Origin: Candidatus Woesebacteria bacterium
Lineage (GTDB): Bacteria > Patescibacteriota > Saccharimonadia > Saccharimonadales > EFPC-124
Direction of reading: 5' to 3'
NCBI GenBank assembly: GCA_050115675.1
Contig: JASFQB010000005.1
Span: forward strand, 22,556-86,555
Length of the DNA stretch: 64,000 nt
The notes beneath the pieces were generated by a model. The model was not told where the DNA came from, ran no database searches, and saw only the letters and a program-made list of their open reading frames with translations. Shown piece after piece: positions 1-64,000 of the stretch. Both the position numbers and the translations under genes were made by a program. Position 1 is the first letter of the stretch. Each line of letters starts with the position of its first letter.

Positions 1-1
1 T

Positions 2-355
2 ACGCCATTTTTGCAGGCGTTTACTGCGCTTGTTCTTCCTTTGTCTATCGTGACTGCAGTGGCTTTGAAGCTACCAGTTGCCATTACTATGTTGCTGTTT
101 GCGCCTTTTGTTCCAATTGGCGTAACGATTGTAACGCAGCTTATTGGATTGAACAATTTTGGTAGAGCCTTTAACGAAAAGGTGAGCGTCTGGCATTATA
201 TGTCGGTTGCTTGCTTGGCGTGGCTTTACCAGATCGTCCTTGGGGCGGCAGCGGTTTGGGCTGTTGCTCGACATCTGAAAGGAAACAATGGCTGGTACAA
301 GACGGGACGTAGTGGACAACATCGCAACGTTGCTTTCGAAGGTGGTGCAAAATGA
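2..355 (+). CDS. 3' end of a membrane-protein gene truncated by the window start (possibly the TM tail of a glycosyltransferase)
   Basis: Frame is open from nt 2 to TGA 353-355. Translation is rich in hydrophobic helices. The stop overlaps the next ATG (ATGA), implying co-transcription with the GT-C gene. Confidence 0.45.
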   Translation, partial: TPFLQAFTALVLPLSIVTAVALKLPVAITMLLFAPFVPIGVTIVTQLIGLNNFGRAFNEKVSVWHYMSVACLAWLYQIVLGAAAVWAVARHLKGNNGWYKTGRSGQHRNVAFEGGAK

Positions 356-1881
356 ACACAAAAAATATGCGTTTGCCCGAGTGGATTAAGAAGCATTGGG
401 TAAGTATCGAAGTATTGATGGCTTTGATGTTTGTTGTAGGGCTGGCTAATGCATGGAACCTCCATGGTTGGCCAGCGCGCCTTAACGACGACGAGGCGAC
501 GTACGTTGATCAAGCCTGGGCTTTTTTGCATAATGGCACGCTTAGTCACTACACCTACTGGTATGATCATCCACCCATGGGTTGGATTTTCATTGCCGCG
601 TATGCCTGGGTTACAGATGGTTTTGACCGTCTGTCCAGCGCCGTAATGGTTGGCCGCGAGGCTATGTGGTTTGTAGTGATGGCTAGTTGTGCACTCATCT
701 ACCTGCTCGTGCGGCGTCTAAACCTAAGCAGGTTTGCTGCTGTTGGCGCTGTGTTGATTTTTGGGCTTAGTCCGTTGGCAATTTACGAACACCGCATGGC
801 ATTTTTGGATAACCCTGCGACTATGTGGCTACTCGCTGCAATGGTTTTTGCGCTTTCCCCCAAAAAGGGATTGGGCGCAGCAATGGGTGCAGGAATTTGC
901 CTTGCGCTGGCTGTACTAACCAAAGAAACTATTGGCATTATGCTGCCAGTGGTAATTTGGTTGATGTGGCGCAACTCTGATAGGCGAACTCGCATTTGGA
1001 ATATCAGTGTATTTGTTACCATTTTTGGATTGCTTGGATTTTCGTACGTACTGTTTGCAATTCTTAAAGGCGAGCTGATTCCGGGATCAGACCACGTTAG
1101 CTTGGGCTGGGCCTTGTGGTATCAGTTTATTGGCCGAGAGGGAAGTGGTAGTGTTTTTGATTCTGCAAGTGATTCGTACAGATTAGTGCATGTGTGGTTT
1201 GCTCTTGATTCCTGGCTGCTATGGGCGGGACTGGCTGCTGCATTTGCTGGCCTGTTTGTAAAAAAGCTGCGTCCTTTTGCGGTTGCGGTTTTGATGCAGG
1301 TCTCGGTTGTGTTTAAGGGGGGGTATCTGCCCTCGCCGTACGTCATTGCCGTAATTCCGTTTATGTCTGTTTTGGTGACTGGCGTTCTTGAACTTCTTTG
1401 GAAGAGTGAGATGCCAATTACCAGTAGTGCAAAAAAGTTGTTCATTTTTACTAGACGATTCGCAATGGTAACGACTTGCACGGTGCTTGCTGTATCCATG
1501 GCATCTGTATCAATCAGTAATATCAGGTCGCAGTCGTTTTCTGATGGTGATTTGGCCTCTTTGCAAGCAACCGAATGGCTAATGAACAATATCAGCAAGG
1601 ACGACGTGGTCATTGTTGACGACTACATTTGGGGTGATCTTAAGATTGCTGGCTACAACCCAGTTTGGTACTGGAAGACCAGTGGTGATCCGCAGGTTAC
1701 TCGGGAAATTCTTCCAGAAGGCTACAAGAATGTCGATTACGTTGCAATGCCCTACACGCCCCCAAGTACTTTGGAATCTTTGCCCGTGTTGGGTGAGGCG
1801 ATAAAACACTCCACGGTCGTGGCGAGCTTTGGCGGAAGCTCCGAGGAGGCGGTTACGATTTACTGTGTTGATAACACATAG
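352..1881 (+). CDS. GT-C fold, lipid-carrier-dependent glycosyltransferase (PMT_2/ArnT-like)
   Basis: 509-aa polytopic membrane protein. The first extracytoplasmic loop 'WPARLNDDEATYVDQAW' (acidic DD/DE motif) and the overall topology are typical of GT39/GT83-type enzymes. Confidence 0.7.
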   Translation: MNTKNMRLPEWIKKHWVSIEVLMALMFVVGLANAWNLHGWPARLNDDEATYVDQAWAFLHNGTLSHYTYWYDHPPMGWIFIAAYAWVTDGFDRLSSAVMVGREAMWFVVMASCALIYLLVRRLNLSRFAAVGAVLIFGLSPLAIYEHRMAFLDNPATMWLLAAMVFALSPKKGLGAAMGAGICLALAVLTKETIGIMLPVVIWLMWRNSDRRTRIWNISVFVTIFGLLGFSYVLFAILKGELIPGSDHVSLGWALWYQFIGREGSGSVFDSASDSYRLVHVWFALDSWLLWAGLAAAFAGLFVKKLRPFAVAVLMQVSVVFKGGYLPSPYVIAVIPFMSVLVTGVLELLWKSEMPITSSAKKLFIFTRRFAMVTTCTVLAVSMASVSISNIRSQSFSDGDLASLQATEWLMNNISKDDVVIVDDYIWGDLKIAGYNPVWYWKTSGDPQVTREILPEGYKNVDYVAMPYTPPSTLESLPVLGEAIKHSTVVASFGGSSEEAVTIYCVDNT

Positions 1882-1893
1882 CAAAAAACTTTG

Positions 1894-1936
1894 CGCCCAG
1901 CCAATAATAGGTTACTCTCATTGGCTGGGCGTTTTA
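1894..1936 (+). terminator. Rho-independent terminator
   Basis: 12-bp perfect stem cgcccagccaat/attggctgggcg followed by TTTT. Confidence 0.75.
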
Positions 1937-2034
1937 AAATTTTACAACGGGAAAACACTTGTGCTTGTTGCGAACATGAGTTAAACTTTCATTTGTGTAG
2001 TAAAAACATAAAAATAAACTAAAGTAATAAAAAT

Positions 2035-2763
2035 ATGGCAAGATTACCCCAACCCGGGCGAGATATGGGCGCCTGGGGAGATATTTTAAACGAGTTTTTG
2101 CTCGAAGAGCATAACCCCGATGGTACGCTAAAATTGCGTACAACAGGCGATTTAAACAGAGAGCCAATTATAGAAGCGGGCTCGGTAGGCCAATATTGGC
2201 GCGGCGACAAAACATGGCAACTGCTAGATAAAACAGCGGTTGGCCTAAGCGCAGTAAACAACACAAGTGATGATGACAAGCCTATAAGCAGTGCCGCTCA
2301 AGCAGCGCTTAACGAAAAAGTTAATACAAGTGGCTCGGTTATTTCTGGCGATTTAACTTTTGCGTCAGACGTTGGTTTGACATTTAATGGCACTAATCAG
2401 TATCTAAAATGGGCAACTGGAGAAGGCTTATGGTTGGCCGTTGCTGACGATAACAAAAATCTCAAGCTCTCTTATGGTGGAGGTAGCGGGCGTTTGGTCA
2501 TTGACCAATATGGCTATGGAGAAGTTGCCAGATTTAGCAATGGCATGTTAAGCATGAGGTCGCATTACATAAAAGATGTCGCAGATCCGTACGATGCAAG
2601 TGATGCCGCTACAAAGAACTACGTAGATACGAATGGATGGTCAGACGTGCCAGTTGCTATAAGCAGTGCCGGAATAGCGGGCCAAAAGGCTTACGATAGC
2701 CAGTATATGTATATTTGTGTAGCTACAAACACTTGGCGCAGAGTAGCGCTGGAGACTTGGTAG
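2035..2763 (+). CDS. Phage tail-fibre-like protein (native GC), paralogous N-terminus to the 28237-29835 gene
   Basis: 242 aa. Fibre-type motifs 'YWRGDKTWQLLDKTAVGLSAVNNTSDDDKPISSAAQAALNEK' and 'IKDVADPYDASDAATKNYVD'. The N-terminus 'MARLPQPGRDMGAWGDILNEFLLEEHNPDGTLK' is shared with the GC-rich gene. Confidence 0.6.
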   Translation: MARLPQPGRDMGAWGDILNEFLLEEHNPDGTLKLRTTGDLNREPIIEAGSVGQYWRGDKTWQLLDKTAVGLSAVNNTSDDDKPISSAAQAALNEKVNTSGSVISGDLTFASDVGLTFNGTNQYLKWATGEGLWLAVADDNKNLKLSYGGGSGRLVIDQYGYGEVARFSNGMLSMRSHYIKDVADPYDASDAATKNYVDTNGWSDVPVAISSAGIAGQKAYDSQYMYICVATNTWRRVALETW

Positions 2764-4641
2764 ATGAAAAGGCTTTTGCCTCTTGTTGGTACTGTGGCAG
2801 CGGGCGTTGCGGTGGCAACTGCGGGCGCATGGTTTGTTGAAAGCTTGGTCAAAGAAGTCCCCCCAAGTGATGATGTTTCAACTGTTCAGCAAGCAAGCTC
2901 TGATGACCAAACAAAAAACAATACAAGCTCCGTTGCAGATGCGTCAAGCTCTGGAGCTGACGGCGAAGATAATATTGTTGAAGCGGTGCTTTCAAGTATC
3001 TCAAGATTTTTTGGTTTTGAAAGTAATCCACAAAGCAGCATAATTGCACCGTCAATTTCTGGGCAAATTGAGCAAATTTCACAGTCCGAAGCTCCTGACT
3101 ACCGACAGTTAAAATTACGTGGACTAAACCTATCTGGTTTGGAGTTTAGCGGAATATTTCAACCAAACACAGAGCAAACCTACCAGTATATCCGGCAAAA
3201 AGGCTTCAACCTGGTACGATTGCCAGTAGAGTGGAGTGAGCTGCAGCCATATTTGTACGGTGATTTTGATTCAACCTCAAAAGAATACGTTGATCAAAAC
3301 ATTGCTTGGGCAAAAGAGAATGATCTGGCGGTCGTGCTAGACGTACATAACTACGGGCGTCGTCAAGTGTATCGTGATGGTGGACTTACAGATGATTTCA
3401 GTGAATCTACCCAGCACACATTTATTATGCCTTACGGTGATCACGACAGCTCGGCAGGCACGCTAACGTTTCGTGATTACGGACGTGGCCTGGCAGGAAC
3501 AGCCGCAAACCCAGTTTCTTCAAACGGCTATAAAGCCACTTTTGACGCAAAAATTGATCAAATCGGTGGCGATCTATGGAATGAATTTTTTATGGATGTC
3601 TACTACCAAAGCGAAGATGATCGATATACTTTGGCAATAAATCCAGTAACAAATACTTGGGCGCTGCGTCAAACAATCAGCGGGCAGCAAACCGTTTTGG
3701 CTAGTGGTAATAAAACTTGGTCAATAGATCAATACTATAATTTTTCTATTGATGTGAATCAGGCAACAAGCGAAAAAATCAACGTAAGCGTTGATGGAGA
3801 ACCGCTGTTTGAAGTTAACTCTGTTAATACAAGCCCTGAGTTAAAGAGTGGTTATGTTGCTATGTTTCCGGCTGGCGTAAAAGCCACAATAAAAGATTTT
3901 ACGCTTGATGTGGGTGGGGACATCTCAAGCGGTGGATCTATAGAGCAGCGTATAACTGATGAAGCTCTGCCGATAGAAGCCTGGGAAGATTTGTGGAGAA
4001 GGTTGGGCGAGACATATAAAGACGAAAGCACCGTTTTTGCCTATGACCACAACGAGCCTCACGACTTGCCGGTTTCGACAAGCACAGACAATTACTCCTA
4101 CCAGGTTGCCGCGGCAAACGGCGTACAGGTGGCAACTGCCACTCAACTTGGGCAAACAATGGTAGACTCTTTGCGAGAAGTAGGTGATACAAAGTTTGTT
4201 ATGGTAGAAATGGATCATTGGGCAAACGCGCATTACTTTGGTACTCAGTATGGAACCAACGCTGCACCATGGATTTCAGATAGTCTATCGCCACAAAAGG
4301 TTGTATACTCTGGACACTACTATTTTGATAGTGACCATAGTGGTATATATAGCGATCCAACCACACCTTCAAACGAGCAAATTGCAGCCGATGTAACTCC
4401 GTTTTTTGACTGGTGTAGCAAAAACCAAGCGCTATGCTACATTGGCGAGTTTGGCGTACCAAACACGAGCACGTGGCAGCCGTCGTTAGCTTACTTTTTA
4501 CAAACAATGGAGAATTATAACATTTGGTGGACACATTGGGCTGGGGGTGATTTGTACTCGTCTGTTACGAGTATTCAGCCAACAGAATCGTTCACAATTG
4601 ACCAAATGCAAATGGACACAATTGAGCCGTTCTTAGACTAG
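2764..4641 (+). CDS. Membrane-anchored/secreted glycoside hydrolase family 5 with an inserted jelly-roll-like domain
   Basis: N-terminal hydrophobic helix and S/D-rich linker. GH5 signatures occur in order: GFNLVRLPVEW, VVLDVHNY, NEPH, GHYYF, IGEFG, WTHWAGG. The start ATG directly follows the upstream stop (TAGATG). Confidence 0.8.
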   Translation: MKRLLPLVGTVAAGVAVATAGAWFVESLVKEVPPSDDVSTVQQASSDDQTKNNTSSVADASSSGADGEDNIVEAVLSSISRFFGFESNPQSSIIAPSISGQIEQISQSEAPDYRQLKLRGLNLSGLEFSGIFQPNTEQTYQYIRQKGFNLVRLPVEWSELQPYLYGDFDSTSKEYVDQNIAWAKENDLAVVLDVHNYGRRQVYRDGGLTDDFSESTQHTFIMPYGDHDSSAGTLTFRDYGRGLAGTAANPVSSNGYKATFDAKIDQIGGDLWNEFFMDVYYQSEDDRYTLAINPVTNTWALRQTISGQQTVLASGNKTWSIDQYYNFSIDVNQATSEKINVSVDGEPLFEVNSVNTSPELKSGYVAMFPAGVKATIKDFTLDVGGDISSGGSIEQRITDEALPIEAWEDLWRRLGETYKDESTVFAYDHNEPHDLPVSTSTDNYSYQVAAANGVQVATATQLGQTMVDSLREVGDTKFVMVEMDHWANAHYFGTQYGTNAAPWISDSLSPQKVVYSGHYYFDSDHSGIYSDPTTPSNEQIAADVTPFFDWCSKNQALCYIGEFGVPNTSTWQPSLAYFLQTMENYNIWWTHWAGGDLYSSVTSIQPTESFTIDQMQMDTIEPFLD

Positions 4642-4758
4642 TTGACCCTCTTGTAAACTGTATTGTTTTATAGTACAATTACATCTGTTAATAACTTAAC
4701 TCAGCTTAAGTCATGGCTTAAGCATTCGGCTAGTCCGAATTCCGAAGGAGGAGACAAA

Positions 4759-5106
4759 ATGAGAGACTACGAATTAATAGTAGTGTTCCATCCAGATTTA
4801 GAGATAGATCTAGAAAAACCACTCACCAAAGTGCGTTCAATAATTACGGACAATGGCGGAGAAATCACAAAAGAGGATAATTGGGGCAAACGAAAACTTG
4901 CGTACAAAATTCGCAAAGAAGAGTTTGGCGTATACGTTTACTTTGACGTAAAAATCCCAGCTCAATCTGTTAAAAAAATACAAAGCGTTTTAAACATTAC
5001 CGATGAGGTTTTGCGATATCTTTTGACCGCAGTCGATCCACGAGCAATCGCAGCCGCAGAAGAAAAACGTCAACGCGAACAAGAAGAAGCAACAAGCGAG
5101 GAGTAG
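4759..5106 (+). CDS. rpsF: 30S ribosomal protein S6
   Basis: 'MRDYELIVVFHPDLE...' S6 homology. RBS GGAGGAG lies 6 nt upstream of ATG 4759; the longer 4663 start has no RBS. Confidence 0.9.
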   Translation: MRDYELIVVFHPDLEIDLEKPLTKVRSIITDNGGEITKEDNWGKRKLAYKIRKEEFGVYVYFDVKIPAQSVKKIQSVLNITDEVLRYLLTAVDPRAIAAAEEKRQREQEEATSEE

Positions 5107-5109
5107 TAT

Positions 5110-5547
5110 ATGTCTAAAAGTATCAACCAAGTCATCTTAATGGGTAACCTAACTCGAGATCCAGATTTGCGCACAACGCCAACTGGCCAAAATGTTTGCA
5201 GCTTTTCGCTAGCTGTTAACAGATCTTGGCAGGGCTCGGATGGCCAAACTCAAGATGCGGTTGACTACTTTGACGTTACTGCTTGGGGCAAATTGGGCGA
5301 ACTCGTTAGTCAATACCTAAGTAAGGGCCGAAAATGCCTAGTTATGGGTCGTTTAAGCCAGCGAAGCTGGGAGCAAGACGGTCAAAAACGAAGCAAAGTA
5401 GAGGTTGTTGCAAACGATGTAACATTCTTAGATGGTGGTAACGGCGGCAATTCGAGTGCTCCTGCTAGTTCTTCAAAAAAGTCTGAAGACGTTGTAATTG
5501 AAGACGTTGACGACAAGCCAATTGATTTAAGCGAAATACCATTCTAA
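5110..5547 (+). CDS. ssb: Single-stranded DNA-binding protein
   Basis: OB-fold N-terminus '[34 protein letters not shown]', G/S-rich linker and acidic tip 'DLSEIPF'. Canonical rpsF-ssb-rpsR context. Confidence 0.9.
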
Positions 5548-5563
5548 TTTAACCGGAGTTTAT

Positions 5564-5767
5564 ATGCATAAAGGTAAACGATTCAAAAACGAAGTTTCCT
5601 ACTTTGACTACAAAGACGTTAAAGTATTGCAACGATACGTAAATGTTTATGGCCAAATTGAGCCAATTGCTAAAACTGGTTTAAGCGCAAAACAACAGCG
5701 CCAACTAGCAGTAGCAATTAAGCGTGCACGACACTTGGCATTGCTGCCATTTGTTGCAAACAGCTAG
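5564..5767 (+). CDS. rpsR: 30S ribosomal protein S18
   Basis: '[48 protein letters not shown]' matches S18. Confidence 0.9.
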
Positions 5768-5784
5768 ATTTTAAAAACAAAATC

Positions 5785-5818
5785 AAAAAGCGCTCGCTCT
5801 ATTTGGCTGGCGCTTTTT
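5785..5818 (+). terminator. Rho-independent terminator after rpsR
   Basis: aaaaagcgc...gcgcttttt inverted repeat with a T-run. Confidence 0.6.
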
Positions 5819-5842
5819 GGGTTTAAATGCAAGGAATAACAG

Positions 5843-6409
5843 ATGAGTTTAGGAATTACAGAGCTAAAAAAAGGTACACTTATTCAAATAGATGGCAGGC
5901 CATTTAGAGTTATTGAGTACTCTCAAAAAGTTATGGGTCGTGGCGGTTCAATAGTGAACGTACGACTTAAGGGCTTGCTTGATGGCGCGGTCATACCGAA
6001 AACTTTTAAGGGCTCAGAAAAAGTTGACGAAGCAATTGTAGACAATAAGACCGTGCAATATCTTTACTCTGACGGCACAAATTATCATTTTATGGACGGC
6101 AATACGTTTGAGCAATTTGAACTTGCTGCTGATTTTGTAGAAGACGCATCCCCATACTTTAAGGAGGGCAATGAAGTAAACTTGCAGTTTTACGATGGCA
6201 AGGTAATAAACGTAGAGCTGCCAAAAAACATCTACCTAGAGGTTACATATACAGAAAACGTGGTCAAGGGCGACACAACAAGCAGCGTGCTAAAAGACGC
6301 AACACTCGAAACGGGCCTAGTGTTAAAAGTTCCAGCTTTTATAAAAACAAGTGACATAATTAAAGTAGACACACGTACAGGCGAGTATTTAGAGCGTAAA
6401 AAAGATTAG
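5843..6409 (+). CDS. efp: Elongation factor P
   Basis: 188 aa; 'LKKGTLIQIDGRPFRVIEYSQKVMGRGGSIVNVRLK' and the three-domain EF-P length. Confidence 0.9.
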   Translation: MSLGITELKKGTLIQIDGRPFRVIEYSQKVMGRGGSIVNVRLKGLLDGAVIPKTFKGSEKVDEAIVDNKTVQYLYSDGTNYHFMDGNTFEQFELAADFVEDASPYFKEGNEVNLQFYDGKVINVELPKNIYLEVTYTENVVKGDTTSSVLKDATLETGLVLKVPAFIKTSDIIKVDTRTGEYLERKKD

Positions 6410-6410
6410 A

Positions 6411-6446
6411 AAAACTGCCCTGTTTTGTTTAAAACAGGGCAGTGGT
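6411..6446. terminator. Hairpin terminator between convergent efp and the 6448-6735 gene
   Basis: 12-bp perfect stem ctgccctgtttt/aaaacagggcag. The A-run on the + side gives a U-tract for the minus-strand transcript. Confidence 0.65.
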
Positions 6447-6447
6447 G

Positions 6448-6735
6448 CTACGCAAAATCGTGACGCAGTTCCCATCTATGAACGTAGTCTTCTCTGTAGA
6501 ATTCAATAAAAGCGGTGTACAGGTCGTTTCTACTCATAATGCTTGGCACGGCCGGTGTGACTTTGCAATGCGTGTCGCTTTCCATTCTGATAAGTTGTAG
6601 CTCCTCAGGCAGCTTGCTGATGATTTCTTCAATTGGCAATGTGGCTGGCCATGGAACGCTAAGCGAGATGTGAAGATCGGGCGAGTAGTCTTCTCCAACG
6701 ATTTCGTCCCAAACGATGAGTCTTTCAGATCTCAT
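6448..6735 (-). CDS. Hypothetical protein (95 aa)
   Basis: ORF with GGAG 5 nt upstream of the internal ATG at 6735. The longer 6816 start would overlap the tlyA start. No recognisable motif. Confidence 0.45.
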   Translation of the reverse strand: MRSERLIVWDEIVGEDYSPDLHISLSVPWPATLPIEEIISKLPEELQLIRMESDTHCKVTPAVPSIMSRNDLYTAFIEFYREDYVHRWELRHDFA

Positions 6736-6808
6736 GATGGCTCCGTCTCTGTGATAGGCTGACTTTTGCCTTGTTAAATTTATCACAATAAAGCATAATG
6801 TCAATAGT

Positions 6809-7531
6809 ATGACCAAATTTCGTCTAGATCACTTGTTGGTAAAAAATAATTTAGTTTTGACTCGCTCTCAGGCAGAGAGTTGGATCAAGCTTGGTAGAGT
6901 AAAGGTCAATGGCAAAAATATTACCAAGCCTGGCTATTTTGTAGATGAAACTGCAAAGGTTAGTTTAAATGCTAGCGAACAGTACGTTTCGCGTGCAGGT
7001 CTTAAATTGGCTAGCGTAGCAAAAATGCTTGGGCTAAAATTTAATAATGCAATTGTGCTTGATGTTGGAAGCAGTACAGGTGGTTTTACAGACTATAGTT
7101 TGCAGCATGGCGCTAAAAAGGTAATTGCAGTTGATGTCGGTACAGATCAGCTGCATCCGAGCTTGCAGGGTAATTTTGCAATAGAGCTGCACGAAAAAAC
7201 AGATATTCGTGATATAAAAGCAATGTCTGACATACCAGACATTGTAGTGATTGACGTGAGTTTTATAAGTTTGCGCGAGATTTTGCCCCATGTGGCGACT
7301 TTGTGTAATTTTAACACTAACATAGCTGCGATGGTCAAGCCTCAGTTTGAGGCAGGTAGTGATACAAAAAGCAAAGGTGTTATAAAAAACGACGCCGTAC
7401 GACGTAAGATTTTAAAAGATTTTGAAATCTGGGCCAAGCAGTACTTTGTTGTTGCAGACAAAGCAGATAGTGATGTTGCTGGAGCAAAAGGGAATCGCGA
7501 ACGATTTTATTTGCTGAAGCCTTCAAAGTAG
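6809..7531 (+). CDS. tlyA: TlyA-family rRNA 2'-O-methyltransferase (S4 domain + FtsJ-like MTase)
   Basis: N-terminal S4 RNA-binding motif 'RLDHLLVKNNLVLTRSQAESWIKLGRVKVNG' and SAM motif 'VLDVGSSTGGFTD'. Confidence 0.85.
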   Translation: MTKFRLDHLLVKNNLVLTRSQAESWIKLGRVKVNGKNITKPGYFVDETAKVSLNASEQYVSRAGLKLASVAKMLGLKFNNAIVLDVGSSTGGFTDYSLQHGAKKVIAVDVGTDQLHPSLQGNFAIELHEKTDIRDIKAMSDIPDIVVIDVSFISLREILPHVATLCNFNTNIAAMVKPQFEAGSDTKSKGVIKNDAVRRKILKDFEIWAKQYFVVADKADSDVAGAKGNRERFYLLKPSK

Positions 7532-7533
7532 AC

Positions 7534-7561
7534 TTGTTAATTACCTGATATATGCTATAAT
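7534..7561 (+). promoter_or_regulatory. Sigma70-type promoter (TTGTTA-16-TATAAT, extended TGcTATAAT)
   Basis: TTGTTA at 7534-7539 and TGCTATAAT at 7553-7561, 25 nt upstream of ATG 7586. Confidence 0.5.
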
Positions 7562-7585
7562 TATCTTGATTATTTACGATTACTC

Positions 7586-7927
7586 ATGAATGGGGTGTTT
7601 TTTGTGGAGCAGTTTAATGATGCTGCTGCAGTGCAAGTAAGCGTTAGGGTTGTGGGCGGCGGTCACGTTGATGTCATGCGGCATGCTGCACAACAAACAA
7701 TAGTTAACTGCCCGGGCGGATCGCGTACAGATAATCGCAATGGCGAGGTTAGCATTGTTGTTTACTGTGAAAAAGGTCAACGTGCTTTGGTGATGATTCC
7801 TGAGTCCGCAAAGCTTGAGGGTGTGACTTATTCTAGCGACGCTTCTACGGATGGCGGTAGCTCCGTCCTCATCCTGGTTGGGCTGTCGTTGTTTGCACTT
7901 GTGGCGCTTATTGTTGCATTTGTATAA
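7586..7927 (+). CDS. Hypothetical tail-anchored small protein
   Basis: 113-aa ORF behind a good promoter but with no SD. It has a C-terminal hydrophobic helix 'VLILVGLSLFALVALIVAFV' and no recognisable family. Confidence 0.35.
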   Translation: MNGVFFVEQFNDAAAVQVSVRVVGGGHVDVMRHAAQQTIVNCPGGSRTDNRNGEVSIVVYCEKGQRALVMIPESAKLEGVTYSSDASTDGGSSVLILVGLSLFALVALIVAFV

Positions 7928-7938
7928 CGCTGATTTTT

Positions 7939-7967
7939 GGGCAACGGCTTAGCTGCGTTGCCCTTTT
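7939..7967. terminator. Bidirectional hairpin terminator
   Basis: gggcaacg/cgttgccc stem flanked by TTTTT (5') and TTTT (3'), between convergent genes. Confidence 0.65.
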
Positions 7968-8847
7968 AAAATAGACTCGCTTGCACTGGTTCGTGCTGAT
8001 TCTTTTGAATTGAGTTACTGATGTTGACGCGATAACCCTTTAGTTTGCTTAAAGATAGGGCAAAATGCTGATCATCATGCTCAAAAAACAAAATACCGCC
8101 GATCATTCCAATGCACTTGCCCGAAATTTGCTGCTGCTTTGAAAGGTCAATAAAGCCACTTTGTGGCTGGTTTTGTGAAAAATAATATTTATCTAGATGT
8201 TCTGGTGTGCTTTTTATATCAATCTGGTGTTGATTAGCAATTGATTTTGCAACCTCTTGAAGCTCGTTTATTGCTGCGGCAGAGTCATATTTTTTGTTTA
8301 AAAGCGCTAGTTTGTTTCTGACTTGCAGCGTTTCGGCTACGTGGGGAAGGCGAGCGATGCTAGCTTCTAGCATCCTAGCTTGAGTTGCGTCAGGAAAAGT
8401 TTTTATGATAATTGCACTTCTGGCGCCTTGCTCTAGTAGGCGACGAATGCCGCGACCCTCCCAGCTTATGCCAACTTTTACGATTCCTGGCGCAAAGTGT
8501 GCCAAGTATAAAATGTGAGGTTGTTGGTTTCGGGCTTGTTGCTGGGGCGAAATCTCGCTGGCGTGGTAAAACGCTGGATTAAATCCAGTTCTTTGCTGGC
8601 AGGCACGGCATTGATCATATTGTGAGGTTGTTTCTGCTGAGTTGGGGCAGGGAAAGCTTTTTGTGGTCTCTAGGTCGTGCCAGCCTGTACAAAACCTTTT
8701 TGCTGTGTCGAATTTGATGGTAAAAATATTGTCGCGTGGTTTTATGTTTAAAAAACCTGTAGCGTTATCTGACAGCAATGATAACTGCGGAGATAGATCG
8801 TCCCCTCCAAATCCGTAATGAATAAATGTAAAATCGCCGTTTTGCAT
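7966..8847 (-). CDS. DUF2797-like protein (Cys-rich region + 'H.LYLA....VKVGIS...R..R..EQGA' core)
   Basis: 293 aa. 'CTGWHD..CPNS..CRACQ' cysteine cluster followed by 'HILYLAHFAPGIVKVGISWEGRGIRRLLEQGARSAI', which resembles the DUF2797 pattern as I recall it. Confidence 0.45.
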   Translation of the reverse strand: MQNGDFTFIHYGFGGDDLSPQLSLLSDNATGFLNIKPRDNIFTIKFDTAKRFCTGWHDLETTKSFPCPNSAETTSQYDQCRACQQRTGFNPAFYHASEISPQQQARNQQPHILYLAHFAPGIVKVGISWEGRGIRRLLEQGARSAIIIKTFPDATQARMLEASIARLPHVAETLQVRNKLALLNKKYDSAAAINELQEVAKSIANQHQIDIKSTPEHLDKYYFSQNQPQSGFIDLSKQQQISGKCIGMIGGILFFEHDDQHFALSLSKLKGYRVNISNSIQKNQHEPVQASLF

Positions 8848-8865
8848 GGTTCCACCCCTAATTAT

Positions 8866-9942
8866 TTAAACGTTAAATCTAAATTCTACAACGTCGCCAG
8901 GTTGCATGACGTAGTCTTTGCCTTCTGTGCGCATTTTGCCTGCGGATTTTGCAGCTGTCTCTGAGCCTGCTTTTGCTAGCTCATCAAAATCTACAATTTG
9001 TGCGGCAATAAATCCGCGCTCAAAATCACTATGAATAACACCTGCCGCTTGCGGGGCAGTGTCGCCCTGTTTAATTGTCCAGGCATGGATTTCTTTTGGT
9101 CCGGCAGTCATGTAGCTTTGCAGTCCAAGTGTATCGTATGCTGCTTTGATTAGCTGATTTAAGCCTGGTTCGGTTTGTCCGTAGGCCTCAAGCATTTCTT
9201 TGGCGTCTTCTGCTGGGAGCTCGCGTAGTTCTTCTTCTAGTTTTGCGCACATAAATAGTGCTTTTGCAGGATCTACCAAAGCGGTTAACTCATTTTTGCG
9301 CTGTTGATCTGTGAGAGTTGACTCGTCAACGTTGAACACATAAATTACCGGTTTTGCGGTCAATAGGTGCATGTCGCGAATTGCCTCGTGGTCAAGGCTG
9401 GGTAGTTTGTGTAGAGGAGTGCCTTGCTCGAGGTGGCGTTTTAAACTTTCGATATAGGTTGCGACGTCGCGCATTTTTGGATTGGCTTTTATCTCTTTGC
9501 CAATGCGTTGCAAACGTTGTTCTATTGTTTGTAGGTCAGCCAAAATTAACTCGGTATTAATAATTTCGATATCTGCCAAAGGGTCAACGCGGTCGGCAAC
9601 ATGCACTACGCTGTCGTCTGCAAAAGCGCGAACAACATGAATAACGGCGTTGCATTCGCGAATGTTCGCTAAAAACTTATTGCCCAGGCCTTCGCCCTTG
9701 CTTGCGCCAGCAACCAGCCCGGCAATATCTACAAAAGATACTGTGGCCGGAACAATTTTTTGAGATGAATAAAGATCTTTTAAAACATCAAGCCGCTCGT
9801 CTGGAACAGGAACAATTCCGGTGTTGGGCTCGATAGTTGCAAAAGGGTAATTTGCTGCCAAAATTTTGGCATCTGTAAGCGCGTTAAAAAGGGTAGATTT
9901 GCCTACGTTGGGTAATCCAACAATACCAATAGATAAACTCAT
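8866..9942 (-). CDS. ychF: Ribosome-binding ATPase YchF
   Basis: '[19 protein letters not shown]' P-loop, 358 aa, C-terminal TGS-like '[18 protein letters not shown]'. Confidence 0.92.
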
Positions 9943-10010
9943 AGGGCAATCATAGCATAAAAGGGTAATTTGGTAAAAATTAAATATTATGTTGTGATAT
10001 AATTGTTGCT

Positions 10011-10136
10011 GTCGAATCTTTTGATGATGCTGAATGTTTCATTGATCCTCTTAAAAAAATGAGTTACGAATACATGCCAGAAAGAATGTTTGCTGATCGA
10101 AAATCTTTTCCAAAAGGACCAAGGTCAAACATCTAA
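10011..10136 (+). pseudogene. Relic fragment of a GrpB-family gene (41 codons, no start, no N-terminal domain)
   Basis: Translation 'VESFDDAECFIDPLKKMSYEYMPERMFADRKSFPKGPRSNI*' fits the central GrpB pattern (..l..lGYe.......gR..F.KG), but only this piece is present. Confidence 0.3.
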
Positions 10137-10226
10137 AGCCCTGCTGTGAGTTGGGGCGTGTAATCTTGTTATTGTGGTTATGATTTGTTAGCATAACAGT
10201 ATGGCCATTATTGCGTGGGGAAGTTT

Positions 10227-10802
10227 ATGACTGATTTAGATGCTCAAAAGCTGGCTAATAGCAGGCCTAAAAAAGCTAAAAGGGGCGGACTAAAGCGCTT
10301 ATTTAGTAAGCGTAATGTAGTTATTTTTGTTATTTTATTGGTACTTTTGGCAATTGGAGTCGGTGTAGGATTTTTAGTTGGTGGCTTGCTGAATAAAAAT
10401 AACGATGCCTCTACGGGGTCGCTAGATTTTGATATTGGCGAACCGACGTCTGTTTCAGAGATTAACGACGTAATAACTACTGGCGACACTGACGAAGCGA
10501 CAAGCAAGGTGGAATCTGATTCTAATTTATCTGGTAGTATTGATGGTCAGCTGATTTTGGCAGCGGCCGCCGTAAATGCTGGCAAGACTGATGAGGCTTT
10601 GATTATATATTTAGCCGCGGGCGAAAAGTATGGTTGGCGTGCAGATATGGCTGATCAGGTGGCGTTTATATATTCAACAAAAGGCAACAAGGCATTGGCA
10701 ATTAGTTATTACGAGAAAGAAAAAACGCTATTGGATACAAACGAGCCAAGCTATGATTCTCAGATTGAAATCATAGATAGCTACATTAAGGAGCTTCAAT
10801 GA
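10227..10802 (+). CDS. Membrane-anchored protein with TPR-like C-terminal region
   Basis: Basic N-terminus, one TM helix 'VVIFVILLVLLAIGVGVGFLVGGLL', and a C-terminal helical repeat region 'ALIIYLAAGEKYGW..VAFIYSTKGNKALAISYYEKE'. The stop overlaps the next start (ATGA). ATG 10227 is preferred over GTG 10215. Confidence 0.5.
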   Translation: MTDLDAQKLANSRPKKAKRGGLKRLFSKRNVVIFVILLVLLAIGVGVGFLVGGLLNKNNDASTGSLDFDIGEPTSVSEINDVITTGDTDEATSKVESDSNLSGSIDGQLILAAAAVNAGKTDEALIIYLAAGEKYGWRADMADQVAFIYSTKGNKALAISYYEKEKTLLDTNEPSYDSQIEIIDSYIKELQ

Positions 10803-13036
10803 TTGGGCGCTTTGGGTTAACAAAAAAAATATTTCTTGCTGCGTTTGTGGTGTTTGCAGTTGGTTTTTATGTTGGTATTACGACAAATAAAGCGGAAGCG
10901 TTCCCGTTTATTGATGGCAGATGGCGTGGCTATTTTGAGCGTGATTTAGATTACTATGGTCCGGGTGTGATAGCGGGAGGGCTAAACGCCTCGCATAGTA
11001 GCTCGTATAATATCGATAATTTTGTCAGTGATATCGGAAAGTGTCTCTACAATGCACCTCCGTACGAAACCGCGCGCAACGCGCCAGGCGGGGCGTTTAT
11101 TGTTTTGTCTATGCTTGGGTATAAGCAGGGCAACCCTGCGTGGTCCGATAGTGCATGGGGTGGTATTGCGCTTGCAAGGGCGGAGTTTGGTAGATGGGAG
11201 ACACTAGTTAGGTCTTATGCAAGCAACGGCTATGTGAATTTTAATGCCTATGTTTCGTATACTATTAATACATATCATCAGGGTAGTCCAGGCCCGTTTG
11301 ACGTGGCCTATTACACAGTAGGTACTTCGTACACGTGGGCTATAAGGTTCGCAGGTCCAAATGGTGCAGATTACATAATTAAACACGATTGTGGCAACCC
11401 CCTTGGCGATATGGACGCGTTGCCAGAAGTGTCAAATTACGATATCACTGGTTACTCTACGGTGTCAAATGCAGCTCCAAAGCCCGGGCAAACAATTACG
11501 TTCAATCACTACATTCGTAACAATGGCCCAACTAGCACTGGTACCAGAGTAATATGGTGGGCGGCATGGGAATGGCCAAGCTGGTCTAACGGTGTCGGCA
11601 ATGCCTATGGTACTATGGCGAGCGGACAGCAGGCCTTGGTTCATACAGAGAATTATACTGTGCCAGTAGGCACTGCGCCTGGAACCCAAATATGCAGAAT
11701 AGTTGGCTGGGACCCGGATGATAGCTGGGGGGGGCGTGATGGACGCGGCACTCCTGTGTGCGCAACGGTTGCATGGGATTATGAACTTACGCCAACTGTT
11801 TCTTCGAGCGCAAGTTCTGCACAGCCAGGCGACACGATAACGTTTACATATAGCATCTCCAACTCTGGACCTACCGTGTCTCAAAATACAAATTGTAAAG
11901 TTGTTGGAAATGTTCGCTCATCTGGGTATACGCCATTACCACTACAGGATGTTGACCGTACTTCAGATGGCGACTATTCTCCTCCGTCCACAATTTGTCC
12001 GACGACTGTAAACGCCAGTAGTGCTGTCACTGTTGCTACGGAGACAATAGTAATTGGAGACGAAACGCCAGGTACTAGGCTCTGCCGTTCTTTAGTAATT
12101 GATCCGCGTGATGAAAATGGCGGCGTGCGATCTAGCGCGGAATCGTGTGTTGTGATTGCAAAGACTCCTTATGTTCATATGATGGGCAATGACGTTTGGG
12201 CTGGTGGAGGATTTGCTTCGGTAAACCCAGCGTGCAATACTAGTTCTAAAATACAGACAGTTGCGCACACTTTAGGTGATGGATCTATCGCTGGCTCTGC
12301 TTCAGAGTATGCTGCTTTTGCGCTTGGTAAAATTACCAATTTTGGATCTTCAAACAAGGCTCTAATCAACCCATCTGGCGTAGCTGGCAAGGCTTTAACT
12401 TTTGCAAATATAGATTCTAGCAACCTGGGAAACTTTGGAGCACCGCAGCATTGCATAACAGACTATGTCGCCAAGTATGACAAGGATGTAAACGATGGTG
12501 GTGTGCCAAGCGCAATTGATGTTGGCGCTATGAGTGACGGTACGCAATTAAATATAACTGGGCCTCGATCATTTAGCGGCGAAATTGGCATTGGATCTCG
12601 TCAGGTGTATCTAGTTGAGGGCGATGTTACGATAACGGGCGATATAAAGTACCCTTCAAAATACAATGGCATAAGCGAGATACCCTCATTGGTAATTATT
12701 GCCACAGGAAACATAACTGTTAATCGTGACGTAACGCAAATAGACGGATTATTCGTATCAAGAGGCCAGTTCTTTACCTGTGATGTGCCTGTGGCTACAA
12801 CGCTTTCTGTGAGCGGGCCGTGCGAAAAACAGTTAACGGTCAATGGCGCAGTGATTACTGGTGAGCTTCAGCTACTAAGAACATACGGCGCTGATGGCGA
12901 AAATGATACTGATCGCAAACGACCAGCCGAGGTGTTTAAGTTTAATTCAGAGATGTACTTGCGAAGTGCATTGACTGGCGATAATCCAAATTATCTTCAA
13001 ACAACCCAACAGATAGATTTACCACCAAGATATTAA
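10799..13036 (+). CDS. Large surface protein: N-terminal anchor, unknown globular domain, two CARDB/DUF11-like Ig domains, C-terminal beta-rich domain
   Basis: 745 aa with the signal/anchor 'IFLAAFVVFAVGFYVGI'. Two 'PGQTITFNHYIRNNGPTST' / 'PGDTITFTYSISNSGPTVS' motifs typical of CARDB-like folds. Sits directly upstream of the pilus operon. Confidence 0.5.
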   Translation: MIGRFGLTKKIFLAAFVVFAVGFYVGITTNKAEAFPFIDGRWRGYFERDLDYYGPGVIAGGLNASHSSSYNIDNFVSDIGKCLYNAPPYETARNAPGGAFIVLSMLGYKQGNPAWSDSAWGGIALARAEFGRWETLVRSYASNGYVNFNAYVSYTINTYHQGSPGPFDVAYYTVGTSYTWAIRFAGPNGADYIIKHDCGNPLGDMDALPEVSNYDITGYSTVSNAAPKPGQTITFNHYIRNNGPTSTGTRVIWWAAWEWPSWSNGVGNAYGTMASGQQALVHTENYTVPVGTAPGTQICRIVGWDPDDSWGGRDGRGTPVCATVAWDYELTPTVSSSASSAQPGDTITFTYSISNSGPTVSQNTNCKVVGNVRSSGYTPLPLQDVDRTSDGDYSPPSTICPTTVNASSAVTVATETIVIGDETPGTRLCRSLVIDPRDENGGVRSSAESCVVIAKTPYVHMMGNDVWAGGGFASVNPACNTSSKIQTVAHTLGDGSIAGSASEYAAFALGKITNFGSSNKALINPSGVAGKALTFANIDSSNLGNFGAPQHCITDYVAKYDKDVNDGGVPSAIDVGAMSDGTQLNITGPRSFSGEIGIGSRQVYLVEGDVTITGDIKYPSKYNGISEIPSLVIIATGNITVNRDVTQIDGLFVSRGQFFTCDVPVATTLSVSGPCEKQLTVNGAVITGELQLLRTYGADGENDTDRKRPAEVFKFNSEMYLRSALTGDNPNYLQTTQQIDLPPRY

Positions 13037-13053
13037 AACTTACATAACAAGTG

Positions 13054-13081
13054 TTGGAATAACGCTGGCCTGTGCTATAAT
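13054..13081 (+). promoter_or_regulatory. Promoter of the pilus operon (TTGGAA-16-TATAAT, TGcTATAAT)
   Basis: TGCTATAAT at 13073-13081 lies only 10 nt before the pilM ATG (13092), which implies a very short or absent leader. Confidence 0.5.
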
Positions 13082-13091
13082 CATAAGCAGT

Positions 13092-14132
13092 ATGAAGCTT
13101 TTCAGTTCGGTGGGCGACTTTTTCGCATTAGATATTGGCACGACTGCCGTTAGGGTGGTTCAGTTAAGACACAGTGGTGATATGTGGAATCTTATTAAGT
13201 ATGGCGCTGCCCCTGTAGACATTAGAGTCGCTACAAGCGATGCACCTGAAGATCAGCGTCGTCTTGGCGGAATTATAACCAATCTTATTTCGCAGGCTGG
13301 CATAAATGGGCGCAACGTTGCAGTTGGTATACCTTCAAATAAAATGTTTGCTACTGTTGTCGACCTTCCTGATTTGCCTCCGCAAGAACTGGCAAGCACT
13401 ATTAAATATCAGGCTGAACAGTTTATCCCCATGGCAATAGAAGAAGCAAAGATTGATTGGGCTGTGCTTGGTAAATCTTTTCGAGATCCACACAAGAATG
13501 AGGTGCTGTTGGCGAGTGTATCAAATAAATTTAGCGAATCTCGCTTAGACTTGGTTGAAAGCCTAGGTTTAAACGTTGTGGCGATTGAGCCAGATTCTTT
13601 GGCGCTTGTGCGGTCTTTGATATCAGCAGCAAGTCGTGATGCCCACATGATTATTGATTTTGGAGATTTTTCTACAGATATTGTTATGGTTCTTGATCAT
13701 GCTCCACGATTGATCCGTTCTATTCCAATAGGAAAACAGACTCTTGTTAAAGCTGCAGAGCAGAACTTAAATGTGGATGCGAATCAAGCTAATCAGTTTA
13801 TATTGAAATTTGGACTTTACCCAGACAGGCTTGAGGGGCAAATATTAAAATCACTTGATGCAACGCTTGAGCAGTTTATGGTAGAGGTTAATAAGTCAGT
13901 AAAATTCTTCCAGTCGAAGTATCCAAATGTTGGTATTGCATCGATTGTTTTGTCTGGATATACGTTGTCTATTCCTGCCTTTGGTGAATATATCGCTGGT
14001 AAGACTGGCATGCAGACTATTGCTGGTAATGCATGGAGTAATGTGAGATTTAGCAACTCGTTACGCGATAACCTGATGCAGATGGCGCCACAATTTGCGG
14101 TTGCTGTTGGTTTGGCGGAGAGAACGATATGA
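13092..14132 (+). CDS. pilM: Type IV pilus assembly protein PilM (actin-like ATPase fold)
   Basis: 346 aa; 'ALDIGTTAVRVVQL' phosphate-1 motif and 'IDFGDFSTDI'. Followed by pilN-like and pilO-like genes. Confidence 0.85.
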   Translation: MKLFSSVGDFFALDIGTTAVRVVQLRHSGDMWNLIKYGAAPVDIRVATSDAPEDQRRLGGIITNLISQAGINGRNVAVGIPSNKMFATVVDLPDLPPQELASTIKYQAEQFIPMAIEEAKIDWAVLGKSFRDPHKNEVLLASVSNKFSESRLDLVESLGLNVVAIEPDSLALVRSLISAASRDAHMIIDFGDFSTDIVMVLDHAPRLIRSIPIGKQTLVKAAEQNLNVDANQANQFILKFGLYPDRLEGQILKSLDATLEQFMVEVNKSVKFFQSKYPNVGIASIVLSGYTLSIPAFGEYIAGKTGMQTIAGNAWSNVRFSNSLRDNLMQMAPQFAVAVGLAERTI

Positions 14133-14842
14133 CAACGATTCAATTAAACTTGCTACCTGATGTTAAAAAAGAGTATCTGAAGTCTCAAAAAAACAAGGCT
14201 ATGGTTATTAGTGGTGCAATTTTGGTGACGATAGCTTCAGTGGCTATCAGTGTATTGCTTGTAATTTATGTATTGGTTGGACAGCAGTTACAGATGTCTA
14301 TAATTACCGGTGAGATAAAGGATAAGACCACTGAGCTAAACAACGTGCAGAATTTAGAGAAATACTTAACTATACAAAACCAGCTTGCTGCTTTGCCTGG
14401 TTTGCATGATGGCAAGGGCGCGTACTCTAGAATGTTTACTTTTTTGCCGATATTAAATCCAAGTGCGCCTAATAATGTCAAGCTGTCGGTATTCCAACTG
14501 TCCGCCGCGGATAGCGAGGGTGCAGCGTATTTTACTGGCACGACTGCGACATACGAGAGCCTAAACGTCTTTTTAGACACGCTTAACAATGCGGAGGTGA
14601 CTTATACTCCCCAAGGTTCTACTCAGCCGACAGTAGCCAAGATGTTTACGTCTGCAATTGTACAAAGTAGCTCGCTGGCTTCTGTGAATAATGTTTCGAC
14701 AGTGTCATTTACTATACGAGCTATATATGATCCAGCTGTGTTTGATGCTACAAATACAGACGTAACCGCAAGTGTGCCAAATATTGTGACTACTCCGTCT
14801 GTTACCGGGAGTCCATTATTTGAACAATCGGGGGAACAATAA
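14129..14842 (+). CDS. pilN: PilN-like pilus alignment protein
   Basis: 'IQLNLLPDVKKE' N-terminus, a single TM helix, and a 4-nt overlap with pilM. Confidence 0.65.
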   Translation: MTTIQLNLLPDVKKEYLKSQKNKAMVISGAILVTIASVAISVLLVIYVLVGQQLQMSIITGEIKDKTTELNNVQNLEKYLTIQNQLAALPGLHDGKGAYSRMFTFLPILNPSAPNNVKLSVFQLSAADSEGAAYFTGTTATYESLNVFLDTLNNAEVTYTPQGSTQPTVAKMFTSAIVQSSSLASVNNVSTVSFTIRAIYDPAVFDATNTDVTASVPNIVTTPSVTGSPLFEQSGEQ

Positions 14843-14843
14843 A

Positions 14844-15518
14844 ATGCCAATGCAAGAACAAAAACTTACTGGCGTAAAGAAACGACAACAAATAGAAAGT
14901 GCTAGTCGCACTATGTTTATCTGGGTTGCGGCGGCATCCGTTGCTGTATCAGTGGCAATTGTTGTATCTCAATTTTTTATACAAAAATTGGTCTATAACA
15001 ATAAGGTCATTTCAGCCAAAAGTTTAGCTGCGGATACGCTAAAGAAGAATATTCAGAACGCAGAGATTCTTAAGCAGGGTGTAGATGCATTAGTTGGAAA
15101 CCAGGACTTGGCTTCTGTTAAGACAAATCCTGACGATTCAAATACTAAGATTGTTTTAGACGCGCTGCCAAGCGTAAATGATCCTACTGCGTTAGCGACC
15201 TCTTTGCAGCAAGCAATACTAAGTAAGAGTGGTGTAACTATCGAAAACATAACAGTGCCAAGCGTTATTGCTGATGATGCCACTGCTACGGAAACGGCTT
15301 CAGTGCCAGTTGAGCAAATTTTTAGCGTCACTGTTAGCGGATCGTACGACAAGATTAATGATATGATTTTGGATCTTGAGCGAACAATTCGCCCTATGAA
15401 GATTACAGAGATCAACTTGAATGGTAACGATGCTTCTATGCGTGCGGTGGTAAGCGGTGTTACGTATTATCAACCAGCCAAAACTACAAGCATCAAGGAG
15501 GAGACGGTTGAGCAATGA
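14844..15518 (+). CDS. PilO-like pilus alignment protein
   Basis: Single TM helix then a coiled-coil. RBS GGGGGA upstream of ATG 14844. Assignment rests on position between pilN and pilB. Confidence 0.5.
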   Translation: MPMQEQKLTGVKKRQQIESASRTMFIWVAAASVAVSVAIVVSQFFIQKLVYNNKVISAKSLAADTLKKNIQNAEILKQGVDALVGNQDLASVKTNPDDSNTKIVLDALPSVNDPTALATSLQQAILSKSGVTIENITVPSVIADDATATETASVPVEQIFSVTVSGSYDKINDMILDLERTIRPMKITEINLNGNDASMRAVVSGVTYYQPAKTTSIKEETVEQ

Positions 15519-15757
15519 AAAAGAACGATATAGCACTGATTATTCTTATTATATCCGTTAGCTTGGTTGCAACTTACTTTTTGGCAAAGGCTATCTTAGG
15601 AGAGCCGCAAAACAACACTGTAAAAGCCGAAGTCGTTGAGCCGATTTCTGCGGATCTTACGCAACCTAGTAGTGATATATTCAACAAAAATGCAATAAAT
15701 CCAACGGTTGATATCGAAATTGGAAATTCTGCAAATCAACAGCCATTTGGAAATTAG
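15515..15757 (+). CDS. Small single-TM protein of the pilus operon (occupies the PilP position)
   Basis: 80 aa with N-terminal helix 'IALIILIISVSLVATYFLAKAIL'. Overlaps the upstream stop (ATGA). No family recognised. Confidence 0.45.
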   Translation: MKKNDIALIILIISVSLVATYFLAKAILGEPQNNTVKAEVVEPISADLTQPSSDIFNKNAINPTVDIEIGNSANQQPFGN

Positions 15758-15771
15758 CTTAGGGGGCAAAC

Positions 15772-17556
15772 TTGAGTCTTCTAACAGATGACACTCAGAA
15801 AAAACTCGAAGCCTTATTAGTAAAAGAAGGTCTGGTTAGGGCTGATGTTCTTGATACGTATCGAAAAGAGGCCGCAAAACAGCGCAAATCTTTGGTGACC
15901 TTACTTCTGGATCGAAAAGTTATAAGTAACGAAGTTTTTACAAAGCTGCTAGCGTCAGTTTCTGGTGTGCCATATGTGAATTTGACTAACGCACAAGTAG
16001 AGCAGAGTGTCTTAGATTTGTTGCCTAGAGATGTTGCCGAGCATTTTATGGCCGTACCTTTAGGTGAAGTTCAAAAACGCTTGGCTGTAGCTATGTTAGA
16101 TGCCAATAACGTTCAGGCTGTTGACTATCTTTCAAACAAAATCGGGCGACCGCTTAAGGTCTATATGGCTTCAGAGGAGGGTATTAAGCACATTTTAGAA
16201 CAGTACCGCACGAACCTAGAAGAGGGGGTTAGTGCTGCTGTTGAAACAGCTAACGCAGAAGCCGGTACGGCTACCGTGCAAAAACCAGGCCAAACGCAGG
16301 ATATTAAAACTATCGTACAGGATTCTCCGATTAGCCGAGCACTTAGCACAATTTTAGAGTATGCGGCGCGTGCTCGTGCATCTGATGTTCACATTGAACC
16401 ACTTGAAAACGATTTAAAAATTAGATGCCGGATTGATGGTGTTTTGCGCGAGATTATGCGCTTGCCAAAATCAATTGAGCCAGCATTGGTATCGCGTGTA
16501 AAAATTTTATCAAACCTAAAAATTGATGAGCATCGCATACCTCAGGATGGTCAGTTTGCTATCCATGTTGCTGGTCAAGATATTGACCTTCGTATTGCAA
16601 TTAGTCCTGTAGTTTGGGGAGAGCAAGTTATTATTCGTTTGCTTAACAAAACGGCCACCAGCTTTAAGTTGGAAGAAATGGGCTATGCTGGACGAGCGTT
16701 GCGGGCTATTCGCAAGGGCATTAAAAAGCCCAACGGCATGGTGCTGACTAGCGGTCCTACTGGCTCTGGTAAATCGACTTCGCTTTATGCTTTGGTGCAA
16801 GAGATCAAAAGCGACGCCATAAACATTGTTACGCTTGAAGACCCTGTAGAATACAAGATGGAAGGAGTGAATCAAATACAGGTCAATCCAGAGGTGGGAT
16901 TGACGTTCGCTAGTGGTTTACGTTCAATTTTGCGTCAGGACCCCGATGTTGTGTTGGTCGGTGAGATTCGCGACCGCGAAACAGCCAACTTGGCGGTGCA
17001 GGCAGCCTTGACGGGTCACTTGGTGTTTTCTACGTTGCACACTAACTCGGCGGCAGGTGTTTTGCCGCGTTTGCTAGATATGGGTGTAGAGCCGTTTTTG
17101 ATTGCGTCTACCGTTAATACAGTGATCGGTCAGCGTTTGGTTAGGCGAGTTAGCGAAGAGCGTGAAACTTATCAGTCAACTGCGCTTGAAGCTCAAAGTA
17201 TTCAAGAGACTATTGGAATGATTCTACCAAAAGATCGCGCGAGTGTAGCAAATATTTCTGCCGATCTTGGCTATAAAGACTTGCCGTTAGCTGGTCAAAA
17301 AGCTTATACTTTGGTAAAGGGGAAGGACACGCCGCAAACTCCTGGGGGGTATAAAGGGCGAGTAGGGCTCTATGAGGTCATGGACATGACCGAAGGCATA
17401 CAGAATTTAATTATTAAGCATGCGACAAGCGCCGAAATACAGCGCAAGGCTATAGAGCAGGGTATGGTGACTATGCGGCAAGATGGCTACCTAAAAGCTT
17501 TGCAGGGGCTAACAACATTAGAAGAAGTTAACAGAGTCGCCGCGAATATGGCATAA
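15772..17556 (+). CDS. pilB: Type IV pilus extension ATPase PilB (GspE family)
   Basis: 594 aa. T2SSE_N-like N-terminus, Walker A 'GPTGSGKST', 'DPDVVLVGEIRD', His box 'GHLVFSTLHTN'. TTG start with RBS GGGGG. Confidence 0.9.
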   Translation: MSLLTDDTQKKLEALLVKEGLVRADVLDTYRKEAAKQRKSLVTLLLDRKVISNEVFTKLLASVSGVPYVNLTNAQVEQSVLDLLPRDVAEHFMAVPLGEVQKRLAVAMLDANNVQAVDYLSNKIGRPLKVYMASEEGIKHILEQYRTNLEEGVSAAVETANAEAGTATVQKPGQTQDIKTIVQDSPISRALSTILEYAARARASDVHIEPLENDLKIRCRIDGVLREIMRLPKSIEPALVSRVKILSNLKIDEHRIPQDGQFAIHVAGQDIDLRIAISPVVWGEQVIIRLLNKTATSFKLEEMGYAGRALRAIRKGIKKPNGMVLTSGPTGSGKSTSLYALVQEIKSDAINIVTLEDPVEYKMEGVNQIQVNPEVGLTFASGLRSILRQDPDVVLVGEIRDRETANLAVQAALTGHLVFSTLHTNSAAGVLPRLLDMGVEPFLIASTVNTVIGQRLVRRVSEERETYQSTALEAQSIQETIGMILPKDRASVANISADLGYKDLPLAGQKAYTLVKGKDTPQTPGGYKGRVGLYEVMDMTEGIQNLIIKHATSAEIQRKAIEQGMVTMRQDGYLKALQGLTTLEEVNRVAANMA

Positions 17557-17572
17557 GAAAGGCAAAAATAAC

Positions 17573-18649
17573 ATGCAAGCAGGAAATACGGAATTACGAA
17601 TAGAGATACTCCTCGAAGAGGTTATTCGCAAGCGTGCTTCTGACCTACATTTACAGGTTAGTGTCCCGCCAATGCTACGTGTAGATGGCCGGTTAATCCC
17701 AATTGCAGGTTATCAGCTTTTGTCAGAAGAGGACGTTGAGGCCTTGGTGTTTGCAATTTTGGATGATGAGCAGAAGCAGATCCTGCTTAAAGATAAAGAG
17801 TTTGATTTTTCTTTTGCCTTTGGTGATTTGGGGCGTTTTCGTGTTAACGCGTTTCATGAGCGTGGGAATATGGCTGCAGCGCTTCGTTTGATTCCTAACG
17901 AAATAAAAAGCACGGCAGAGCTTGGCTTGCCTCTAATTGTGAATAATTTTGCAAAATATCCACGTGGTTTAGTTTTAGTTACGGGACCAACTGGTTCGGG
18001 TAAGTCGACTACATTGGCTGCATTAATTGACCAGATAAATTCAGAAAAATCGCACCACATTATTACCATCGAAGACCCAATTGAGTTTACGCATAAATCT
18101 AAAAGATCTGTAGTGGTGCAGCGTGAGGTCCACTATGATACCTATAGCTTTTCAGCCGCGTTGCGTTCGAGTCTGCGTCAAGATCCAGATGTAGTACTTA
18201 TTGGTGAGATGCGTGACTTAGAGACTATATCTGCGGCCATAACAATTGCCGAAACAGGACATCTAGTCTTTGCGACTTTGCACACCAACTCTGCTGCTCA
18301 ATCTATTGATCGAATGATAGATGTATTTCCTCCGCACCAGCAGCCACAAATACGCGCACAGTTATCAAATATATTGATGTCCATTTGTTCGCAGCGACTT
18401 ATCCCTGCAATTGGTGGTGGTAGAATCGCAGCGGCAGAGGTGCTTATAGCTACTCCTGCGGTTCGAAACATCATTAGAGAAGGCAAGTCTCACCAGCTTG
18501 ATGCGGTTATACAAACGGGTGCAGAGCAAGGCATGCAGTCTATGGATCGAACTTTGGTGGGTCTTGTGCAAGCAGGAACAATCACATACGATGAGGCCAG
18601 AAATTATGCTGTTGATTTATCAGAATTCGAAAGAATGATGAGGGGCTAA
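17573..18649 (+). CDS. pilT: Twitching-motility retraction ATPase PilT
   Basis: 358 aa; 'ASDLHL', 'GPTGSGKSTT', 'DPDVVLIGEMRD', 'GHLVFATLHTNSAAQSIDRMIDVFP', 'AVRNIIREGK'. Confidence 0.9.
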   Translation: MQAGNTELRIEILLEEVIRKRASDLHLQVSVPPMLRVDGRLIPIAGYQLLSEEDVEALVFAILDDEQKQILLKDKEFDFSFAFGDLGRFRVNAFHERGNMAAALRLIPNEIKSTAELGLPLIVNNFAKYPRGLVLVTGPTGSGKSTTLAALIDQINSEKSHHIITIEDPIEFTHKSKRSVVVQREVHYDTYSFSAALRSSLRQDPDVVLIGEMRDLETISAAITIAETGHLVFATLHTNSAAQSIDRMIDVFPPHQQPQIRAQLSNILMSICSQRLIPAIGGGRIAAAEVLIATPAVRNIIREGKSHQLDAVIQTGAEQGMQSMDRTLVGLVQAGTITYDEARNYAVDLSEFERMMRG

Positions 18650-18652
18650 TAG

Positions 18653-19867
18653 ATGCTGACTTTTGTATACACAGCTCGTGATACTACAACAAACAAGGTG
18701 GTGAGTTCTACTGTTCAGGCTGAGTCCGAGCGGGCAGCTGCAAAGCTTTTGATGGCGCAGGGGATAGTTCCGCTAGAGATTGTTGAGCAAAGTAAAAAGC
18801 AGAACTTTTTGCAAAAGTTCATGAACCGCGTAAGCACTAAAGAAAAAATTATTTTTACGCGTCAGCTGGCAACTCTTATTAATGCTGGATTGCCCTTGGC
18901 TCAAAGCTTGCATACGCTTGCCGATCAAACTCAAAGCAAGCAGTTTAAGGCTGATATAAACGACATTATCACCTCGATAGAAGGTGGCTCGTCTTTGTCG
19001 GTTGCTTTTGCAAAGCACCCAACTGTGTTTGATGATGTGTACATAGCCTTAATTGCAGCCGGAGAGGTTTCTGGTACGCTAGATCAGGCTTTGGAGCGAA
19101 TAGCGGATCAACAAGAAAAAGACGCAGAAATGCTAGGCAAGGTTAGGGGTGCTATGGTCTATCCTGCCATTGTTTTGGTAGTCATTGTTGGTGTTATTGC
19201 CTTTATGATGTTTACCGTGGTTCCGCAAATCCAACGCTTGTACAGCGATTTAAAGCAAGAACTACCATTTACTACAGCCTTGATGGTGAATGTTACTAGC
19301 TTTTTTGCAACGTACTGGTGGCTTGTTGTAATAATTGTAGTCGCTATAATTTACTTTGCACGAAGGTACTTTATGACGGATGCTGGCCGCGAAGTCATTG
19401 ACACATTTAAGCTTAGGATGCCATTATTCGGGCCTTTATTCCAAAAACTTTACATGGCGCGCTTTACTAGAACAGGTCAAACTTTGCTTGCCACTGGCGT
19501 GCCTATGTTGGAGATGTTGCGTATATCGTCTAACTCTGTAAACAATGTTGTTGTTGCAAAGTCAATTATGCGTGCGGCAGAGAAAGTCAAAGGTGGAAAG
19601 GCTCTGTCTGTTGCACTTAAGAACGATGATAATATTTTACCTTTGGTTTCGCAAATGATAAGTGTTGGCGAGCAGTCTGGTGGAATAGACAAAATGATGG
19701 GCAAGGCTGCAACTTATTACGAAAATGAGCTTGATACTGCCATAAGGTCAATATCAACGGCCATAGAGCCAATATTGATGGTTGTTTTAGCTTTAATGGC
19801 AGGATTTATGGTGGGCGCCATTCTTTTGCCTGTGTACCAACTAGTGGATAGTAATCCAACTTTATAA
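18653..19867 (+). CDS. pilC: Pilus platform protein PilC (GspF family)
   Basis: 404 aa with two GspF repeats, three TM segments and the typical 'F.RQLATLINAGLPL' motif. Confidence 0.88.
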   Translation: MLTFVYTARDTTTNKVVSSTVQAESERAAAKLLMAQGIVPLEIVEQSKKQNFLQKFMNRVSTKEKIIFTRQLATLINAGLPLAQSLHTLADQTQSKQFKADINDIITSIEGGSSLSVAFAKHPTVFDDVYIALIAAGEVSGTLDQALERIADQQEKDAEMLGKVRGAMVYPAIVLVVIVGVIAFMMFTVVPQIQRLYSDLKQELPFTTALMVNVTSFFATYWWLVVIIVVAIIYFARRYFMTDAGREVIDTFKLRMPLFGPLFQKLYMARFTRTGQTLLATGVPMLEMLRISSNSVNNVVVAKSIMRAAEKVKGGKALSVALKNDDNILPLVSQMISVGEQSGGIDKMMGKAATYYENELDTAIRSISTAIEPILMVVLALMAGFMVGAILLPVYQLVDSNPTL

Positions 19868-19952
19868 AAAGGTCTTGCAAAATTTATGTTTTTGCCCGAT
19901 AATCATAAGCGTTATATCAGTTAAACTCTGATCACGAAAGGGTGAGGGTAAA

Positions 19953-20429
19953 ATGAAAAAACTAGACCAAAAAACACATGATGGTGGCTTTACTATCATT
20001 GAGGTCGTGTTGGTGCTTGCCATAGCAGCTTTGATCTTTTTGATCGTCTTCTTGGCATTGCCAGCATTGCAGCGATCTCAGCGTGACACAGCACGCAAAA
20101 ACGATGTTAGCCGATTTATTTCGCAGTTAACAAACTACCAATCTAACAACCAGGGTGCAATTCCTGCTAATACTGGCTGGGCAGGTTTTGTTAGCTCGTA
20201 CATGACGGTGGGTGGACAATCGTTTGCAGATCCGCAAACGGGCAGCTACACATTGAATGTTCTTGCCTCTACTGCAACAGCACCCACAAGCACAATTGGC
20301 ACTGTAAATATCTACCCTGGTGGAGTTTGCGATAGTGATTTGACCAATGGCGTGACTGCTGGTTCAGCACGACAGGTTGCAATTGTTATGCCTGTTGAGC
20401 AAGGTGGCTTTTACTGTCAAAACAACTAG
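19953..20429 (+). CDS. pilA: Major type IV pilin (prepilin with class-III signal)
   Basis: 'MKKLDQKTHDGG|FTIIEVVLVLAIAAL' (Gly-1, Phe+1, Glu+5). C-terminal Cys pair (GGVCDSD...FYCQNN). Own RBS GGGTGAGGG and a strong terminator. Confidence 0.85.
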   Translation: MKKLDQKTHDGGFTIIEVVLVLAIAALIFLIVFLALPALQRSQRDTARKNDVSRFISQLTNYQSNNQGAIPANTGWAGFVSSYMTVGGQSFADPQTGSYTLNVLASTATAPTSTIGTVNIYPGGVCDSDLTNGVTAGSARQVAIVMPVEQGGFYCQNN

Positions 20430-20443
20430 TTTGTAATTTATTT

Positions 20444-20478
20444 AAAAAAGTAGTTCCAATGCTGGGACTACTTTTTTT
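20444..20478 (+). terminator. Rho-independent terminator after pilA
   Basis: aaaaaagtagttcc / gggactacttttttt stem (one mismatch) with a T7 run. Confidence 0.75.
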
Positions 20479-20507
20479 ATTCACATAAAACTGATAGCAT
20501 AAGTAAG

Positions 20508-21308
20508 ATGGTAGAGCTAGTAATGATATTGCTGGGATTGGCTTTTGGTAGTTTTATAACTGCTTTTACTTGGCGCTTGCATGAAAAAAAAGACTTTGTA
20601 GCAGGTCGTTCGGAGTGTGAGAGTTGCGGACATGTATTGAGCGTGTTGGATCTATTGCCAGTAATAAGCTGGGTCTTCTTACGTGGTAGATGTAGATATT
20701 GTAAAAAAAGAATAAGCTGGGCCAATCCTCTGCTTGAGCTATCTATGGCTGTGTTATTCTTGTTGTCCTACATTTTTTGGCCATATTCTTTTGATCAGTG
20801 GCAAGCTTTGGCAGCGTTTGCTATTTGGTTGGTTTATCTCGTATTGTTAATGTCTTTGGTGGTTTACGATTTAAGGTGGATGCTTCTTCCAAATGCTGTA
20901 GTATTTCCGCTTATTGCGCTCGGTCTGATTGACGCGGCGCTTGTAGTGAGCTTGCAAGGGAGCATATCTTTGGCAGCGTATTTGTCACATATAGCTCTTG
21001 GGGCATGCGCTTTGGGTGGATTTTATTGGGTGCTGTATGAAGTCTCAAAGGGCAGATGGGTAGGATTTGGCGATGTAAAATTGGGTGTTTTTATGGGCAT
21101 AGTGCTTGGTTGGCAGCAAGCGCTGATGGTGTTATTTGCTGCAAACGTAATAGGGCTGGTCGTGATTTTACCTGCCTTAATGATGGGTAAGTTAGGGATG
21201 AAAACAAGATTACCCTTTGGTCCTTTTTTGATCGCAGGATTTATTATTGTAGGGCTGTTCGGTAATAAAATCATTAACTGGTATATTAGTGCACTTATAG
21301 TTGGATAA
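20508..21308 (+). CDS. pilD: Prepilin peptidase/N-methyltransferase family (A24) PilD
   Basis: N-terminal CxxC...CxxC ('CESCGH...CRYCKK'), polytopic, catalytic Asp motifs 'GFGDVKL' and 'PFGPFL'. Confidence 0.88.
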   Translation: MVELVMILLGLAFGSFITAFTWRLHEKKDFVAGRSECESCGHVLSVLDLLPVISWVFLRGRCRYCKKRISWANPLLELSMAVLFLLSYIFWPYSFDQWQALAAFAIWLVYLVLLMSLVVYDLRWMLLPNAVVFPLIALGLIDAALVVSLQGSISLAAYLSHIALGACALGGFYWVLYEVSKGRWVGFGDVKLGVFMGIVLGWQQALMVLFAANVIGLVVILPALMMGKLGMKTRLPFGPFLIAGFIIVGLFGNKIINWYISALIVG

Positions 21309-21343
21309 TAGCGCCTGTTTTAGTTAATCGAATATTAAGCTTA

Positions 21344-21352
21344 TGGTATAAT
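21344..21352 (+). promoter_or_regulatory. Extended -10 element TGgTATAAT
   Basis: 10 nt upstream of ATG 21362. The same ttatggtataat string precedes tmRNA. Confidence 0.4.
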
Positions 21353-21361
21353 TTTAATCAA

Positions 21362-22204
21362 ATGGGTATAAAGTGTTTTACAAGCGCGAGAAAGATTGTT
21401 GATAGGGCAGGTGTACTGCGATGTCCTTGTGATAATGATGGACAATCAGGTTATACGATTACCGAGATAAGCTTATTTTTGGGGATAAGTGGTCTTTTAA
21501 TACTGTTAGTGTTGATGGGTAGCGGTGCCACAATACAGGCTACACGCTTTACGGATAGCAGCAGATCTTTGCACGCTTTCATACAAAAACAGTACGACAA
21601 TATTTTAAATGGCGTTAACACTCGTAATGCCGATATAGCTTGTGATTCTGGCGTGATAGATTCGAGTCCGGCAAAAGGCGATGAAGTTGGCACTACAAAC
21701 TGCCTATTGATGGGTAGGTTGGTTGTATTGGATCAAGATAGTGTGGTCGCTACAGCGTATTCGATCATTGGCGTAGAGCCAGCAAATCCAGACTATAACC
21801 AGCCTGATGCAGAACTTATTCATGATTTTAATCCAATAATCGTCAGAGATATCGATACCGAGCAGTTTACTATTCCCTGGGGTGCAAGCGTTGTAGGCAG
21901 CAAACGTTCTAGTGATTCTACAAAAGTTAATGCCTTTGCTATGATTCGTAGCCCACGCTCTACGAGGGTACTTTTTTACACATATCAAGAACCTTTGACA
22001 AGCTATAATCTTGCAGAGCTAGTTAATCCTAACCTTGCAGAAGACGACAATAATTTTAGTTCGTCAACAAACACAAGCAATTTTTGTCTAAGAAGTGCGG
22101 ACACTTTTGCTGTAATGTCAAGAATCAAAATTGCGGGTGGGCAAGGCCAGGATGCAATTGGACTATCGTTTGACGCGACGACGGAGGATTGCAATGGCAA
22201 TTAA
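21362..22204 (+). CDS. Minor pilin-like protein (long leader)
   Basis: '...GQSG|YTITEISLFLGISGLLILLVL' prepilin-type cleavage motif with Glu+5. 280 aa. Confidence 0.6.
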   Translation: MGIKCFTSARKIVDRAGVLRCPCDNDGQSGYTITEISLFLGISGLLILLVLMGSGATIQATRFTDSSRSLHAFIQKQYDNILNGVNTRNADIACDSGVIDSSPAKGDEVGTTNCLLMGRLVVLDQDSVVATAYSIIGVEPANPDYNQPDAELIHDFNPIIVRDIDTEQFTIPWGASVVGSKRSSDSTKVNAFAMIRSPRSTRVLFYTYQEPLTSYNLAELVNPNLAEDDNNFSSSTNTSNFCLRSADTFAVMSRIKIAGGQGQDAIGLSFDATTEDCNGN

Positions 22205-22751
22205 AAGCCAAAGAGGTGATACGCTAGTTGAAGTTCTAATGGCTGTGGTGATTTTGAGTTTGGTTATTGTTGGTGCGATAACAATGATGTCACGCGGTCT
22301 TAGCGCAGCTCAGATTGCAGTAGAGCATACGCAGGTAAGACAAAGCATAAATGGTCAAACAGAAATGTTACGCTACCTACGTGACGCATATTTGTTAGAC
22401 AAAAATGGTTCTGCTGCGCAAGCTTGGGAGTCGTTATTTAGTGGATCTTCGTTATATGCCAACAATGTTCCTTCATCGTATGGTGGGGCTTGTGCGGTTA
22501 CTGCAAATAAAACTGGTTTTTATTTAGAGCAGTCTGGATCTAATGTTAATGTTATTGCGTTTGATTCTGCTAATAAGCCAACAACAGTAGCATTGCCTGG
22601 TCAGGGTTTATGGATAGAAGCCACACGTTCTGCATCAGGAATATCGCCAGCCTATGTTGATTTTCAGATAAGGGCTTGTTGGCAGGGTGTTGGTAGCTCA
22701 GCTGAGCAGCAAACGGTAACCGTGGAGAGATTGTATGATCCAGCACACTAA
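22194..22751 (+). CDS. Minor pilin-like protein
   Basis: ATG 22194 gives 'MAIKSQRG|DTLVEVLMAVVILSLVIVG' (Glu+5). Overlaps the upstream gene by 11 nt. The longer 22131 start is unlikely. Confidence 0.6.
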   Translation: MAIKSQRGDTLVEVLMAVVILSLVIVGAITMMSRGLSAAQIAVEHTQVRQSINGQTEMLRYLRDAYLLDKNGSAAQAWESLFSGSSLYANNVPSSYGGACAVTANKTGFYLEQSGSNVNVIAFDSANKPTTVALPGQGLWIEATRSASGISPAYVDFQIRACWQGVGSSAEQQTVTVERLYDPAH

Positions 22752-23370
22752 ATCTAATCAGTCAGGTTTTACTCTTGTGGAATTGACGTTAGCTATGGCG
22801 TTTGTGTCGTTTATTTTGTTGTTTATAGTTTTTGCTATGATAGAAATTATGGGTGATTACAACAAGGGGATTGTAGTCAAAGAGATTAATCAAACTGCGC
22901 GCACTATTGTTGAAGAAATGGGCAGGCTAAGTAGATCTACGGACGCATCTGCAATCAATACCTCGGCACAGGCCGAAGGAAGGCTTTGTTTTGGTAGTGT
23001 GAGTTATGCGTGGAATGTTCGTGGTAACGAGCTGGATAATAAATTTACAGACAACAGTCTTGTTGGCTTGGTCCGAGTGGAGGATCCAGCCGGTTCTTTG
23101 TGCGGATTAGTGTCTGGATCTTACCCTCAGATTGATCGCGCAAGTGCCATAGATTTAATAAGCGACCAAGTATGGGTGCAAAATTTAAATGCTCAGGTAA
23201 GCGGCAATCAAAAGCTTGTAGATATTGATTTAAAGCTGTCAACTGCGGGAGACAACAGGCCAACAGGAGTTGGTCCAAGCGGTTACATATGTGAAGGCGG
23301 AAAAATTGGTAACTTCTGTGCGGTAGCAGAGTTTAATACTACAGTTAGCACAAGAAACGGAGGGGAATGA
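22735..23370 (+). CDS. Minor pilin-like protein
   Basis: 'MIQHTKSNQSG|FTLVELTLAMAFVSFILL' canonical prepilin N-terminus. Confidence 0.7.
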   Translation: MIQHTKSNQSGFTLVELTLAMAFVSFILLFIVFAMIEIMGDYNKGIVVKEINQTARTIVEEMGRLSRSTDASAINTSAQAEGRLCFGSVSYAWNVRGNELDNKFTDNSLVGLVRVEDPAGSLCGLVSGSYPQIDRASAIDLISDQVWVQNLNAQVSGNQKLVDIDLKLSTAGDNRPTGVGPSGYICEGGKIGNFCAVAEFNTTVSTRNGGE

Positions 23371-24551
23371 TGAAGATTGCTAGGCGAAACATACAACCGA
23401 AAGAAGAAGGGTTTGTATCAATTTTTACAGTAATATTCTTTATGATGCTGGTCTCGGTGATTACCATTGGTTTTTTGCGCATCATGACGATAGAGCAACG
23501 TCAATCGCTTGATAACGATCTAACAGCAAGTGCGTTGGCCTCCGCAGAGTCTGGAATAGAAGATGCAAAAAGGGCAATATTAAAATACGCAAACATGCCC
23601 AATGGTGCCGAAAAAAATGCGCTAAGAAGTGCTTTAACTTCAAATGAATGTAATGCACTACTAGATAATGCAACAGCAAATAGTATTGGAATCAACGCAG
23701 ACGGCAGTATAACTGGCGATCCAGACCTTAATCAATATTACACATGCTTAAGCGTTAATCTATACTCGGCTGATTATTTGGGCGACTCGTCTGCGGGTGT
23801 AAGTGAATATGTACCACTTCGAACAGAAAGCGACGATCAGTTTGATCAAATTAAAATATCGTGGCATATGGTTAGCAACGCAATTGGCACGGATGGTGAT
23901 GGTCGCCCAAGCAACTATGCCTTGTCTACGGCCTTTCCAAAAGTGACAGGAGATGCGCAAAGCTGGGGTTCGCGTGGCTATCCTGCATATATGCGCGTGC
24001 AGCTTTACGGCTACCCCGAAGGATCTTTTACGCGCGATAATGTGAATGATCGTACACGTGCAGTATTTTTGGTACCAAGCGTAGTGGGAATAACAGAAGG
24101 TACAGCAATATCTACAACGGTGTCTGATCCGACTCCGCACGAATTCGACAATGATAAATCTGCAGTACAGGCTATACAGTGTAAAGATACTCCAGCGACC
24201 GTAAGTGAAGGGGAGTACGCCTGTACGGCCACAATATCGTTGCCCGATGACCCAACTTTAAGAGGCAATAATAATGAGTACTATCTACGCGTTACGCCTT
24301 TATATGGCGCTACTCACTATAAAATTCAGCTAATTGACAGTAGTAAAGCAGAAATTGTTAATTTTAGCGAGGTTCAGCCAATTGTTGATGTTACGGGTCG
24401 CGCCAGTGACGTTTATCGTAGAGTGCAGGCTAGAGTGCGTATGCAGTCCGTGGGAGATCTTCCAGAATACGCTGTTGAAAGTGCAGATGATATTTGTAAG
24501 AACATGCAGGTATCAGACGGTAGCTTTTATCAAGCAAATAGTTGCCCTTGA
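23367..24551 (+). CDS. PilX-like large minor pilin / tip-associated protein
   Basis: '...PKEEG|FVSIFTVIFFMMLVSVITIGFLRIMTIEQRQS' (PilX_N-like, no Glu+5). 394 aa. Last gene of the locus. Confidence 0.55.
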   Translation: MMKIARRNIQPKEEGFVSIFTVIFFMMLVSVITIGFLRIMTIEQRQSLDNDLTASALASAESGIEDAKRAILKYANMPNGAEKNALRSALTSNECNALLDNATANSIGINADGSITGDPDLNQYYTCLSVNLYSADYLGDSSAGVSEYVPLRTESDDQFDQIKISWHMVSNAIGTDGDGRPSNYALSTAFPKVTGDAQSWGSRGYPAYMRVQLYGYPEGSFTRDNVNDRTRAVFLVPSVVGITEGTAISTTVSDPTPHEFDNDKSAVQAIQCKDTPATVSEGEYACTATISLPDDPTLRGNNNEYYLRVTPLYGATHYKIQLIDSSKAEIVNFSEVQPIVDVTGRASDVYRRVQARVRMQSVGDLPEYAVESADDICKNMQVSDGSFYQANSCP

Positions 24552-24555
24552 TTTC

Positions 24556-25482
24556 TTACTCGGGCGATGAATGGAATCTCTCGTGAATCTCTTTTAGGTG
24601 AGGATCCGTAACATGAGTATACACCTGTGTTGTAGCAATATTGCTATGCCCTAACATAACTTGTACGCTGCGTATGTCAGCGCCGTTCATTAACAGCCCA
24701 GTAGCAAAAGAATGTCTCAGCGTGTGCGGAGATACCGTTTTTGTAATGCCTGCTAGCGAGGCATATCTAGAAACAATGCGCTGTATACTACGTGAAGTGA
24801 GGCGTCCGTAGTCGCCACTGTTGTCTACGTGCTCGGCACCGCCATATCTAATAAAAAGCGGTCTTAGGCTGTCTGTGCGCGCTGCCAAATAGCCATCCAC
24901 TAATAATGCTGCATCATCACTGATGAACACTGGTCGATCTTTCTGGCCTTTTCCGCGAATCCTAAACTCTTTTCTTTTAAGATTTATGCTGTCTTTGTTT
25001 AGGCTTACTAGCTCAGAAACGCGAAGTCCGCTTGAGTAGAGTAGCCCAATAATTGCTCGATCTCGCAAGCCTATTAATGTGTCTGCGCAGAGCGTAGAAA
25101 ATAATCTTTGCAGCTCATCTTCATTTAAAAAACTTACTTGTTTGCGTACGATTTTAGGTAGCTCTACCTTTTCTGGAGTAATTGACTCGATACCCCTTTT
25201 AGAGCAATAGCCTAAAAAACTGCGCAAAGCTATAAGATGGTATGCTTGTGTGATGGTTGATAACTCGTCGCCTTGATCGTTTTTGTATCTTGCTAGCCAT
25301 AGTCGCCATTTTCTAATTAGCTCGTCGTCAATTTTACATGCGTCAATATCACCAGCAAATTCAACGAGCCTATTTAAATAAAGGTGGTAGTTTTCTGATG
25401 TCTTTTGGGATCGATTTTTCTCGATCTCTAAGTATTCTAAAAAATCAATAATTAATTCAGAGATATACATAACCATAATCAT
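24556..25482 (-). CDS. Tyrosine recombinase XerC/XerD family
   Basis: 308 aa with an N-terminal SAM-like domain, 'R...HTLRHSFATGLLMNGADIRSVQVMLGHSNIATTQVYTHV' and the catalytic Tyr. Confidence 0.88.
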   Translation of the reverse strand: MIMVMYISELIIDFLEYLEIEKNRSQKTSENYHLYLNRLVEFAGDIDACKIDDELIRKWRLWLARYKNDQGDELSTITQAYHLIALRSFLGYCSKRGIESITPEKVELPKIVRKQVSFLNEDELQRLFSTLCADTLIGLRDRAIIGLLYSSGLRVSELVSLNKDSINLKRKEFRIRGKGQKDRPVFISDDAALLVDGYLAARTDSLRPLFIRYGGAEHVDNSGDYGRLTSRSIQRIVSRYASLAGITKTVSPHTLRHSFATGLLMNGADIRSVQVMLGHSNIATTQVYTHVTDPHLKEIHERFHSSPE

Positions 25483-25564
25483 TATACCAGCAAACCCTTA
25501 AGAACAAAAAAATTATTCAAAATTAACAGTAGTATAGGCATGGCAAATAGGCTACAATATACCT

Positions 25565-26347
25565 ATGACTATATTTGAAGCAATAACACTCGGACTAGTA
25601 CAGGGCATAACAGAATTTATTCCCGTTTCGAGTTCTGGACATCTTGTAATAGCCGAACACTTTTTAGGAATAGCACCTCCCTACGTTTTTAGTTCGTTAA
25701 TTAATCTTGGTACATTTTTGGCCCTGGTGATTTATTTTCGTAAAAAAATACTACAAATCTGTTGTGATATTTTTATTAAAGGCAACTATAGGCTTGCGCG
25801 AAACATTGTAATTTCTGCAATTCCTGTTGGTATAGCTGGTGTATTGTTGTCAGATTTATTTGAACAAATTCAAACACCACAAGTTGTAGCGATAATGCTG
25901 GTAGTTTTGGGGTTGTTGATGATAACTCTAGATCTTTTACCAAGGCTATCGAGTGTAAAAGATGCCGAACAATTAAGTGCAAAACGAGCTGGTTTCATAG
26001 GTGTCATGCAGGCAGGCGCGTTAATTCCAGGTGTGTCTAGGTCAGGGTCAACAATCGTAGCTGGCAGGTTGGCTGGATTGTCGTATGAGCAGGCTGCAGA
26101 GTACAGTTTTTTGCTTTCTATTCCTGTGATGCTTGGCGTGTTGTTAAAAGGACTTGCAAGCAGTGAGGGTATTTCATTTATACAAAACAACATTGTTTCA
26201 TTTACGGTGAGTGTAATTGTTGCATTCTTGTCTGGTATGTTTGCGGTTGGTTTTATGTTGCGTTATTTACAGCGTGGAAACCTAAAAATTTTTGGGTTAT
26301 ACAGAATAATTCTAGCGGCAGTGGTTTTACTAGCGCTGGCTTTTTAG
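25565..26347 (+). CDS. uppP: Undecaprenyl-diphosphate phosphatase
   Basis: 'GLVQGITEFIPVSSSGHL' and 'PGVSRSGSTI' BacA/UppP motifs. Confidence 0.9.
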   Translation: MTIFEAITLGLVQGITEFIPVSSSGHLVIAEHFLGIAPPYVFSSLINLGTFLALVIYFRKKILQICCDIFIKGNYRLARNIVISAIPVGIAGVLLSDLFEQIQTPQVVAIMLVVLGLLMITLDLLPRLSSVKDAEQLSAKRAGFIGVMQAGALIPGVSRSGSTIVAGRLAGLSYEQAAEYSFLLSIPVMLGVLLKGLASSEGISFIQNNIVSFTVSVIVAFLSGMFAVGFMLRYLQRGNLKIFGLYRIILAAVVLLALAF

Positions 26348-26410
26348 CTTAGCCCATTGATATAACCGTCAATAACATCTACAATGTTCATAAAATTTTA
26401 GGAGAAATAA

Positions 26411-27040
26411 ATGACCAAGCTACATCCAGCACTTAGCCCAATCAAATTTCAACGTACTTTTTGTATGATTAAGCCTGACGGCGTTATGCGTGGATTAGTG
26501 GGTGACATTATCCGCCGAATAGAAAAGTCTGGACTTAAAGTTGTTGCCTTAAAAATGGAGCGTGCCGACGAGGAACTTGTGCGCAATCATTATCCAATGA
26601 GCGATGAGGCATGGGTTTATCGCCTTGGCGAAAAAAGTCTGAGCGGTTTTGACAATCTAGATAATATTGATGCTTTAGAAATATTGGGCACAACTGACAG
26701 AGCGGCTTTGGGTAAAGAAGTGACAGAAAGCCTAGTTGCATATTTGACATCTGGTCCAGTTGTTTGCATGGTGGTTGAGGGTATTCAGGCAATTGACATG
26801 GTTCGTAAATTGGCAGGCCACACTTTGCCATTTAAAGCAGACGTTGGAACAATTCGCGGAGATTACTCGGTAGACAGCCCTGCAATTGCTAACGCAGAAA
26901 AACGTTCAATTCATAACTTATTCCACGCAAGCGAAAACGCCCAAGAAGCAGAAAACGAAATTACTTTGTGGTTTGGCAAAGATAAAACTCACAGCTACAT
27001 GCGTTCTGGCGAAGATGTAATGTACAGCAAGCATTACTAA
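26411..27040 (+). CDS. ndk: Nucleoside-diphosphate kinase (long form with insertions)
   Basis: 'RTFCMIKPDGVMRGLVGDIIRRIEKSGLKVVALKM', 'GTIRGDY', catalytic 'NLFHASE'. 209 aa versus roughly 140-150 in canonical forms. Confidence 0.85.
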   Translation: MTKLHPALSPIKFQRTFCMIKPDGVMRGLVGDIIRRIEKSGLKVVALKMERADEELVRNHYPMSDEAWVYRLGEKSLSGFDNLDNIDALEILGTTDRAALGKEVTESLVAYLTSGPVVCMVVEGIQAIDMVRKLAGHTLPFKADVGTIRGDYSVDSPAIANAEKRSIHNLFHASENAQEAENEITLWFGKDKTHSYMRSGEDVMYSKHY

Positions 27041-27057
27041 AAATAGTGTATAATAAT

Positions 27058-27087
27058 AGAGCGGTCTAAAGTCCGCTCTATATTTTT
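27058..27087 (+). terminator. Rho-independent terminator after ndk
   Basis: agagcgg/ccgctct stem followed by aTaTTTTT. Confidence 0.7.
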
Positions 27088-27164
27088 GCCTCGGTAGCTC
27101 AGCTGGATAGAGCACCTCCGTCCTAAGGAGGGTGCCGGGGGTTCGAATCCCTCCCGGGGTACCA
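27088..27164 (+). tRNA. tRNA-Arg (anticodon CCT)
   Basis: Hand-folded cloverleaf: acceptor gcctcgg/ccggggt, D arm gctc..gagc, anticodon stem cctcc/ggagg with loop gtCCTaa, T arm ggggg-ttcgaat-ccctc, encoded CCA. Confidence 0.85.
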
Positions 27165-28165
27165 TATTTCCCTGATCATCATTTTTGAGCTTGAACAGCT
27201 CGTTTAACTTCGGTGGTTCCACCGAAGTTTTGTTTGCAGAAAGTAAGTCGCCATAGTTTGGTGCACTGTTGAATAACAGGCCAAAGAAGTTGGCTTTTTG
27301 CACTGGATCAATCTGTTTTACGAGCAAATCTTCTAGATGCTGCAATTAATTACCGTTTCTGAGCTAACGAGCTTGATCTTATCAACCAATGCTTTCGCCT
27401 GCGCTCGCAGTGTGTTTATATGCGTTTCAATGCGCTGCTCTTCGTCTACGACTGATTGGTTTCGTTGTGTCCAGACGGTTTCCACGGCCGCTAGGAGCCC
27501 GTCGATTCGTGCCTCTTCGTATTTGACCCGGTGTACGAAATCGGCAATGGTCGTTTCAAAATCTTTTTTAGGCACGCGGAAGCAGTGGCCACGCTTGTTG
27601 TAGTGGTAGGCCGGGTAAAGTTTGCCCATCTTGCCGCGTGTAGAGCTGTCAAAGAGTGGTTTTTCGCACTCGGGACGCACAGACGATCTTATGGTATGAA
27701 AACTCGGCGTTCCGCGTACTTTTGGGAGTTGCGTAGCGCTCCTCAGTCGGCCTTTCGTACAGAAATATAGCCCCATCTTTCTCGCCGATCACGAGCTTGC
27801 CTTTATTGGCGGCATTGAATAGCTCGTAAGAAATTAGGCCAGCGAATTGCCCTCTAACAGCCTTGTTGTCTGTTTACTTTTCGCAAATAATGCCGGCGTA
27901 TATTGGATTTGCGATGTATCGCCAGAACGTTTTAATGTCAAGCTTCTTGCCGCCTCGTTTGCCAATAGCCTGAGTACGCTCCTGTGTACTCCTGAGCGTT
28001 TGCGTGCGTGACTTATAGCCAAGCTTATTTATCTCGTCTACGATTTGTCGGTCGTCTAAAGTCCTTCTGGCGCGTAACTCAAACATTTTGGTTATGAATT
28101 CGGATTCGGTGGGGCACGGTCGTAGCGCTAACTGTTCCCCATGCTGCGTATCTGTGCAGTTAAAG
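27165..28165 (-). pseudogene. Large serine recombinase remnant: catalytic N-domain missing, at least 3 frame disruptions
   Basis: Recombinase-domain piece 'EFITKMFELRARRTLDDRQIVDEINKLGYKS...FWRYIANPIYAGIICEK*' (28086-27874). A shifted piece 'LISYELFNAANKGKL'. A zinc-ribbon and coiled-coil piece 'CEKPLFDSSTRGKMGKLYPAYHYNKRGHCFRVPK...RIETHINTLRAQAKALVDKIK' (27776-27333). A further-shifted C-terminal piece (27345-27165) that runs into the tRNA. Confidence 0.7.
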
Positions 28166-28236
28166 CTTGTCGCTAAAAAATAGCAAGATATCCAAACAGG
28201 AATCCTCCGTAAGGGAGACTTAAAAGATTAGTATCT

Positions 28237-29835
28237 CTATCCAACCTCTGCCATCTCGACAGTCGCCACCCACCGGATGGTTTTCGCGGCTTCGCCGGTG
28301 ACAGTGATTGCGAGTCTGTTGTTGGTGCTGTCGGCGGTGACAGCGACGGTCCAGGTGGTGGCTCCGGCGTCGCACATGGTGGTGGTGCCGGTGCCGGTAG
28401 GGGTGCCGAGGAGTCTGCAGTTGCCGGTAGCGTCGCGGGTGATGGCGGCGTGGATGGGTGCCCATGCGGCGGCGGTGCCGGAGACGTCGGTGCGGTGAGC
28501 GGCGACGCGGATGGTGCATGCCATGGTGCGGGTTGCTGCGATGGTGATGTAGCCGCTGGTGGCGCCGTCGGCGGATAGCTCGGTGCCGGTGGCGTCGGTG
28601 GTGGTGATGCGGAGGACATCGACGACGTGTCGGGCGTCACCGGCGGTGGTGAAGTGCCCGTTCGAGGTGGCGTGTTGGCCGTATCTGTCTGCTTTTGCGT
28701 AGCTGCCGAGTGCGGTCGATGAGTCGCCGGACGCGGAGGCAGAGTTTCCGAGTGCGGTTGCGTAGTCGGCTGATGCGGTGGCCGATCTGCCTACGGCGGT
28801 CGCGGAGTCGCTGGCGGAGGCTGCGTATCCGACGGCAATCGAGGAGGAGCCGGATGCGGAGGCCGACCGGCCGACGGCGGTCGCGACAGTGCCGGACGCG
28901 GAGGCTGATTGTCCGACGGCAGTCGCATAGGAGCCAGCGGAGGCCGACCGGCCGACGGCTGTGGCGTAGTTGCCGGACGCGGAGGCTGATTGTCCGACGG
29001 CAGTCGCATAGGAGCCAGCGGAGGCCGACCGGCCGAGGGCGGTCGCGGATGTATTTATCGCAGAAGACAAAACCCCCACCGCCACAGAATTATTCCCACT
29101 AGCCACCGACGAAACCCCCAATGCCAAAGCGTCCGTCCCGGTAGCCGAACCGCCCGCACCAGGCGGCAAAGCCCAAGTACTATCGCCGCGCAAAAACGTA
29201 GTTCCGTCTGCCGTGCCCGTTCCAAGCCTGGCGGTATTCATCGTGCCAGATGTAATGTCCGCCGTACTGTGACCGTGATCTCCTGCGGCGGCCTGTTGCG
29301 CGCCCGTGCCCAAAGTACGAAGCGACGGCGTAGCCGTTGTGCCGTCTACCGAACCAGCTGCCATGTTGGCAGAAGTTAAACCCGTAAGAGCATCCGAACC
29401 TCCTGGCGCATGACTAGACGCGTGGGCCGTGGGAGTCCTGGCGTCCGAAAGTCGTGCATCATCGCCCTGGGCTGCACTGCCAGACGTAGTGCCATAAACA
29501 ACCGCCAATGTTACATCCGAATTCAGCGCTCCGCCACCCGTCAAACCAGTGCCAGCGACAACTTGTCTGGTGGACTGCACTGCGCCAGTTATGCGACTGT
29601 CATCTCCGGCGGCAACCGTGCCGCTTGTACTGCCCACGTTTTTAGTTGCAGAATCGCCCAAATCTGTAACATCCGAAGCTGTATGATGATGAATTACGTC
29701 TGCCTTAGAAGAGAGTGCACTAGATTTTAGAGAGCCGTCAGAATTATGCGTAACCAGTAAAAAATCGTTAAGGATATCACCCCAAAGACCGTCATCAGAA
29801 CCGGAAACTGGAAGCCTGGACACTCTGCCCCCCAA
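28237..29835 (-). CDS. Tail-fibre / trimeric-adhesin-like protein, compositionally chimeric (GC-rich body)
   Basis: 532-aa ORF; the likely true start is GTG 29823, giving 'MSRLPVSGSDDGLWGDILNDFLLVTHNSDGSLK'. Fibre motifs 'AAGDDSRITGA', 'AQGDDARLSDA', 'AAGDHGHSTADITSG', 'FLRGDSTWALP'. YadA-head/Hep_Hag-like repeats 'SASASGNYATAVGRSASAGSYATAVGQ'. High GC3. Confidence 0.75.
   Translation of the reverse strand: MGGRVSRLPVSGSDDGLWGDILNDFLLVTHNSDGSLKSSALSSKADVIHHHTASDVTDLGDSATKNVGSTSGTVAAGDDSRITGAVQSTRQVVAGTGLTGGGALNSDVTLAVVYGTTSGSAAQGDDARLSDARTPTAHASSHAPGGSDALTGLTSANMAAGSVDGTTATPSLRTLGTGAQQAAAGDHGHSTADITSGTMNTARLGTGTADGTTFLRGDSTWALPPGAGGSATGTDALALGVSSVASGNNSVAVGVLSSAINTSATALGRSASAGSYATAVGQSASASGNYATAVGRSASAGSYATAVGQSASASGTVATAVGRSASASGSSSIAVGYAASASDSATAVGRSATASADYATALGNSASASGDSSTALGSYAKADRYGQHATSNGHFTTAGDARHVVDVLRITTTDATGTELSADGATSGYITIAATRTMACTIRVAAHRTDVSGTAAAWAPIHAAITRDATGNCRLLGTPTGTGTTTMCDAGATTWTVAVTADSTNNRLAITVTGEAAKTIRWVATVEMAEVG
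28891..29036. repeat. Intragenic tandem duplication, 81-bp period (27 codons)
   Basis: 65-nt string gccggacgcggaggctgattgtccgacggcagtcgcataggagccagcggaggccgaccggccga occurs identically at 28891-28955 and 28972-29036. Confidence 0.9.
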
Positions 29836-29969
29836 TTAGTGTTTTATGTTACTTTTGATTATAACTACATCCCTCACAAAACAAAACCCCTGCAGGGTCG
29901 AGCGTTGCAAAGTAGTCGTCTAGAGTTTCGGCGCGGCGGATCTGTACAACTTTTTGTTATGATAAATAT

Positions 29970-30299
29970 ATGGATTTTGATTTACTGCAAAAAAGGGCTT
30001 TAGAAATTCGAGACAAATACGACAGGCTAAACCAAGAAAAGCGTGGGGTTGTATGGAACGAGCAACAGCTTATGGCTGGTTTTGTTGGAGATGTCGGAGA
30101 TCTCTCAAAAATCGTTATGGCAAAGCACGGGCTGCGTGCTATGGACAACGTTGACGAAAGGCTTGCTCACGAGCTTAGCGACTGTCTTTGGTCTGTGTTG
30201 GTTATGGCTGGTAAATATAATATTAATTTGTCAGAGGAATTTATTAAAACCATGGACGAATTAGACGAGCGAATCGATTTTGATATGTCTAAAACTTAA
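29970..30299 (+). CDS. MazG-like nucleotide pyrophosphohydrolase (small all-alpha NTP-PPase)
   Basis: 109 aa; 'AGFVGDVGDLSKIV' and 'LAHELSDCLWSVLVMAGKYNINLSEEFIKTMDEL' resemble the EExxE/D helical MazG-type core. Confidence 0.6.
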   Translation: MDFDLLQKRALEIRDKYDRLNQEKRGVVWNEQQLMAGFVGDVGDLSKIVMAKHGLRAMDNVDERLAHELSDCLWSVLVMAGKYNINLSEEFIKTMDELDERIDFDMSKT

Positions 30300-30325
30300 C
30301 AAGAAGTACTGTTTGGTATTATCAT

Positions 30326-30820
30326 TTGTTCATGGGCTCTATGAAGAAACTTCCGCCAGACACCCTTCGAAGGCACAAGGGGGTGAGCTTTACGGGCATA
30401 GCAACGACTTTTTGGTGTCACAATGGCAGAGGACGACTTTTGCTATCTAGACGTAGCATGGGTGCGCGTGATGAATGTGGAACGTGGGAGCCTGGCACTG
30501 GAGGTCTCAGACACGGCCAGTCGTTAGTAGACAATGTTCGCAGAGAACTAAAAGAAGAATACAATACAGATCCGTTGACAATCGATTTCATTGGCTATCG
30601 CGATGTGTTCAGAAATCTCAATAATGGAACACTAACACACTGGTTGGCAATGGATTTTGCAGTTATTGTTGATCCTAGCAAGGTTCGCATAAATGAGCCA
30701 GAAAAAATCGATGCTTTGGGCTGGTTCGCGCTTGATAAACTTCCTAGTCCGCTTCATTCGCAATTTGCGTACTTCTTAATGTTGCACGGCGACAAGCTAA
30801 GGGCGCACATGAAAGTTTAA
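30326..30820 (+). CDS. NUDIX-family hydrolase (divergent Nudix box)
   Basis: 'GGLRHGQSLVDNVRRELKEEYN' approximates GX5EX7REUXEEXGU. 164 aa. The start is ambiguous (TTG 30326, ATG 30332 or 30341). Confidence 0.55.
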   Translation: MFMGSMKKLPPDTLRRHKGVSFTGIATTFWCHNGRGRLLLSRRSMGARDECGTWEPGTGGLRHGQSLVDNVRRELKEEYNTDPLTIDFIGYRDVFRNLNNGTLTHWLAMDFAVIVDPSKVRINEPEKIDALGWFALDKLPSPLHSQFAYFLMLHGDKLRAHMKV

Positions 30821-30823
30821 AAA

Positions 30824-30860
30824 ATGCCTCGCCTTAAACACTGGTATTAGGGCGAGGCAT
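30824..30860 (+). terminator. Hairpin terminator
   Basis: 10-bp perfect stem atgcctcgcc/ggcgaggcat, with a weak U-tract. Confidence 0.55.
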
Positions 30861-30920
30861 TTGCCACTTTAAAACTGATGACATACAATTAAAGCATAAA
30901 GATTAATCTTGGTTTTATAA

Positions 30921-31454
30921 ATGACAAAATATTTTGATGGCCAACATGATGACGAAGAAGTGCTTTTTACGTTTAGGCGTCACCCAATTGCAATGCGCAA
31001 AGGTTTTTATCTACTCTTAGTGCCATTTGTAATAGCCTCTCTTCCTACATTATTTTGGCCAGAAAATTTAAATAATTTATACGTCGCCTTTGGTGGATTG
31101 GCTTTGGGTATAGTGCTGTTTTTTTATCATTGGATGGGTTGGTACTTTAGTGTTTTTATTGTTACGGATCAGCGAATGCGTCAGGTGACTCAAAAAGGGT
31201 TTTTTAACAGAAGTGTCATTGATGTAGGTGTATCAAAGATCCAAAATATTAGCTATAATGTACCTGGATTCACTGCTTCGATTTTTGGCTTTGGGAACCT
31301 AGTGATACAAACCTACGTTGGTGATTTGTATCTTGATAAAATCGAACATCCAACAAAAACTTTTGATAATTTGTTAAAAGTTTTAAAAGATTATGGTGGC
31401 AGCGAAGTTAATGTAGGTAATTATGAAGAAGCTATTCAACAAGATCAGTCGTAA
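30921..31454 (+). CDS. Membrane protein with bacterial PH (bPH_2/YdbS-like) domain
   Basis: 'EEVLFTFRRHPIAMRK', two TM helices, then a 'VFIVTDQRMRQV' PH-like core. Confidence 0.5.
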   Translation: MTKYFDGQHDDEEVLFTFRRHPIAMRKGFYLLLVPFVIASLPTLFWPENLNNLYVAFGGLALGIVLFFYHWMGWYFSVFIVTDQRMRQVTQKGFFNRSVIDVGVSKIQNISYNVPGFTASIFGFGNLVIQTYVGDLYLDKIEHPTKTFDNLLKVLKDYGGSEVNVGNYEEAIQQDQS

Positions 31455-32490
31455 TCACAGGCAGCAGCCTCAACAGCCAGGAAGCTCGTCTTTAAGGATT
31501 ACAAACGAAACCGTGGCAGAGCATCGCGAGCGCGTTTTAGCTGGTGGGCGTAAGTTTAAATATCCCTTGCAGTACACAAAGCATCGCGTTGTAGTTGTAA
31601 CGGCAATTATTGTCTTTGCAATTGCAATTCTTGCGTCTGCAATAGGGGGGTGGCAGCTATATTCTGTGCAAAACGCAAGCAAGTTTATGCTTCGTGTTAC
31701 TCAAGTACTGCCAGTGCCAGTGGCCGAAGTTGATGGGGCTCAGGTTAGGTATAGCGACTACCTGTTGAATCTTCGTAGCTCGTTGCATTATTTATCTACA
31801 AAAGAGGCCGTAAACTTTTCTTCTGATGATGGTAAGCGCCAGCTTGACTATCAAAAGCGTCTTGCATTAAACAAGGCGATAGAAAACGCATATATTCAAA
31901 AAATAGCCGAGCAGCAGGGTGTCAATGTATCTCAAGACGAATTAGATACATACATAGACAAAGAAATAACAAACAATCCTTACGGGGTCACAAAAGAGAT
32001 GTATCAGCAAGTTGTTGGCGATTATTATGATTGGACGTTTGATGATTATAAGAACTCTGTGCGCGAGCAATTATTGCGCAAAAAGTTAGCTGCAAAAATT
32101 GATGTAGAGGGGCGTCAGCAAATTCAAGCCGCATGGGACGCTCTAAATGCAACTGCAGATTTTGCTGAAACTGCAAAAGGACAGTCAGAAGATGTTGCCA
32201 GTGCCGTTAACGGTGGCGACGTGGGATACGTAAGTATGAATGTTGACGATCCAAGCGGTTTGATCGTAGCCGCAGAAGGTCTTGAGCCTGGTCAATTCTC
32301 TGGTGTTATAGAAGGCGTAGATGGATTTTATATTATAAAAGTTTACGACAAGCGCGAAAAAGACATACACTTCGCAAAGATATTTGTGTCATATAAAACT
32401 TTAAACCAGCAAATAGCACAGCTAAAAGTTGACGGCAAAGTTAAAGAGTATATTTCAGTCCCAGAGACCGTCCAATCTACTAATCAGTAG
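31423..32490 (+). CDS. Membrane-anchored parvulin-type peptidyl-prolyl isomerase (PrsA/SurA-like)
   Basis: N-terminal TM helix, chaperone-like helical region, and C-terminal PpiC motif 'GGDVGYVS....G.FSGVIEGVDGFYIIKV'. Confidence 0.7.
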   Translation: MKKLFNKISRNHRQQPQQPGSSSLRITNETVAEHRERVLAGGRKFKYPLQYTKHRVVVVTAIIVFAIAILASAIGGWQLYSVQNASKFMLRVTQVLPVPVAEVDGAQVRYSDYLLNLRSSLHYLSTKEAVNFSSDDGKRQLDYQKRLALNKAIENAYIQKIAEQQGVNVSQDELDTYIDKEITNNPYGVTKEMYQQVVGDYYDWTFDDYKNSVREQLLRKKLAAKIDVEGRQQIQAAWDALNATADFAETAKGQSEDVASAVNGGDVGYVSMNVDDPSGLIVAAEGLEPGQFSGVIEGVDGFYIIKVYDKREKDIHFAKIFVSYKTLNQQIAQLKVDGKVKEYISVPETVQSTNQ

Positions 32491-32506
32491 AAAATGATAT
32501 AAATAC

Positions 32507-32531
32507 AAAAAGCGACGTAAAGTCGCTTTTT
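32507..32531. terminator. Bidirectional terminator
   Basis: aaaaagcgac/gtcgcttttt stem with A/T runs on both sides, between the PPIase gene (+) and tRNA-Asp (-). Confidence 0.7.
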
Positions 32532-32547
32532 CGAAAGTATAATTACC

Positions 32548-32625
32548 TGGCGGGCCCGACCGGATTCGAACCGGCGATCTCCTCCGTGACAGGGAGGCGT
32601 GATAGGCCAACTTCACTACGAGCCC
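32548..32625 (-). tRNA. tRNA-Asp (anticodon GTC)
   Basis: Reverse complement folds as a cloverleaf: gggctcg acceptor, anticodon stem cctcc/ggagg with loop ctGTCac, T loop ttcgaat, CCA encoded. Confidence 0.85.
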
Positions 32626-32710
32626 AAGACTAGCTTATTTTAGCAATTTTTTTAATAGATTACAAGGTGCGATAAATATTTTTTAGAGGTGGCGTAAATA
32701 GGGGGTTATT

Positions 32711-32719
32711 TGCTATAAT
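32711..32719 (+). promoter_or_regulatory. Extended -10 element TGcTATAAT upstream of the tRNA-Thr/Gly pair
   Basis: TGCTATAAT lies 15 nt upstream of the tRNA-Thr 5' end. Confidence 0.45.
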
Positions 32720-32733
32720 TACTGCTGTTATGT

Positions 32734-32809
32734 GCCGATGTAGCTCAGCTGGTAGAGCAGTGCTTTCGTAAAGCAAAGGTCGGCGGTTCAAGTCCGCCCA
32801 TCGGCTCCA
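32734..32809 (+). tRNA. tRNA-Thr (anticodon CGT)
   Basis: Acceptor gccgatg/catcggc, anticodon loop ttCGTaa, T arm ggcgg-ttcaagt-ccgcc, CCA encoded. Confidence 0.85.
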
Positions 32810-32812
32810 TAT

Positions 32813-32886
32813 GCGAGATTAGTATAATGGTAGTACGCTTGCTTCCCAAGCAAGAGGCGCGAGTTCGATTCTCGCATTTCGCACCA
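32813..32886 (+). tRNA. tRNA-Gly (anticodon CCC)
   Basis: Acceptor gcgagat/atttcgc, anticodon stem cttgc/gcaag with loop ttCCCaa, T arm gcgag-ttcgatt-ctcgc, CCA encoded. Lies 3 nt after tRNA-Thr. Confidence 0.85.
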
Positions 32887-32947
32887 TTTTTGTAGCCCAA
32901 AGCGGCATGTTGGTTTATACTTATATTCAGATAGATAAAAATACCTT

Positions 32948-33319
32948 ATGTTTAAGAAGAAAGAACTTGTAATTTTTTTTAGAGACAGACTTGCTATGTT
33001 GCTTATGGCTGGATTCTTTTTGAGCGTATTGGCTCTAATAACAATGACCTTTTTTAGTGTTCATATAAGCGATGTGCAATTGCCAAATCGCTACTCTGAT
33101 TATGGTTTCACAAATCTTTACAGGGGTAAATGGTATTCGTTAACATTATTTGCGCTTTTTGGCCTTGTGATTTTTTCTATAAACGGATATCTGTCTGTTA
33201 AGCTGCGCGAAGAAAGGCGAGCTTTGTCCCTGAGTATATTAAGTGTTAGCTTAGTAATAATGACATTCACAATAGTGATAGCTGCTAAAGTGTTTGGTTT
33301 GGCGGCGTTTTCTTTATGA
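32948..33319 (+). CDS. Small polytopic membrane protein coupled to the GT2 synthase
   Basis: 123 aa with 3-4 TM helices. The stop overlaps the next start (ATGA). Confidence 0.5.
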   Translation: MFKKKELVIFFRDRLAMLLMAGFFLSVLALITMTFFSVHISDVQLPNRYSDYGFTNLYRGKWYSLTLFALFGLVIFSINGYLSVKLREERRALSLSILSVSLVIMTFTIVIAAKVFGLAAFSL

Positions 33320-34941
33320 CGGACCTAGAAATTCCAGTTGGCAAGCGTACAGCAATGTACAGATTTTTTGAGATACTGCCAGCGGTTCTTAGTTACTCAA
33401 TATTGCTGTTGCCAATAATTTTAAGCATAATAAATCCGTTTGTAGCATCTATCTTTATCTTGGCGTATGTTATTATGTGGTTTGTAAAAGCTATTGCAAT
33501 GGCATTTAGAACAGTTCAAGGCTACAACTGCATGCAGGATGCACGCAAGGTCGATTGGCGAAAGCGCCTCGACGATCTTGAGGATGTTGATCTGGCCTTA
33601 CATCATCATCACCAAATGAAAGATCCAAAATCTTGGCATGAAAACAATCATTATAAAATTCTATGCTCAATTGCAGCTAGTCGCGAGCAATATTACAAGC
33701 CAAGCGAGGTTTACAATGCTGTGATTGTGCCTGTATACAAAGAGCCAGAAGATGTGGTCGTGCCTACTATTGATTCGATTGTCGATAGTCATTACGATTC
33801 AAGAAAACACACAATATTAATATTTGCTTACGAAGAGCGAGTAGGCAGGCCAGCTGAAGACTTAGCCAATGGTATGTTAAACAAGTATAAAGATAAATTT
33901 TATCACATGGCTATCACCAAACACCCCGACGGCATCCCTAACGAGGTTGTAGGTAAGGGCGGAAACATTACGTTTGCAGCGCAATGGCTAAAGGTATTCC
34001 TTGAAGAAAAAGGCATTGATCCAGATAAGGTTATCGTAACTACGTTAGACGCGGACAATCGCCCAGATCCGTCATTTTTGCCATACCTGACTTACGAGTA
34101 CATAATCGACCCCAATCACAGACATCGCGCCTACCAACCCGTGTCTTTATATATGAATAACATTTGGGATGTTCCTGCTCCAATGCGTGTTTTGGCAACA
34201 GGTAACTCATTTTGGACTATAATTAATGCTCAACGTCCTCACATGCTGCGGAACTTCTCGTCGCACGCACAAGGAATGGCGTCTCTTATCGATACGGATT
34301 TTTGGAGTGTTCGCACAATTGTTGAAGACGGACACCAATACTGGAGAAGCTATTTTAGATTTGATGGCGACTACGAAGTAACGCCAATTTATGTACCAAT
34401 TTACCAAGATGCGGTGTTAGATGTAACATACTGGAAGACTATAAAAGCACAATTTGTTCAACTGCGAAGGTGGGCGTACGGAGCCTCTGACGTTGCCTAT
34501 GTTGCCGATAAAGGTTTTAGGCGAGATAGCAAAATTCCGTTTTTCTCATTTTTTGGACGCTTTTTGCGATTACTCGAAAGTCATGTAAGTTGGGCTACGG
34601 CCTCAGTTATTATTGCTCTTGGCGCCTGGGCTCCATTGTTTATAAATAGTAACGCCAGTCATAGTATTGTTGCACATGAGCTGCCGCAAATAGCCAGTCA
34701 GCTACAGCAAATTGCCATGATAGGTCTATTTATAACAGTATTTTTGGCATTTAAAATGCTACCACCGCGTCCGGCACGATATAAAAGACATCGCAACATA
34801 TTAATGCTTGCGCAGTGGGCGATAATGCCCATTACTAGCATTGCCTATGGTTCGGCAGCCGCATTTTATTCGCAAACACGTTTGATGCTTGGAAAATACT
34901 TAGACAAGTTTGACGTAACAGTTAAAACTGTTAAAAAATAG
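33316..34941 (+). CDS. Membrane-embedded processive family-2 glycosyltransferase (cellulose/chitin-synthase-like)
   Basis: 'VIVPVYKEPEDVV', 'TLDADNRP' (DxD) and 'QLRRWAYG' (QxxRW), with TM helices at both ends. Confidence 0.75.
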   Translation: MTDLEIPVGKRTAMYRFFEILPAVLSYSILLLPIILSIINPFVASIFILAYVIMWFVKAIAMAFRTVQGYNCMQDARKVDWRKRLDDLEDVDLALHHHHQMKDPKSWHENNHYKILCSIAASREQYYKPSEVYNAVIVPVYKEPEDVVVPTIDSIVDSHYDSRKHTILIFAYEERVGRPAEDLANGMLNKYKDKFYHMAITKHPDGIPNEVVGKGGNITFAAQWLKVFLEEKGIDPDKVIVTTLDADNRPDPSFLPYLTYEYIIDPNHRHRAYQPVSLYMNNIWDVPAPMRVLATGNSFWTIINAQRPHMLRNFSSHAQGMASLIDTDFWSVRTIVEDGHQYWRSYFRFDGDYEVTPIYVPIYQDAVLDVTYWKTIKAQFVQLRRWAYGASDVAYVADKGFRRDSKIPFFSFFGRFLRLLESHVSWATASVIIALGAWAPLFINSNASHSIVAHELPQIASQLQQIAMIGLFITVFLAFKMLPPRPARYKRHRNILMLAQWAIMPITSIAYGSAAAFYSQTRLMLGKYLDKFDVTVKTVKK

Positions 34942-34954
34942 ATAAATATCAAAT

Positions 34955-35407
34955 TTACTTGAGACGTCTCTTAATTGTGCAAGCGTCTACTGCTGTATTT
35001 GTATAATTGGTTAGATATTTAATAAAGGCTGCTGAATCAAAATTTTTTAACACATCAAGACAAATATCTTTTATCTCGTTCGTAGTTACGATACATTTAC
35101 TGTTGGCGGTTTGTATTAATTTTTGCTCAACCGTCTCACTAAGCCAAAAAGCGTCATCAGTGTTAGCGCGATGATCGCAGGCTTTTGCTATACTCAAAAA
35201 AAGAGTAGTTTTAGAAAAAGGTAAAGTTTTTTTAAAGCTTGCGTCTGTAGCAACGCGCAAAAAACTTGAAGCCTCGATTAGCTCGTAGGTCGTAAATTCT
35301 TTGCTGCATGCTTGGCAGCGATGCCTGCGCCAAGTTGAATTAAGTTTTTTTGTGTTTCTGGAGTTATAAATTGTTGTCTTCTTGTTAAGGCAAAATGGAC
35401 ATATCAT
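34955..35407 (-). CDS. nrdR: Transcriptional repressor NrdR (zinc ribbon + ATP-cone)
   Basis: 'MICPFCLNKKTTIYNSR...RRHRCQACSKEFTTYE' followed by an ATP-cone-length C-terminus. Confidence 0.8.
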   Translation of the reverse strand: MICPFCLNKKTTIYNSRNTKKLNSTWRRHRCQACSKEFTTYELIEASSFLRVATDASFKKTLPFSKTTLFLSIAKACDHRANTDDAFWLSETVEQKLIQTANSKCIVTTNEIKDICLDVLKNFDSAAFIKYLTNYTNTAVDACTIKRRLK

Positions 35408-35517
35408 GTCTATATATTGTCATTGCGCTATAAAAAAGTCCAGTGGAAAAGTTAAAAAAATGAGTAAAACTAAAGCACTCCCCATAAGGGGAGTGCTGAT
35501 GAAAATCATTACTTGTA

Positions 35518-35664
35518 TTATCCGCGAGAGGCAACGTGTCGTTGTGGTTGTTTAACTTTTCGCGACTGCTTGTCTACTATTGTGCGGCTATCATCCGTAT
35601 GCTCGTAAAATATTTTAAATTTTTCAAGCTCAGATGTCTTTTTGGGTTGGTTGTTACTATTCAT
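35518..35664 (-). CDS. Possible 48-aa small basic protein (below the ORF-track cutoff)
   Basis: ATG..TAA frame 'MNSNNQPKKTSELEKFKIFYEHTDDSRTIVDKQSRKVKQPQRHVASRG', followed on its strand by the hairpin gcactcccc/ggggagtgc (35475-35496) and a T-rich tract. No SD. Confidence 0.25.
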   Translation of the reverse strand: MNSNNQPKKTSELEKFKIFYEHTDDSRTIVDKQSRKVKQPQRHVASRG

Positions 35665-35770
35665 AACATTTTTATATTAGCATAAACTTTATAAAAAGGC
35701 AATAGCGTGGCATTTATGTGTAAGTGTAGTATTATTTAACAGGTTAGTTTTGATCTAGAAGGGAAGGGTC

Positions 35771-35962
35771 ATGGCTTTAGTTGCTAGGACTGTTAATGCC
35801 AGGCAAGTGTTAGCAGGGTGGTATATAAAAGATTGTGGCAAATTTCAAAGAGTTGTGGCTGTTTCAAGAACAGATCGTGGATACATTTCTATTTGCCTAG
35901 AGAACAATGTAGTTTACGAGTATAGCCCCACCAGACACGTAGTGGCCTATGTTGAGAGCTAA
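35771..35962 (+). CDS. Hypothetical small protein (63 aa)
   Basis: ORF preceded by GAAGGGAAGGG 3 nt upstream of the ATG. No family recognised. Confidence 0.4.
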   Translation: MALVARTVNARQVLAGWYIKDCGKFQRVVAVSRTDRGYISICLENNVVYEYSPTRHVVAYVES

Positions 35963-36141
35963 CAAGCAAATGGGTACATGGCAATTGTCGGACAGATCGT
36001 CATGTACCCTATACCATAGATGGTTTAAATCATTAGACATAAACGAAGACTTTATACTATGAATGATATATTTTTGTAAAAAATGCCCAATATTTTATGT
36101 GGAAAACTTTTTGCCAATTGTTGATAAGTTTTTGCCAAAGC

Positions 36142-36174
36142 AAAAACCCCACAAGTCATGTCTGTGAGGTTTTT
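36142..36174. terminator. Hairpin terminator downstream of tRNA-Val
   Basis: aaaaacc(c)caca / tgtg(a)ggttttt with A/T runs on both sides, directly 3' of the minus-strand tRNA. Confidence 0.55.
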
Positions 36175-36178
36175 ACCT

Positions 36179-36255
36179 TGGTGGGCCCTAGAGGACTCGA
36201 ACCTCTGACCCCTTCCACGTCAAGGAAGCGCTCTAGCCAACTGAGCTAAGAGCCC
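36179..36255 (-). tRNA. tRNA-Val (anticodon GAC)
   Basis: Reverse complement gggctct..., anticodon stem cttcc/ggaag with loop ttGACgt, T loop ttcgagt, CCA encoded. Confidence 0.85.
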
Positions 36256-36454
36256 ATAATTACATCTGTAATACTACGATAAAAACCGACGATAATCAAG
36301 TGGAGGCATTGCTACAAAGCCTGATAAGAGGTAAAATAATTAACGATATGATCATAAGAGCTACTGCGAACGTGCGAACTACAACCCCGTAGGGGGGTAT
36401 TTATTCTTTTCTAAAATTTTTGAACAGACCAATAATTCGTACAAAGGAAGCGTT

Positions 36455-38275
36455 ATGGAAGAAAGAAAAAACATCGATATTATGCGTCACTCAATGGCGC
36501 ATATCACCGCGGCGGCAGTCCTTAAATTGTGGCCAGAGGCAAAGCTGGGTGTGGGTCCAGTAGTCGATAATGGTTACTACTATGATATTGACCTAGGTGA
36601 TAAAAAGATATCTGAAGACGATTTTGCCCGCATAGAAAAACAAATCAGTAAAATAATTGGGGAGGACTTGCCATTTGAGCGGATCACTATGTCAATTGAC
36701 GATGCCATCGATTGGGCAAAAAATAGCGGGCAAATCTACAAGCTAGAGCTACTAAACGATCTTAAGCGTGCAGGAACCACAGTTGCTAAGGATTTAGACG
36801 CATCAGAGCTTGGGTTGGAGTCTGAAGACGAGTCAAAAGTTAAAGAAGTGACTTTTTACAAAAATGGTGATTTTATGGACTTGTGTCGTGGCCTTCATAT
36901 TGCAAGCACGGGCAAGGCCGGTGCATTTAAGCTGATGAAAGTGGCTGGTGCGTACTGGAGAGGAAAAGAAACTAATCCTCAGATGCAGCGCCTATACGGT
37001 GTGGCCTTTGCTACCAAAGAGGAGCTTGAAGCTTATCTAAAAGCCTTAGAGGAAGCGAAATTACGCGATCACAGACTTTTAGGCAAGCAACTTGACCTGT
37101 TTGCGTTCTCTGACTTAGTTGGTCCAGGCTTGCCTTTGTTTACTCCAAGAGGAACAATTGTGCGTAACCTATTAAAGGCCATGCTAACGCAGTCAGCAAA
37201 AAAGTACGGGGGCGAAGAAGTTGGTATCCCGCATATTGCCAAGCGTGAGCTCTACGAAATATCTGGTCACGCCTATAAATTTACAGAAGAACTTTTTTCA
37301 GTAGATAGCCATTACGATATTGATTTTGTAATGAAGCCTGTAAACTGCCCACATCACACTCAAATTTTTGCTTCGCGTCCACGCAGCTATAAAGAACTTC
37401 CTGTAAACTATATGGAATCTACTATGCAGTATCGCGACGAAAAACCTGGCCAAATTGGCGGCCTTACTCGCGTTAGAGCTATCACTGTGGACGACGGGCA
37501 CGTTTTTTGCACGACAGAGCAAATAAAAGACGTAGTGCGCGATTTTTGCAAATTAATAAAAGATTTTCATTCTAGTTTGGGTATGTATGGAGATCATTGG
37601 GTATCGCTTTCTGTCAGAGATGATAATCGCGAGGCGTACATTGGAGATCCTGCTGACTGGGATTTGGCAGAACAAATGCTGTCTGACATGGCAGAGGAGC
37701 AAGGGCTTAATGCTAGGCGTATGGAAGGTGAAGCGGCGCTTTATGGTCCAAAACTAGATTTCATGTATAAGGACGTCTTAGGTAATGAGCGACAGCTTTC
37801 CACTGTACAGCTTGATTTTGCTACTCCTAAAAGGTTCGGTCTAAAATATATCGATCAAAATGGCGAAGACGCTGTGCCAGTAATGATACATCGAGCTATT
37901 TTGGGTTCGTACGAACGCTTTATGGCTATTTTACTAGAAAAAACTGCTGGCTGGATGCCGTTTTGGCTGGCACCAGAGCAAGTTCGCGTACTTGCTATTA
38001 ATGAAGAAGTTGCAGGCTACGTCAAAGAGGTTAAGCAGGTGCTTGACGAGTGTGTAGTTATGGAGCCACTTAAATACAATGAGGTTCGTTCTACTGTTGA
38101 TACACGTAATGAATCCTTGGGGCGCAAAATTAGGGACGCGCTTGAGCTTAAAGTCCCAGTTTTGATTATTGTTGGGTCGCGTGATCAAGGCGCACGGCAA
38201 GTAAGTGTCCGAACGCGAGATGGCGAAAAGGCAGTGCCTCTAGATGAATTGAAGTCGTTAATACAACAAATGTAA
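36455..38275 (+). CDS. thrS: Threonine--tRNA ligase (no N-terminal TGS domain)
   Basis: Begins at the editing-domain motif 'RHSMAHITAAAVLKLWP'. Class II motifs ('FRDE'-type 'QYRDEKPG', 'GLTRVRAITVDDGHVF') and an anticodon-binding C-terminus. Confidence 0.92.
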   Translation: MEERKNIDIMRHSMAHITAAAVLKLWPEAKLGVGPVVDNGYYYDIDLGDKKISEDDFARIEKQISKIIGEDLPFERITMSIDDAIDWAKNSGQIYKLELLNDLKRAGTTVAKDLDASELGLESEDESKVKEVTFYKNGDFMDLCRGLHIASTGKAGAFKLMKVAGAYWRGKETNPQMQRLYGVAFATKEELEAYLKALEEAKLRDHRLLGKQLDLFAFSDLVGPGLPLFTPRGTIVRNLLKAMLTQSAKKYGGEEVGIPHIAKRELYEISGHAYKFTEELFSVDSHYDIDFVMKPVNCPHHTQIFASRPRSYKELPVNYMESTMQYRDEKPGQIGGLTRVRAITVDDGHVFCTTEQIKDVVRDFCKLIKDFHSSLGMYGDHWVSLSVRDDNREAYIGDPADWDLAEQMLSDMAEEQGLNARRMEGEAALYGPKLDFMYKDVLGNERQLSTVQLDFATPKRFGLKYIDQNGEDAVPVMIHRAILGSYERFMAILLEKTAGWMPFWLAPEQVRVLAINEEVAGYVKEVKQVLDECVVMEPLKYNEVRSTVDTRNESLGRKIRDALELKVPVLIIVGSRDQGARQVSVRTRDGEKAVPLDELKSLIQQM

Positions 38276-39192
38276 TGAATTGTTCCAACAGAGAAGTTGT
38301 TAAAAAAACCACAAAGTCGATAATACCTCTTGTTGTTGTGGTTGGTCCAACTGCCAGTGGCAAGTCGTCACTGGCAATGAGAATAGCTCAAAAATACAGT
38401 GGCGAAATCATCTGCGCAGACTCGCGTACGGTTTACAAAGGTATGGATATTGGTACGGCTAAGCCTACCGACGAAGATAGGACTAAGGTTCGCCATCATA
38501 TTTTAGATTTGGTTGAGTTGAACAGTAATTTTAGTGCTGCGAACTTTAAGTCTTTAGCTGAAAAATCAATTAAAGAAATATCGGAGCGTAGAAACGTCCC
38601 AATTATTGTTGGCGGTACGGGCTTGTATGTTGATTCTGTTTTGTTTGATTACAGATTTGGTAAAGTCTCAAATTCAAACGAAAGGTTGGTACTTGAGCAA
38701 AAAAGCATTAAAGAACTGCAAAGTCTTTGCACTAAAAAAGATATTATACTTCCAGAAAACAGCAAGAACAGAAGACACCTTATTAGGGCGTTAGAGAATA
38801 GGGGTTTGATTAAGCAAGATCGATGTATTCGTGACAACACGATTGTAGTAGGAATCTCTACAGAAAGAGACATCTTGCGCTCTAGGATAAGAGGTCGTAT
38901 TGAGCAAATGTTTGCTGCTGGAATCATTGATGAGGTCAAAAAACTTGTGCAAAAATACGGCTGGGAATCAGAGGCAATGACGGGGGACATATACAGGTCT
39001 TGCCGTGACATCATTAAAGATGGTGTCAGTGTCGAAGGCGCAATTGAGGATTGTGTGCGACGCGATATGGCCTTGGCAAAGCGTCAAATGACTTGGTTCA
39101 AGCGTAATAAAAGTATTATCTGGAGTGACAGTCTAGCATACTTAGAAGACGAAGTTGATCGGTTTGTTGATGACTTAGTGCATAAAAATTGA
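38275..39192 (+). CDS. miaA: tRNA dimethylallyltransferase
   Basis: 'VVVGPTASGKSSLAMRIA...EIICADSRTVYKGMDIGTAKPT'. The start shares the A of the thrS stop codon. Confidence 0.9.
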   Translation: MNCSNREVVKKTTKSIIPLVVVVGPTASGKSSLAMRIAQKYSGEIICADSRTVYKGMDIGTAKPTDEDRTKVRHHILDLVELNSNFSAANFKSLAEKSIKEISERRNVPIIVGGTGLYVDSVLFDYRFGKVSNSNERLVLEQKSIKELQSLCTKKDIILPENSKNRRHLIRALENRGLIKQDRCIRDNTIVVGISTERDILRSRIRGRIEQMFAAGIIDEVKKLVQKYGWESEAMTGDIYRSCRDIIKDGVSVEGAIEDCVRRDMALAKRQMTWFKRNKSIIWSDSLAYLEDEVDRFVDDLVHKN

Positions 39193-39250
39193 TCAAAACT
39201 GAACAATTTTTGCTACAATAATAGATGATACAGAAGAGGGTCTAGTATAC

Positions 39251-39847
39251 ATGATCGATGCATTATTCGGTTCAAAAACACGCGTCAAATTGCTGCATCT
39301 ATTTTTGAATAATCCAAACAGGGCATTTTACGTAAGAGAAATAACTCGCAAAATCGACGAGCAGATTAACTCTGTGCGCAGAGAGCTTGCAAATATGCTT
39401 AATGTTGGAATTATAAAAAGTGACAGCTCAAATAATAGGTTGTACTATGAGGTCAATCAAAAGTATGCACATTACGAGCCGTTGCGTGCAATATTCGCAG
39501 ATGGCAACATTCGTAGCGAGACAGCTTCACTGAGCGAGTCAGGTGACTGGTCTAAGCGTTTGAAACTACTTGGCGATGTCAGGATAGCTTTGTTGGGTGG
39601 CAAGCTTGTTAGGGGCAGCTCGGGCGAGCTAGACGTCTTGCTGGCGGGAGATATAAATAAGACACAAGCCAAACGCTTTATCAAAGAGATGGAGGAAGAG
39701 GAGCGTGCTGCGTTAAACTATACGGTAATGTCGTACGAAGATTTTTACTATCGTTTAAGCATAAAAGACAGATTTGTCATGGAAATTGTTAACGACAAAT
39801 TTACAACAATACAGGACACAGAGGGTGTTTTGTCTCAAGGAATATAA
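39251..39847 (+). CDS. Winged-helix (ArsR/MarR-like) DNA-binding protein with C-terminal domain of unknown function
   Basis: 'FGSKTRVKLLHLFLNNPNRAFYVREITRKIDEQINSVRRELANMLNVGIIK' looks like a wHTH. Confidence 0.5.
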   Translation: MIDALFGSKTRVKLLHLFLNNPNRAFYVREITRKIDEQINSVRRELANMLNVGIIKSDSSNNRLYYEVNQKYAHYEPLRAIFADGNIRSETASLSESGDWSKRLKLLGDVRIALLGGKLVRGSSGELDVLLAGDINKTQAKRFIKEMEEEERAALNYTVMSYEDFYYRLSIKDRFVMEIVNDKFTTIQDTEGVLSQGI

Positions 39848-39862
39848 CAGAAAGGGTTTATT

Positions 39863-40492
39863 GTGGATATTGATTACAAAGGCGGAAATTGCATAACGAT
39901 TGCTGTAAAAAAGACACTGCTTTGTGTTGATCCAAAGTTATCAGAGCTAGGTCTTAAGAGCCAGACAGCAAGGGTGACTGCGCAATTATGCACTCAGCAT
40001 CAATTTAAGGTTGAATCTGATGAATCTATCGTCATTGACGGTCCAGGTGAGTACGAAGTAGAGAATATCTCTATAAAAGGCATTCCTGCACAGTCTCATA
40101 TAGATACCAAAGACACTCCTAAGACGGCAACAGTATACAGGGTGGATGCGAATGATTTAAGCGTAGCGATTGTTGGACATATTTATCCAGAATTATCAGA
40201 AGCTCAGCTAGAGGCGATTGGTGTGGTCGACGTGCTTGTTCTCCCTGTAGGTGGTAATGGTTATACTCTGGACTCAATTGGTGCAGTAAAAGTTGTTAAG
40301 ATGATTGATCCTAAGGTTGTTATACCTACTCATTATGCAGAGAATGGTGTAAATTACCCGATTCCTCAAGCTGATGTGGATGGATTTATTAAAGACTTGA
40401 GTGCCCCTGTTGAAGTAATGACAAAGGCGAAACTCAAGCCAGGCGGACTTCCAGAGGCTTTGACCATTTACCATATTACGCGAACAGCGTAG
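39863..40492 (+). CDS. MBL-fold (Lactamase_B_3/UPF0173-like) protein, metal motif degenerate
   Basis: The layout 'ITIAVKK..LLCVDP ... VDVLVLPVGG ... VVIPTHY' resembles MBL-fold hydrolases, but no HxHxDH is visible. GTG start. Confidence 0.45.
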   Translation: MDIDYKGGNCITIAVKKTLLCVDPKLSELGLKSQTARVTAQLCTQHQFKVESDESIVIDGPGEYEVENISIKGIPAQSHIDTKDTPKTATVYRVDANDLSVAIVGHIYPELSEAQLEAIGVVDVLVLPVGGNGYTLDSIGAVKVVKMIDPKVVIPTHYAENGVNYPIPQADVDGFIKDLSAPVEVMTKAKLKPGGLPEALTIYHITRTA

Positions 40493-40557
40493 GTTGGTAT
40501 CAAAACAAAGATCACCCCACATAGGTAAGGTGATCTTTGTTTTGAGTTGCTTAGTCG

Positions 40558-40779
40558 CTACTTTTCAGTGTTTTTGGTAACGGCAGGGGTAAGAATGCCT
40601 TTTTTCTTAAGAACTCGAATAGCCTGAGCGCTTAAGTGCATAGTGATCTTTTGACCATCTACAACAAAGGTCTTCTTTTGTAAGTTGGGTTTCCAGACTT
40701 TTTTAGTGTGCCTTTGTGAAAAGCTCACGTTGTGGCCATATTGTTTACCCTTACCGGTAAGTTCGCAAGTTGATGCCAT
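40558..40779 (-). CDS. rpmB: 50S ribosomal protein L28
   Basis: 'CELTGKGKQYGHNVSFSQRHTKKVWKPNLQKK' matches L28. Confidence 0.9.
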   Translation of the reverse strand: MASTCELTGKGKQYGHNVSFSQRHTKKVWKPNLQKKTFVVDGQKITMHLSAQAIRVLKKKGILTPAVTKNTEK

Positions 40780-40851
40780 AATTATTAAATCTCTTTTACA
40801 GTCTTATATATACTACTGTTTTATGTCGTTCAAGTCAAGATCTGTTTAAGA

Positions 40852-40860
40852 TGCTATAAT
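40852..40860 (+). promoter_or_regulatory. Extended -10 element TGcTATAAT giving a leaderless or near-leaderless mRNA
   Basis: TGCTATAAT ends 7 nt before ATG 40868, and there is no SD. Confidence 0.5.
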
Positions 40861-40867
40861 AAAGCTT

Positions 40868-41494
40868 ATGACCGATTTTAATCTTTTTTACCTTTTTATA
40901 GTTTTGCTGTCTATTTTAGTGTCTATGACGCTGCATGAAGCCATGCATGCCTACATGGGTTACTGGCTAGGTGACGATACGGCTAAAATGCAAGGGAGGC
41001 TTACATTGAACCCTTTGGCGCATATTGACCCAGTTACTACTGTGGCATTGCCGCTTTTTTTGGTAATGCTTGGTGCACCGCCCTTTGGTGCGGCAAAGCC
41101 AGTGCCGTTTAACCCAAATAGGGTTAAATATGGAGATTATGGCGCGGCGCTAGTTGCCTTAGCTGGCCCGCTAACTAATTTATTTTTGGCTGTAATCGCA
41201 GGTTTGGCTCTTAGATTTTTGGGACAGGGTATGGATTCTGTAATTGTAGGAATAACGTACGTGTTTGTCGTAGTTAACGTCAGTTTTTTTGTTTTTAATA
41301 TGATTCCGTTTCCTCCTTTGGATGGTTCTCGTGTATTGTATGCATTTGCTCCTGATGGATTTAGATCTGTTATGGAACGCATAGAGTCTATGGGATTTAT
41401 GGCGATAATGTTATTTATGCTATTGTTTTATGCGGTCTTGATTGAGCCATTCTCTAGAATTATTAGCTACATCATATATCTACTGATAGGCTAA
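40868..41494 (+). CDS. Site-2 protease family zinc metalloprotease (peptidase M50)
   Basis: 'LHEAMHAYMGYWLGDDTAKMQGRLTLNPLAHIDP' (HExxH), polytopic, 'PLDGSRVL'. Confidence 0.8.
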   Translation: MTDFNLFYLFIVLLSILVSMTLHEAMHAYMGYWLGDDTAKMQGRLTLNPLAHIDPVTTVALPLFLVMLGAPPFGAAKPVPFNPNRVKYGDYGAALVALAGPLTNLFLAVIAGLALRFLGQGMDSVIVGITYVFVVVNVSFFVFNMIPFPPLDGSRVLYAFAPDGFRSVMERIESMGFMAIMLFMLLFYAVLIEPFSRIISYIIYLLIG

Positions 41495-41678
41495 CAAAAC
41501 AGATATTGGGGTGATATAATATAACTGTTCTTCTGTGGCCAGGATGGTTGTATTTTCCTGAATGACGATTCCTAGGGAGCTCAAATGGCTGTGTTTTGAG
41601 GAATGCAGATGAGGGCACCCACTTTGTATAAAAGCGGGAATTAGGCGCCATCCTGGTTTGCAGAGGGCGTGTGCTTGC

Positions 41679-41756
41679 CGGGGTGTGGCGCAGTTTGGCT
41701 AGCGCGCACGGCTGGGGGCCGTGAGGTCGCAGGTTCAAGTCCTGTCATCCCGACCA
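41679..41756 (+). tRNA. tRNA-Pro (anticodon GGG)
   Basis: Acceptor cggggtg/catcccg (C1-G72, as in bacterial tRNA-Pro), anticodon stem cacgg/ccgtg with loop ctGGGgg, T arm gcagg-ttcaagt-cctgt, CCA encoded. Confidence 0.85.
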
Positions 41757-41784
41757 CACTTATTTTTCTAACAAGAGGAAAGCT

Positions 41785-42612
41785 ATGCAGCAAAGGATCA
41801 CTGTTGGTATGGTAGTGCAGAGTGGATCAGCTCTTTTGCTACTAAAGAGTATGCAAGGACGCTATAGTTTGCCTTTAGTCGGACTTGACGTTGGAGATGA
41901 CCCGAATGATATCTTATCGTCAGAAGTAAAGAAGGTATTTGGGGCGGAAAATGTGCGCGATACTGCGGTATGTGGTGTTTTTTCAAACATAGATAAATCT
42001 AAAAATGAGCAGACAATAACAATTGTTTATAGCGTAAAGGCGTCCAATGGGCAGCCAGCATGTAGTGGTGAGTGGATAGAGTTGTCAAAAAAACAATCCT
42101 ACAAAGTAGATAATTTGTCAGAAATAATAATAAACAAATGCGTTGTTAAGCCAGTAACGAGGGTGACGAGTGAAGAGAACACGGTGCATGATGTAGATAA
42201 AACAACTAGCGGTCGCGTAATGATATCGACGGATGGTGGATCTCGCGGCAACCCTGGGCCATCGGCGTCGGGTTTTGTAATACTTAACGATAGTGAAGAG
42301 ACGATTTACGAGGGCGGTAAATATTTAGGTATCACAACGAACAACCAAGCTGAGTATCAAGCTGTAAAGCTAGCACTAGAAAAGGCTTTGGAGTTGGGTG
42401 CGCGAGTGGCAGAATTTAAGATAGATAGCCTTCTTATTGTTAATCAGATGTCGGGGATTTATCAGATAAAAAACAGGGACCTTTGGCCGATATATACAAA
42501 TATAAAAGATCTTATTAGCAAGTTTGACAAAGTAACATTTAAGCACGTCCCCAGAGAACTAAATAAAGAGGCTGACGCAATGGTAAACAGGATTCTTGAT
42601 GAGCGTAAGTAG
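41785..42612 (+). CDS. rnhA: RNase HI domain fused to an about 140-aa N-terminal domain of unknown function
   Basis: The C-terminal half 'ISTDGGSRGNPGPSASGFVI...TNNQAEYQAVKLALE...IDSLLIVNQM...KHVPRELNKEADAMVN' carries the DEDD residues of type 1 RNase H. Confidence 0.75.
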   Translation: MQQRITVGMVVQSGSALLLLKSMQGRYSLPLVGLDVGDDPNDILSSEVKKVFGAENVRDTAVCGVFSNIDKSKNEQTITIVYSVKASNGQPACSGEWIELSKKQSYKVDNLSEIIINKCVVKPVTRVTSEENTVHDVDKTTSGRVMISTDGGSRGNPGPSASGFVILNDSEETIYEGGKYLGITTNNQAEYQAVKLALEKALELGARVAEFKIDSLLIVNQMSGIYQIKNRDLWPIYTNIKDLISKFDKVTFKHVPRELNKEADAMVNRILDERK

Positions 42613-42644
42613 TCTTATCGGGCGAATTGTAGTATAATTATGTG

Positions 42645-43036
42645 GCAGATTGCTGAACAGTCACTTGGTCGCAAGGCTAAGAGGAAAGTCCGGGCAGCAA
42701 AGAGCAAGACAGTCGCTAACCGCGACCGGAGGCAACTCTAGGGAAAGTGCCACAGAAACGAAACCGCATATTTATATGTAAGGGTGAAAGGAGTGGGCCT
42801 GCCTTTGTGCAGGATAGTCCTAAGGTTTATACTTGGGACGAATGTAAGAGCCCACAGCTGGGTATGGTGACATGCTCAGGAGGTAAACCCTGTCTGCTGC
42901 AAGGAGGTCTGTTTTCGTCTTTATGGCGTAGCTGCTCGCTAAACAGGCCGATTAACCGCTAGACTATGCAAGCAATTGCTTTTAGCTAGATAGATGACTG
43001 TTCTCGACAGAACCCGGCTTATAGGTAGTCTGCAAC
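42645..43036 (+). ncRNA. rnpB: RNase P RNA (bacterial type A)
   Basis: Universal 'GAGGAAAGTCCGGGC' (42681-42695), 'ACAGAACCCGGCTTATAGG' near the 3' end, and a P1 stem gcagattgct/aggtagtctgc. TATAAT at 42633-42638. Confidence 0.9.
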
Positions 43037-43037
43037 T

Positions 43038-43065
43038 AAAAAACCTGGCATTTGTCAGGTTTTTT
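43038..43065. terminator. Bidirectional terminator between rnpB and rplT
   Basis: aaaaaacctg / caggtttttt stem. Confidence 0.7.
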
Positions 43066-43087
43066 AGTTTATACCAGTATTCTAAAA

Positions 43088-43432
43088 TTACTTTTTAGCG
43101 GCTTCTACGACTGCAGCAAAGGCTTTTGGCTGTGTAGCTGCAAGCTCAGCAAGGATTTTACGGTCAACGCTGATGTTGTTTTTTTTAAGTCCAGCAATCA
43201 GATGTGCGTAGGTTGTTCCGTTTTCGCGAGCGGCAGCGTTAATGCGGCTGATCCAGGTAGATCGCAGATCGCGCTTTTTGTTTCGGCGGTCACGATATGC
43301 GTATTGAAATGCCCGAATTACAGCTTGCTTTGCTAGGCGGTAAGAACGTCGTCTTGCGGCCTGCATTCCCTTGGCAAGCTTTAAAATCTTCTTGTGCTTT
43401 CGGTGGGCGGTGACGCCTCTTTTAACTCTCAT
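43088..43432 (-). CDS. rplT: 50S ribosomal protein L20
   Basis: '[22 protein letters not shown]...' matches L20. Confidence 0.92.
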
Positions 43433-43436
43433 TTAT

Positions 43437-43631
43437 TTAAACTCCTAGTGCTTGTTTTACGTTCTTGGCGATTTTGCCAGAGATCGTTGTATTAACGGCA
43501 GTGGCTCGCTTTCGTGCGGCGCTTTTTTTCTGGTTAAAATGCTTGTCGCCGGCGCGAAGGCGCATAATTTTACCATTGCGGGTAATTCGAATGCGCTTAC
43601 TCAGCCCGCTGTGTTTCTTTAGCTTTGGCAT
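43437..43631 (-). CDS. rpmI: 50S ribosomal protein L35
   Basis: 'MPKLKKHSGLSKRIRITRNGKIMR' matches L35. Confidence 0.9.
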   Translation of the reverse strand: MPKLKKHSGLSKRIRITRNGKIMRLRAGDKHFNQKKSAARKRATAVNTTISGKIAKNVKQALGV

Positions 43632-44142
43632 TGGTGATGTTACTCCTTACTACTATGCTCAGGTTCTTGCCAGCCATTTGGGCTTTTTGGTCAACAACCG
43701 CAACGTCGCTTAATTTTTGAATAATTCGTTCTAGCAATTTGTATCCAAGCTCAGTATGTGCCATTTCTCGTCCTCTGAAGAAGATAAGAATTTTAACTTT
43801 GTGGCCATCGTTTAGAAAGCCCGCAATTTTTCGTAGCTTGATATCAAGGTCGTTTGCGCCGATTTTAAGACCCAGTCGCATCTGCTTAATTTCGCTAATT
43901 TTAGCATTTTTGCGATTTCGCTGCTGCTCTTTTGTCTTTTGGTAATTATATTTACCCCAATCAACTATACGAACAACAGGTGGGTTGGCGTTTGGTGATA
44001 TCTCGACCAAGTCAAGGTCATACCGTCTGGCCTCTGAAAGTGCATCTATTCTAGAAAGCACACCTATCTGGTCACCGTCAGGACCGATGACGCGAAGTTC
44101 CGAAGCTCTAATTGCCTCATTGATCCGAACTGGTTTACTAAT
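43597..44142 (-). CDS. infC: Translation initiation factor IF-3, ATT start codon
   Basis: The track ORF begins mid-protein. The frame stays open upstream to ATT at 44142, preceded by AGGAG + 7 nt. This gives 'ISKPVRINEAIRASELRVIGPDGDQIGVLSRIDAL...', 181 aa. Confidence 0.85.
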   Translation of the reverse strand: MSKPVRINEAIRASELRVIGPDGDQIGVLSRIDALSEARRYDLDLVEISPNANPPVVRIVDWGKYNYQKTKEQQRNRKNAKISEIKQMRLGLKIGANDLDIKLRKIAGFLNDGHKVKILIFFRGREMAHTELGYKLLERIIQKLSDVAVVDQKAQMAGKNLSIVVRSNITNAKAKETQRAE

Positions 44143-44297
44143 AAGGTTACTCCTTGTGTCACGATTATTGTTTCGGTACTAATTCTATCAAATAAAGTTA
44201 TAGTTTTCAAGAGAAACCGAGCAGGTGAGGGTAGCTTTTGTCTGAAATAAGCGATTAATGGGGGTAATTACATTTGTGTCTGTGATAAAATGCGCTT

Positions 44298-44721
44298 ATG
44301 AAATTATATTTTGTTCGGCACGGACAGACCAATGGCAACGCAAGCAATGGAAAGAAATCTGAAGCGCGCGATTCAAACTGCTGAGGCGATCAATAGATAT
44401 CACAGTATGAAGATCAAAGTGGACGAGGCATGGCGAGAGCGAGAAGCTGGGGTCTATGTTGATGCAGATATGTGGCGAGACTTGTTTGATTTTAGTAAAA
44501 ACATCAAGCTCGACGGTATGGAGCCGCTAAATGACTTTTTTGAAAGGGTGAGCGTGGCTATAGATAAATTAAAAAATGAGCATGCCGACCAGTCTGTATT
44601 TGTAGTGTCTCACGGAGGTACTCAGTACGTATTGCACGCCTGCGCAAATAAACTGCCATTGTCTGGAAGTATCATTGCTAGCCCTATAAAAAACTGTGAA
44701 TTCAGGCAATATAACATCTAG
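44298..44721 (+). pseudogene. Histidine-phosphatase (phosphoglycerate-mutase-like) gene with 5'-proximal frameshift/deletion
   Basis: ATG 44298 encodes 'MKLYFVRHGQTNGNASNG...' (RHG catalytic motif) but stops after 28 codons. The rest ('ERNLKRAIQTAEAI...VVSHGGTQYVL') continues in the +1 frame (track ORF 44311-44721). Confidence 0.55.
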
Positions 44722-44727
44722 GACAAT

Positions 44728-46236
44728 CTATGCTCGATTTCTGTATTGAAGTGCTTCGGATATATGCTTTGGATTGATATCGTCAGACCCGTCTAGATCA
44801 GCAATAGTACGTGCTACTTTGATGGTTTTAAAGTATCCGCGTGCGGATAGTAGTAGCCTGGTTGACGCTTGGTCAAGAAAGGTTTTTGCCTCTGATGTGA
44901 GTCTGGCTGTAGTTTTTATGTCATCGTTATTCATGCTGGCGTTGGTTTTAAGAAGCGATCCAAAGCGCTCTGTTTGAATAGTACGTGCCTCTGTTATCTT
45001 ATTTTTATAGTCAATTTTTGATTTAGGCGAGTTGAGTAGCTTGTTGGTGTCAACCCTAGAAACCTGGACTACGATATCGATTCGGTCAAGAAGCGGTCCT
45101 GATAGCTTTTTTGAATAATTGCTAACTTGCAATGCCGAGCAAGTGCATTCGCGTGTTTGGTCGTTTGCGTAGCCGCAGGGGCAGGGGTTTTTGGTTGCGA
45201 CAAGCATAAAGTCTGCCGGATAGCATACTCGGCTGTGTGTGCGTGCGATATGCACCTCTTTATCCTCGAGGGGTTGTCTAAGTGCCTCTAACGACGCACG
45301 ACTGTACTCTGGAAGCTCGTCTAAAAATAATACACCACAGTGGGCAAGACTGACTTCGCCTGGTTTTGGATTTGTTCCTCCGCCGATCAAAGAAGTGTGA
45401 CTGGCGTTGTGGTGTGGCGATCTGAATGGCCGAGATGTAATGGTTTGGTCGTCAATTTCGCCGGCTATGCTGTGTAATTTTGTTGTGGCAATTATTTCGT
45501 CGTCAGACATGGGCGGCATTACGTTGGCCAAGGCTTTGGCAAGCATCGTTTTCCCTGCCCCTGGAGGGCCGTCAAACAATATATTGTGATGCCCTGCAGC
45601 AGCGATTATAAGAGCTCTTTTGGCTTGCTCTTGCCCATATATGTCATTTAGCGTCACAGAGCTTCTGGAAGGCTCTGAGCGGCTATTCGTGGAAAGGTCG
45701 AGTGATATTTGGAGTTCATTTTTTAAGTAAGCCACAAGTTCTTTTAGATTTTTTGCGGGTATTATCTCGATGTCCTTTATTAGAGACGCTTGTTGGTAAT
45801 TGCGTGATGGAACCACGACGCTTTTTAGCCCGGTATTAAGTGCGGTCTGGACGTAGCCGATTATGCCACGCACGGGCTTTAAAGAGCCGTCTAATCCCAG
45901 TTCTCCTACGATAAGTTTGTTTTTTATAGAGGATTGTTCTATTTGTCCGCTAACGCAAAGTAGAGCTAACGCGATAGCAAGGTCAAAATGTGCACCATCT
46001 TTTGGAATATTCGCAGGCGCTAGATTAATAGTTATTCGTTTTCGTGGAAAATCTAGGTGACAATTTTTTATAGCACTTCGCACACGCTCTTTAGCTTCAT
46101 CGACGGCCTTATTGCCTAGTCCAACAATCAGCATGCTTGGTAATCCCATGCTAGAATCGCATTCTACGCTAATAAGCTTGCCTTCAAATCCGACATTTGT
46201 TGCCGAAAAAACAGTTGCTGTCATTGGTTTCCTCAA
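44728..46236 (-). CDS. comM: YifB/ComM-family Mg-chelatase-like ATPase
   Basis: 502 aa. Lon-like N-domain, 'GPPGAGKTMLAKAL', 'GVLFLDELPE', ChlI-type C-terminus. Confidence 0.9.
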   Translation of the reverse strand: MRKPMTATVFSATNVGFEGKLISVECDSSMGLPSMLIVGLGNKAVDEAKERVRSAIKNCHLDFPRKRITINLAPANIPKDGAHFDLAIALALLCVSGQIEQSSIKNKLIVGELGLDGSLKPVRGIIGYVQTALNTGLKSVVVPSRNYQQASLIKDIEIIPAKNLKELVAYLKNELQISLDLSTNSRSEPSRSSVTLNDIYGQEQAKRALIIAAAGHHNILFDGPPGAGKTMLAKALANVMPPMSDDEIIATTKLHSIAGEIDDQTITSRPFRSPHHNASHTSLIGGGTNPKPGEVSLAHCGVLFLDELPEYSRASLEALRQPLEDKEVHIARTHSRVCYPADFMLVATKNPCPCGYANDQTRECTCSALQVSNYSKKLSGPLLDRIDIVVQVSRVDTNKLLNSPKSKIDYKNKITEARTIQTERFGSLLKTNASMNNDDIKTTARLTSEAKTFLDQASTRLLLSARGYFKTIKVARTIADLDGSDDINPKHISEALQYRNRA

Positions 46237-46273
46237 AAATAATTACTTATACTTAGGATTTTTAACATATTTA

Positions 46274-46282
46274 TGGTATAAT
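46274..46282 (+). promoter_or_regulatory. Extended -10 element TGgTATAAT upstream of tmRNA
   Basis: Lies 19 nt upstream of the mature tmRNA 5' end. Confidence 0.45.
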
Positions 46283-46300
46283 GTACAAGTGCAACAGATT

Positions 46301-46697
46301 GGGGCTGACTTAAGCTTTGACGTTTGAACATTTACATACTGCTTTGCAAACCGAATTACGCTACGTTATGGCGTTTAAACAACTGCAAAATCTTTTGCAA
46401 ACGTAAAACAAACTTTGGCAAGCCTTTTCCAGGCCCCTCAGTTTGCTTTTCAAGCCGTTTAATTACACAGCGGCCATCGTCTAGCTAGGGGCTACGCTTA
46501 GCTTTACGGTGTTATTTATTGTAGCTTGAGCTTCTTTGGCGTTTTGCAGGCCAGAATAAGCTGACATTTTTCTGTAAAGACTTTTGCTATTTTTGTTGAG
46601 TTTTTTAGGCTAAAGTCAAAACTAAGATTCAGCTATGTTTGTAGACGAGTAGTGTGTAGTCAGACGGACTGGGGTGCGATTCCCCACAGCTCCACCA
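46301..46697 (+). ncRNA. ssrA: tmRNA (SsrA)
   Basis: 5' GGGGCTG pairs with 3' CAGCTCC-A-CCA (G3:U70 alanine identity). T-arm-like ggggtgcgattcccc. Internal tag ORF ends at TAA 46460-46462. Confidence 0.9.
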
Positions 46698-47499
46698 AAA
46701 GTGACCTAGCTTTAAAAAACTGGGTCTTTTTTGACACTGTTTTTTAGCAAAAAGAAAACAACGGCCTGCGAGTAGCCGTTGTTATTGTTTGTCGTATATT
46801 TTTTGTTTTTGAGCACTTTTTTTATTCAAGTGCTACCCCTATAATAGTAGGCATTTTGAAGGCTGTCAACACGTTTTTGCTTAGAAAATTTATATGCATG
46901 TGGATAAATAATAAGGACGGCTCTTTGCAACGTATAAAGCTCTCGTTTATATAAAAAACATTGTGATCAAAAGTAATGCAGTAATGTAAAATGTTGCTGG
47001 GCTGTTTTTTAAAAAATAATATAAAAATAGTAAAAGTAGTTTGTGTAAAAAGTAAGTTATAAATTTATAGCAATATAGCTAACATGCCAAGTGGGTTGTA
47101 GATCCATTTTTGCATGAATGCTATCGCGCGTGGTTGACTCCAGGATGCTGGGGCTAGTTGGTGATACGTTGAAAAATTTTAAAAGTTATTTTTAGAGTAT
47201 TTTTGTTGCTGTGGCTATCGAAGATCGTGCTACATTTTTGTGCAGATTTTTGTAAAAAATCGAGCCTAATATTTTTTGTAAACTCCAAAATCAAGTAAAA
47301 TATCCTGTGCATCAAAAACATATATTTTTTACAACAGCTGGTAAAAAAGTACGGAATAACAGGGTAGCACAGTAAAAAATACATCAGTATGAGTAGTTGT
47401 CGTATTGACATATTTATGGCGGCATGTTAAGTTGTAAGTAAGCTTTTAGAAAAATAAAAACAATTTCATAAAAACAAAAAAAGCTTGTACTTTAGAAGG

Positions 47500-47705
47500 C
47501 CTTCATCGTCTGGCGGAAGCACTGATAACTAATGAAATAATTGGTTATCAGTGTCCCGTCAGACGACGGGCAGCCAGCACTCCATTGAGCATTGCTCTGG
47601 ATTGTGCGGCATTTTATCGTCGCTCTCTTTGAAGGAGAGCGGTCAGTCGCTCGAAGCGGGAACTGCCATATAATTTGAATCAAAGGGCGGATTTCCCGCT
47701 CGAGC
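47500..47705 (+). ncRNA. Candidate structured RNA / cis-regulatory leader (unassigned class)
   Basis: Five consecutive strong hairpins: 47519-47554 (13 bp), 47555-47570, 47573-47610 (15 bp), 47621-47641 (7 bp), 47649-47705 (18 bp). They sit in a GC-richer patch inside an AT-rich spacer, ending about 20 nt before the next gene. Strand and function are unproven. Confidence 0.35.
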
Positions 47706-47725
47706 TCAAAAAACTCTTTAGTGAG

Positions 47726-48145
47726 ATGGGGAATGGCGCTATAGTTGTAGTTATGGTTAATATGCAAATTGTGCGTTCTTTTAGGCTTTATGCTACGTTT
47801 GGATTGCCTGTATTAATGGTGGTTCTATTGTTCTTTGCACTGAGTGTAACAAGTCCACTTTCGGCAGGGCCGGCGGGGATTTTGTTAGTTTTTGCTTTGA
47901 TGTACTTGGTGGCTTTGAGTCTGCTTTTTGCAGCGCTGGCATTGGTCTTGGTTGTTGTCGAAAAAGTAGCTAATCGTACACAGACGATAGGCAAGAAGTT
48001 GTACTATATAGCAGCGATTGTTGCGATGGCGCCAATTTTTATCTTGGCGCTAAATACAATTGGGCAATTGGATATCAAAGATTTTATTCTTGTGCTGATT
48101 CTTGAGCTTATGGCGTGTTTTTATGTTGCACGTAGGATGAAATAG
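47726..48145 (+). CDS. Small polytopic membrane protein (4 predicted TM helices)
   Basis: Hydrophobic ORF. The start is uncertain (ATG 47726 or 47762). The track start 47675 lies inside the upstream hairpin and is unlikely. Confidence 0.5.
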   Translation: MGNGAIVVVMVNMQIVRSFRLYATFGLPVLMVVLLFFALSVTSPLSAGPAGILLVFALMYLVALSLLFAALALVLVVVEKVANRTQTIGKKLYYIAAIVAMAPIFILALNTIGQLDIKDFILVLILELMACFYVARRMK

Positions 48146-48167
48146 GTGTATGCTGCTGACTATTTAA

Positions 48168-48176
48168 TGCTATAAT
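48168..48176 (+). promoter_or_regulatory. Extended -10 element TGcTATAAT
   Basis: Lies 10 nt upstream of ATG 48187. Confidence 0.45.
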
Positions 48177-48186
48177 TTATATAACT

Positions 48187-48627
48187 ATGGAGCCAAGATT
48201 ACCAACGCCACACCTATCTCCTGAGGCAGGTGCGTATAATCCAGAAACGCCAAAGGGGCAAGAAAGAGGGACTCAATTAAATAAAATTGAGACTGTTGGC
48301 AGTGCGGAAAAAAGCACGAATCAGGAAGCTCGCGAGCTAGACCCTAGTCAGGCGATGTCGGTGGCCTTGCCTTCGGCGCAGGCAATGAGTCCAATAGGTT
48401 CTGGTTCGAGTGCTTCGTCAAAGCGAAGTCCAAAAAATAACCTTAAGGACGTACCTGTAAGTGCAAGTGAGGATGATGTCATTGAAAAAGAATGGGTTAA
48501 TAAGGCCAAGCAGATAGTTAAAAACACAAAAAACGACCCCTATATGCAGGGGCTTGAGGTCAGTAAATTACAAGCTGATTATTTAAAAAAGCGTCATGGC
48601 ATAGATGTAAAGGTATCTGGTGGGTAG
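48187..48627 (+). CDS. Hypothetical protein, disordered N-terminal two-thirds
   Basis: 146 aa with a P/S/E/Q-rich N-terminus and a short helical C-terminus. Adjoins or overlaps the ATPase gene start. Confidence 0.45.
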   Translation: MEPRLPTPHLSPEAGAYNPETPKGQERGTQLNKIETVGSAEKSTNQEARELDPSQAMSVALPSAQAMSPIGSGSSASSKRSPKNNLKDVPVSASEDDVIEKEWVNKAKQIVKNTKNDPYMQGLEVSKLQADYLKKRHGIDVKVSGG

Positions 48628-51600
48628 TATGGAGATCTTTATCGTTGGCTTATTGTTGGGTGTGGTGATTCTTATATTTGCGGGATATTTTATGTATTGG
48701 CAGTATCGAAAAATCCTGCGTGAGGCAAAAAATTACGAGCGTGGATTAAAAATGATACCTTTGGTCATTCATTTGCCGCCATCTAGCGATGATGTTGAGG
48801 TTGGTGTTCGTGACACGAGAGATGTTGTAGAAGAGACGATATCCCAAGCTCAGATAATGTATAACATAATTGCAAGCACCGCCACAAAGGGATTTAAGAG
48901 TCGTATTTACGGACAGCGCCATTTGGCGTTTGAGGTGGTTGCGAGCCATGGTTTAATCCATTACTATGTCGTGGTTCCGTTGGTCCTTATGGACGTAGTG
49001 AAGCAAGCGGTGATTGCAGCTTATCCTAATGCACGCCTAGAGGAGGCAGAGGAGTCAAATATATTTAGCCGTGCTGGAAAGATTAGCGGCACTATTGGCG
49101 GCGAGCTGGCTCTAAAAAGAGAGTTCAGTTATCCAATTGCAACCTTTGAGGATAGTAAGCGTGATGCGATGCAAGCAATCTTGAATGCTTTTTCGGTCCT
49201 TTCTCGTGACGATGGCGCGGCGATTCAGCTATTGATCCGCCCTGCAAAAGAAAAATGGACAAAGACTTCTGTATCGATGGCAAACCGAATTCGTAAAGAA
49301 AAAGGCATCAAGGGGCATAGTGGAATTATGTCTATCAAAGAGGTTGCCGAAGCTCTTTGGAAGCCTCTTGCTGCCACAGAGGCTAAGCCCGAAGATAAGC
49401 AACTAACAACCCTTGAGCAATCTACGGTTGATGCTCTAGAAGAGAAGACGAGGCATCCCGGTTACGAAGTTCTAATTCGTGTTATGGCTTCATCTAACAC
49501 CGCAGAGCGTTCGCAGATAATTTTAAAAAACATTGTTGCGGCATTTGCGCTTTTTGATGCACCGAGTAAAAACGGCTTTAAATTTACGATGACAAAAAAT
49601 ATTGAAGCTTTTGTTACATCATTTATATTTAGATTTTTCCCTCAGGAGGCTGACGGGAACATCTTAAATAGTGTAGAATTGTCAACGATTCTTCACTTTC
49701 CAGACCAAAGGAACACCCCGACGTCACAATTACAACGACAGGCTTCAAAGCAAGTTGATGGCCCTGTACATATGAGTGATCAAGGTGTACTTTTGGGGTA
49801 TAACGTTTACCGTGGTGTGAAAAAGGAAATACGGCTAGACGCTGTAGACAGGCGCAGGCATGTTTATATCATAGGTCAGACTGGAACTGGCAAGTCAGGA
49901 CTGTTAGAGAACCTGGCACTGCAAGACATGCTTGACGGCAAAGGTTTTGCGTTTATCGATCCACATGGTGACTCTGCGGAACGTTTGCTGGGCATGGTTC
50001 CTAGAGAGCGAGTAGAGGATGTTATTTATTTCTCTCCTGGTGATATGCAGCAGCCTCTAGGATTGAATCTATTCGAATATGAAAGTGAAGAACAGAAAGA
50101 TTTTTTGATTCAGGAGGCTATTGCAATGCTATACCGTCTGTACGACCCAGGTCGCACTGGTATAGTTGGTCCGCGCTATGAGCATTGGTTTAGAAACGCT
50201 GCCTTAACAATAATGAGCGACCCAAATGGTTGTTCGTTTATTGATATCCCACAGGTGTTTAACGATAATGATTTTGCGAAGTCAAAGCTCAAATATGTAA
50301 AAGACCAGACCGTGCTTGATTTTTGGAATAAAGAGATGGCTCAGACAAGCGATTATCATAAGAGTGAAGTTTTGGGGTGGTTTGTGAGTAAATTTGGTGC
50401 GTTTTTGTCTAACGAGATGATGCGCAATATTATTGGTCAAACAAAGAGTGGCTTTAATTTACGAGAAGTTATGGATAAGAAGAAGATTCTTTTAGTCAAC
50501 TTATCGCAAGGGCGCACAGGCGAACTTAACTCTCAGCTTTTGGGCATGATTTTTGTTATGAAGTTTCAAGCTGCAGCAATGGGGCGCGCGAATGTTCCCG
50601 AGGATCAAAGGGAAGACTTTACTTTGTACGTTGATGAGTTTCAGAACTACGCTACCGATTCCTTTGAGGCTATACTGTCTCAGGCGCGTAAATATCGCTT
50701 AAGTTTAATATTGGCAAACCAATTTATGACGCAGCTTAACGATAAGGTCCGAGAGGCTGTAATTGGTAATGTGGGCACCGTAGTAGCTGGGCGTATTGGT
50801 ACAACTGATGCAGAATTGATGGTTAAGAAATTTAGGCCGATTTTTGACGAAGAGGACTTAACTAAATTGCCAAATTTCGAGTCTGTGGCGTCGGTAATGA
50901 TAAATAATGTACCTTCCACACCGTTTAGCATGTCTCTTATACCGCCACTGGGTAGGCCAAGTGACCAGCTTGCTGATGCTTTAAAAAAGCTTTCTGCTGC
51001 AAAATATGGCAGGCCAAGAACAGCAGTAGAGCAGGAGATTTTTAGTCGATTGCGGTCAGGTTCGACCGAACCTATGCCCGTTGGGGAGGCGGCTGCTGGA
51101 ACTGAAGAAAAAAAACCATCCTCGTTTTTAGATGAGTGGCTGGCTAAGAGAAAGCAAAAAATATCCAATGGAGTCAAAACAGCAAAGGTGGCTCAACCAG
51201 AGCTAAAAGATGCTGAGGGGTCTCCCGCAAGGACGCCACATTCAGGTGAAGCTTCGTTGCTAGGCAACGCGTTGCCGAATAATGTGAGTGGCAAGACTCC
51301 CCTGGGCCAGGATTCCGAAACAGTAAAAGATCATACAGTTGTCAAAAAAACGGACGATAGATTACGAAAGCTCCAATCTGCAAATATTGGCAGTAGTGTT
51401 GTTATTAAACCAACAAAAGACTATCCTGCAGGTAGTTTTGAATCCAATCTTGATGATGGTAAAAGACTGGAAGAAGAGGTTGAAAAAGCTAGAAGTACAG
51501 ATGTGATGAACAACGAAAATCCAAAAGTTTCAAACCAAGTACAGCCTAATGCAACAGTCCAGCAAACCGCTCAGCCCGAGCAGTTGGATGAAATTTATAT

Positions 51601-51658
51601 TGATATTCATGGTGATTTGCACCATGGAGCAGAATTGCCGTTAAATAAAAAAAGCTAG
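48620..51658 (+). CDS. Membrane-anchored VirD4/TraD/TraG-like (type IV coupling protein family) P-loop ATPase with long disordered tail
   Basis: N-terminal TM helix. Walker A 'GQTGTGKSG', 'FIDPHGD', Walker B 'LYVDEFQNY', 'ARKYRLSLILANQFMTQL' (TraG-D_C-like). About 230-aa low-complexity C-terminus. The start may be ATG 48629. Confidence 0.6.
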   Translation: MGSMEIFIVGLLLGVVILIFAGYFMYWQYRKILREAKNYERGLKMIPLVIHLPPSSDDVEVGVRDTRDVVEETISQAQIMYNIIASTATKGFKSRIYGQRHLAFEVVASHGLIHYYVVVPLVLMDVVKQAVIAAYPNARLEEAEESNIFSRAGKISGTIGGELALKREFSYPIATFEDSKRDAMQAILNAFSVLSRDDGAAIQLLIRPAKEKWTKTSVSMANRIRKEKGIKGHSGIMSIKEVAEALWKPLAATEAKPEDKQLTTLEQSTVDALEEKTRHPGYEVLIRVMASSNTAERSQIILKNIVAAFALFDAPSKNGFKFTMTKNIEAFVTSFIFRFFPQEADGNILNSVELSTILHFPDQRNTPTSQLQRQASKQVDGPVHMSDQGVLLGYNVYRGVKKEIRLDAVDRRRHVYIIGQTGTGKSGLLENLALQDMLDGKGFAFIDPHGDSAERLLGMVPRERVEDVIYFSPGDMQQPLGLNLFEYESEEQKDFLIQEAIAMLYRLYDPGRTGIVGPRYEHWFRNAALTIMSDPNGCSFIDIPQVFNDNDFAKSKLKYVKDQTVLDFWNKEMAQTSDYHKSEVLGWFVSKFGAFLSNEMMRNIIGQTKSGFNLREVMDKKKILLVNLSQGRTGELNSQLLGMIFVMKFQAAAMGRANVPEDQREDFTLYVDEFQNYATDSFEAILSQARKYRLSLILANQFMTQLNDKVREAVIGNVGTVVAGRIGTTDAELMVKKFRPIFDEEDLTKLPNFESVASVMINNVPSTPFSMSLIPPLGRPSDQLADALKKLSAAKYGRPRTAVEQEIFSRLRSGSTEPMPVGEAAAGTEEKKPSSFLDEWLAKRKQKISNGVKTAKVAQPELKDAEGSPARTPHSGEASLLGNALPNNVSGKTPLGQDSETVKDHTVVKKTDDRLRKLQSANIGSSVVIKPTKDYPAGSFESNLDDGKRLEEEVEKARSTDVMNNENPKVSNQVQPNATVQQTAQPEQLDEIYIDIHGDLHHGAELPLNKKS

Positions 51659-51709
51659 GCTGTATCTGTTGTGAAAATAAAGCATAACAATTATGTTCAG
51701 TTTAATCAT

Positions 51710-51739
51710 TTGCATTGAACATATATTGCCCGCTATAAT
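51710..51739 (+). promoter_or_regulatory. gyrB promoter (TTGCAT-18-TATAAT)
   Basis: Hexamers at 51710-51715 and 51734-51739. RBS GAGGGG precedes ATG 51779. Confidence 0.45.
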
Positions 51740-51772
51740 GTAGGAGTTGTAAAAGTTCAGTTCTTGATGTGA

Positions 51773-53758
<1,986 letters not shown>

Positions 53759-53760
53759 TT

Positions 53761-56310
53761 ATGGAAGAAGAAAAGAAAATACCACAAGAGGGCGAAATAG
53801 TAGAAGCTCAAAAAATTGAAGCCACGCACTCAAAAACTCTAGAACTAGACACCGTTGAAGACGTGATGGAGCGAAGCTACTTGCGATATTCGATGAGTGT
53901 TATCATTGCGCGTGCTTTGCCAGATGTTAGGGATGGCCTAAAACCGGTCCACCGTCGCATTTTATACGCCATGGACAAAAACGGATGGCGCCCAGGTACA
54001 AAGTTTGTAAAAAGTGCGCGTATTGTAGGTGATGTAATGGGTAAATATCACCCTCACGGTGATGCGGCTATTTATGACACCATGGTTCGTTTGGCGCAAG
54101 ACTTCTCGATGCGCTACTTGTTGGTTGATGGTCAAGGTAACTTTGGTTCAATGGACGGCGACCCAGCTGCTGCCTCGCGATATACCGAGGCACGCATGGC
54201 TAAGGTTGGCGCAGAGCTATTAGCCGACCTAGACAAAGATACAGTAGATTTTAGAGACAACTATGATGGATCCGAGCGTGAGCCGTCCGTTTTGCCATCT
54301 AAAGTTCCAAACCTTTTGCTTAACGGGCAGGTTGGTATTGCTGTGGGCATGGCTACAAGTATTCCTCCCCACAACCTTGGCGAGCTTATAGACGCAGTTG
54401 TGTTTATGATAGACCATAAAGAGGAGGTTACTCTTGATAGTCTGCTCAAGTTCGTTAAAGGTCCGGATTTTCCAACAGGCGCCATTGTTTATGGTGGCAA
54501 CTCCATGAAGCAGGCCTACGCAACGGGTAGGGGTAGTGTTGTTGTTCGTGCGGTTGCAAATATTGAAGAAACTAAAAAAGGCAAGCATCAGATAATTGTT
54601 AGTGAGATTCCGTACGGAGTTAACAAAGCTACGCTTATTGAAAGAATTGCCGATTTAGTTAAAGAAAAGAAGATAAATGGCATCTCTGACCTGCGTGACG
54701 AGAGTGCACGCGGCGAAGTTAAAATCGTGGTTGACCTTAAAAAAGATTCATATCCTAAAAAGGTGTTAAACCAGCTATTTAAATTGACTCCGTTGCAAAC
54801 AAGTTTTCACTATAACATGTTGGCTTTAGTTGATGGTATCCAACCAAAAATTCTTGGTCTTGAGGAGATTCTAAGTGAATACCTAAAACATAGGCAAATA
54901 GTTGTGCGTCGTCGTACCGAGTTTGAGCTAAGAAAAGCCAAAGATCGTGCGCATATACTCGAGGGCTTGTCTATTGCTTTGGATCACATCGACGAAGTAA
55001 TAAATACAATTAGAGCAAGTCAGACCACCGAAGAAGCCCAGATAAACTTAATGACTAAGTTTAAGCTAAGCGAAATTCAGGCCAAAGCTATTTTGGCAAT
55101 GCAACTTCGTACTCTTGCAGGTTTAGAGCGTAAGAAGATTGAGGACGAGCTAGCCGAGTTGCGTAAACTAATTGCCAATCTAGAGATGATATTGTCAGAC
55201 GAAAATCAAATATTGCGAATCATTAAAGAAGAGCTCCTGGTAGCTAAAAAGTCATATGCTGATCCACGCCGCTCAAAAATTGTCAGTCAAGAACTGGGCA
55301 AGTTTAGCGACGAAGAGCTAATACCGGATGAGCGAGTTGTTGTAACTATAACAACAGAGAACTACATAAAGCGTACGCTTATTAGTGAATATCGTCGTCA
55401 AAACAGAGGTGGCAAGGGCAAGCGTGGCATGACCACAAAAGAGGCAGACGTAATTGACCAGTTAGTTACTGCAAGTACGCACGATTGGTTATTGTTGTTT
55501 ACGAACAAAGGTAGAGTATTTAGACTTAAAGCTTACGAAGTGCCTGCTGCAGGGTTAACGGCAAAAGGTATTGCGGTTGTAAACCTAATACAATTACAGC
55601 CAGAAGAGCAAGTAACCTCAATGGTTTGTATAAGTAAAGATTACGACACGAGCAAGGGCTATCTGTTCATGACAACAACACATGGTGTTGTTAAAAAGAC
55701 TCAACTTGACGATTACAGCAACATTCGAAACTCAGGGTTAATCGCAATTAAACTTGATGATGGTGATGAGCTAAGGTGGATTCACTTAAGTTCGGGTGAT
55801 GATGATGTAATAATTTCAACATCATTTGGTCAAGCCATACGATTTAGCGAGAAAGACACACGCCCAATGGGACGATCGGCAAGAGGTGTTCGCGGAATGC
55901 GCTTAAGAGCGGGCGATAAAGCGGTGGGCGCAGATCTCGTGTACGAAGATAAACAACTGTTAGTTATGAGCAGCAACGGATACGGAAAGCTAACAAAAGT
56001 CGCAAACTTCCCAGCGCACAAACGTGGTGGAGTTGGCATTAAGGCTGCAATTGTAAATGGTAAAACCGGCAATCTTGTGACTGTAAGGTCTCTAGATCCA
56101 TCTGCCAATGAGGTTCTTATGATCTCTACAAAGGGTCAGGCAATAAGAATCGGACTAAAAGACATTCCAACGTTAGGTAGAACAACGCAAGGTGTTAGGG
56201 TTATGCGTCTAAATGATGGCGATACGGTTGCTTCTTTGGGTATCGTTGCAGAAGAAACTGATTCTATAAAAGAAGTCGTAGAAGAAGCAGAAGAATCCTC
56301 TGCCGAATAA
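53761..56310 (+). CDS. gyrA: DNA gyrase subunit A
   Basis: '[22 protein letters not shown]', '[20 protein letters not shown]' (QRDR region), C-terminal beta-pinwheel repeats. Confidence 0.95.
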
Positions 56311-56337
56311 TAAAAAGGTCTAAAAAAGGGGGCTTAA

Positions 56338-56763
56338 ATGAGTTTGGAACCGTTTCAATACATCTTGATACCAGTTGCGGCATGGATTGCCGCTCAGGGA
56401 GGCAAGTATGCGCTCCAGGCTCTTAAGAGAGGAGACTACAAACAAGCAGACTTGCTGTACAAATCGGGAGGCATGCCAAGCTCTCATTCGGCAGTGGTAG
56501 TCTCATTGGCCACGACAATTGGGTTGACTGAGGGATTTCAGTCGGCCCAATTTGGCCTTTCGGCAGTGCTGGCAAGTATTGTAATTTACGACGCAATTAA
56601 CGTGCGACGTGCAGTTGGAGAGCAAGGAGACGCTCTTTTTGCGCTCACAAAAGACAAAAAAGAGCTAACCTTCTTTACGGCAAAAGGACACACTCTACCT
56701 CAAGTAATTGCTGGTGGAACGCTTGGTTTTTTGGCCTCTGTCATAATGTTGCAATTTTTGTAA
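56338..56763 (+). CDS. Divergent PAP2-family membrane protein (DUF212-like)
   Basis: 'SGGMPSSHSAVVVSLAT' and 'IYDAINVRRAVGEQG' motifs. 141 aa. Confidence 0.7.
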   Translation: MSLEPFQYILIPVAAWIAAQGGKYALQALKRGDYKQADLLYKSGGMPSSHSAVVVSLATTIGLTEGFQSAQFGLSAVLASIVIYDAINVRRAVGEQGDALFALTKDKKELTFFTAKGHTLPQVIAGGTLGFLASVIMLQFL

Positions 56764-56784
56764 CGTATTTTTCTAGCGAAACTG

Positions 56785-56814
56785 TTGACATATGGGTGGC
56801 TTACCTGTTAGTAT
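56785..56814 (+). promoter_or_regulatory. 16S rRNA promoter (TTGACA-18-TAGTAT)
   Basis: Consensus -35 at 56785-56790 and -10-like TAGTAT at 56809-56814, about 130 nt upstream of 16S. Confidence 0.5.
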
Positions 56815-56944
56815 CAGTATCAGTCTGATGAACACATCTGAGCAAAAGAGGCGCAGAGGAAGTGAGATTGAACGTTAACAATTTGGTAGTGCAAGTCAAC
56901 GTCAGTTTTTGAGATAAAGATTTGAGAGAGTTTCTTACTTTCTT

Positions 56945-58419
<1,475 letters not shown>

Positions 58420-58591
58420 TAGGGAGTTACGCCTACATTAAAGCGATTTAATGTAGAGCGAGGTCGGTCTTGTGGTTTTGTTGAGTCTACAAAATCACTT
58501 TAGTCTCTGCATTGCAGAGTCAAGACTTTAGACTCATTGTTATCAAGAATGAAGCGTTGACTGCACTACCAAGTTGTTAAAACAGACTAAC

Positions 58592-58626
58592 AAATAGCAC
58601 CCTTTTGGGGTGCTATTTGTTTTTAT
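58592..58626 (+). terminator. Intrinsic-terminator-like hairpin inside the 16S-23S spacer
   Basis: aaatagcaccc / gggtgctattt 11-bp stem followed by gTTTTTaTcTaTTTT, 11 nt after the 16S processing helix. Confidence 0.6.
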
Positions 58627-58647
58627 CTATTTTACAGATGAAAACGC

Positions 58648-58676
58648 TTGCAGTTTTTGTATTTTTTCGCTAAAAT
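58648..58676 (+). promoter_or_regulatory. Internal spacer promoter (TTGCAG-17-TAAAAT)
   Basis: Hexamers at 58648-58653 and 58671-58676, 26 nt upstream of tRNA-Ala. Confidence 0.45.
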
Positions 58677-58701
58677 GTTGATTGTCACAAGCGATTAATT
58701 T

Positions 58702-58778
58702 GGGGCATTAGCTCAGCTGGTTAGAGCACCTGCTTTGCAAGCAGGGGGTCGTCGGTTCGAATCCGACATGCTCCACCA
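58702..58778 (+). tRNA. tRNA-Ala (anticodon TGC)
   Basis: Acceptor ggggcat/atgctcc with G3:U70, anticodon loop ttTGCaa, CCA encoded. Confidence 0.9.
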
Positions 58779-58874
58779 GGATTTGTCTCTAGTTTTCCGG
58801 AGATAAGTCCTGGTAGATGGGCGTTTGGGCTGTACTTTTTAAATCAGATTTTCTTTATGGTAGCACTAACATGT

Positions 58875-58951
58875 GGGCGATTAGCTCAGCTGGTTAGAGT
58901 GCGTCACTGATAATGACGAGGTCTCAGGTTCAAGTCCTGAATCGCCCACCA
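58875..58951 (+). tRNA. tRNA-Ile (anticodon GAT)
   Basis: Acceptor gggcgat/atcgccc, anticodon stem cgtca/tgacg with loop ctGATaa, CCA encoded. Confidence 0.9.
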
Positions 58952-59317
58952 GTTAGTGCTACTAGAGAAAAATGTATAAAAAATAGTTTTTTTATCAAAA
59001 AACACTTGTCACAAGATGATAATTTTGATATATTACTACGTAGTGAAGCGAAAGTTTTGAGAACAAAACCTCTGGCGTATTGTACGATTGGATTTGGTAC
59101 GTTGCAGAGGTATTTTTGTTGCAGATAATACATCAAAAATGTTCTTTACACGACAGCGGTTATCCTGATAAGATAATGTCACTTGAGGTTGCACAATTGA
59201 GCAGTAATAAACCGCTTCTCTGCGCGAACTCAAGTTTACGAGTTGGCAATTTAACAATTAGGTTTTTGATAAAGGAAAGACGGCAATTGGTAATTACCAA
59301 TTACTAGTCAAACCAAT

Positions 59318-62400
<3,083 letters not shown>

Positions 62401-62557
62401 TCTCATCCACGATGCTTATGCTTGCATTAGCGGAGTAGATGAGATAAGGTTTGACTAGTAGTTGGTGTATATCAACGACGATTCTTTATCAGAAATCTTA
62501 GGCATCGTATGGATGTCGAATTGACGAGGGTTATGTAATAGCTTTAAGCCTTGTGGA

Positions 62558-62665
62558 TTCGGTGTCCATGGCGCTGGGGAAACGCCCGTTCTCATTTCGA
62601 ACACGGAAGCTAAGCCCAGCTGCGGCGATTATACTGCGAAAGTGGAAAACTAGCACGATGCCGTT
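62558..62665 (+). rRNA. rrf: 5S ribosomal RNA
   Basis: Helix I cggtgtc/gatgccg and the loop region 'CCCGTTCTCATTTCGAACACGGAAGCTAAGC' typical of 5S. Confidence 0.8.
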
Positions 62666-62671
62666 TTATAT

Positions 62672-62698
62672 AAAACCCCAGGTAACTCCTGGGGTTTT
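62672..62698 (+). terminator. rRNA operon terminator
   Basis: aaaaccccagg / cctggggtttt 11-bp perfect stem with a T-run. Confidence 0.8.
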
Positions 62699-62979
62699 AT
62701 CTTTGTGCAATGTAAGTATACTTCCATCTTGTGCATGAGGGGATCCTTCTTACTTAACGTAAATGAGCTTATAGGAGCCATTGTTATGGTCAGAGGGCTT
62801 GGTTGAAGCGGTGCGCGCGGTTTGCTGCATTTTAAATGTATAGGCGTGTCAAGAGTTAGCTGAGTCTGGATATGTGACGAATAGGCTGCGTGGCTACAAT
62901 ATCATCAGTTGGTTTTATGCAGTTTGCAAATTATAAGGTTAATGATTGTGTTATAAAACATAAAGCGCTCATGTAAATA

Positions 62980-63008
62980 TTGACAAATTATAATAATAAT
63001 GCTAATAT
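62980..63008 (+). promoter_or_regulatory. Near-consensus sigma70 promoter (TTGACA-17-TAATAT)
   Basis: Hexamers at 62980-62985 and 63003-63008, upstream of the KGG stress-protein gene. Confidence 0.6.
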
Positions 63009-63050
63009 TAAATCATCCAAATATCATTTGTGAGTTTAAGGAGATATTAT

Positions 63051-63260
63051 ATGTCAGGTACAAAAGCTGGCAGCGAGAAGGCTGTTCAAACTATTATGAA
63101 AAGACACGGTAGCGACTTTTACGCACGTATAGGCGCCGTTGGCGGTAAAAAAGGCACAACTGGTGGCTTTGCTGCTAACCGCGAGCTAGCACGAGTTGCA
63201 GGCGCTAAAGGCGGTCGTATTAGCCGCCGTAGCAAAGCTGGCGTAAGAGAAAGTAAATAA
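63051..63260 (+). CDS. KGG-repeat general stress protein (YciG-like)
   Basis: 'GGKKGTTGGFAANRELARVAGAKGGRIS' KGG-type repeats. RBS AAGGAG 7 nt before ATG 63051. Confidence 0.7.
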   Translation: MSGTKAGSEKAVQTIMKRHGSDFYARIGAVGGKKGTTGGFAANRELARVAGAKGGRISRRSKAGVRESK

Positions 63261-63273
63261 GCGCGCCAGTTGC

Positions 63274-63705
63274 TTAAATTGATTCATCAATAAGCCAAGA
63301 ATACCTACAGTTTATGCAGCTGTAGGTATTCTTTTTGGTTTGAATTCCTGTTTGGCCGCATGCTGGGCAGAGGCTTTTTGAATGTAGCCAGTCTCGGTAT
63401 GTATCTAGACAGTCTTGAATATAATCATCGCTTATAGATATTTTGTAGTTATTTTGCAGTTTATTTTTTGCATAGTGCCATGCTGCACTTTCACATTTGA
63501 CCAGGTTAATATTTGCACTAAAGCTGTCATGGCCCAACAGGGCGTGGGCAATCTCGTGAAGAATAAGCCAAGCAGAGTTGGGTTCTGTGCTGCAAAAAGT
63601 TATCGTTTTTGTTTTTGGTGACCACTTAAACGATTTACCCTCGATAAAAACAAAGTTGGGATAATCTTTTGCTAGTTTATCAAGCAGGAGTTTGTTGAGT
63701 TGCAT
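63274..63705 (-). CDS. Putative HExxH zinc metallopeptidase with C-terminal zinc ribbon
   Basis: 'WLILHEIAHALLGH' plus 'CPACGQTG...YSCINCRYSW'. 143 aa. Family not identified (SprT-like or ImmA-like). Confidence 0.45.
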   Translation of the reverse strand: MQLNKLLLDKLAKDYPNFVFIEGKSFKWSPKTKTITFCSTEPNSAWLILHEIAHALLGHDSFSANINLVKCESAAWHYAKNKLQNNYKISISDDYIQDCLDTYRDWLHSKSLCPACGQTGIQTKKNTYSCINCRYSWLIDESI

Positions 63706-64000
63706 TTATGTAGCATCCGTAAAGTACAGCTTCGTTTGGGTGTACAGCTTCTTTTATTTCGGGCAGGTCAATAAAATCTGGCAGTCTGTCTCGCAAAACT
63801 TCACGTAGTTGTGGTGCAAATTTTTGAAAGTGGTCGCCAACGCTTCCGCCAAGAACAATTATGTTTGGTTGTAGCGCCGGTATTAAGGCTAATAAGCCCT
63901 GCGAGAGATTGTCTACAATCTCTTTCCAGTCATTTGCGCTATGTATATCTACGGCCTGATGTTTAAAGTATTCTTTTATGGCCTTGCCAGAGGCATAATC
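63680..64000 (-). CDS. 3' end of a ROK-family (glucokinase-like) gene; 5' part lies outside the window
   Basis: Frame is open from the window edge: '...PNIIVLGGSVGDHFQKFAPQLREVL...HPNEAVLYGCYINATQQTPA*'. There is no internal Met, so it is absent from the ORF track. Overlaps the next gene by 26 nt. Confidence 0.55.
   Translation of the reverse strand, partial: DYASGKAIKEYFKHQAVDIHSANDWKEIVDNLSQGLLALIPALQPNIIVLGGSVGDHFQKFAPQLREVLRDRLPDFIDLPEIKEAVHPNEAVLYGCYINATQQTPA

What the first reader, a model, noticed from the sequence alone, without database searches (positions are those of the whole stretch)
2035..2763. Two paralogous surface-fibre genes share a conserved N-terminal module
The 2035-2763 product begins MARLPQPGRDMGAWGDILNEFLLEEHNPDGTLK. 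The 28237-29835 product, read from GTG 29823, begins MSRLPVSGSDDGLWGDILNDFLLVTHNSDGSLK. Both later carry a (Y/F)(W/L)RGD(K/S)TW motif. The downstream parts are unrelated in length and composition (242 aa at native GC versus 532 aa at high GC). A shared N-terminal module with swapped distal domains is how phage fibres and some adhesin families diversify specificity. Here both copies are chromosomal and no other phage structural genes are nearby.
Basis: seen in the sequence. Interest (0 to 1): 0.6.

Follow-up and report, generated by a model that had tools for sequence, protein, structure and literature searches.

The report
Phage-type fibre gene family in Saccharibacteria
Two chromosomal genes of an ultrasmall (CPR/Saccharibacteria-like) bacterium belong to a very large, undescribed family of phage-tail-fibre-like proteins that keep one 35-residue N-terminal module and swap everything after it; they are candidate host-recognition fibres, though that function is not shown.

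Summary
ORF 2035-2763 (+, 242 aa) and ORF 28237-29823 (-, 528 aa from the GTG) share only an N-terminal module (20/30 identical, E 3e-11) and a later [YF][WL]RGDx[ST]W motif.

- **Family:** a profile of the module finds 6,585 protein clusters. The module sits at residue 1 in about 145 of the best 150. What follows is phage-type: shaft repeats, collagen, pectate-lyase-like beta-helices, esterases, lectin tips.
- **Distribution:** almost all genomic copies lie in Saccharibacteria-labelled MAGs, several per genome, among housekeeping genes. A few actinophages carry the module on tail proteins.
- **Gene 1:** it sits in a conserved block (PMT-like glycosyltransferase, fibre, GH5, rpsF-ssb-efp). It is under purifying selection (dN/dS 0.08), abuts the GH5 gene, and has a different tip in relatives.
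- **Gene 2:** it is a chimera in a tRNA-Arg island beside a decayed serine recombinase. The module has native composition; the distal half is high-GC, with its closest homologues in high-GC phage contigs.
- **Unexpected:** in 15-22% of related loci the fibre gene follows tatC and a twin-arginine mini-protein.

Surface location and host binding are inferred, not shown. No member has a Sec signal.

The parts
2035..2763 (+). Gene 1: 242-aa fibre-like protein of the 'MARLP' family
   Evidence: ORF. It is 89% identical to its orthologue P0001/L006, with dN/dS 0.084. The exact protein is MGD8374034.1, annotated 'hypothetical protein'.
2035..2142 (+). N-terminal module of gene 1, residues 1-36 (MxRLPxPGxDxGxWGxILN[DE]FLxxxHNxDGxLK)
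   Evidence: BLASTP against gene 2, E 3e-11. Alignment A1 has invariant M1 R3 L4 P5 D10 W14 L18 N19 G30. The profile finds 6,585 clusters. No Pfam, NCBIfam or PDB sequence match covers it.
2152..2433 (+). Phage tail-fibre-type shaft, residues 40-133, including YWRGDKTW (2194-2217) and the NTSDxxKPxS unit
   Evidence: PHROG hits phrog_38418 (3.8e-18), phrog_33513 and phrog_35419 'tail fiber protein'. tblastn gives 43-58% identity to minor tail proteins of Arthrobacter, Rhodococcus, Mycobacterium and Gordonia phages.
2536..2634 (+). Junction motif, residues 168-200 (...IKDVADPYDASDAATKNYVD), after which the tip differs between orthologues
   Evidence: Weak Phage_T7_tail hit (E 0.088). Weak PDB hit to 'tail fiber gp9', 23sh (E 0.02). 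Alignment A2 shows orthologues diverging after this point.
2641..2760 (+). C-terminal tip, residues 203-242 (...YMYICVATNTWRRVALETW)
   Evidence: phrog_17312 'tail protein', C-terminal end, 1.3e-10. This is the only confident part of the AF2 model (pLDDT 86-87). P0004-P0016 carry a tip of about 100 aa in its place.
1894..1935 (+). Hairpin plus T-run between the PMT-like gene and gene 1 (terminator-like)
   Evidence: Read directly from the sequence: GCGCCCAGCCAAT...ATTGGCTGGGCG TTTT. The consensus terminator scan did not list it. If it works as a terminator, gene 1 and GH5 have their own promoter.
2764..4641 (+). Partner gene: 625-aa GH5 ('cellulase') protein with an N-terminal hydrophobic anchor or signal; its ATG directly follows the TAG of gene 1
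   Evidence: Pfam Cellulase 1.2e-33. TAGATG junction. The same fibre-GH5 pair is found in L003 and L006.
352..1881 (+). Upstream PMT-like (GT-C) glycosyltransferase, part of the conserved block
   Evidence: Pfam PMT 2.8e-08. Synteny GT2/GtrA - PMT - fibre - GH5 - rpsF - ssb - (rpsR) - efp in L003 and L006.
28237..29823 (-). Gene 2: 528-aa mosaic fibre-like protein (stop codon included)
   Evidence: ORF. Mosaic homology. GC3 gradient. It is absent from the 15-billion-protein collection, and JGI called only 277 aa.
29716..29823 (-). N-terminal module of gene 2, residues 1-36, with native-like composition
   Evidence: 69% identical to P0216 over residues 1-39. GC3 is 0.40 for codons 1-30 and 0.20 for codons 31-60.
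29164..29694 (-). Minor-tail-protein-like repeats, residues 44-220, ending with FLRGDSTW (29173-29196)
   Evidence: phrog_8780 'minor tail protein' 4.5e-22. 55-61% identity to minor tail proteins, among hits in 148 Gordonia phage records. PDB 9d93 'tail collar fibers gp4' 9e-8.
28624..29160 (-). YadA-head-type repeats, residues 222-400; includes the 81-nt tandem DNA repeats at 28691-29098
   Evidence: Pfam YadA_head 3.6e-20, 8 stretches. PDB BpaC and Hep_Hag. Repeat family D1. Two short-read contigs break here.
28240..28683 (-). C-terminal beta-sandwich domain, residues 381-528, GC3 0.83-0.87 over codons 391-510
   Evidence: 57-70% identical to the C-termini of P0123-P0137, which sit in phage structural modules. 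Two of those contigs have GC 0.68-0.71. AF2 pLDDT 82.7. Best PDB fold match is Klebsiella phage Kp9 tail fibre gp42, E 1e-3, TM 0.46.
29828..29863 (-). Putative expression signals of gene 2: TATAAT (29858-29863) and a G-run (29828-29833) four bases before the GTG
   Evidence: Read directly from the sequence. A terminator-like hairpin lies at 29885-29899 just upstream. Function not shown.
27088..27164 (+). tRNA-Arg(CCT), probable integration site of the island that holds gene 2
   Evidence: ARAGORN and Rfam.
27333..28086 (-). Decayed large serine recombinase: recombinase domain, zinc-ribbon-like and coiled-coil parts; one stop, one frameshift, no catalytic N-terminal domain
   Evidence: Three-frame reading. 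Pfam Recombinase PF07508, E 3.6e-4, 21.2 bits against a cut-off of 21.1. phrog_95 integrase, E 0.012.

Best explanation
Both genes belong to one large, so far unnamed family of phage-receptor-binding-protein-like fibres. The family is encoded in the chromosomes of Saccharibacteria-type Patescibacteria.

**Architecture (shown).** A strictly N-terminal module of about 35 residues (MxRLPxPGxDxGxWGxILNDFLxxxHNxDGxLK) is followed by interchangeable phage-type parts. Shaft units include NTSDxxKPxS/DUF5907 repeats, collagen and YadA-head repeats. Distal parts are small lectin-like tips or polymer-degrading domains.

**Gene 1 (shown).** It is a vertically inherited copy in a conserved housekeeping locus. 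It is under purifying selection and directly abuts a gene for a membrane-anchored GH5 glycanase.

**Gene 2 (shown as a mosaic; its origin is inferred).** It is a recent chimera. A module of native composition is joined to shaft and tip segments of high GC content. The closest homologues of those segments are tail and other structural proteins of high-GC, actinophage-like phages. The gene lies in the remnant of an element integrated at tRNA-Arg.

**How it most likely works (inferred).**
- The conserved module is the common adaptor that every copy needs for oligomerisation, export or anchoring on the cell.
- The variable distal parts bind, and with the partner enzymes cut, envelope glycans of the bacterium on which the epibiont lives. 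They would act as phage fibres and tailspikes do.
- New specificities arise by module exchange, including capture of DNA from phages of the host.

**Export route.** It is unknown. The only genomic lead is the recurrent gene order tatC, then a twin-arginine mini-protein, then a fibre gene, seen in relatives.
For: **The family is real**
- The module profile finds 6,585 clusters at E <= 1e-3 and 4,957 at E <= 1e-10. The module is at residues 1-35 in about 145 of the best 150.
- Nine alignment columns are invariant.

**Phage-type parts follow the module**
- Of 76 representatives: DUF5907 25, BppL_N-like 20, pectate-lyase-like 4, plus collagen, GDSL, HylP, GH26 and Phage_tail_C.
- Of 69 genomic members: BppL_N-like 15, pectate-lyase-like 10, DUF5907 9, collagen 7, plus tail collar, endosialidase N-terminal extension and a phage depolymerase C-terminal domain.
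- Shaft homology to actinophage minor tail proteins.
- The same module heads tail proteins in phages: Streptomyces phage GiJojo gp34, where a pectate-lyase-like domain appears to follow by eye (not scanned); BRock gp186; and a gene directly after a putative tape-measure gene in a GC-69% viral contig.

**Cellular, not prophage, context**
- The exact pattern gives 124 confirmed hits in species-representative genomes. 65 of the 78 loci kept are labelled Saccharibacteria, and one MAG holds up to 4.
- The same query confirms only 3 hits in 2.9 million viral contigs.
- Neighbours are housekeeping genes: rpsF, ssb, efp, dnaK, grpE, nusA, parAB, prfA.

**Gene 1 is functional and old**
- Synteny is kept with a relative whose fibre is 66% identical over residues 1-198 and carries a different tip.
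- dN/dS is 0.084 against the 89% orthologue.
- Its TAG is followed directly by the GH5 ATG.

**Enzyme partners recur.** Genes tightly coupled downstream of family members encode GH5, GDPD, a Pel9A-like beta-helix, Laminin_G_3, F5/8 type C, BNR, sulfatase and esterase domains.

**Gene 2 is a chimera**
- Segment-wise homology and GC3 steps of 0.2-0.4, then 0.4-0.6, then 0.7-0.87.
- Tip homologues lie in phage contigs that carry a terminase or a tape-measure gene. Two of these have GC 0.68-0.71 and GC3 about 0.9. The portal-sized protein next to the terminase in one of them has Streptomyces phage ZL12 as its only match among cultured phages.
- Both halves are joined to native flanks in a second assembly.
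Against: - No family member examined has a Sec signal, lipobox or sortase signal, and most partner enzymes lack one too. Surface display therefore needs an unknown export route.
- No expression, localisation or binding data exist.
- The AF2 model of gene 1 is poor (mean pLDDT 56.5), and the fold and oligomeric state of the module are unknown.
- The organism's host is unknown. Its record is labelled Woesebacteria, not Saccharibacteria.
- Gene 2 has no orthologue anywhere and was not called full-length by the JGI annotation. It lies beside a dead recombinase and could be decaying cargo.
- The join of its two halves crosses tandem repeats where short-read contigs break.
- Direction and donor of the transfer are inferred from composition and from the best hits only.
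Confidence: 0.6

Rival explanations
1. Prophage debris. The genes are leftovers of integrated phages (tail-fibre genes that outlived the rest) with no role for the cell.
For: All recognisable parts are phage-type. Gene 2 sits in a tRNA-Arg island beside a decayed serine recombinase, has no orthologue, and has foreign composition.
Against: - Gene 1 keeps its place in a housekeeping block across relatives that differ by 34% in protein sequence, and shows dN/dS 0.084.
- Thousands of intact family members lie singly among housekeeping genes in genomes of about 1 Mb.
- No phage hallmark family recurs among neighbours of 85 loci.
- The module is rare in viral contigs.
Confidence: 0.12
2. Nutritional glycan harvesting, not host recognition. 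The fibres and their partner enzymes bind and degrade environmental polysaccharides (plant or microbial polymers) to feed the cell.
For: Partners and fused domains are GH5, GH26, pectate-lyase-like, esterases, CBM5/12 and lectins. Most metagenome hits come from the JGI collection. Soil Saccharibacteria have been proposed to use plant-derived polymers (PMC6031116).
Against: - The shafts and the N-terminal module are shared specifically with actinophage tail proteins. Those proteins target bacterial envelopes.
- Partners include GDPD, a phosphodiesterase family that (from general knowledge, not tested here) includes teichoic-acid-degrading enzymes.
- The tips turn over fast at fixed loci. That fits a changing biotic target better than bulk polymers.
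Confidence: 0.15
3. Parts supplied in trans to a virus or phage-like particle. The chromosome-encoded fibres are mounted on virions or tailocin-like particles made from genes elsewhere, changing their target range.
For: There is no signal peptide, as for virion proteins. In phages the same module heads proteins in tail positions.
Against: No tail, baseplate or capsid genes were found near any of 85 loci or in this window. The genomes are about 1 Mb, and no integrated phage was reported in a curated complete genome (PMC6031116). Several unlinked copies per genome would be an odd arrangement for such parts.
Confidence: 0.07
4. Gene 2 is a trimeric autotransporter adhesin of the YadA type.
For: YadA_head repeats 3.6e-20. 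PDB hits to BpaC, Hep_Hag and YadA heads. Weak NCBIfam hits to Ata, YadA and BimA.
Against: There is no signal peptide and no YadA anchor. The C-terminus is a beta-sandwich shared with phage proteins. The N-terminus is the family module. Cultured Saccharibacteria are regarded as monoderm (general knowledge), so there would be no outer membrane to insert into.
Confidence: 0.02
5. Anti-phage decoys. Cell-made fibres with a phage-type adaptor poison the assembly of incoming phages.
For: The adaptor-like module is shared with phage tail proteins.
Against: No PADLOC match. A decoy would not need the huge diversity of enzymatic and lectin distal parts, or the coupled glycanases. The phages known to carry the module are high-GC actinophages, not phages of Saccharibacteria.
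Confidence: 0.04

Closest known systems
Minor tail proteins, tail fibres and tailspikes of actinobacteriophages (Gordonia, Arthrobacter, Mycobacterium, Rhodococcus and Streptomyces phages), including Streptomyces phage GiJojo gp34 and BRock gp186
   Same: - Shaft repeats are homologous at 43-61% identity.
- The architecture is the same: conserved N-terminus, variable distal lectin or depolymerase.
- GiJojo gp34 and BRock gp186 carry the same N-terminal module at 61-67% identity.
- There is no signal peptide.
   Different: - The genes here are single chromosomal genes among housekeeping genes of a CPR bacterium, not part of a tail gene cluster.
- The family is greatly expanded in Saccharibacteria-labelled genomes and rare in viral collections.
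- One copy sits in a vertically conserved locus under purifying selection.
Modular receptor-binding proteins of siphophages of Gram-positive bacteria, e.g. TP901-1 BppL (from general knowledge, plus Pfam PF18338)
   Same: Many family members have a BppL_N-like motif (VVHxxGxETIxGxKTF) at residues 44-67, right after the module. The logic is the same: an anchoring N-terminus and an exchangeable head.
   Different: The BppL_N hits are below Pfam's gathering score (16-23 bits against 25.8), and neither window protein has one. The 35-residue module itself matches nothing in Pfam or the PDB.
Trimeric autotransporter adhesins (YadA, BpaC, Hep_Hag heads)
   Same: Residues 222-400 of gene 2 are YadA-head repeats.
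   Different: No signal peptide, stalk/neck or membrane anchor. The repeats are embedded in a phage-type fibre.
Tat translocases encoded next to their own substrate (Bacillus subtilis phoD-tatAd-tatCd) and Tat 'hitchhiker' export of signal-less partners (E. coli hydrogenase-2 HybO/HybC); both recalled from general knowledge
   Same: In relatives, tatC, a small protein with a twin-arginine-type signal (NF038009-like) and a signal-less fibre gene lie in a row on one strand.
   Different: The fibres have no twin-arginine signal. No tatC lies in this 64-kb window. No interaction or export has been shown. This is a lead, not a membership.
Mtd-type variable proteins of diversity-generating retroelements
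   Same: Some proteins that share the shaft repeats start with an Mtd_N domain. Both are receptor-binding fibres with a variable end.
   Different: No reverse transcriptase and no template/variable repeat pair was found in the window. Variation here is by module exchange.

Membership tests
Phage tail fibre / receptor-binding protein ('minor tail protein' of actinophages) | Sequence homology to annotated phage fibre or minor tail proteins | tested here: met
   PHROG tail families at 1e-10 to 4.5e-22. tblastn at 43-61% identity to minor tail proteins of many actinophages.
Phage tail fibre / receptor-binding protein ('minor tail protein' of actinophages) | Conserved N-terminal part with exchangeable distal part | tested here: met
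   Module at residue 1 in about 145 of 150, with unrelated C-termini. Tip swap between syntenic orthologues.
Phage tail fibre / receptor-binding protein ('minor tail protein' of actinophages) | Encoded in a phage genome or prophage, within or near the tail gene cluster | tested here: not met
   Gene 1 lies between a glycosyltransferase and GH5-rpsF-ssb-efp. Gene 2 lies beside a tRNA and a dead recombinase only. Relatives lie in housekeeping contexts, and no phage hallmark family recurs among neighbours.
Phage tail fibre / receptor-binding protein ('minor tail protein' of actinophages) | Component of a virion; trimeric fibre | not testable with these tools
   Only monomer AF2 was available. Gene 1 model has mean pLDDT 56.5.
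Trimeric autotransporter adhesin (gene 2) | YadA-type head repeats | tested here: met
   PF05658 at 3.6e-20, 8 stretches. PDB 7o23, 3s6l, 1p9h.
Trimeric autotransporter adhesin (gene 2) | N-terminal signal peptide | tested here: not met
   The protein starts with the hydrophilic module MSRLPVSGSDDGLWGD....
Trimeric autotransporter adhesin (gene 2) | C-terminal YadA membrane anchor (PF03895) | tested here: not met
   No anchor hit. The C-terminus is a beta-sandwich shared with phage proteins.
Tat substrate | Twin-arginine signal peptide (S/T-R-R-x-F-L-K plus a hydrophobic region) | tested here: not met
   The module has a single Arg and no hydrophobic stretch.
Tat substrate | Genetic linkage to Tat components | tested here: inconclusive
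   tatC lies within 6 kb in 19 of 85 genomic loci and 12 of 80 metagenome loci, usually adjacent, with a twin-arginine mini-protein gene in between. There is none in this window. The loci are not phylogenetically independent.
DGR variable protein | Nearby reverse transcriptase and a template/variable repeat pair | tested here: not met
   No second copy of any part of either gene and no RT-like ORF in the window.
Known anti-phage defence systems | Match to a PADLOC model | tested here: not met
   No hit for gene 1, gene 2 or GH5.

The most novel reading that the evidence does not exclude
The 35-residue module is an export and anchoring tag. Saccharibacteria would fold and trimerise phage-type receptor-binding fibres in the cytoplasm. 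They would then move them to the cell surface through the Tat pathway, either directly or as 'hitchhikers' of the 65-residue twin-arginine mini-protein encoded between tatC and a fibre gene. One conserved tag would then serve all copies in the genome. New distal modules would be captured from phages of the host bacterium, as in gene 2. This would give these epibionts a phage-like, rapidly exchangeable host-range system, and would explain why such reduced genomes keep Tat.
Probability: 0.2. Interest if true: 0.9.

Novelty: new variant of a known kind. Interest (0 to 1): 0.66.

Why it matters
How ultrasmall epibiotic bacteria recognise and hold on to their hosts is largely unknown. One preprint abstract says so directly (10.1101/2024.11.25.624915, listed). 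Genetic work on Southlakia epibionticum found essential envelope proteins with glycan-binding or glycan-degrading domains, but does not describe this family (PMC10633639).

- **Candidate specificity determinants.** A family of thousands of phage-type fibres with one constant N-terminal module and exchangeable binding or cutting ends gives concrete candidates. These can be tested the way phage receptor-binding proteins are.
- **A transfer in progress.** Gene 2 appears to show fibre modules of high-GC phage type joined to a cellular adaptor.
- **A testable export route.** The recurring tatC, twin-arginine mini-protein, fibre gene order suggests how signal-less folded fibres might leave the cell.

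If none of this holds, the result is still useful. The family is real and large, it lacks any Pfam model for its defining module, and it is annotated as 'hypothetical protein'.

Tried and rejected
- **Structure of gene 1:** AF2 with 20 sequences gave mean pLDDT 56.5. Only the 40-residue tip is confident, so no fold search was run on it.
- **Solved structures for the module:** none found by sequence. Gene 1 gave only marginal hits.
- **Fold of the gene 2 tip:** a confident beta-sandwich, but PDB matches are weak (best E 1e-3, TM 0.46). This gives a fold class only.
- **Island borders:** no direct repeat of the tRNA-Arg 3' end was found, so the borders are undefined.
- **DGR:** no template repeat and no reverse transcriptase.
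- **Defence:** no PADLOC hits.
- **TAA reading of gene 2:** rejected, because the anchor and signal are missing.
- **Gene 2 tip against cultured phages:** no match.
- **Promoter and terminator scans:** counts are at shuffle level and say little.
- **Literature:** no paper links Saccharibacteria or Patescibacteria with tail-fibre-like or minor tail proteins of this kind, or mentions DUF5907.
- **Organism identity:**
  - The record says 'Candidatus Woesebacteria bacterium'.
  - The TM7-905 probe site, recalled from memory, is not matched; the general bacterial version is present.
  - rpsF is 72% identical to a Candidatus Saccharimonas MAG, and all close relatives of gene 1 are Saccharimonadales-labelled.
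  - I treat it as Saccharibacteria-like, unresolved.
Full report
**1.
- ORF 2035-2763 (+) encodes 242 aa starting MARLPQPGRDMGAWGDILNEFLLEEHNPDGTLK.
- The minus-strand ORF 28237-29835, read from GTG 29823, encodes 528 aa starting (M)SRLPVSGSDDGLWGDILNDFLLVTHNSDGSLK.
- BLASTP aligns residues 1-30 with 20 identities (E 3e-11). A second, weak segment starts at YWRGDKTW / FLRGDSTW. Nothing else aligns, and the genes share no DNA similarity.
- In the six-frame translation of the whole window, both motifs occur only in these two ORFs.
- The GTG start is supported by a G-run four bases upstream, by the family consensus, and by an independent gene call on a Logan contig.
- Gene 1 has genome-like composition (GC3 0.42). 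In gene 2, GC3 climbs from 0.20-0.40 (codons 1-60) through 0.4-0.6 (61-270) to 0.7-0.87 (271-510).

**2. The genome.**
- The window carries an rRNA operon, RNase P RNA, tmRNA and eight tRNA genes. GC is about 0.43.
- Its proteins are exact matches to an NCBI MAG labelled 'Candidatus Woesebacteria bacterium'. Gene 1 is MGD8374034.1, 'hypothetical protein'.
- However, all close relatives of gene 1, its synteny block and rpsF (72% identity) are in Saccharimonadales-type MAGs.
- I call it Saccharibacteria-like and flag the label as doubtful.

**3. The module defines a large family.**
- A search with gene 1 found 179 proteins. Most start with MxRLPxPGxDxGxWGxILNDFLxxxHNxDGxLK and then diverge into several unrelated C-terminal classes.
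- A 36-column profile has invariant M1, R3, L4, P5, D10, W14, L18, N19 and G30.
- Against 1.84 billion representatives it finds 6,585 clusters at E <= 1e-3 and 4,957 at E <= 1e-10. The module is at residues 1-35 in about 145 of the best 150.
- Rare proteins carry it in tandem or internally.
- No Pfam or NCBIfam model and no PDB sequence covers it.

**4. What follows the module is phage-fibre material.**
- Of 76 representatives: DUF5907 repeats 25, a BppL_N-like motif 20, pectate-lyase-like beta-helices 4, plus PTR, collagen, GDSL esterases, HylP hyaluronidase, GH26 and Phage_tail_C.
- Of 69 genomic members: BppL_N-like 15, pectate-lyase-like 10, DUF5907 9, collagen 7, beta-helix 6, plus tail collar, endosialidase N-terminal extension and a phage depolymerase C-terminal domain.
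- The BppL_N motif lies at residues 44-67, just after the module, and scores below Pfam's threshold.
- Residues 40-133 of gene 1 hit PHROG tail-fibre families. They are 43-58% identical to minor tail proteins of Arthrobacter, Rhodococcus, Mycobacterium and Gordonia phages. Its last 40 residues match the end of a PHROG tail protein.
- Residues 44-139 of gene 2 are 55-61% identical to minor tail proteins, with hits in 148 Gordonia phage records.

**5. The module also occurs in phages, on tail proteins.**
- Six Streptomyces phages of the BRock/GiJojo type have it at 61-67% identity. In GiJojo gp34 the region after the module looks pectate-lyase-like by eye; it was not scanned. GiJojo gp9, a 'minor tail protein', starts with a divergent version.
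- Of 2.9 million IMG/VR contigs, only three hits were confirmed with the same query. All three contigs are high-GC.
  - In one (GC 0.69) the gene directly follows a 509-aa ORF that I read, by position and size, as the tape-measure gene.
  - In another (GC 0.62) it lies with collagen-like fibre genes and an amidase-like gene, identified by its N-terminal sequence only.

**6. In genomes it is overwhelmingly a Saccharibacteria chromosomal family.**
- The exact pattern WGDILN[ED]F gave 124 confirmed hits in 185,579 species-representative genomes. Of the 78 loci kept, 65 are labelled Saccharibacteria, Saccharimonadales or similar. One MAG holds up to four.
- These proteins range from 89 to 1,439 aa.
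- Neighbourhoods are housekeeping: nusA and clpB; parAB and prfA; grpE and dnaK.
- No phage hallmark family recurs among 946 neighbour ORFs of 85 loci.

**7. Gene 1 is an old, constrained, operonic gene.**
- The block GT2/GtrA, PMT-like, fibre, GH5, rpsF, ssb, (rpsR), efp is shared with L006 (89% identical fibre) and with L003. In L003 the fibre is 66% identical over residues 1-198, and the locus GC is 0.57 against about 0.46 for the first kilobases of the window.
- After the junction ...DAATKNYVD the window has a 40-residue tip. P0004-P0016 have an unrelated tip of about 100 residues.
- dN/dS against L006 is 0.084.
- A hairpin with a T-run separates gene 1 from the PMT-like gene. Its TAG is followed at once by the ATG of the GH5 gene. 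The GH5 product has an N-terminal hydrophobic anchor and a Cellulase domain.
- Other family members are likewise followed, with gaps from -29 to +25 nt, by large genes. These encode GDPD, a Pel9A-like beta-helix, Laminin_G_3, DUF4082/DMFA2_C, F5/8 type C, BNR, sulfatase and esterase domains. Most of these partners lack signal peptides too.

**8. Gene 2 is a mosaic in an island.**
- It lies next to tRNA-Arg(CCT). Beside it is a large serine recombinase that has lost its catalytic domain and carries a stop and a frameshift.
- Its parts are the module (69% identical to P0216), minor-tail-type repeats, YadA-head repeats (Pfam 3.6e-20; PDB BpaC and Hep_Hag), and a 148-residue C-terminal domain.
- That domain is 57-70% identical to the ends of proteins of about 330 aa. 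These are encoded in phage structural modules, near a tape-measure gene, an HK97-gp10-like gene or a terminase.
- Two of those contigs have GC 0.68-0.71 and GC3 about 0.9, like the 3' half of gene 2. The portal-sized protein next to the terminase in one of them has Streptomyces phage ZL12 as its only match among cultured phages.
- The domain models as a beta-sandwich (pLDDT 82.7). Its best, weak, PDB match is a Klebsiella phage tail fibre.
- Assembly check:
  - Two contigs from a separate assembly of run SRR11713588 are 100% identical to window 20411-28919 and 29007-34299. Both end in the 81-nt tandem repeats.
  - The NCBI record and the JGI gene map show one contiguous locus across the repeats.
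  - JGI called only the last 277 codons, and the full protein is not in the 15-billion-protein collection.
- The simplest reading is a native adaptor joined by recombination to fibre segments of high-GC phage type. The donor and the direction of transfer are inferred.

**9. An unexpected linkage.**
- The only neighbour family that recurs strongly is TatC: 20 genes in 19 of 85 loci, against 5-7 loci for the next families (an ABC transporter, dnaK, lepA, hrcA, grpE). It is directly adjacent in about 13 loci, usually upstream on the same strand.
- The fibre genes at this site differ widely, from 98 to 1,439 aa, and sometimes two are present.
- Between tatC and the fibre gene lies an ORF of about 65 codons. 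It has a twin-arginine-type signal ([SDNT]-R-[RK]-x-F-L plus a hydrophobic stretch) and ends in GYGSSxYGG(K)KK.
  - It was found in 9 genomic loci.
  - It matches NCBIfam NF038009, 'twin-arginine translocation system-associated protein', at E 1e-11 to 8e-18, below the curated cut-off.
- The pattern replicates in metagenome contigs. TatC is present in 12 of 80 loci (5 of the 27 that are at least 9 kb long), and the mini-ORF in 8.
- A single-copy gene should fall in about 1% of 12-kb windows of a 1-Mb genome.
- Caveats:
  - The loci share ancestry.
  - Fibre genes also sit at other conserved positions (grpE...dnaK; PMT...GH5).
  - The fibres have no twin-arginine signal.
  - The window itself has no tatC.
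- One soil Saccharibacteria genome was reported to have tatBC with only four predicted substrates (PMC6031116).

**10. Interpretation.**
- *Shown:* a real, large, modular family with a constant N-terminal module; phage-type shafts and tips; chromosomal, non-prophage context; constraint on gene 1; chimerism of gene 2; coupling to polymer-degrading or polymer-binding partners.
- *Inferred:* the proteins act outside the cell, on envelope glycans of the epibiont's host, as phage fibres and tailspikes do. The module is the shared adaptor for assembly, export or anchoring. Tat is a candidate route.
- *Rivals:* prophage debris (plausible only for gene 2), nutritional glycan harvesting, parts for a virus-like particle, TAA, and defence decoy. 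Each is weighed in its own section.

**11. Novelty.**
- The parts are known kinds (phage fibre repeats, YadA heads, GH5). What is not described in any paper I could search is:
  - the 35-residue module;
  - its family of thousands in Saccharibacteria chromosomes;
  - the fixed loci with swapped tips;
  - the tatC linkage.
- I rate it a new variant of a known kind, with interest 0.66.

Noticed in passing
L027 4401-6834; L091 4720-8286; L067 4667-10320; L080 4760-7665; also L126, L131, L135, L141, L159: In relatives, the gene order tatC, then an ORF of about 65 codons with a twin-arginine-type signal ending GYGSSxYGG(K)KK (NF038009-like), then a fibre gene recurs. It is seen in 19 of 85 genomic and 12 of 80 metagenome loci. 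The fibres at this site differ greatly between genomes.
   Followed up: partly
L033 4055-5941 (-), L048 2456-4177 (-), L054 3509-5170 (-), L089 10329-11369 (-) and others: A second recurrent neighbour family (11 genes in 10 loci). These are signal-peptide proteins of 250-630 aa whose mature N-terminus reads SYGxGxYGxCxY. That resembles the C-terminal GYGSSxYGG of the Tat-associated mini-protein. Meaning unknown.
   Followed up: no
window 27088-28236: tRNA-Arg(CCT) is followed by a decayed large serine recombinase on the minus strand. It keeps the recombinase domain, zinc-ribbon-like and coiled-coil parts, but has one stop, one frameshift and no catalytic domain. No att-type repeat of the tRNA end was found.
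   Followed up: partly
window 28691-29098: The 81-nt (2 x about 40-nt) tandem repeats inside gene 2 break two short-read contigs of run SRR11713588. This may be why JGI called only 277 codons. The full-length protein is absent from a 15-billion-protein collection.
   Followed up: yes
window, whole (16S rRNA 56945-58418): The deposited record is labelled 'Candidatus Woesebacteria bacterium', but rpsF (72%) and the gene 1 block match Saccharimonadales-labelled MAGs. The 16S site of the TM7-905 probe, recalled from memory, shows the general bacterial sequence. The taxonomic label looks unreliable.
   Followed up: partly
window 20508-25482: A type IV pilus-like cluster (prepilin peptidase A24 at 20508-21308; a product with a faint N_methyl pilin hit at 22194-22751) and a tyrosine recombinase (Phage_integrase, 24556-25482, minus strand) lie a few kb upstream of the gene 2 island. 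Domains are taken from the precomputed hits on L099.
   Followed up: no
window 48620-51658: A 1,012-aa protein has weak VirD4/TraG-type coupling-protein domains (T4SS-DNA_transf 4e-7, TraG-D_C 3e-5). A published Saccharibacteria T4SS was reported to lack a recognisable coupling protein (PMC10633639).
   Followed up: no
window 46301-46697: The tmRNA has a long predicted tag peptide of 25 residues (AKSFANVKQTLASLFQAPQFAFQAV).
   Followed up: no
L002 8791-9738 (Streptomyces phage BRock gp186); L001 8956-10398 (GiJojo gp34): The phage annotations look off. BRock gp186 is called 'collagen triple helix repeat-containing protein' but shows no collagen repeats, and its CDS overlaps a tRNA-Lys. In both phages the family module starts well inside the annotated CDS, which suggests the annotated starts are too far upstream.
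   Followed up: no
L009 6139-9891; L010 9120-11758: Around other family members lie further signal-less proteins. They carry Y/W-x-W-D/N-G-[ST]-x-W motifs at their ends, and by eye some contain SGNH-type (GDS motif) or beta-helix/lectin-like regions (not scanned). The cassettes may hold more than two cooperating proteins.
   Followed up: no

Follow-up and report, generated by a model that had tools for sequence, protein, structure and literature searches.

In the two-gene receptor-binding systems of podophages such as Klebsiella/coliphage K1-5, G7C, and KP32, adjacent genes code for an anchor fibre and an enzymatic spike. Phage fibre/depolymerase systems have two components: a modular fibre, whose N-terminal docking part is conserved and whose distal tip can be exchanged, and a glycan-cleaving domain, which is part of the fibre polypeptide or encoded by the gene beside it. 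The locus described here resembles them in these respects, and also in that the modules of its fibre-like protein (ORF A) are homologous to annotated tail-fibre and minor-tail proteins while relatives of its glycoside hydrolase (ORF B) occur in virion structural modules. Unlike the phage systems, the pair stands without a virion between housekeeping genes and is vertically inherited, ORF B has no tail-docking domain but begins with a Sec-type N-terminus followed by a stalk, and GH5 is a rare depolymerase fold among cultured phages (2 of 50,697 records). Among cellular enzymes, the comparison is with GH5_5 glucanases; RBcel1 belongs to this subfamily, and RBcel1 and Ps_Cel5A transglycosylate and have a proposed role in cellulose synthesis (PMC8900817).

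We analysed the pair within a stretch of 64,000 nucleotides, referred to as the window (Table 1). With a probability that we place at about 45%, the pair is a domesticated, split phage receptor-binding/depolymerase protein, inherited vertically in one Saccharimonadales clade.

Table 1. Coordinates of the fibre/GH5 pair, its predicted elements, and its neighbours in the window.
Feature	Position	Strand	Description
GT2-GtrA-GT2 gene	11-355		Cut by the window edge; GT2 domains; end overlapped by the PMT-like gene
PMT/ArnT-like GT-C glycosyltransferase	352..1881	+	Upstream neighbour; Pfam PMT, synteny; separate transcription unit
Intrinsic terminator	1893..1944	+	Stem-loop 1893-1932, then U-rich tract; closes the upstream GT2/PMT-like operon
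Promoter-like site of the pair	1959..1987	+	TTGTGC, 17 nt, TAAACT; read from sequence
ORF A	2035..2763	+	242-aa phage-tail-fibre-like protein; stop TAG 2761-2763
MARLP N-terminal module	2035..2133	+	ORF A residues 1-33; MARLPxPGxDxGxWGxILNDFL..HNxDGTLK
DUF5907-like tail-fibre repeat module	2152..2358	+	ORF A residues 40-108; ..GDKTWQ..VGLSAVNNTSDDDKPIS..AL..K
T7-tail-fibre-N-like collar motif	2536..2634	+	ORF A residues 168-200; ..I.DVADP.DA.DAATKNYVD
C-terminal tip	2641..2760	+	ORF A residues 203-242; ..YMYICVATNTWRRVALETW
Junction	2751..2766	+	SD-like GGAG 2751-2754, 9 nt, TAG/ATG 2761-2766
ORF B	2764..4641	+	625-aa predicted exported GH5 glycoside hydrolase; ATG abuts ORF A TAG
Hydrophobic N-terminal segment	2773..2850	+	ORF B residues 4-29; Kyte-Doolittle 1.8 over 19 residues
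S/T/D/Q-rich low-complexity stalk	2851..3105	+	ORF B residues 30-114
GH5 barrel, N-terminal part	3112..3375	+	Residues 117-204, including invariant R152, H195; alignment to GH5 structures
Insertion, ~190 aa	3376..3948	+	Residues 205-395, between barrel strands 3 and 4
GH5 barrel, C-terminal part	3949..4638	+	E431, E562, H518, Y520, W592
Predicted acid/base E431	codon 4054-4056	+	In NEP
Predicted nucleophile E562	codon 4447-4449	+	In GEFG
rpsF region	4651..5106	+	Promoter-like site 4651-4679; rpsF probable start 4759

A sequence-only reading of this DNA had described a fibre-like gene translationally coupled to an anchored GH5 glycanase, with no terminator in the pair and a strong one upstream. 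The abutting stop and start codons are as it reported, and the upstream terminator was confirmed by folding: a 13-bp stem at 1893-1932, followed by UUUUAAAAUUUU, has a dG of -25.5 kcal/mol and z = -5.6, and 0 of 200 shuffles folded as well. A simple terminator scan overlooked this hairpin because its loop is longer than 8 nt; the same scan, which misses such loops, found no terminator-like site on the + strand between 954 and 5736, in agreement with the earlier claim for the pair, and no terminator was found after ORF B. The same hairpin is present in the nearest relative (L011), and 3 of the 4 more distant relatives aligned (L001, L003, and L004) carry GC-rich inverted repeats at this position, as judged by eye without folding. 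Downstream of the terminator, the TTG and TA..CT positions of the promoter-like site are conserved in the aligned PMT-to-fibre spacers of 6 lineages, and a stricter consensus scan did not pick the site up. It may be regarded as the putative promoter of the pair.

Same-strand gene adjacency is frequent and unremarkable by itself. In the window, the adjacency of stop and start and the GGAG lying inside ORF A, 9 nt before the ATG, suggest that translation of ORF B may be coupled to that of ORF A. The tight junction itself proved lineage-specific: abutting codons are confined to the window and L011 (GAGG, 1-nt gap), whereas 5 of the 7 relatives have a fibre-to-GH5 spacer of 134-211 nt, and the coupled arrangement was not conserved among these orthologues. 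A TTGACA-N17-TAACCT-like site was seen in the spacers of L001, L003, L004, and L007, and also in that of L015 (aligned, length not measured), with none in the L002 spacer; the Shine-Dalgarno sequence before the GH5 gene is clear in L001, L003, L004, L007, and L015 and weaker in L002. Ahead of the GH5 gene, most relatives thus have a promoter-like site and a strong Shine-Dalgarno sequence, and the motif AGGCAACC is repeated there; an Rfam search with the conserved spacer returned no family. Since promoter and leader are apparently the GH5 gene's own in these other relatives, obligatory co-expression is not a conserved property of the pair. ORF A and ORF B share one reading frame. Stop-codon read-through was considered and rejected, as the product, an 868-aa protein, would carry the hydrophobic segment at its centre, and in L011 the two frames are offset by one base; we take the in-frame arrangement as coincidental.

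ORF A matched no Pfam family. It gave 28 PHROG matches, mostly to tail fibre or minor tail proteins, and 179 homologues, and the best BFVD matches of its structural model were phage tail proteins; the AF2 monomer (pLDDT 67, pTM 0.27) is in keeping with an extended chain of several modules. The best PHROG match (phrog_38418, E = 4e-18) falls in the DUF5907-like module, which occurs in at least 351 viral loci and in 265 cultured phages, where it is annotated as minor tail or tail fibre, bearing out the fibre-like call. The MARLP module starts at Met1 in 62 of 120 homologues and opens proteins of 112-1291 aa in 24 IMG/VR contigs, several of which are cut short by the contig end; as a profile query, the 45-aa module returned only fragments of 32-79 aa. 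Over this region the ORF A homologue P0031 scores as Pfam Mtd_N, a likeness to Mtd of Bordetella phage BPP-1, but ORF A itself reaches no Mtd_N score and the C-type lectin fold is not seen. The collar motif gave only weak matches, to Pfam Phage_T7_tail (E 0.088), several tail-fibre PHROGs, and solved tail fibre gp9 and tail spike chains. The tip matched the tail protein phrog_17312 (E 1e-10) and is replaced in most syntenic orthologues by an unrelated tip of ~100 aa; by analogy, such tip swapping is the behaviour of receptor-binding proteins. Compared to L011, ORF A has a dN/dS of 0.084, indicating purifying selection. Judged by homology, ORF A is put together, mosaic-like, from phage tail-fibre modules. 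Its neighbours in 8 lineages are glycosyltransferases and rpsF-ssb-rpsR-efp rather than a virion structural module, and no phage genes were found beside the pair in any of the 8. No signal peptide, transmembrane, or hydrophobic segment was found in ORF A or in any of its homologues; with no export signal on the fibre, fibre and enzyme may not meet at a common surface location.

ORF B matched the Pfam GH5 family (PF00150, clan GH-A) with 117.2 bits against a cut-off of 23.5, upholding the GH5 assignment, and has 16 close homologues. The match falls in two stretches, and both Pfam and PDB matches are split around the insertion, the second half of which forms a beta-sandwich in the AF2 secondary structure (strands 256-383) and which alone has no Pfam match. 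Outside the insertion, strands and helices alternate as in a (beta/alpha)8 barrel, with pLDDT mostly 80-95, and the model matched GH5 targets with a Foldseek probability of 1.0 and TM scores of 0.72-0.76. Residues R152, H195, N430, E431, H518, Y520, E562, and W592 show no variation among 16 sequences and align with the catalytic motifs of solved GH5 enzymes, and the N-terminal part of the domain has a dN/dS of 0.055. ORF B is, as far as prediction goes, a catalytically intact retaining GH5. The closest solved structures are all GH5_5 endo-beta-1,4-glucanases (sequence E 2e-27; Foldseek E 1e-15), and RBcel1, P. stutzeri Cel5A, Xanthomonas XacCel5A, and fungal Cel5A/EGII, its best matches by sequence and fold, have the same NEP and GE(F/Y)G motifs as ORF B; however, the similarity is distant and limited to two barrel segments, with a Foldseek identity of 12-17% over the whole alignment, and unlike these enzymes ORF B has a barrel broken by an insertion foreign to the subfamily, an N-terminal anchor or signal, and a long stalk. 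The stalk has pLDDT below 50 (residues 7-92) and varies in length and sequence among orthologues. The N-terminal segment is hydrophobic in all orthologues and variable in sequence; it could be either a signal anchor or a cleavable Sec signal, with A-T-A at residues 18-20 as a possible signal-peptidase site. ORF B is predicted to be exported; of the anchored enzyme proposed earlier, the hydrophobic residues 4-29 are present, but they could equally be cleaved off.

The gene order FtsK, GT2-GtrA-GT2, PMT-like, fibre, GH5, rpsF, ssb, rpsR, and efp recurs in every one of the 7 related Saccharimonadales lineages with upstream DNA present (L001, L002, L003, L004, L007, L011, and L015). The pair is kept in 7 of 7 relatives, beyond chance, and the possibility raised earlier that it might be syntenic in no relative fails. 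Identities are 61-66% for the N-terminal part of the fibre and 53-63% for the GH5, compared to 44-46% for the flanking PMT and 71-76% for TlyA, and the GC content of the two genes (46.4 and 44.5%) is close to that of the window (43.7%). Divergence within the range of the flanking genes, together with native GC, indicates vertical inheritance. Both ORFs are intact in 8 lineages, among which synonymous sites are saturated. The pair is fixed at one chromosomal site and inherited vertically in one Saccharimonadales clade.

Outside this clade, the best ORF B match was on an IMG/VR contig, and the GH5 relatives in L013 and L014 lie downstream of terminase, portal, and capsid genes. The insertion of ORF B is common to phage, fusion, and Nocardioides-MAG relatives, whereas ordinary GH5 enzymes are without it; it recurs in about 34 more clusters at 50% identity, most of them multidomain proteins of 550-2281 aa, among which some also contain pectate-lyase, LamG, or K1-lyase parts. 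Neighbour-joining placed the clade beside a sister group, with 85% bootstrap, that comprises phage, Nocardioides-MAG, and fibre-fused GH5s; as the clade is sister to and not nested within the phage group, transfer may have run from phage to cell or from cell to phage. The GH5 protein P0166 ends in the tip of ORF A (47% identity, E 2e-6) and P0162 in the alternative tip of the 300-aa orthologues (E 8e-20). A GH5 domain on a virion protein with an N-terminal particle-docking part, the layout of virion-associated depolymerases, is found in the relatives L013, L017, and P0166; ORF B starts instead with its hydrophobic Sec-type segment and stalk. Contig L009 was taken as viral from its IMG/VR listing, a weak SU10_adaptor match, and a 361-aa gene shared with the clear phage contig L014, and a PHROG scan of the ten proteins around its GH5 found nothing. 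For L134 and L135, which seemed to share adaptor and portal-like genes with L009, BLAST confirmed only the 361-aa gene of L135, and L134 was therefore not classed.

Fusions of the same parts occur in L016 (Saccharibacteria UBA5152, contig DHXQ01000034) and in the metagenome sequence L139, where the MARLP module forms the N-terminus of proteins with ORF B's type of GH5; in L139 a separate MARLP fibre gene precedes the fusion gene. Like the pair, these proteins have the MARLP N-terminus, a DUF5907 repeat, a GH5 with the same insertion, and a non-phage neighbourhood. Unlike the pair, they are single polypeptides of 930-971 aa with no transmembrane segment and a further C-terminal fibre-like region, and their GH5 is 34-35% identical to ORF B. 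An origin of ORF A and ORF B by simple fission of an L016-type fusion was rejected, as only the first 33 residues of ORF A match; a recent split is also opposed by the 34% identity between the GH5s, and modules are shared instead. The phage ancestry of the modules and their fusion with the same GH5 type elsewhere are clear from homology. The earlier analogy with phage depolymerases thus gains a basis in homology, as the nearest relatives of this GH5 type either belong to phage structural modules or are joined to the fibre modules seen here.

MARLP fibre genes in other Saccharibacteria housekeeping loci are followed by the next gene within -1 to 4 nt. Their partners are GDPD proteins (L105 and L106), a right-handed beta-helix (L107), a LamG_3 protein (L213), and an unknown protein (L108). 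Elsewhere in the window lies a chimeric fibre gene (28237-29835); for its high-GC part, the matches are minor tail proteins from phages of Gordonia and Mycobacterium. A wider reading, which we hold only tentatively and consider doubtful, is that Saccharibacteria have a toolkit made from phage receptor-binding hardware, in which MARLP fibres are paired or fused with varied envelope-polymer enzymes or lectin-like proteins and distal parts are exchanged with phages of Actinobacteria hosts, as a means of recognising the host envelope and opening it locally; the window would then contain two members, the ORF A/ORF B pair and the fibre gene at 28237-29835. A literature search on Saccharibacteria with tail fibre, GH5, or phage tail returned no description of the fibre/GH5 module.

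In the proposed explanation, a domesticated receptor-binding/depolymerase pair, ORF A would be a fibre built of the MARLP module, the DUF5907-like repeat, a beta-rich middle, the T7-like collar, and an exchangeable C-terminal tip. ORF B would be a retaining GH5 endoglycanase, exported through the Sec pathway by its hydrophobic N-terminus, and would carry its barrel, with the inserted beta-sandwich, on a flexible stalk of ~85 residues. Both would be co-transcribed here from the promoter just past the 1893-1932 terminator, and ORF B translated from the GGAG inside the end of ORF A. The fibre may recognise the target, its swappable tip determining the specificity, and the GH5 may locally cut a surface polysaccharide of beta-glucan type, most likely in the envelope or matrix of a partner (host) cell. 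We infer this action on host glycans, and the epibiotic lifestyle of the organism is assumed from the labels of its relatives only. Besides the missing export signal of the fibre, the lineage-specific junction, and the sister position of the clade, two observations count against this model: the nearest characterised enzymes are plain cellulases, one of them suspected in cellulose synthesis (PMC8900817), and a processive-type GT2 lies two genes upstream of ORF B.

As the nearest characterised enzymes are beta-1,4-glucanases, nutritional or self-glycan roles keep a share of the probability. We consider it unlikely that ORF B is a nutritional enzyme, a secreted or tethered endoglucanase acting on environmental beta-glucans from plant litter or microbial residues, with ORF A as an unrelated phage-derived neighbour. 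Such a role would agree with the GH5_5 endo-beta-1,4-glucanases as closest solved structures, with the Sec-type N-terminus, with the sole labelled syntenic relative (L015, isolate SMAG_U8752, which we take to be an entry of a soil MAG catalogue), and with the promoter-like site, repeated motif, and strong Shine-Dalgarno sequence that mark the GH5 of most relatives as an independently regulated gene. However, the fibre neighbour is kept in 7 of 7 lineages at a dN/dS of 0.08, covalent fusions join this GH5 type to the same fibre modules in other proteins, the type occurs apart from the pair in phage or fibre-like multidomain proteins and not in polysaccharide-utilisation contexts, and MARLP fibres elsewhere have non-nutritional partners such as GDPD. 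Somewhat less likely again is remodelling of the cell's own envelope, in which the GH5 would trim or transglycosylate a polymer made by the upstream GT2-GtrA-GT2 and PMT-like genes, as BcsZ-type glucanases do in cellulose operons, and the same pathway would include the fibre-like protein as a surface component, structural or glycosylated. The upstream GT2 has a processive-type Glyco_tranf_2_3 domain and stands with the PMT-like GT-C directly upstream in all relatives, so that, as with BcsZ, a predicted exported endoglucanase lies near a processive-type GT2; RBcel1 and Ps_Cel5A transglycosylate, with the role proposed for them in cellulose synthesis (PMC8900817), and the S/T-rich stalk is a plausible O-glycosylation substrate. 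Unlike BcsZ, ORF B is a GH5 and not a GH8, belongs to a separate transcription unit, and has its nearest relatives outside synthase operons: a strong terminator, a new promoter-like site, and the fibre gene part it from the glycosyltransferase operon, the relatives in L009, L013, L014, L016, L017, and L139 are not beside synthase genes (except that GT1/GT2 genes lie a few kb upstream in L009), and MARLP fibre/enzyme pairs elsewhere are without glycosyltransferase neighbours.

Far less probable than either is a part in defence or competition, where fibres and depolymerase would strip or mask the cell's own phage receptors, act as a decoy, or attack competitors. The modules are phage receptor-binding parts, tip swapping would suggest an arms race, and a GH5 relative of similar GC (44%) occurs in a viral contig, but we saw no match to any known system of this type, the export problem is the same as in the main model, and the neighbourhood is without defence-like genes. 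Least credible of all, with a probability close to nil, is a decaying prophage remnant with no present function. It would explain phage-derived modules with no other phage genes nearby, but not two ORFs intact in 8 lineages with saturated synonymous sites, dN/dS values of 0.06-0.08, invariant catalytic residues, native GC, and a fixed chromosomal position.

To our knowledge, how ultrasmall epibiotic bacteria recognise and breach the host envelope is largely unknown. Tn-seq work has implicated pili, a secretion system, and several adhesins (PMC10633639). The fibre/GH5 pair adds concrete candidate genes for host recognition and envelope breaching, which are open to binding, enzyme, and knock-out tests. 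The finding also bears on the reading of 'auxiliary metabolic' GH5 genes in soil viruses: since ORF B's type of GH5 sits in tail-like proteins, it is likelier to serve infection than carbon metabolism. If the proposed explanation is true, the pair would offer a clear example of a cell having domesticated phage receptor-binding modules outside tailocin-like particles.

At the boundary between ORF A, which encodes the 242-aa phage-tail-fibre-like protein, and ORF B, which encodes the 625-aa GH5 glycoside hydrolase, the fibre-like stop codon is followed immediately by the GH5 ATG, as read from the sequence at 2763/2764 and as the sequence-only reading had described. The strong upstream terminator that this reading had placed at 1894-1936 is real: folding against shuffled sequence gave the hairpin a dG of -25.5 kcal/mol (z -5.6), and 0 of 200 shuffles were as stable. 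A consensus terminator scan missed this hairpin because its loop exceeds 8 nt; the same scan, which the hairpin escapes, found no terminator-like site on the + strand between 954 and 5736, in agreement with the claim that no terminator separates the two genes. The promoter-like site 3′ of the hairpin keeps its key positions in an alignment of relatives and would be the promoter of the pair. Downstream of ORF B, another promoter-like site precedes rpsF, ssb, rpsR, and efp.

Coordinates of features in the window, in the two proteins, and in loci of relatives (L-numbers)
Feature	Location	Positions	Strand	Remarks
GT2-GtrA-GT2 gene end	window	11-355	+	upstream operon; rest beyond window edge
PMT/ArnT-like GT-C gene	window	352-1881	+	upstream operon, ended by the 1893-1932 hairpin
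Hairpin terminator	window	1893-1932	+	13-bp stem, then U-rich tract
Promoter-like TTGTGC-17-TAAACT	window	1959-1987	+	3′ of hairpin
ORF A	window	2035-2763	+	242 aa; stop TAG 2761-2763
GGAG	window	2751-2754	+	nine bases 5′ of ORF B ATG
ORF B	window	2764-4641	+	625 aa; ATG right after ORF A stop
MARLP module	ORF A	residues 1-33		MARLPQPGRDMGAWGDILNEFLLEEHNPDGTLK
DUF5907-like repeat	ORF A	residues 40-108		PHROG matches
T7-fibre-like collar, weak	ORF A	residues 168-200		PHROG, Pfam, and solved-structure matches
C-terminal tip	ORF A	residues 203-242		PHROG matches
Hydrophobic N-terminal segment	ORF B	residues 4-29
S/T/D/Q-rich stalk	ORF B	up to about residue 114		disordered in model
Barrel through strand 3	ORF B	between stalk and insertion
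~190-aa insertion	ORF B	residues 205-395		second half a beta-sandwich
Remaining barrel	ORF B	C-terminal of insertion
Fibre-to-GH5 spacer	L001	5795-6000		promoter-like site
Fibre-to-GH5 spacer	L003	5806-6000		promoter-like site
Fibre-to-GH5 spacer	L004	6904-7114		promoter-like site
Fibre-to-GH5 spacer	L007	1335-1531		promoter-like site
Fibre-to-GH5 spacer	L015	~663-859		promoter-like site
~360-aa protein	L009	8391-9476
~360-aa protein	L014	~9095-10198
~360-aa protein	L135	5518-6588
~360-aa protein region	L141	689-1774		within GH5 barrel of giant protein, BLAST
MARLP fibre and partner	L105	7001-15149		~760-aa GDPD phosphodiesterase protein
MARLP fibre and partner	L106	7001-9985		~760-aa GDPD phosphodiesterase protein
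MARLP fibre and partner	L107	7001-10758		628-aa right-handed beta-helix protein
MARLP fibre and partner	L213	6001-8852		580-aa LamG_3 protein
MARLP fibre and partner	L108	7001-8891		253-aa protein of unknown kind

ORF A and ORF B share a reading frame (2764 - 2035 = 729), and read-through of the TAG would join them into a fibre-GH5 chain of 868 aa whose hydrophobic segment lies internally; the shared frame is probably coincidence, because the frames differ by one base in L011. The upstream operon is conserved, being seen at window 11-1881 and L004 1497-5818. Its first gene encodes a ~905-aa protein in which a GT2, a GtrA-type membrane domain, and another GT2, of the processive type, are fused, and overlaps the PMT/ArnT-like gene by 4 nt. 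The operon resembles a system for surface glycosylation that depends on polyprenyl-phosphate sugars, and the S/T-rich stalk of the neighbouring GH5 is a plausible candidate substrate for it. The window is chromosomal, because it contains the rRNA operon, RNase P RNA, and tmRNA. Its 23S rRNA match (59321-62399) covers 3079 nt against a 2925-position model and may hold an insertion of about 150 nt; 23S rRNA insertions are often seen in this group of bacteria.

The fibre-like identity of ORF A was substantiated by 28 PHROG matches, mostly to tail fibre or minor tail proteins and distributed over separate modules, while no Pfam family was found in the protein. The motif MARLPQPGRDMGAWGDILNEFLLEEHNPDGTLK of the N-terminal MARLP module starts at Met1 in 62 of 120 homologues, one of which scores with Pfam Mtd_N over this region. 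The DUF5907-like repeat module occurs at at least 351 IMG/VR loci and in 265 cultured phages (of Synechococcus, Klebsiella, Arthrobacter, Mycobacterium, Gordonia, and others), where the proteins are annotated as minor tail or tail fibre. MARLP is rarer in viral contigs (24 contigs), forming there the N-terminus of proteins of 112-1291 aa, several of them partial at contig ends, with the next gene mostly close behind. The AF2 model of ORF A is an extended multi-module chain (pLDDT 67, pTM 0.27); of the predicted viral structures, those of tail fibre, minor tail, and depolymerase proteins match it best. Neither a signal peptide nor a hydrophobic segment was found in ORF A. The fibre C-terminus is exchanged among orthologues, the ~40-aa tip of the window, L011, and L002 being replaced in those of 293-300 aa by an unrelated ~100-aa domain after residue 198.

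The Pfam GH5 profile matches ORF B in two separate stretches (117 bits), and the GH5 signature residues are invariant in 16/16 sequences (acid/base E431 in NEP, nucleophile E562 in GEFG). By sequence and fold, the best solved-structure matches are the endo-beta-1,4-glucanases XacCel5A, P. stutzeri Cel5A, RBcel1, and fungal Cel5A. RBcel1 and Ps_Cel5A belong to GH5_5 (PMC8900817); since the match is distant and the insertion foreign to that subfamily, ORF B is termed only GH5_5-like. Export of the enzyme is well supported by its hydrophobic N-terminal segment, which may either stay on the protein as an anchor or be cut off as a signal (A-T-A, residues 18-20). The earlier description of the GH5 as anchored therefore stands for export but not for tethering, given that cleavage is allowed.

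The pair is conserved beyond the window. The order FtsK, GT2-GtrA-GT2, PMT-like, fibre, GH5, rpsF, ssb, rpsR, efp is common to 7 further lineages, namely L001, L002, L003, L004 (= L005, L006), L007 (= L008, L133), L011, and L015 (labelled Candidatus Saccharimonadales), and wherever DNA upstream of the GH5 exists the fibre gene was found, without exception. Identity to the window is 61-66% for fibre residues 1-198 (91% in L011) and 53-72% for the GH5, falling between the neighbouring PMT-like gene (44-46%) and TlyA (71-76%). The GC of the pair is native, and ORF A has a dN/dS of 0.084 against the closest relative, the GH5 start one of 0.055. Together, the identities resembling those of flanking genes, the native GC, and the low dN/dS mark the pair as old, vertically inherited, and functional. 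The clade of ORF B and its anchored orthologues is rare: in a set of 5.8 billion proteins it accounts for 16 of the 90%-identity clusters, and it makes up a single cluster at 50% identity and has one match among GTDB species representatives. P0121, a protein identical to ORF B, carries the NCBI label of a 'Candidatus Woesebacteria bacterium' MAG, whereas the labelled syntenic relatives are all Candidatus Saccharimonadales; the source genome may be taxonomically mislabelled.

The tight coupling claimed by the sequence-only reading would apply to the window (TAG then ATG, with GGAG) and, with a 1-nt gap, to L011, the abutting junction being limited to these two; in the other relatives 134-211 nt separate fibre and GH5. 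Except in L002, the spacers of these relatives contain a conserved TTGACA-N17-TAACCT-like site and a strong AAAGGAG ribosome-binding site, and each carries two copies of AGGCAACC, the first within the promoter and the second ~100 nt 3′ of it. The window and L011 are without this promoter-like site and AGGCAACC spacer. No Rfam match was found in the spacers of relatives, whose conserved elements might represent paired operators or a leader of an undescribed kind. Given such spacers, co-transcription with tight coupling is a local state and not a defining property.

Fibre modules also occur joined to this GH5 type, that is, a barrel carrying the ~190-aa insertion. In Saccharibacteria UBA5152 (L016) and metagenome contig L139, proteins of 930-971 aa consist of MARLP (62-63% identity to ORF A residues 1-33/41), then the DUF5907 repeat, plus the insertion-bearing GH5; both genes have non-phage surroundings, and the L139 fusion is directly preceded by a separate MARLP fibre gene (461 aa). 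A second, TM-anchored GH5 (412 aa; 5260-6498) is encoded directly upstream of the L016 fusion gene. ORF A residues 213-242 share 47% identity (E 2e-6) with the last 30 residues of P0166, a protein combining this GH5 with a region reading as a pectate-lyase-type beta-helix, and the alternative tip of the 300-aa orthologues shares 45% identity (E 8e-20) with the last 94 residues of P0162, which also contains this GH5. Thus, three fibre-gene modules are covalently joined to this GH5 type elsewhere, and these fusions are links independent of gene order in the clade. They favour the depolymerase-like module proposed earlier, for which a partner-cell target is still something we infer.

Outside the clade, the best match to ORF B is P0136 (44% identity, insertion included), which carries a LamG_3 domain where the clade has its anchor and whose contig is listed in IMG/VR. 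L013 and L014 are IMG/VR contigs of clear phages (terminase, portal, protease, and major head genes) with GH5 relatives downstream of the head genes; the one in L013 forms part of a fibre-like protein of 962 aa, and the one in L014 is a protein of 367 aa near a tail protein. An 843-aa protein from a Nocardioides MAG (70% GC) joins this GH5 and insertion to fibre-like ends. When 1.84 billion cluster representatives were searched with a profile, about 34 further clusters matched across the insertion; most are multidomain proteins of 550-2281 aa, and pectate-lyase-like, glycine-rich, LamG, or K1-lyase parts occur in some of them. The anchored clade came out as monophyletic in a neighbour-joining tree built on 303 barrel columns; since its sister group (85% bootstrap) comprises the phage, Nocardioides, and fusion proteins, transfer could have run from phage to cell or from cell to phage. 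Directly 3′ of the GH5 in three viral or viral-like contigs (L009, L014, L135) lies the gene for a ~360-aa protein of unknown family, and in giant proteins this unit is inserted in the GH5 barrel after NEP (L141 by BLAST; P0144, P0147, and P0154 by sequence reading). A second function, catalytic or binding, may reside in it.

Five further genes for MARLP fibres (fibre-like proteins starting with that module) on Saccharibacteria-type contigs form a small, non-random sample in which 5/5 lie in housekeeping surroundings and 5/5 are followed by a same-strand gene at -1 to 4 nt. Two more proteins are encoded in L105, a beta-helix protein with a TM anchor and another MARLP protein. No export signal was found in the MARLP fibres or in the partners checked, namely the GDPD, beta-helix, and 253-aa proteins. 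The window itself holds a second MARLP-type fibre gene (28237-29835, - strand, 532 aa, YadA_head repeats), whose body reaches 69% GC against 43.7% for the genome while its N-terminal end is near-native. Over residues 47-142 it shares about 60% identity with minor tail proteins from Gordonia phages (153 records) and Mycobacterium phages. Its neighbours, within 27088-29835, are a tRNA-Arg (27088-27164) and a 147-aa ORF (27333-27776, - strand) that by eye reads like a recombinase fragment. The gene seems to be chimeric, joining a native anchor to a part that was gained recently from an actinophage or Actinobacteria.

We propose that the pair is a domesticated, split phage-type receptor-binding/depolymerase module, made up of a fibre that carries a swappable tip and an exported endoglycanase that sits on a stalk, both of which would be co-expressed in this genome. 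Fibre and GH5 would act jointly outside the cell, presumably on a beta-glucan-type polymer of the partner cell. We give this whole functional statement a probability of about 0.45, and regard its anatomical and evolutionary part as very probable. Its main weakness is how a signal-less fibre would be exported. One candidate route is the type IV secretion-like system that was reported to be essential for epibiosis in Saccharibacteria (PMC10633639).

Four rival readings were also considered. ORF B might be a nutritional cellulase and ORF A an unrelated neighbour; that the closest solved structures are endoglucanases speaks for this reading, the fusion of fibre modules to this GH5 type elsewhere speaks against it, and we consider it unlikely. 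Remodelling of self glycans, linked to the GT2/PMT operon that the hairpin ends just upstream, seems improbable to us. A role in defence or competition has very little probability, and that the pair, with its low dN/dS, is a dead remnant is hardly credible. The kinds of component in the preferred reading, a domesticated split module, are known already, namely tail-fibre modules and GH5 enzymes. In the literature searched, no account was found of Saccharibacteria in which genes of phage-fibre type are paired with hydrolases. What would be new is a cellular, vertically inherited, split arrangement with a Sec-exported enzyme, an inserted beta-sandwich, and recurring fibre/enzyme pairs.

Follow-up and report, generated by a model that had tools for sequence, protein, structure and literature searches.

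Probable decayed, immobile genomic island carrying an orphan phage-type fibre gene downstream of tRNA-Arg(CCT) in a Saccharimonadales bacterium

The window analysed here, ie the whole 64,000-nucleotide stretch of DNA, comes from a Saccharimonadales bacterium, a member of the candidate phyla radiation (CPR) with a reduced genome. Directly downstream of a tRNA-Arg(CCT) gene lies about 3.7 kb of mobile-element wreckage: a dead serine integrase, an intact patchwork gene for a phage-type fibre and two small hydrolase genes. The question raised by this locus is what kind of element entered beside the tRNA gene, how it was disabled, and whether the fibre gene ever belonged to it. The region from 27165 to about 30,870 is very probably a genomic island, decayed and immobile, that occupies a variable slot of the chromosome. 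Such an island is ordinary: as a class, tRNA genes flanked by an inactivated integrase and a handful of surviving genes are routine; the orphan fibre gene is the interesting part. The features are collected in Table 1.

The original prediction, made from the sequence, had a degraded element abutting tRNA-Arg, and this was borne out by tblastn, nucleotide alignments and a shared junction, which indicate site-specific integration at the tRNA 3' end. The junction, in which tRNA-Arg ending in GTACCA is followed by TAT(T/C), is common to the window and to contigs L060, L065 and L067, which carry intact relatives of the integrase. Contig L061 contains GGTACCATA without a tRNA, and the single exact copy of GGTACCATA in the window is at the left junction. 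The tRNA-Arg 3'-end junction recurs in four independent elements and with four isoacceptors (CCT, TCG, CCG and TCT), and tRNA-Arg(CCT) served here as the attB-side target. The integrase gene is at one end of the island and adjoins this target. Its open frame runs antisense into the tRNA, likewise in the intact relatives, so that the last codons and the stop codon come from the antisense strand of the flanking tRNA. The hairpin and T-run within its 3' coding sequence are kept in L060, L061, L065 and L067 and are a possible replacement terminator for the tRNA. A tyrosine recombinase gene at 24556-25482 was also considered as the island integrase and rejected; nearly all related loci have it in this position too, with 62-74% identity, and it is therefore an Xer-type housekeeping gene.

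Table 1. Features of the tRNA-Arg(CCT) locus (window coordinates).
Feature	Position	Strand	Basis or remark
tRNA-Arg(CCT), intact, CCA encoded	27088..27164	+	ARAGORN; Rfam tRNA 57.8 bits; same place in related loci
Left junction, attL core region GGTACCA/TA	27158..27166	+	element-derived DNA from 27165 on
10-bp hairpin then T-run, reading away from tRNA, inside 3' coding sequence of the large serine recombinase (LSR)	27206..27229	+	terminator-like scan
LSR segment 3, C-terminal tail, codons ~495-560 of 573-codon relative	27165..27345	-	tblastn
124-nt deletion, codons 453-494, coiled coil; frame -3 back to -2	27333..27344	-	nucleotide alignment to L060 LSR
LSR segment 2, zinc ribbon and coiled coil, codons 343-452	27348..27680	-	tblastn, P0121 residues 344-452, 93% identity, frame -3
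One extra base, +1 frameshift at first zinc-ribbon Cys	27681	-	nucleotide alignment to L060 LSR
LSR segment 1, Recombinase (PF07508) domain and linker, codons ~181-341	27682..28168	-	tblastn, 78% identity, frame -2
TAA replacing Trp codon, inside segment 1	27874-27876	-	alignments to intact LSR
AT-rich spacer with terminator-like hairpin (28204-28218) just past fibre stop	28169..28236	-	no similarity to LSR
Intact orphan fibre gene, 528 aa, GTG 29823 (alternative TTG 29835)	28237..29823	-	ORF list
GC3-rich C-terminal fibre module, codons ~262-532, GC3 0.79: YadA-like left-handed beta-roll head and beta-sandwich knob	28240..29048	-	GC3, homology, AF2
Two 81-nt (27-codon) tandem copies, 93% identical, in YadA-like repeats	28856..29017	-	repeat search
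N-terminal fibre module, GC3 0.33-0.52, RLPxxG..WGDILNxFL N-terminus, phage-tail-repeat-like motifs	29049..29823	-	sequence, GC3
Perfect TATAAT ~35 nt upstream of GTG start	29858..29863	-	by eye; not called in two-hexamer scan
Weakly MazG-like 109-aa ORF, part of insert	29970..30299	+	Pfam MazG 16.7 bits vs cut-off 22; absent from 136 related loci
Nudix hydrolase gene, 164 aa, part of insert	30326..30820	+	Pfam NUDIX E 1.6e-12; PHROG_1198; absent from related loci
16-bp inverted repeat right after Nudix stop; last feature assignable to insert	30822..30862	+	repeat search
Promoter-like TTGCCA-17-TACAAT of host gene 30921-31454 (bPH_2)	30861..30889	+	scan; right flank starts here or just before

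The extent of the insert was set by comparing the tRNA-Arg locus among related genomes, as had been proposed, and empty sites were found. In 95 related loci with NDK, tRNA-Arg and the bPH_2 gene the median gap is 292 bp, compared to 3,881 bp in the window, so the MazG-like and Nudix genes belong to the insert. None of the fibre, LSR, MazG-like and Nudix genes lies between the flanks in any of 136 related loci, ie the relatives show the empty site of an integrated genomic island. The foreign DNA had been predicted to end at 29950, but by synteny it continues about 0.9 kb further right, to about 30,862-30,890. The proposed search for attL/attR repeats revealed nothing that marks this end: among the direct and inverted repeats over 26900-31200 there was no second GGTACCATA, no match to the putative P arm of L061 and no repeat of the tRNA end. 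Synteny and the promoter of the following host gene are therefore all that sets the right boundary; in relatives a TATAAT-type box lies a short way ahead of the orthologous bPH_2 start. More than 700 bp of unrelated genes occupy the slot in 30 of the 95 loci, so that part of the block, instead of deriving from a mobile element, could be host DNA specific to the lineage. The closest empty-site relative is only about 80% identical in its flanking proteins, too distant for the time and order of events to be reconstructed.

Two ideas about the hydrolase genes were rejected. The MazG-like ORF and the Nudix gene gave no PADLOC hits as a defence system. The Nudix gene was also considered as an ancestral gene of the slot, since contig L071 has a Nudix gene right after tRNA-Arg; the part common to both is the Nudix box only. 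Pattern-based scans of IMG/VR with either gene found nothing.

The serine recombinase predicted on the minus strand is present as the remnant of an LSR, traced by Pfam, PHROG and tblastn between 28168 and 27165. Stitched together, its translation is 80% identical to the intact 573-aa relative P0121 over 98% of the length (E 9e-187) and reaches 26.8 bits (gathering cut-off 21.1) for the Recombinase domain PF07508, which a TAA interrupts. It also matches the PHROG_95 integrase profile at positions 256-479 of 651 (E 8.5e-13). Homology to full-length family members is collinear, which makes the remnant, in which the C-terminal two thirds of the protein are represented, a pseudogene by descent. The catalytic domain is absent, as predicted: homology to P0121 begins at about 28168, corresponding to codon ~181-184 (tblastn, nucleotide alignment), and since the Resolvase domain of P0121 occupies residues 7-110 it is missing entirely. 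In Pfam no piece of the LSR matched Resolvase (PF00239), the domain with the serine nucleophile that is expected of a functional integrase. The break is indeed about 70 nt from the fibre stop codon (28237-28239).

Reconstruction of the reading frames by tblastn and HMM, also proposed earlier, gave a 540-nt truncation (codons 1-180) together with the TAA, the extra base and the 124-nt deletion. The remnant had been described as pieces in at least four frames, and only two are used, by three segments (-2, -3, -2); the supposed shifted linker shares its frame with the recombinase domain, with the TAA between them. P0121 residues 495-566 map to 27345-27130 at 83% identity in frame -2 (tblastn). 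A zinc ribbon with its Cys ligands and a coiled coil are no longer intact, with the frameshift at the first Cys, a conserved Cys in segment 2 lost by change of YHC to YHY, and codons 453-494 gone; PF13408 was not detected in the remnant by Pfam. The loss of mobility that had been proposed follows from the missing catalytic domain, three further disabling lesions and the lack of a recognisable attR. A GC content of 50%, reported for a sample of the recombinase, agrees with the 47.7% of the whole remnant, but its reading as intermediate through amelioration does not hold, the LSR family being normally 46-51% GC.

It is extremely unlikely that these features are artefacts, whether the GC-rich fibre through chimeric metagenome assembly or the LSR lesions through sequencing or assembly errors. 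A second assembler reproduces the lesions: Logan contigs L063 and L064 (SRR11713588) are jointly 100% identical to window 16411-28919 and 29007-40299, though both assemblies may share reads, so that it is the assembler and not the sample that is independent. L064 begins among host genes, covers the tRNA and LSR and ends at 28919; L063 starts at 29007, takes in the 5' half of the fibre gene and continues into host genes. The gap between them (28920-29006) falls inside the 81-nt repeats, close to the GC3 change point at ~29049, and the JGI gene caller took only 277 aa of the fibre ORF, both of which would suit a chimera. However, each contig joins GC-rich fibre sequence to ordinary host flanks, protein alignment to fibre homologues runs straight across the gap, and a break at 93%-identical repeats is expected de Bruijn behaviour. 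A 540-nt truncation and a 124-nt deletion are not error types. Because the Logan assembly breaks in the 81-nt repeats, their copy number is uncertain.

The type of element was judged from intact relatives of the integrase. The protein search gave 60 relatives, most of them 560-580 aa and with PF00239; the intact proteins have the order Resolvase, Recombinase, zinc ribbon with coiled coil. Three element types have a readable upstream flank of about 10 kb (P0122 on L061-L062, P0127 on L065-L066 and P0123 on L067), and for P0121 the flank on L060 is too short to tell. In all three a Replic_Relax gene is directly upstream of the LSR, with a 58-aa ORF also just upstream, and metabolic or defence cargo is present but variable. 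A TraG/VirD4-like coupling protein occurs in two of the three, and Nudix-type genes likewise in two. No phage structural genes were seen in the readable flanks of these close relatives (62-80% identity). The contexts thus appear to be non-phage and to resemble mobilisable or conjugative elements, with a putative relaxase role for Replic_Relax, and by this analogy the element in the window was most likely of the same mobilisable-like type; the earlier suggestion of a prophage is not supported. There are no relaxase-type or coupling-protein genes in the island itself, so such membership would apply to the ancestor only, and a search of the remaining window for other parts of the element gave only a 29%-identical chromosomal coupling-protein paralogue (48914-51013). 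Homologues of the fibre, the MazG-like ORF and the window's Nudix gene are missing from all the sampled intact elements, and what links these three to the LSR element is accordingly adjacency.

The fibre ORF is intact, as had been claimed: its frame stayed open in 1 of 20,000 block shuffles, and the other five frames over it contain 8-23 stops. In Pfam it matches YadA_head (E 3.9e-20, eight repeat hits), and in PHROG a minor tail protein family (PHROG_8780, E 4.6e-22) and PHROG_21962. By change-point analysis GC3 is 0.47 before codon ~262 and 0.79 after it, a joint adjacent to the 81-nt tandem copies in the YadA-like array, and the gene is a mosaic of at least two compositional origins. The C-terminal module is homologous, at 48-62% identity, to residues ~99-337 of stand-alone phage proteins of 326-345 aa, encoded in siphovirus-like contigs with a tape-measure gene (L057-L059). 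Its AF2 model (pLDDT 86.7) contains a beta-roll that superposes on the YadA-like head of BoaA (TMt 0.68-0.72, 1.9-2.4 A, 33-37% identity over ~135 residues), and the whole module has structural matches among BFVD proteins of uncultured Caudovirales (TMq 0.6-0.79). In the N-terminal module, minor tail proteins in 148 Gordonia phage records, from a database heavily biased towards Gordonia, match residues 44-139 at 55-61% identity. By sequence and fold, then, in the PHROG, Gordonia phage and BFVD matches, this is a phage-fibre module, yet it is not part of a virion-gene module but an orphan between the integrase pseudogene and the MazG-like ORF, with no other phage gene on the island's ORF list. 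In a pattern-based scan of IMG/VR it had only relatives of 28-39%. No donor of the GC3-rich module was found above 67% identity by whole-protein, knob-only or cluster look-up, the best knob relatives being only 64-67% identical. The TATAAT would be the promoter of the gene; a Shine-Dalgarno-like GGGGGG run precedes the start at 29828-29833, and an orphan hairpin lies upstream at 29885-29899. A second orphan fibre-like gene with a shared N-terminus is present at 2035-2763, beside a gene that, judged by eye from its sequence, looks like a family-5 glycoside hydrolase; the product of the 2035-2763 gene is 64% identical to residues 5-37 of the fibre, and the exact sequence of that gene is not on record. 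Elsewhere there is a similar chromosomal gene, P0096.

The fibre resembles trimeric autotransporter adhesins (YadA, BoaA, BpaC, AtaA) in its YadA_head repeats and BoaA-like beta-roll. Unlike them it has no membrane-anchor beta-barrel family and no extended signal peptide in Pfam, where YadA_head is the only match, and its C-terminus is a beta-sandwich knob, so that it is not a member of that class. Inspection of the sequence showed no obvious signal peptide, which argues against a simple surface-adhesin role. The phage fibres that combine YadA head and knob (BFVD; the L057-L059 proteins) and the actinophage minor tail proteins are matched in fold and sequence; the window gene differs in standing alone without virion genes and in having two modules of different base composition. 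It probably forms a trimeric binding protein and is probably still expressed.

The island is best explained by the way in which large serine integrases are known to work. One such element or more would have entered the slot by recombination between attP, at the integrase gene's own 3' end, and the extreme 3' end of the tRNA gene. Crossover within or next to GTACCA/TA leaves the tRNA intact and the integrase gene convergent with it. The ancestor would have carried Replic_Relax and the 58-aa ORF upstream of the integrase, as seen in the relatives, and variable cargo. Integrase codons 1-180 and all that preceded the integrase gene were lost by deletion, and the remaining 1 kb acquired the nonsense codon, the +1 frameshift and the 124-nt deletion. 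With no attR left the block is fixed in place, and the mosaic fibre, the weakly MazG-like ORF and the Nudix hydrolase are the three intact survivors.

The fibre gene, and perhaps the MazG-like and Nudix genes, may instead never have been LSR cargo, and we regard this as a serious possibility, a little short of even. They would have come by tandem accretion or cassette replacement, either as a block that lay downstream of the tRNA before the LSR element arrived, or with a later fibre cassette that deleted the 5' part of the integrase. Separate arrival is favoured by the fibre block's own signals (hairpin 28204-28218, TATAAT 29858-29863, hairpin 29885-29899), by the GC3 of its 3' 0.8 kb, unlike the rest of the island or LSR elements, by the lack of a related gene in the sampled intact elements and by the variability of the slot; LSR integration always puts the newest element beside the tRNA, which fits an older distal block. 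It is opposed by the lack of repeats or a second recombinase marking another insertion and by the variable, partly Nudix-type cargo of the relatives, among which unusual cargo is not unexpected. That the fibre was retained for function, as first proposed, is plausible; its arrival after the death of the integrase is equally possible. A prophage remnant, with the LSR as a temperate-phage integrase and the fibre as the last structural gene, is unlikely. LSRs are common phage integrases, and both the phage minor-tail, tail-fibre and structural matches of the fibre and the siphovirus-like context of its C-terminal homologues would agree with it. The close relatives with their Replic_Relax, coupling-protein and defence or metabolic genes speak against it, no relative of P0121 turned up in IMG/VR by pattern-based scanning, and neither the island, with its one fibre, nor the relatives' readable flanks contain capsid, portal, terminase or tail genes.

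A decayed LSR element resembles several known systems. The relatives' domain order, and an integrase gene at the element end beside att, are shared with phiC31, Bxb1, TP901-1, A118, SCCmec Ccr and Tn5397 TndX. The LSR family uses a 2-bp crossover, so long direct repeats flanking an element are not expected, and as with phiC31-type integrases there are none here; the recombinase being serine rather than tyrosine, there is also no duplication of the tRNA 3' end in the window. Well-studied LSRs mostly target protein-coding genes, tRNA targets being typical of tyrosine integrases. Unlike the phiC31 type, this clade integrates at the extreme 3' end of tRNA-Arg genes, and the window copy is a pseudogene without a catalytic domain. 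In its tRNA 3'-end insertion, dead integrase, erosion by deletion and few intact cargo genes the locus is like tRNA-linked islands and 'grounded' prophages, from which it differs in its serine recombinase and its reduced-genome Saccharimonadales (CPR) host. Integrative mobilisable or conjugative elements differ from the island in that none of their machinery is left in it. The linkage of the LSR relatives to Replic_Relax and VirD4/TraG-like genes recalls the T4SS and coupling proteins of Patescibacteria, in which many stand-alone T4CP genes are reported (PMC12102498), and the paralogue at 48914-51013 agrees with these.

It is a long shot that the fibre is a domesticated phage receptor-binding protein by which the episymbiont recognises its own, probably high-GC actinobacterial, host cell, the GC3-rich head-plus-knob module having been captured from a phage infecting that host. 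Hints in this direction are the GC3 of 0.79-0.85 in part of the fibre compared to 0.28-0.41 for the genome, the actinophage-like minor-tail motifs, the gene at 2035-2763 and P0096, and the known pairings of Saccharibacteria with actinobacteria, eg Ca. Mycosynbacter amalyticus on Gordonia (PMC11880426). The missing signal peptide, the lack of a donor and the Gordonia bias of the cultured-phage database weigh against it.

Between tRNA-Arg and the bPH_2 gene these otherwise strongly reduced genomes have a hot spot of gene gain. The island documents a Saccharimonadales LSR clade that targets tRNA-Arg 3' ends and travels with Replic_Relax and coupling-protein genes; full-text searches of the literature gave no description of this clade. 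Since canonical MOB relaxases and conjugative elements are reported to be rare in Patescibacteria (PMC12102498), the clade is a lead to DNA exchange in this group. In the intact mosaic fibre gene there is a concrete and testable candidate for a binding protein of phage origin that an episymbiont has kept.

The minus strand from 28168 to 27165 consists of pieces of a single large serine recombinase (LSR), as claimed in the original prediction. The match of the remnant to the Pfam Recombinase family exceeds the curated threshold; in PHROG_95 ('integrase') the match is confined to profile positions 256-479 of 651. Over 98% of its length the stitched translation shares 80% identity with P0121, an intact LSR relative of 573 amino acids, and at the DNA level the P0121 gene and the remnant are 85-89% identical. 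The lesions, listed in the Table, were compiled from protein and nucleotide alignments. The catalytic (Resolvase) domain is absent, as had been noticed from the sequence, and the position of the break, about 70 nt from the fibre gene, was accurate. The pieces occupy two frames (in the order -2, -3, -2), not the four or more originally read. LSR-family integrase genes have GC contents of 46-51%; the 47.7% of the remnant, a 50% sample of which had been taken as intermediate between host and cargo, is therefore native to the family and gives no sign of amelioration.

Features of the tRNA-Arg region and lesions of the LSR remnant (window positions; P0121 domains in residues)
Feature	Position	Strand
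tRNA-Arg(CCT)	27088-27164	
LSR lesion: codons 1-180 absent	homology from ~28168	-
LSR lesion: Trp codon to TAA	27874-27876	-
LSR lesion: one extra base, at first zinc-ribbon Cys	27681	-
LSR lesion: 124-nt deletion, codons 453-494 lost	27333/27344	-
LSR lesion: another Cys ligand substituted		
MazG-like ORF, 109 aa	29970-30299	
Nudix gene	30326-30820	
Hairpin 3' of Nudix gene	30822-30862	
Promoter-like site of bPH_2 gene	30861-30889	
P0121, Resolvase	residues 7-110	
P0121, Recombinase	residues 198-301	
P0121, zinc ribbon (weak match)	residues 338-373	

The window has a GC content of 43.7% and contains an rRNA operon, tmRNA, RNase P and type IV pilus genes. The nearest relatives of its proteins are in metagenome-assembled Saccharimonadales (candidate phyla radiation) genomes, with a best identity of 82%, for the nucleoside-diphosphate-kinase-like (NDK) gene at 26411-27040. 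A 230-kb JGI contig (sample 3300042731) contains the sequence too, and two contigs of the Logan assembly of SRR11713588 match it at 100% identity. Sequencing errors hiding a full-length recombinase would be an alternative to decay, but every LSR lesion recurs in the second assembly, and the 540-nt truncation and the 124-nt deletion are not of the types produced by sequencing error. The second assembly excludes assembler artefacts but not all error, because the two assemblies may share reads.

The contigs of four intact LSR relatives were inspected (P0121 on L060, P0122 on L061 and L062, P0127 on L065 and L066, and P0123 on L067). All those with a visible chromosomal flank have the integrase gene in convergent orientation to a tRNA-Arg gene, and the isoacceptor is different each time: TCG in L060, CCG in L065, TCT in L067 and CCT in the window. 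The junction is identical to the base, ie the tRNA end ...GTACCA is followed by the element sequence TAT(T/C)(T/G)CC... and then by a conserved hairpin. This common junction sets the left edge of the foreign DNA at 27164/27165, directly at the 3' end of the tRNA as originally proposed, and identifies the tRNA-Arg 3' end as the target of the LSR clade. The final codons of the integrase and its stop codon are supplied by the antisense strand of the tRNA. L061 carries GGTACCATA without a tRNA, which may be attP or a secondary site.

A 10-bp hairpin and the T-run behind it (27206-27229, plus strand) point away from the tRNA and lie within the sequence that encodes, on the opposite strand, the 3' end of the LSR. 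The structure is conserved in five elements (that of the window and those of L060, L061, L065 and L067), and could be a tRNA terminator supplied by the element or be conserved merely as coding sequence. In L060 (4184-4310), the stretch separating the intact LSR from the complete tRNA-Arg(TCG) includes a partial copy, approximately 26 nt long, of the tRNA 3' end. The copy is about 95 nt away from the true 3' end, and it is the copy that the element adjoins. Since a serine recombinase is not expected to duplicate its target, this points to a second event or to transport of a tRNA fragment by the element.

The extent of the insert was determined by comparison with 136 loci of related Saccharimonadales (56 from genomes and 80 from metagenomes), in 95 of which both flanking genes were present and the gap could be measured. 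The gene order in these 95 is Xer, [UppP], NDK, tRNA-Arg and a bPH_2 gene, the homologue of 30921-31454. The distance from NDK to bPH_2 has a median of 292 bp, compared to 3,881 bp in the window, and so the empty site sought from the outset was found. Relatives of the LSR, the fibre, the MazG-like ORF or the Nudix gene were observed in this interval in none of the 136 loci. The insert therefore extends past 29950, where it had been thought to end, to the hairpin 3' of the Nudix gene. It stops before the promoter-like site of bPH_2, which puts the right edge at about 30,862-30,890, approximately 0.9 kb further right. A search for attL/attR repeats, as earlier proposed, gave no recognisable attR.

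The slot between NDK/tRNA-Arg and bPH_2 is a hot spot. More than 700 bp of unrelated genes occupy it in 30 of the 95 loci, the contents including membrane proteins, a radical-SAM cluster with an inverted tRNA (L001) and a different Nudix gene (L071). In L001, the closest genome relative, the 4.5-kb block at 10624-15157 holds the radical-SAM gene and two unknown genes, and tRNA-Arg(CCT) is inverted 3.3 kb from NDK; the hot spot has undergone rearrangement here. Unrelated Nudix hydrolase genes (L071 9411-9986, L061 13442-13969 and L065 5053-5529) recur in different genomes directly after tRNA-Arg or within LSR elements, and the site seems often to receive nucleotide-pyrophosphatase genes as cargo. 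Given such a hot spot, the fibre, MazG-like and Nudix genes of the window may have been carried by the LSR element or may stem from another insertion.

A prophage was one of the origins suggested for the element, and the gene context of the intact relatives was used to weigh it. Where enough upstream flank is available, these are compact modules in which a Replic_Relax (PF13814) gene and a 58-aa ORF lie upstream of the LSR, with a large TraG/VirD4-like coupling protein gene additionally in L061/L062 and L067. RadC or HTH genes and variable cargo occur in all of the elements, the cargo consisting of nucleotide-sanitising or defence genes (metabolic Nudix, Ham1 and CutA1 in some; GmrSD, HEPN, PIN and restriction-modification in another). 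No capsid, portal, terminase or tail genes are present within about 10 kb of the relatives' LSRs; the upstream flank of P0121 in L060, only about 2.5 kb, is too short to indicate element type. A pattern-based scan of IMG/VR did not find the LSR clade. The remnant therefore more probably descends from an integrative mobilisable or conjugative-type element than from a prophage. The elements of L061/L062, L065/L066 and L067 are candidate mobilisable elements; tRNA-Arg genes adjoin those of L065 and L067, and L061 and L067 each have a second LSR gene. Full-text literature searches found no description of the clade. Canonical relaxases are reported to be rare in Patescibacteria and stand-alone T4CP genes numerous (PMC12102498). 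At 48914-51013 the window has a chromosomal paralogue of the elements' coupling protein (29% identity over about 750 aa), consistent with that reported abundance.

The fibre ORF (28237-29835) is open over 532 codons. Only one of 20,000 shuffles that preserved composition left the frame open, and 8-23 stops interrupt each of the other five frames; the earlier description of the gene as intact stands. Alignment with a paralogue and with P0096, a fibre-like protein from another genome, favours GTG 29823 as the likely start; it is preceded by a GGGGGG run. The base composition of the gene is mosaic: GC3 rises from 0.33 over the first 66 codons to 0.52 as far as codon ~261 and then to 0.79 (0.85 towards the end), compared to 0.28-0.41 in host genes. 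Placing one change point at codon 262 (window ~29049) gives a log-likelihood gain of 29 units. The high GC ends within a few bases of the stop codon. Two 81-nt copies, 93% identical, adjoin the change point; their number is uncertain because the Logan assembly breaks there. The JGI gene call covers only the 277 GC-rich codons (28237-29070), and in the public annotation both the N-terminal module and the mosaicism are therefore hidden.

The GC3-rich part has its counterpart (48-62% identity) in residues ~99-337 of 326-345-aa proteins, a family encoded, together with a tape-measure gene, in siphovirus-like contigs of 53-55% GC. The best relatives of this module are 64-67% identical, and its donor was not found. 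An AlphaFold model of residues 256-532 (pLDDT 86.7) has two domains, a YadA-like left-handed beta-roll, which superimposes on the head of BoaA with an rmsd of 1.9-2.4 A (TMt 0.68-0.72), and a C-terminal beta-sandwich knob. Over its whole length the model matches uncultured-Caudovirales fibre-like proteins (TMq up to 0.79). The head resembles that of trimeric autotransporters such as BoaA, but the fibre has no membrane anchor by Pfam and no evident signal peptide, and that assignment was ruled out. The N-terminal part has phage-tail-repeat motifs that share 55-61% identity with minor tail proteins in 148 Gordonia phage records; in phage Belphegor the matching gene is the final tail gene ahead of the lysis genes. 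This is a weak host signal, because Gordonia-type phages dominate the database.

A second orphan fibre-like gene (242 aa, 2035-2763, plus strand) lies in host-like surroundings. Its product shares 64% identity with the island fibre at the N-terminus, MARLPQPG..WGDILNEFLL, and matches about 25 PHROG families, approximately half of them tail or tail-fibre. Directly downstream, at 2764-4641 (plus strand), a gene encodes a 625-aa protein which, judged from its sequence alone, appears to be a family-5 glycoside hydrolase carrying a membrane or signal segment at its N-terminus. P0096 (534 aa, L156/L157) begins with nearly the same N-terminus as the island fibre (MARLPVPGSDTGQWGDILNTFL...), and its gene is located between grpE and dnaK in a genome of 55% GC, among unknown genes and no phage genes. 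Fibre-like proteins of this type are thus found in cellular contexts elsewhere.

There are three disabling lesions in the neighbouring 1 kb of integrase and none in 1.6 kb of fibre, where about five would be expected at the same neutral rate. The contrast argues for selection on the fibre or for its later arrival, although a count of three gives it little weight. A perfect TATAAT lies 35 nt ahead of the fibre start and a terminator-like hairpin 3' of its stop codon, and both are compatible with expression. Retention for function, as originally suggested, is plausible, and a more recent arrival of the fibre equally so. Overall, an island integrated by an LSR has decayed in an insertion hot spot next to tRNA-Arg. 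Features of this kind are known; this one is in a CPR genome, and only its intact mosaic fibre gene may prove more than routine.
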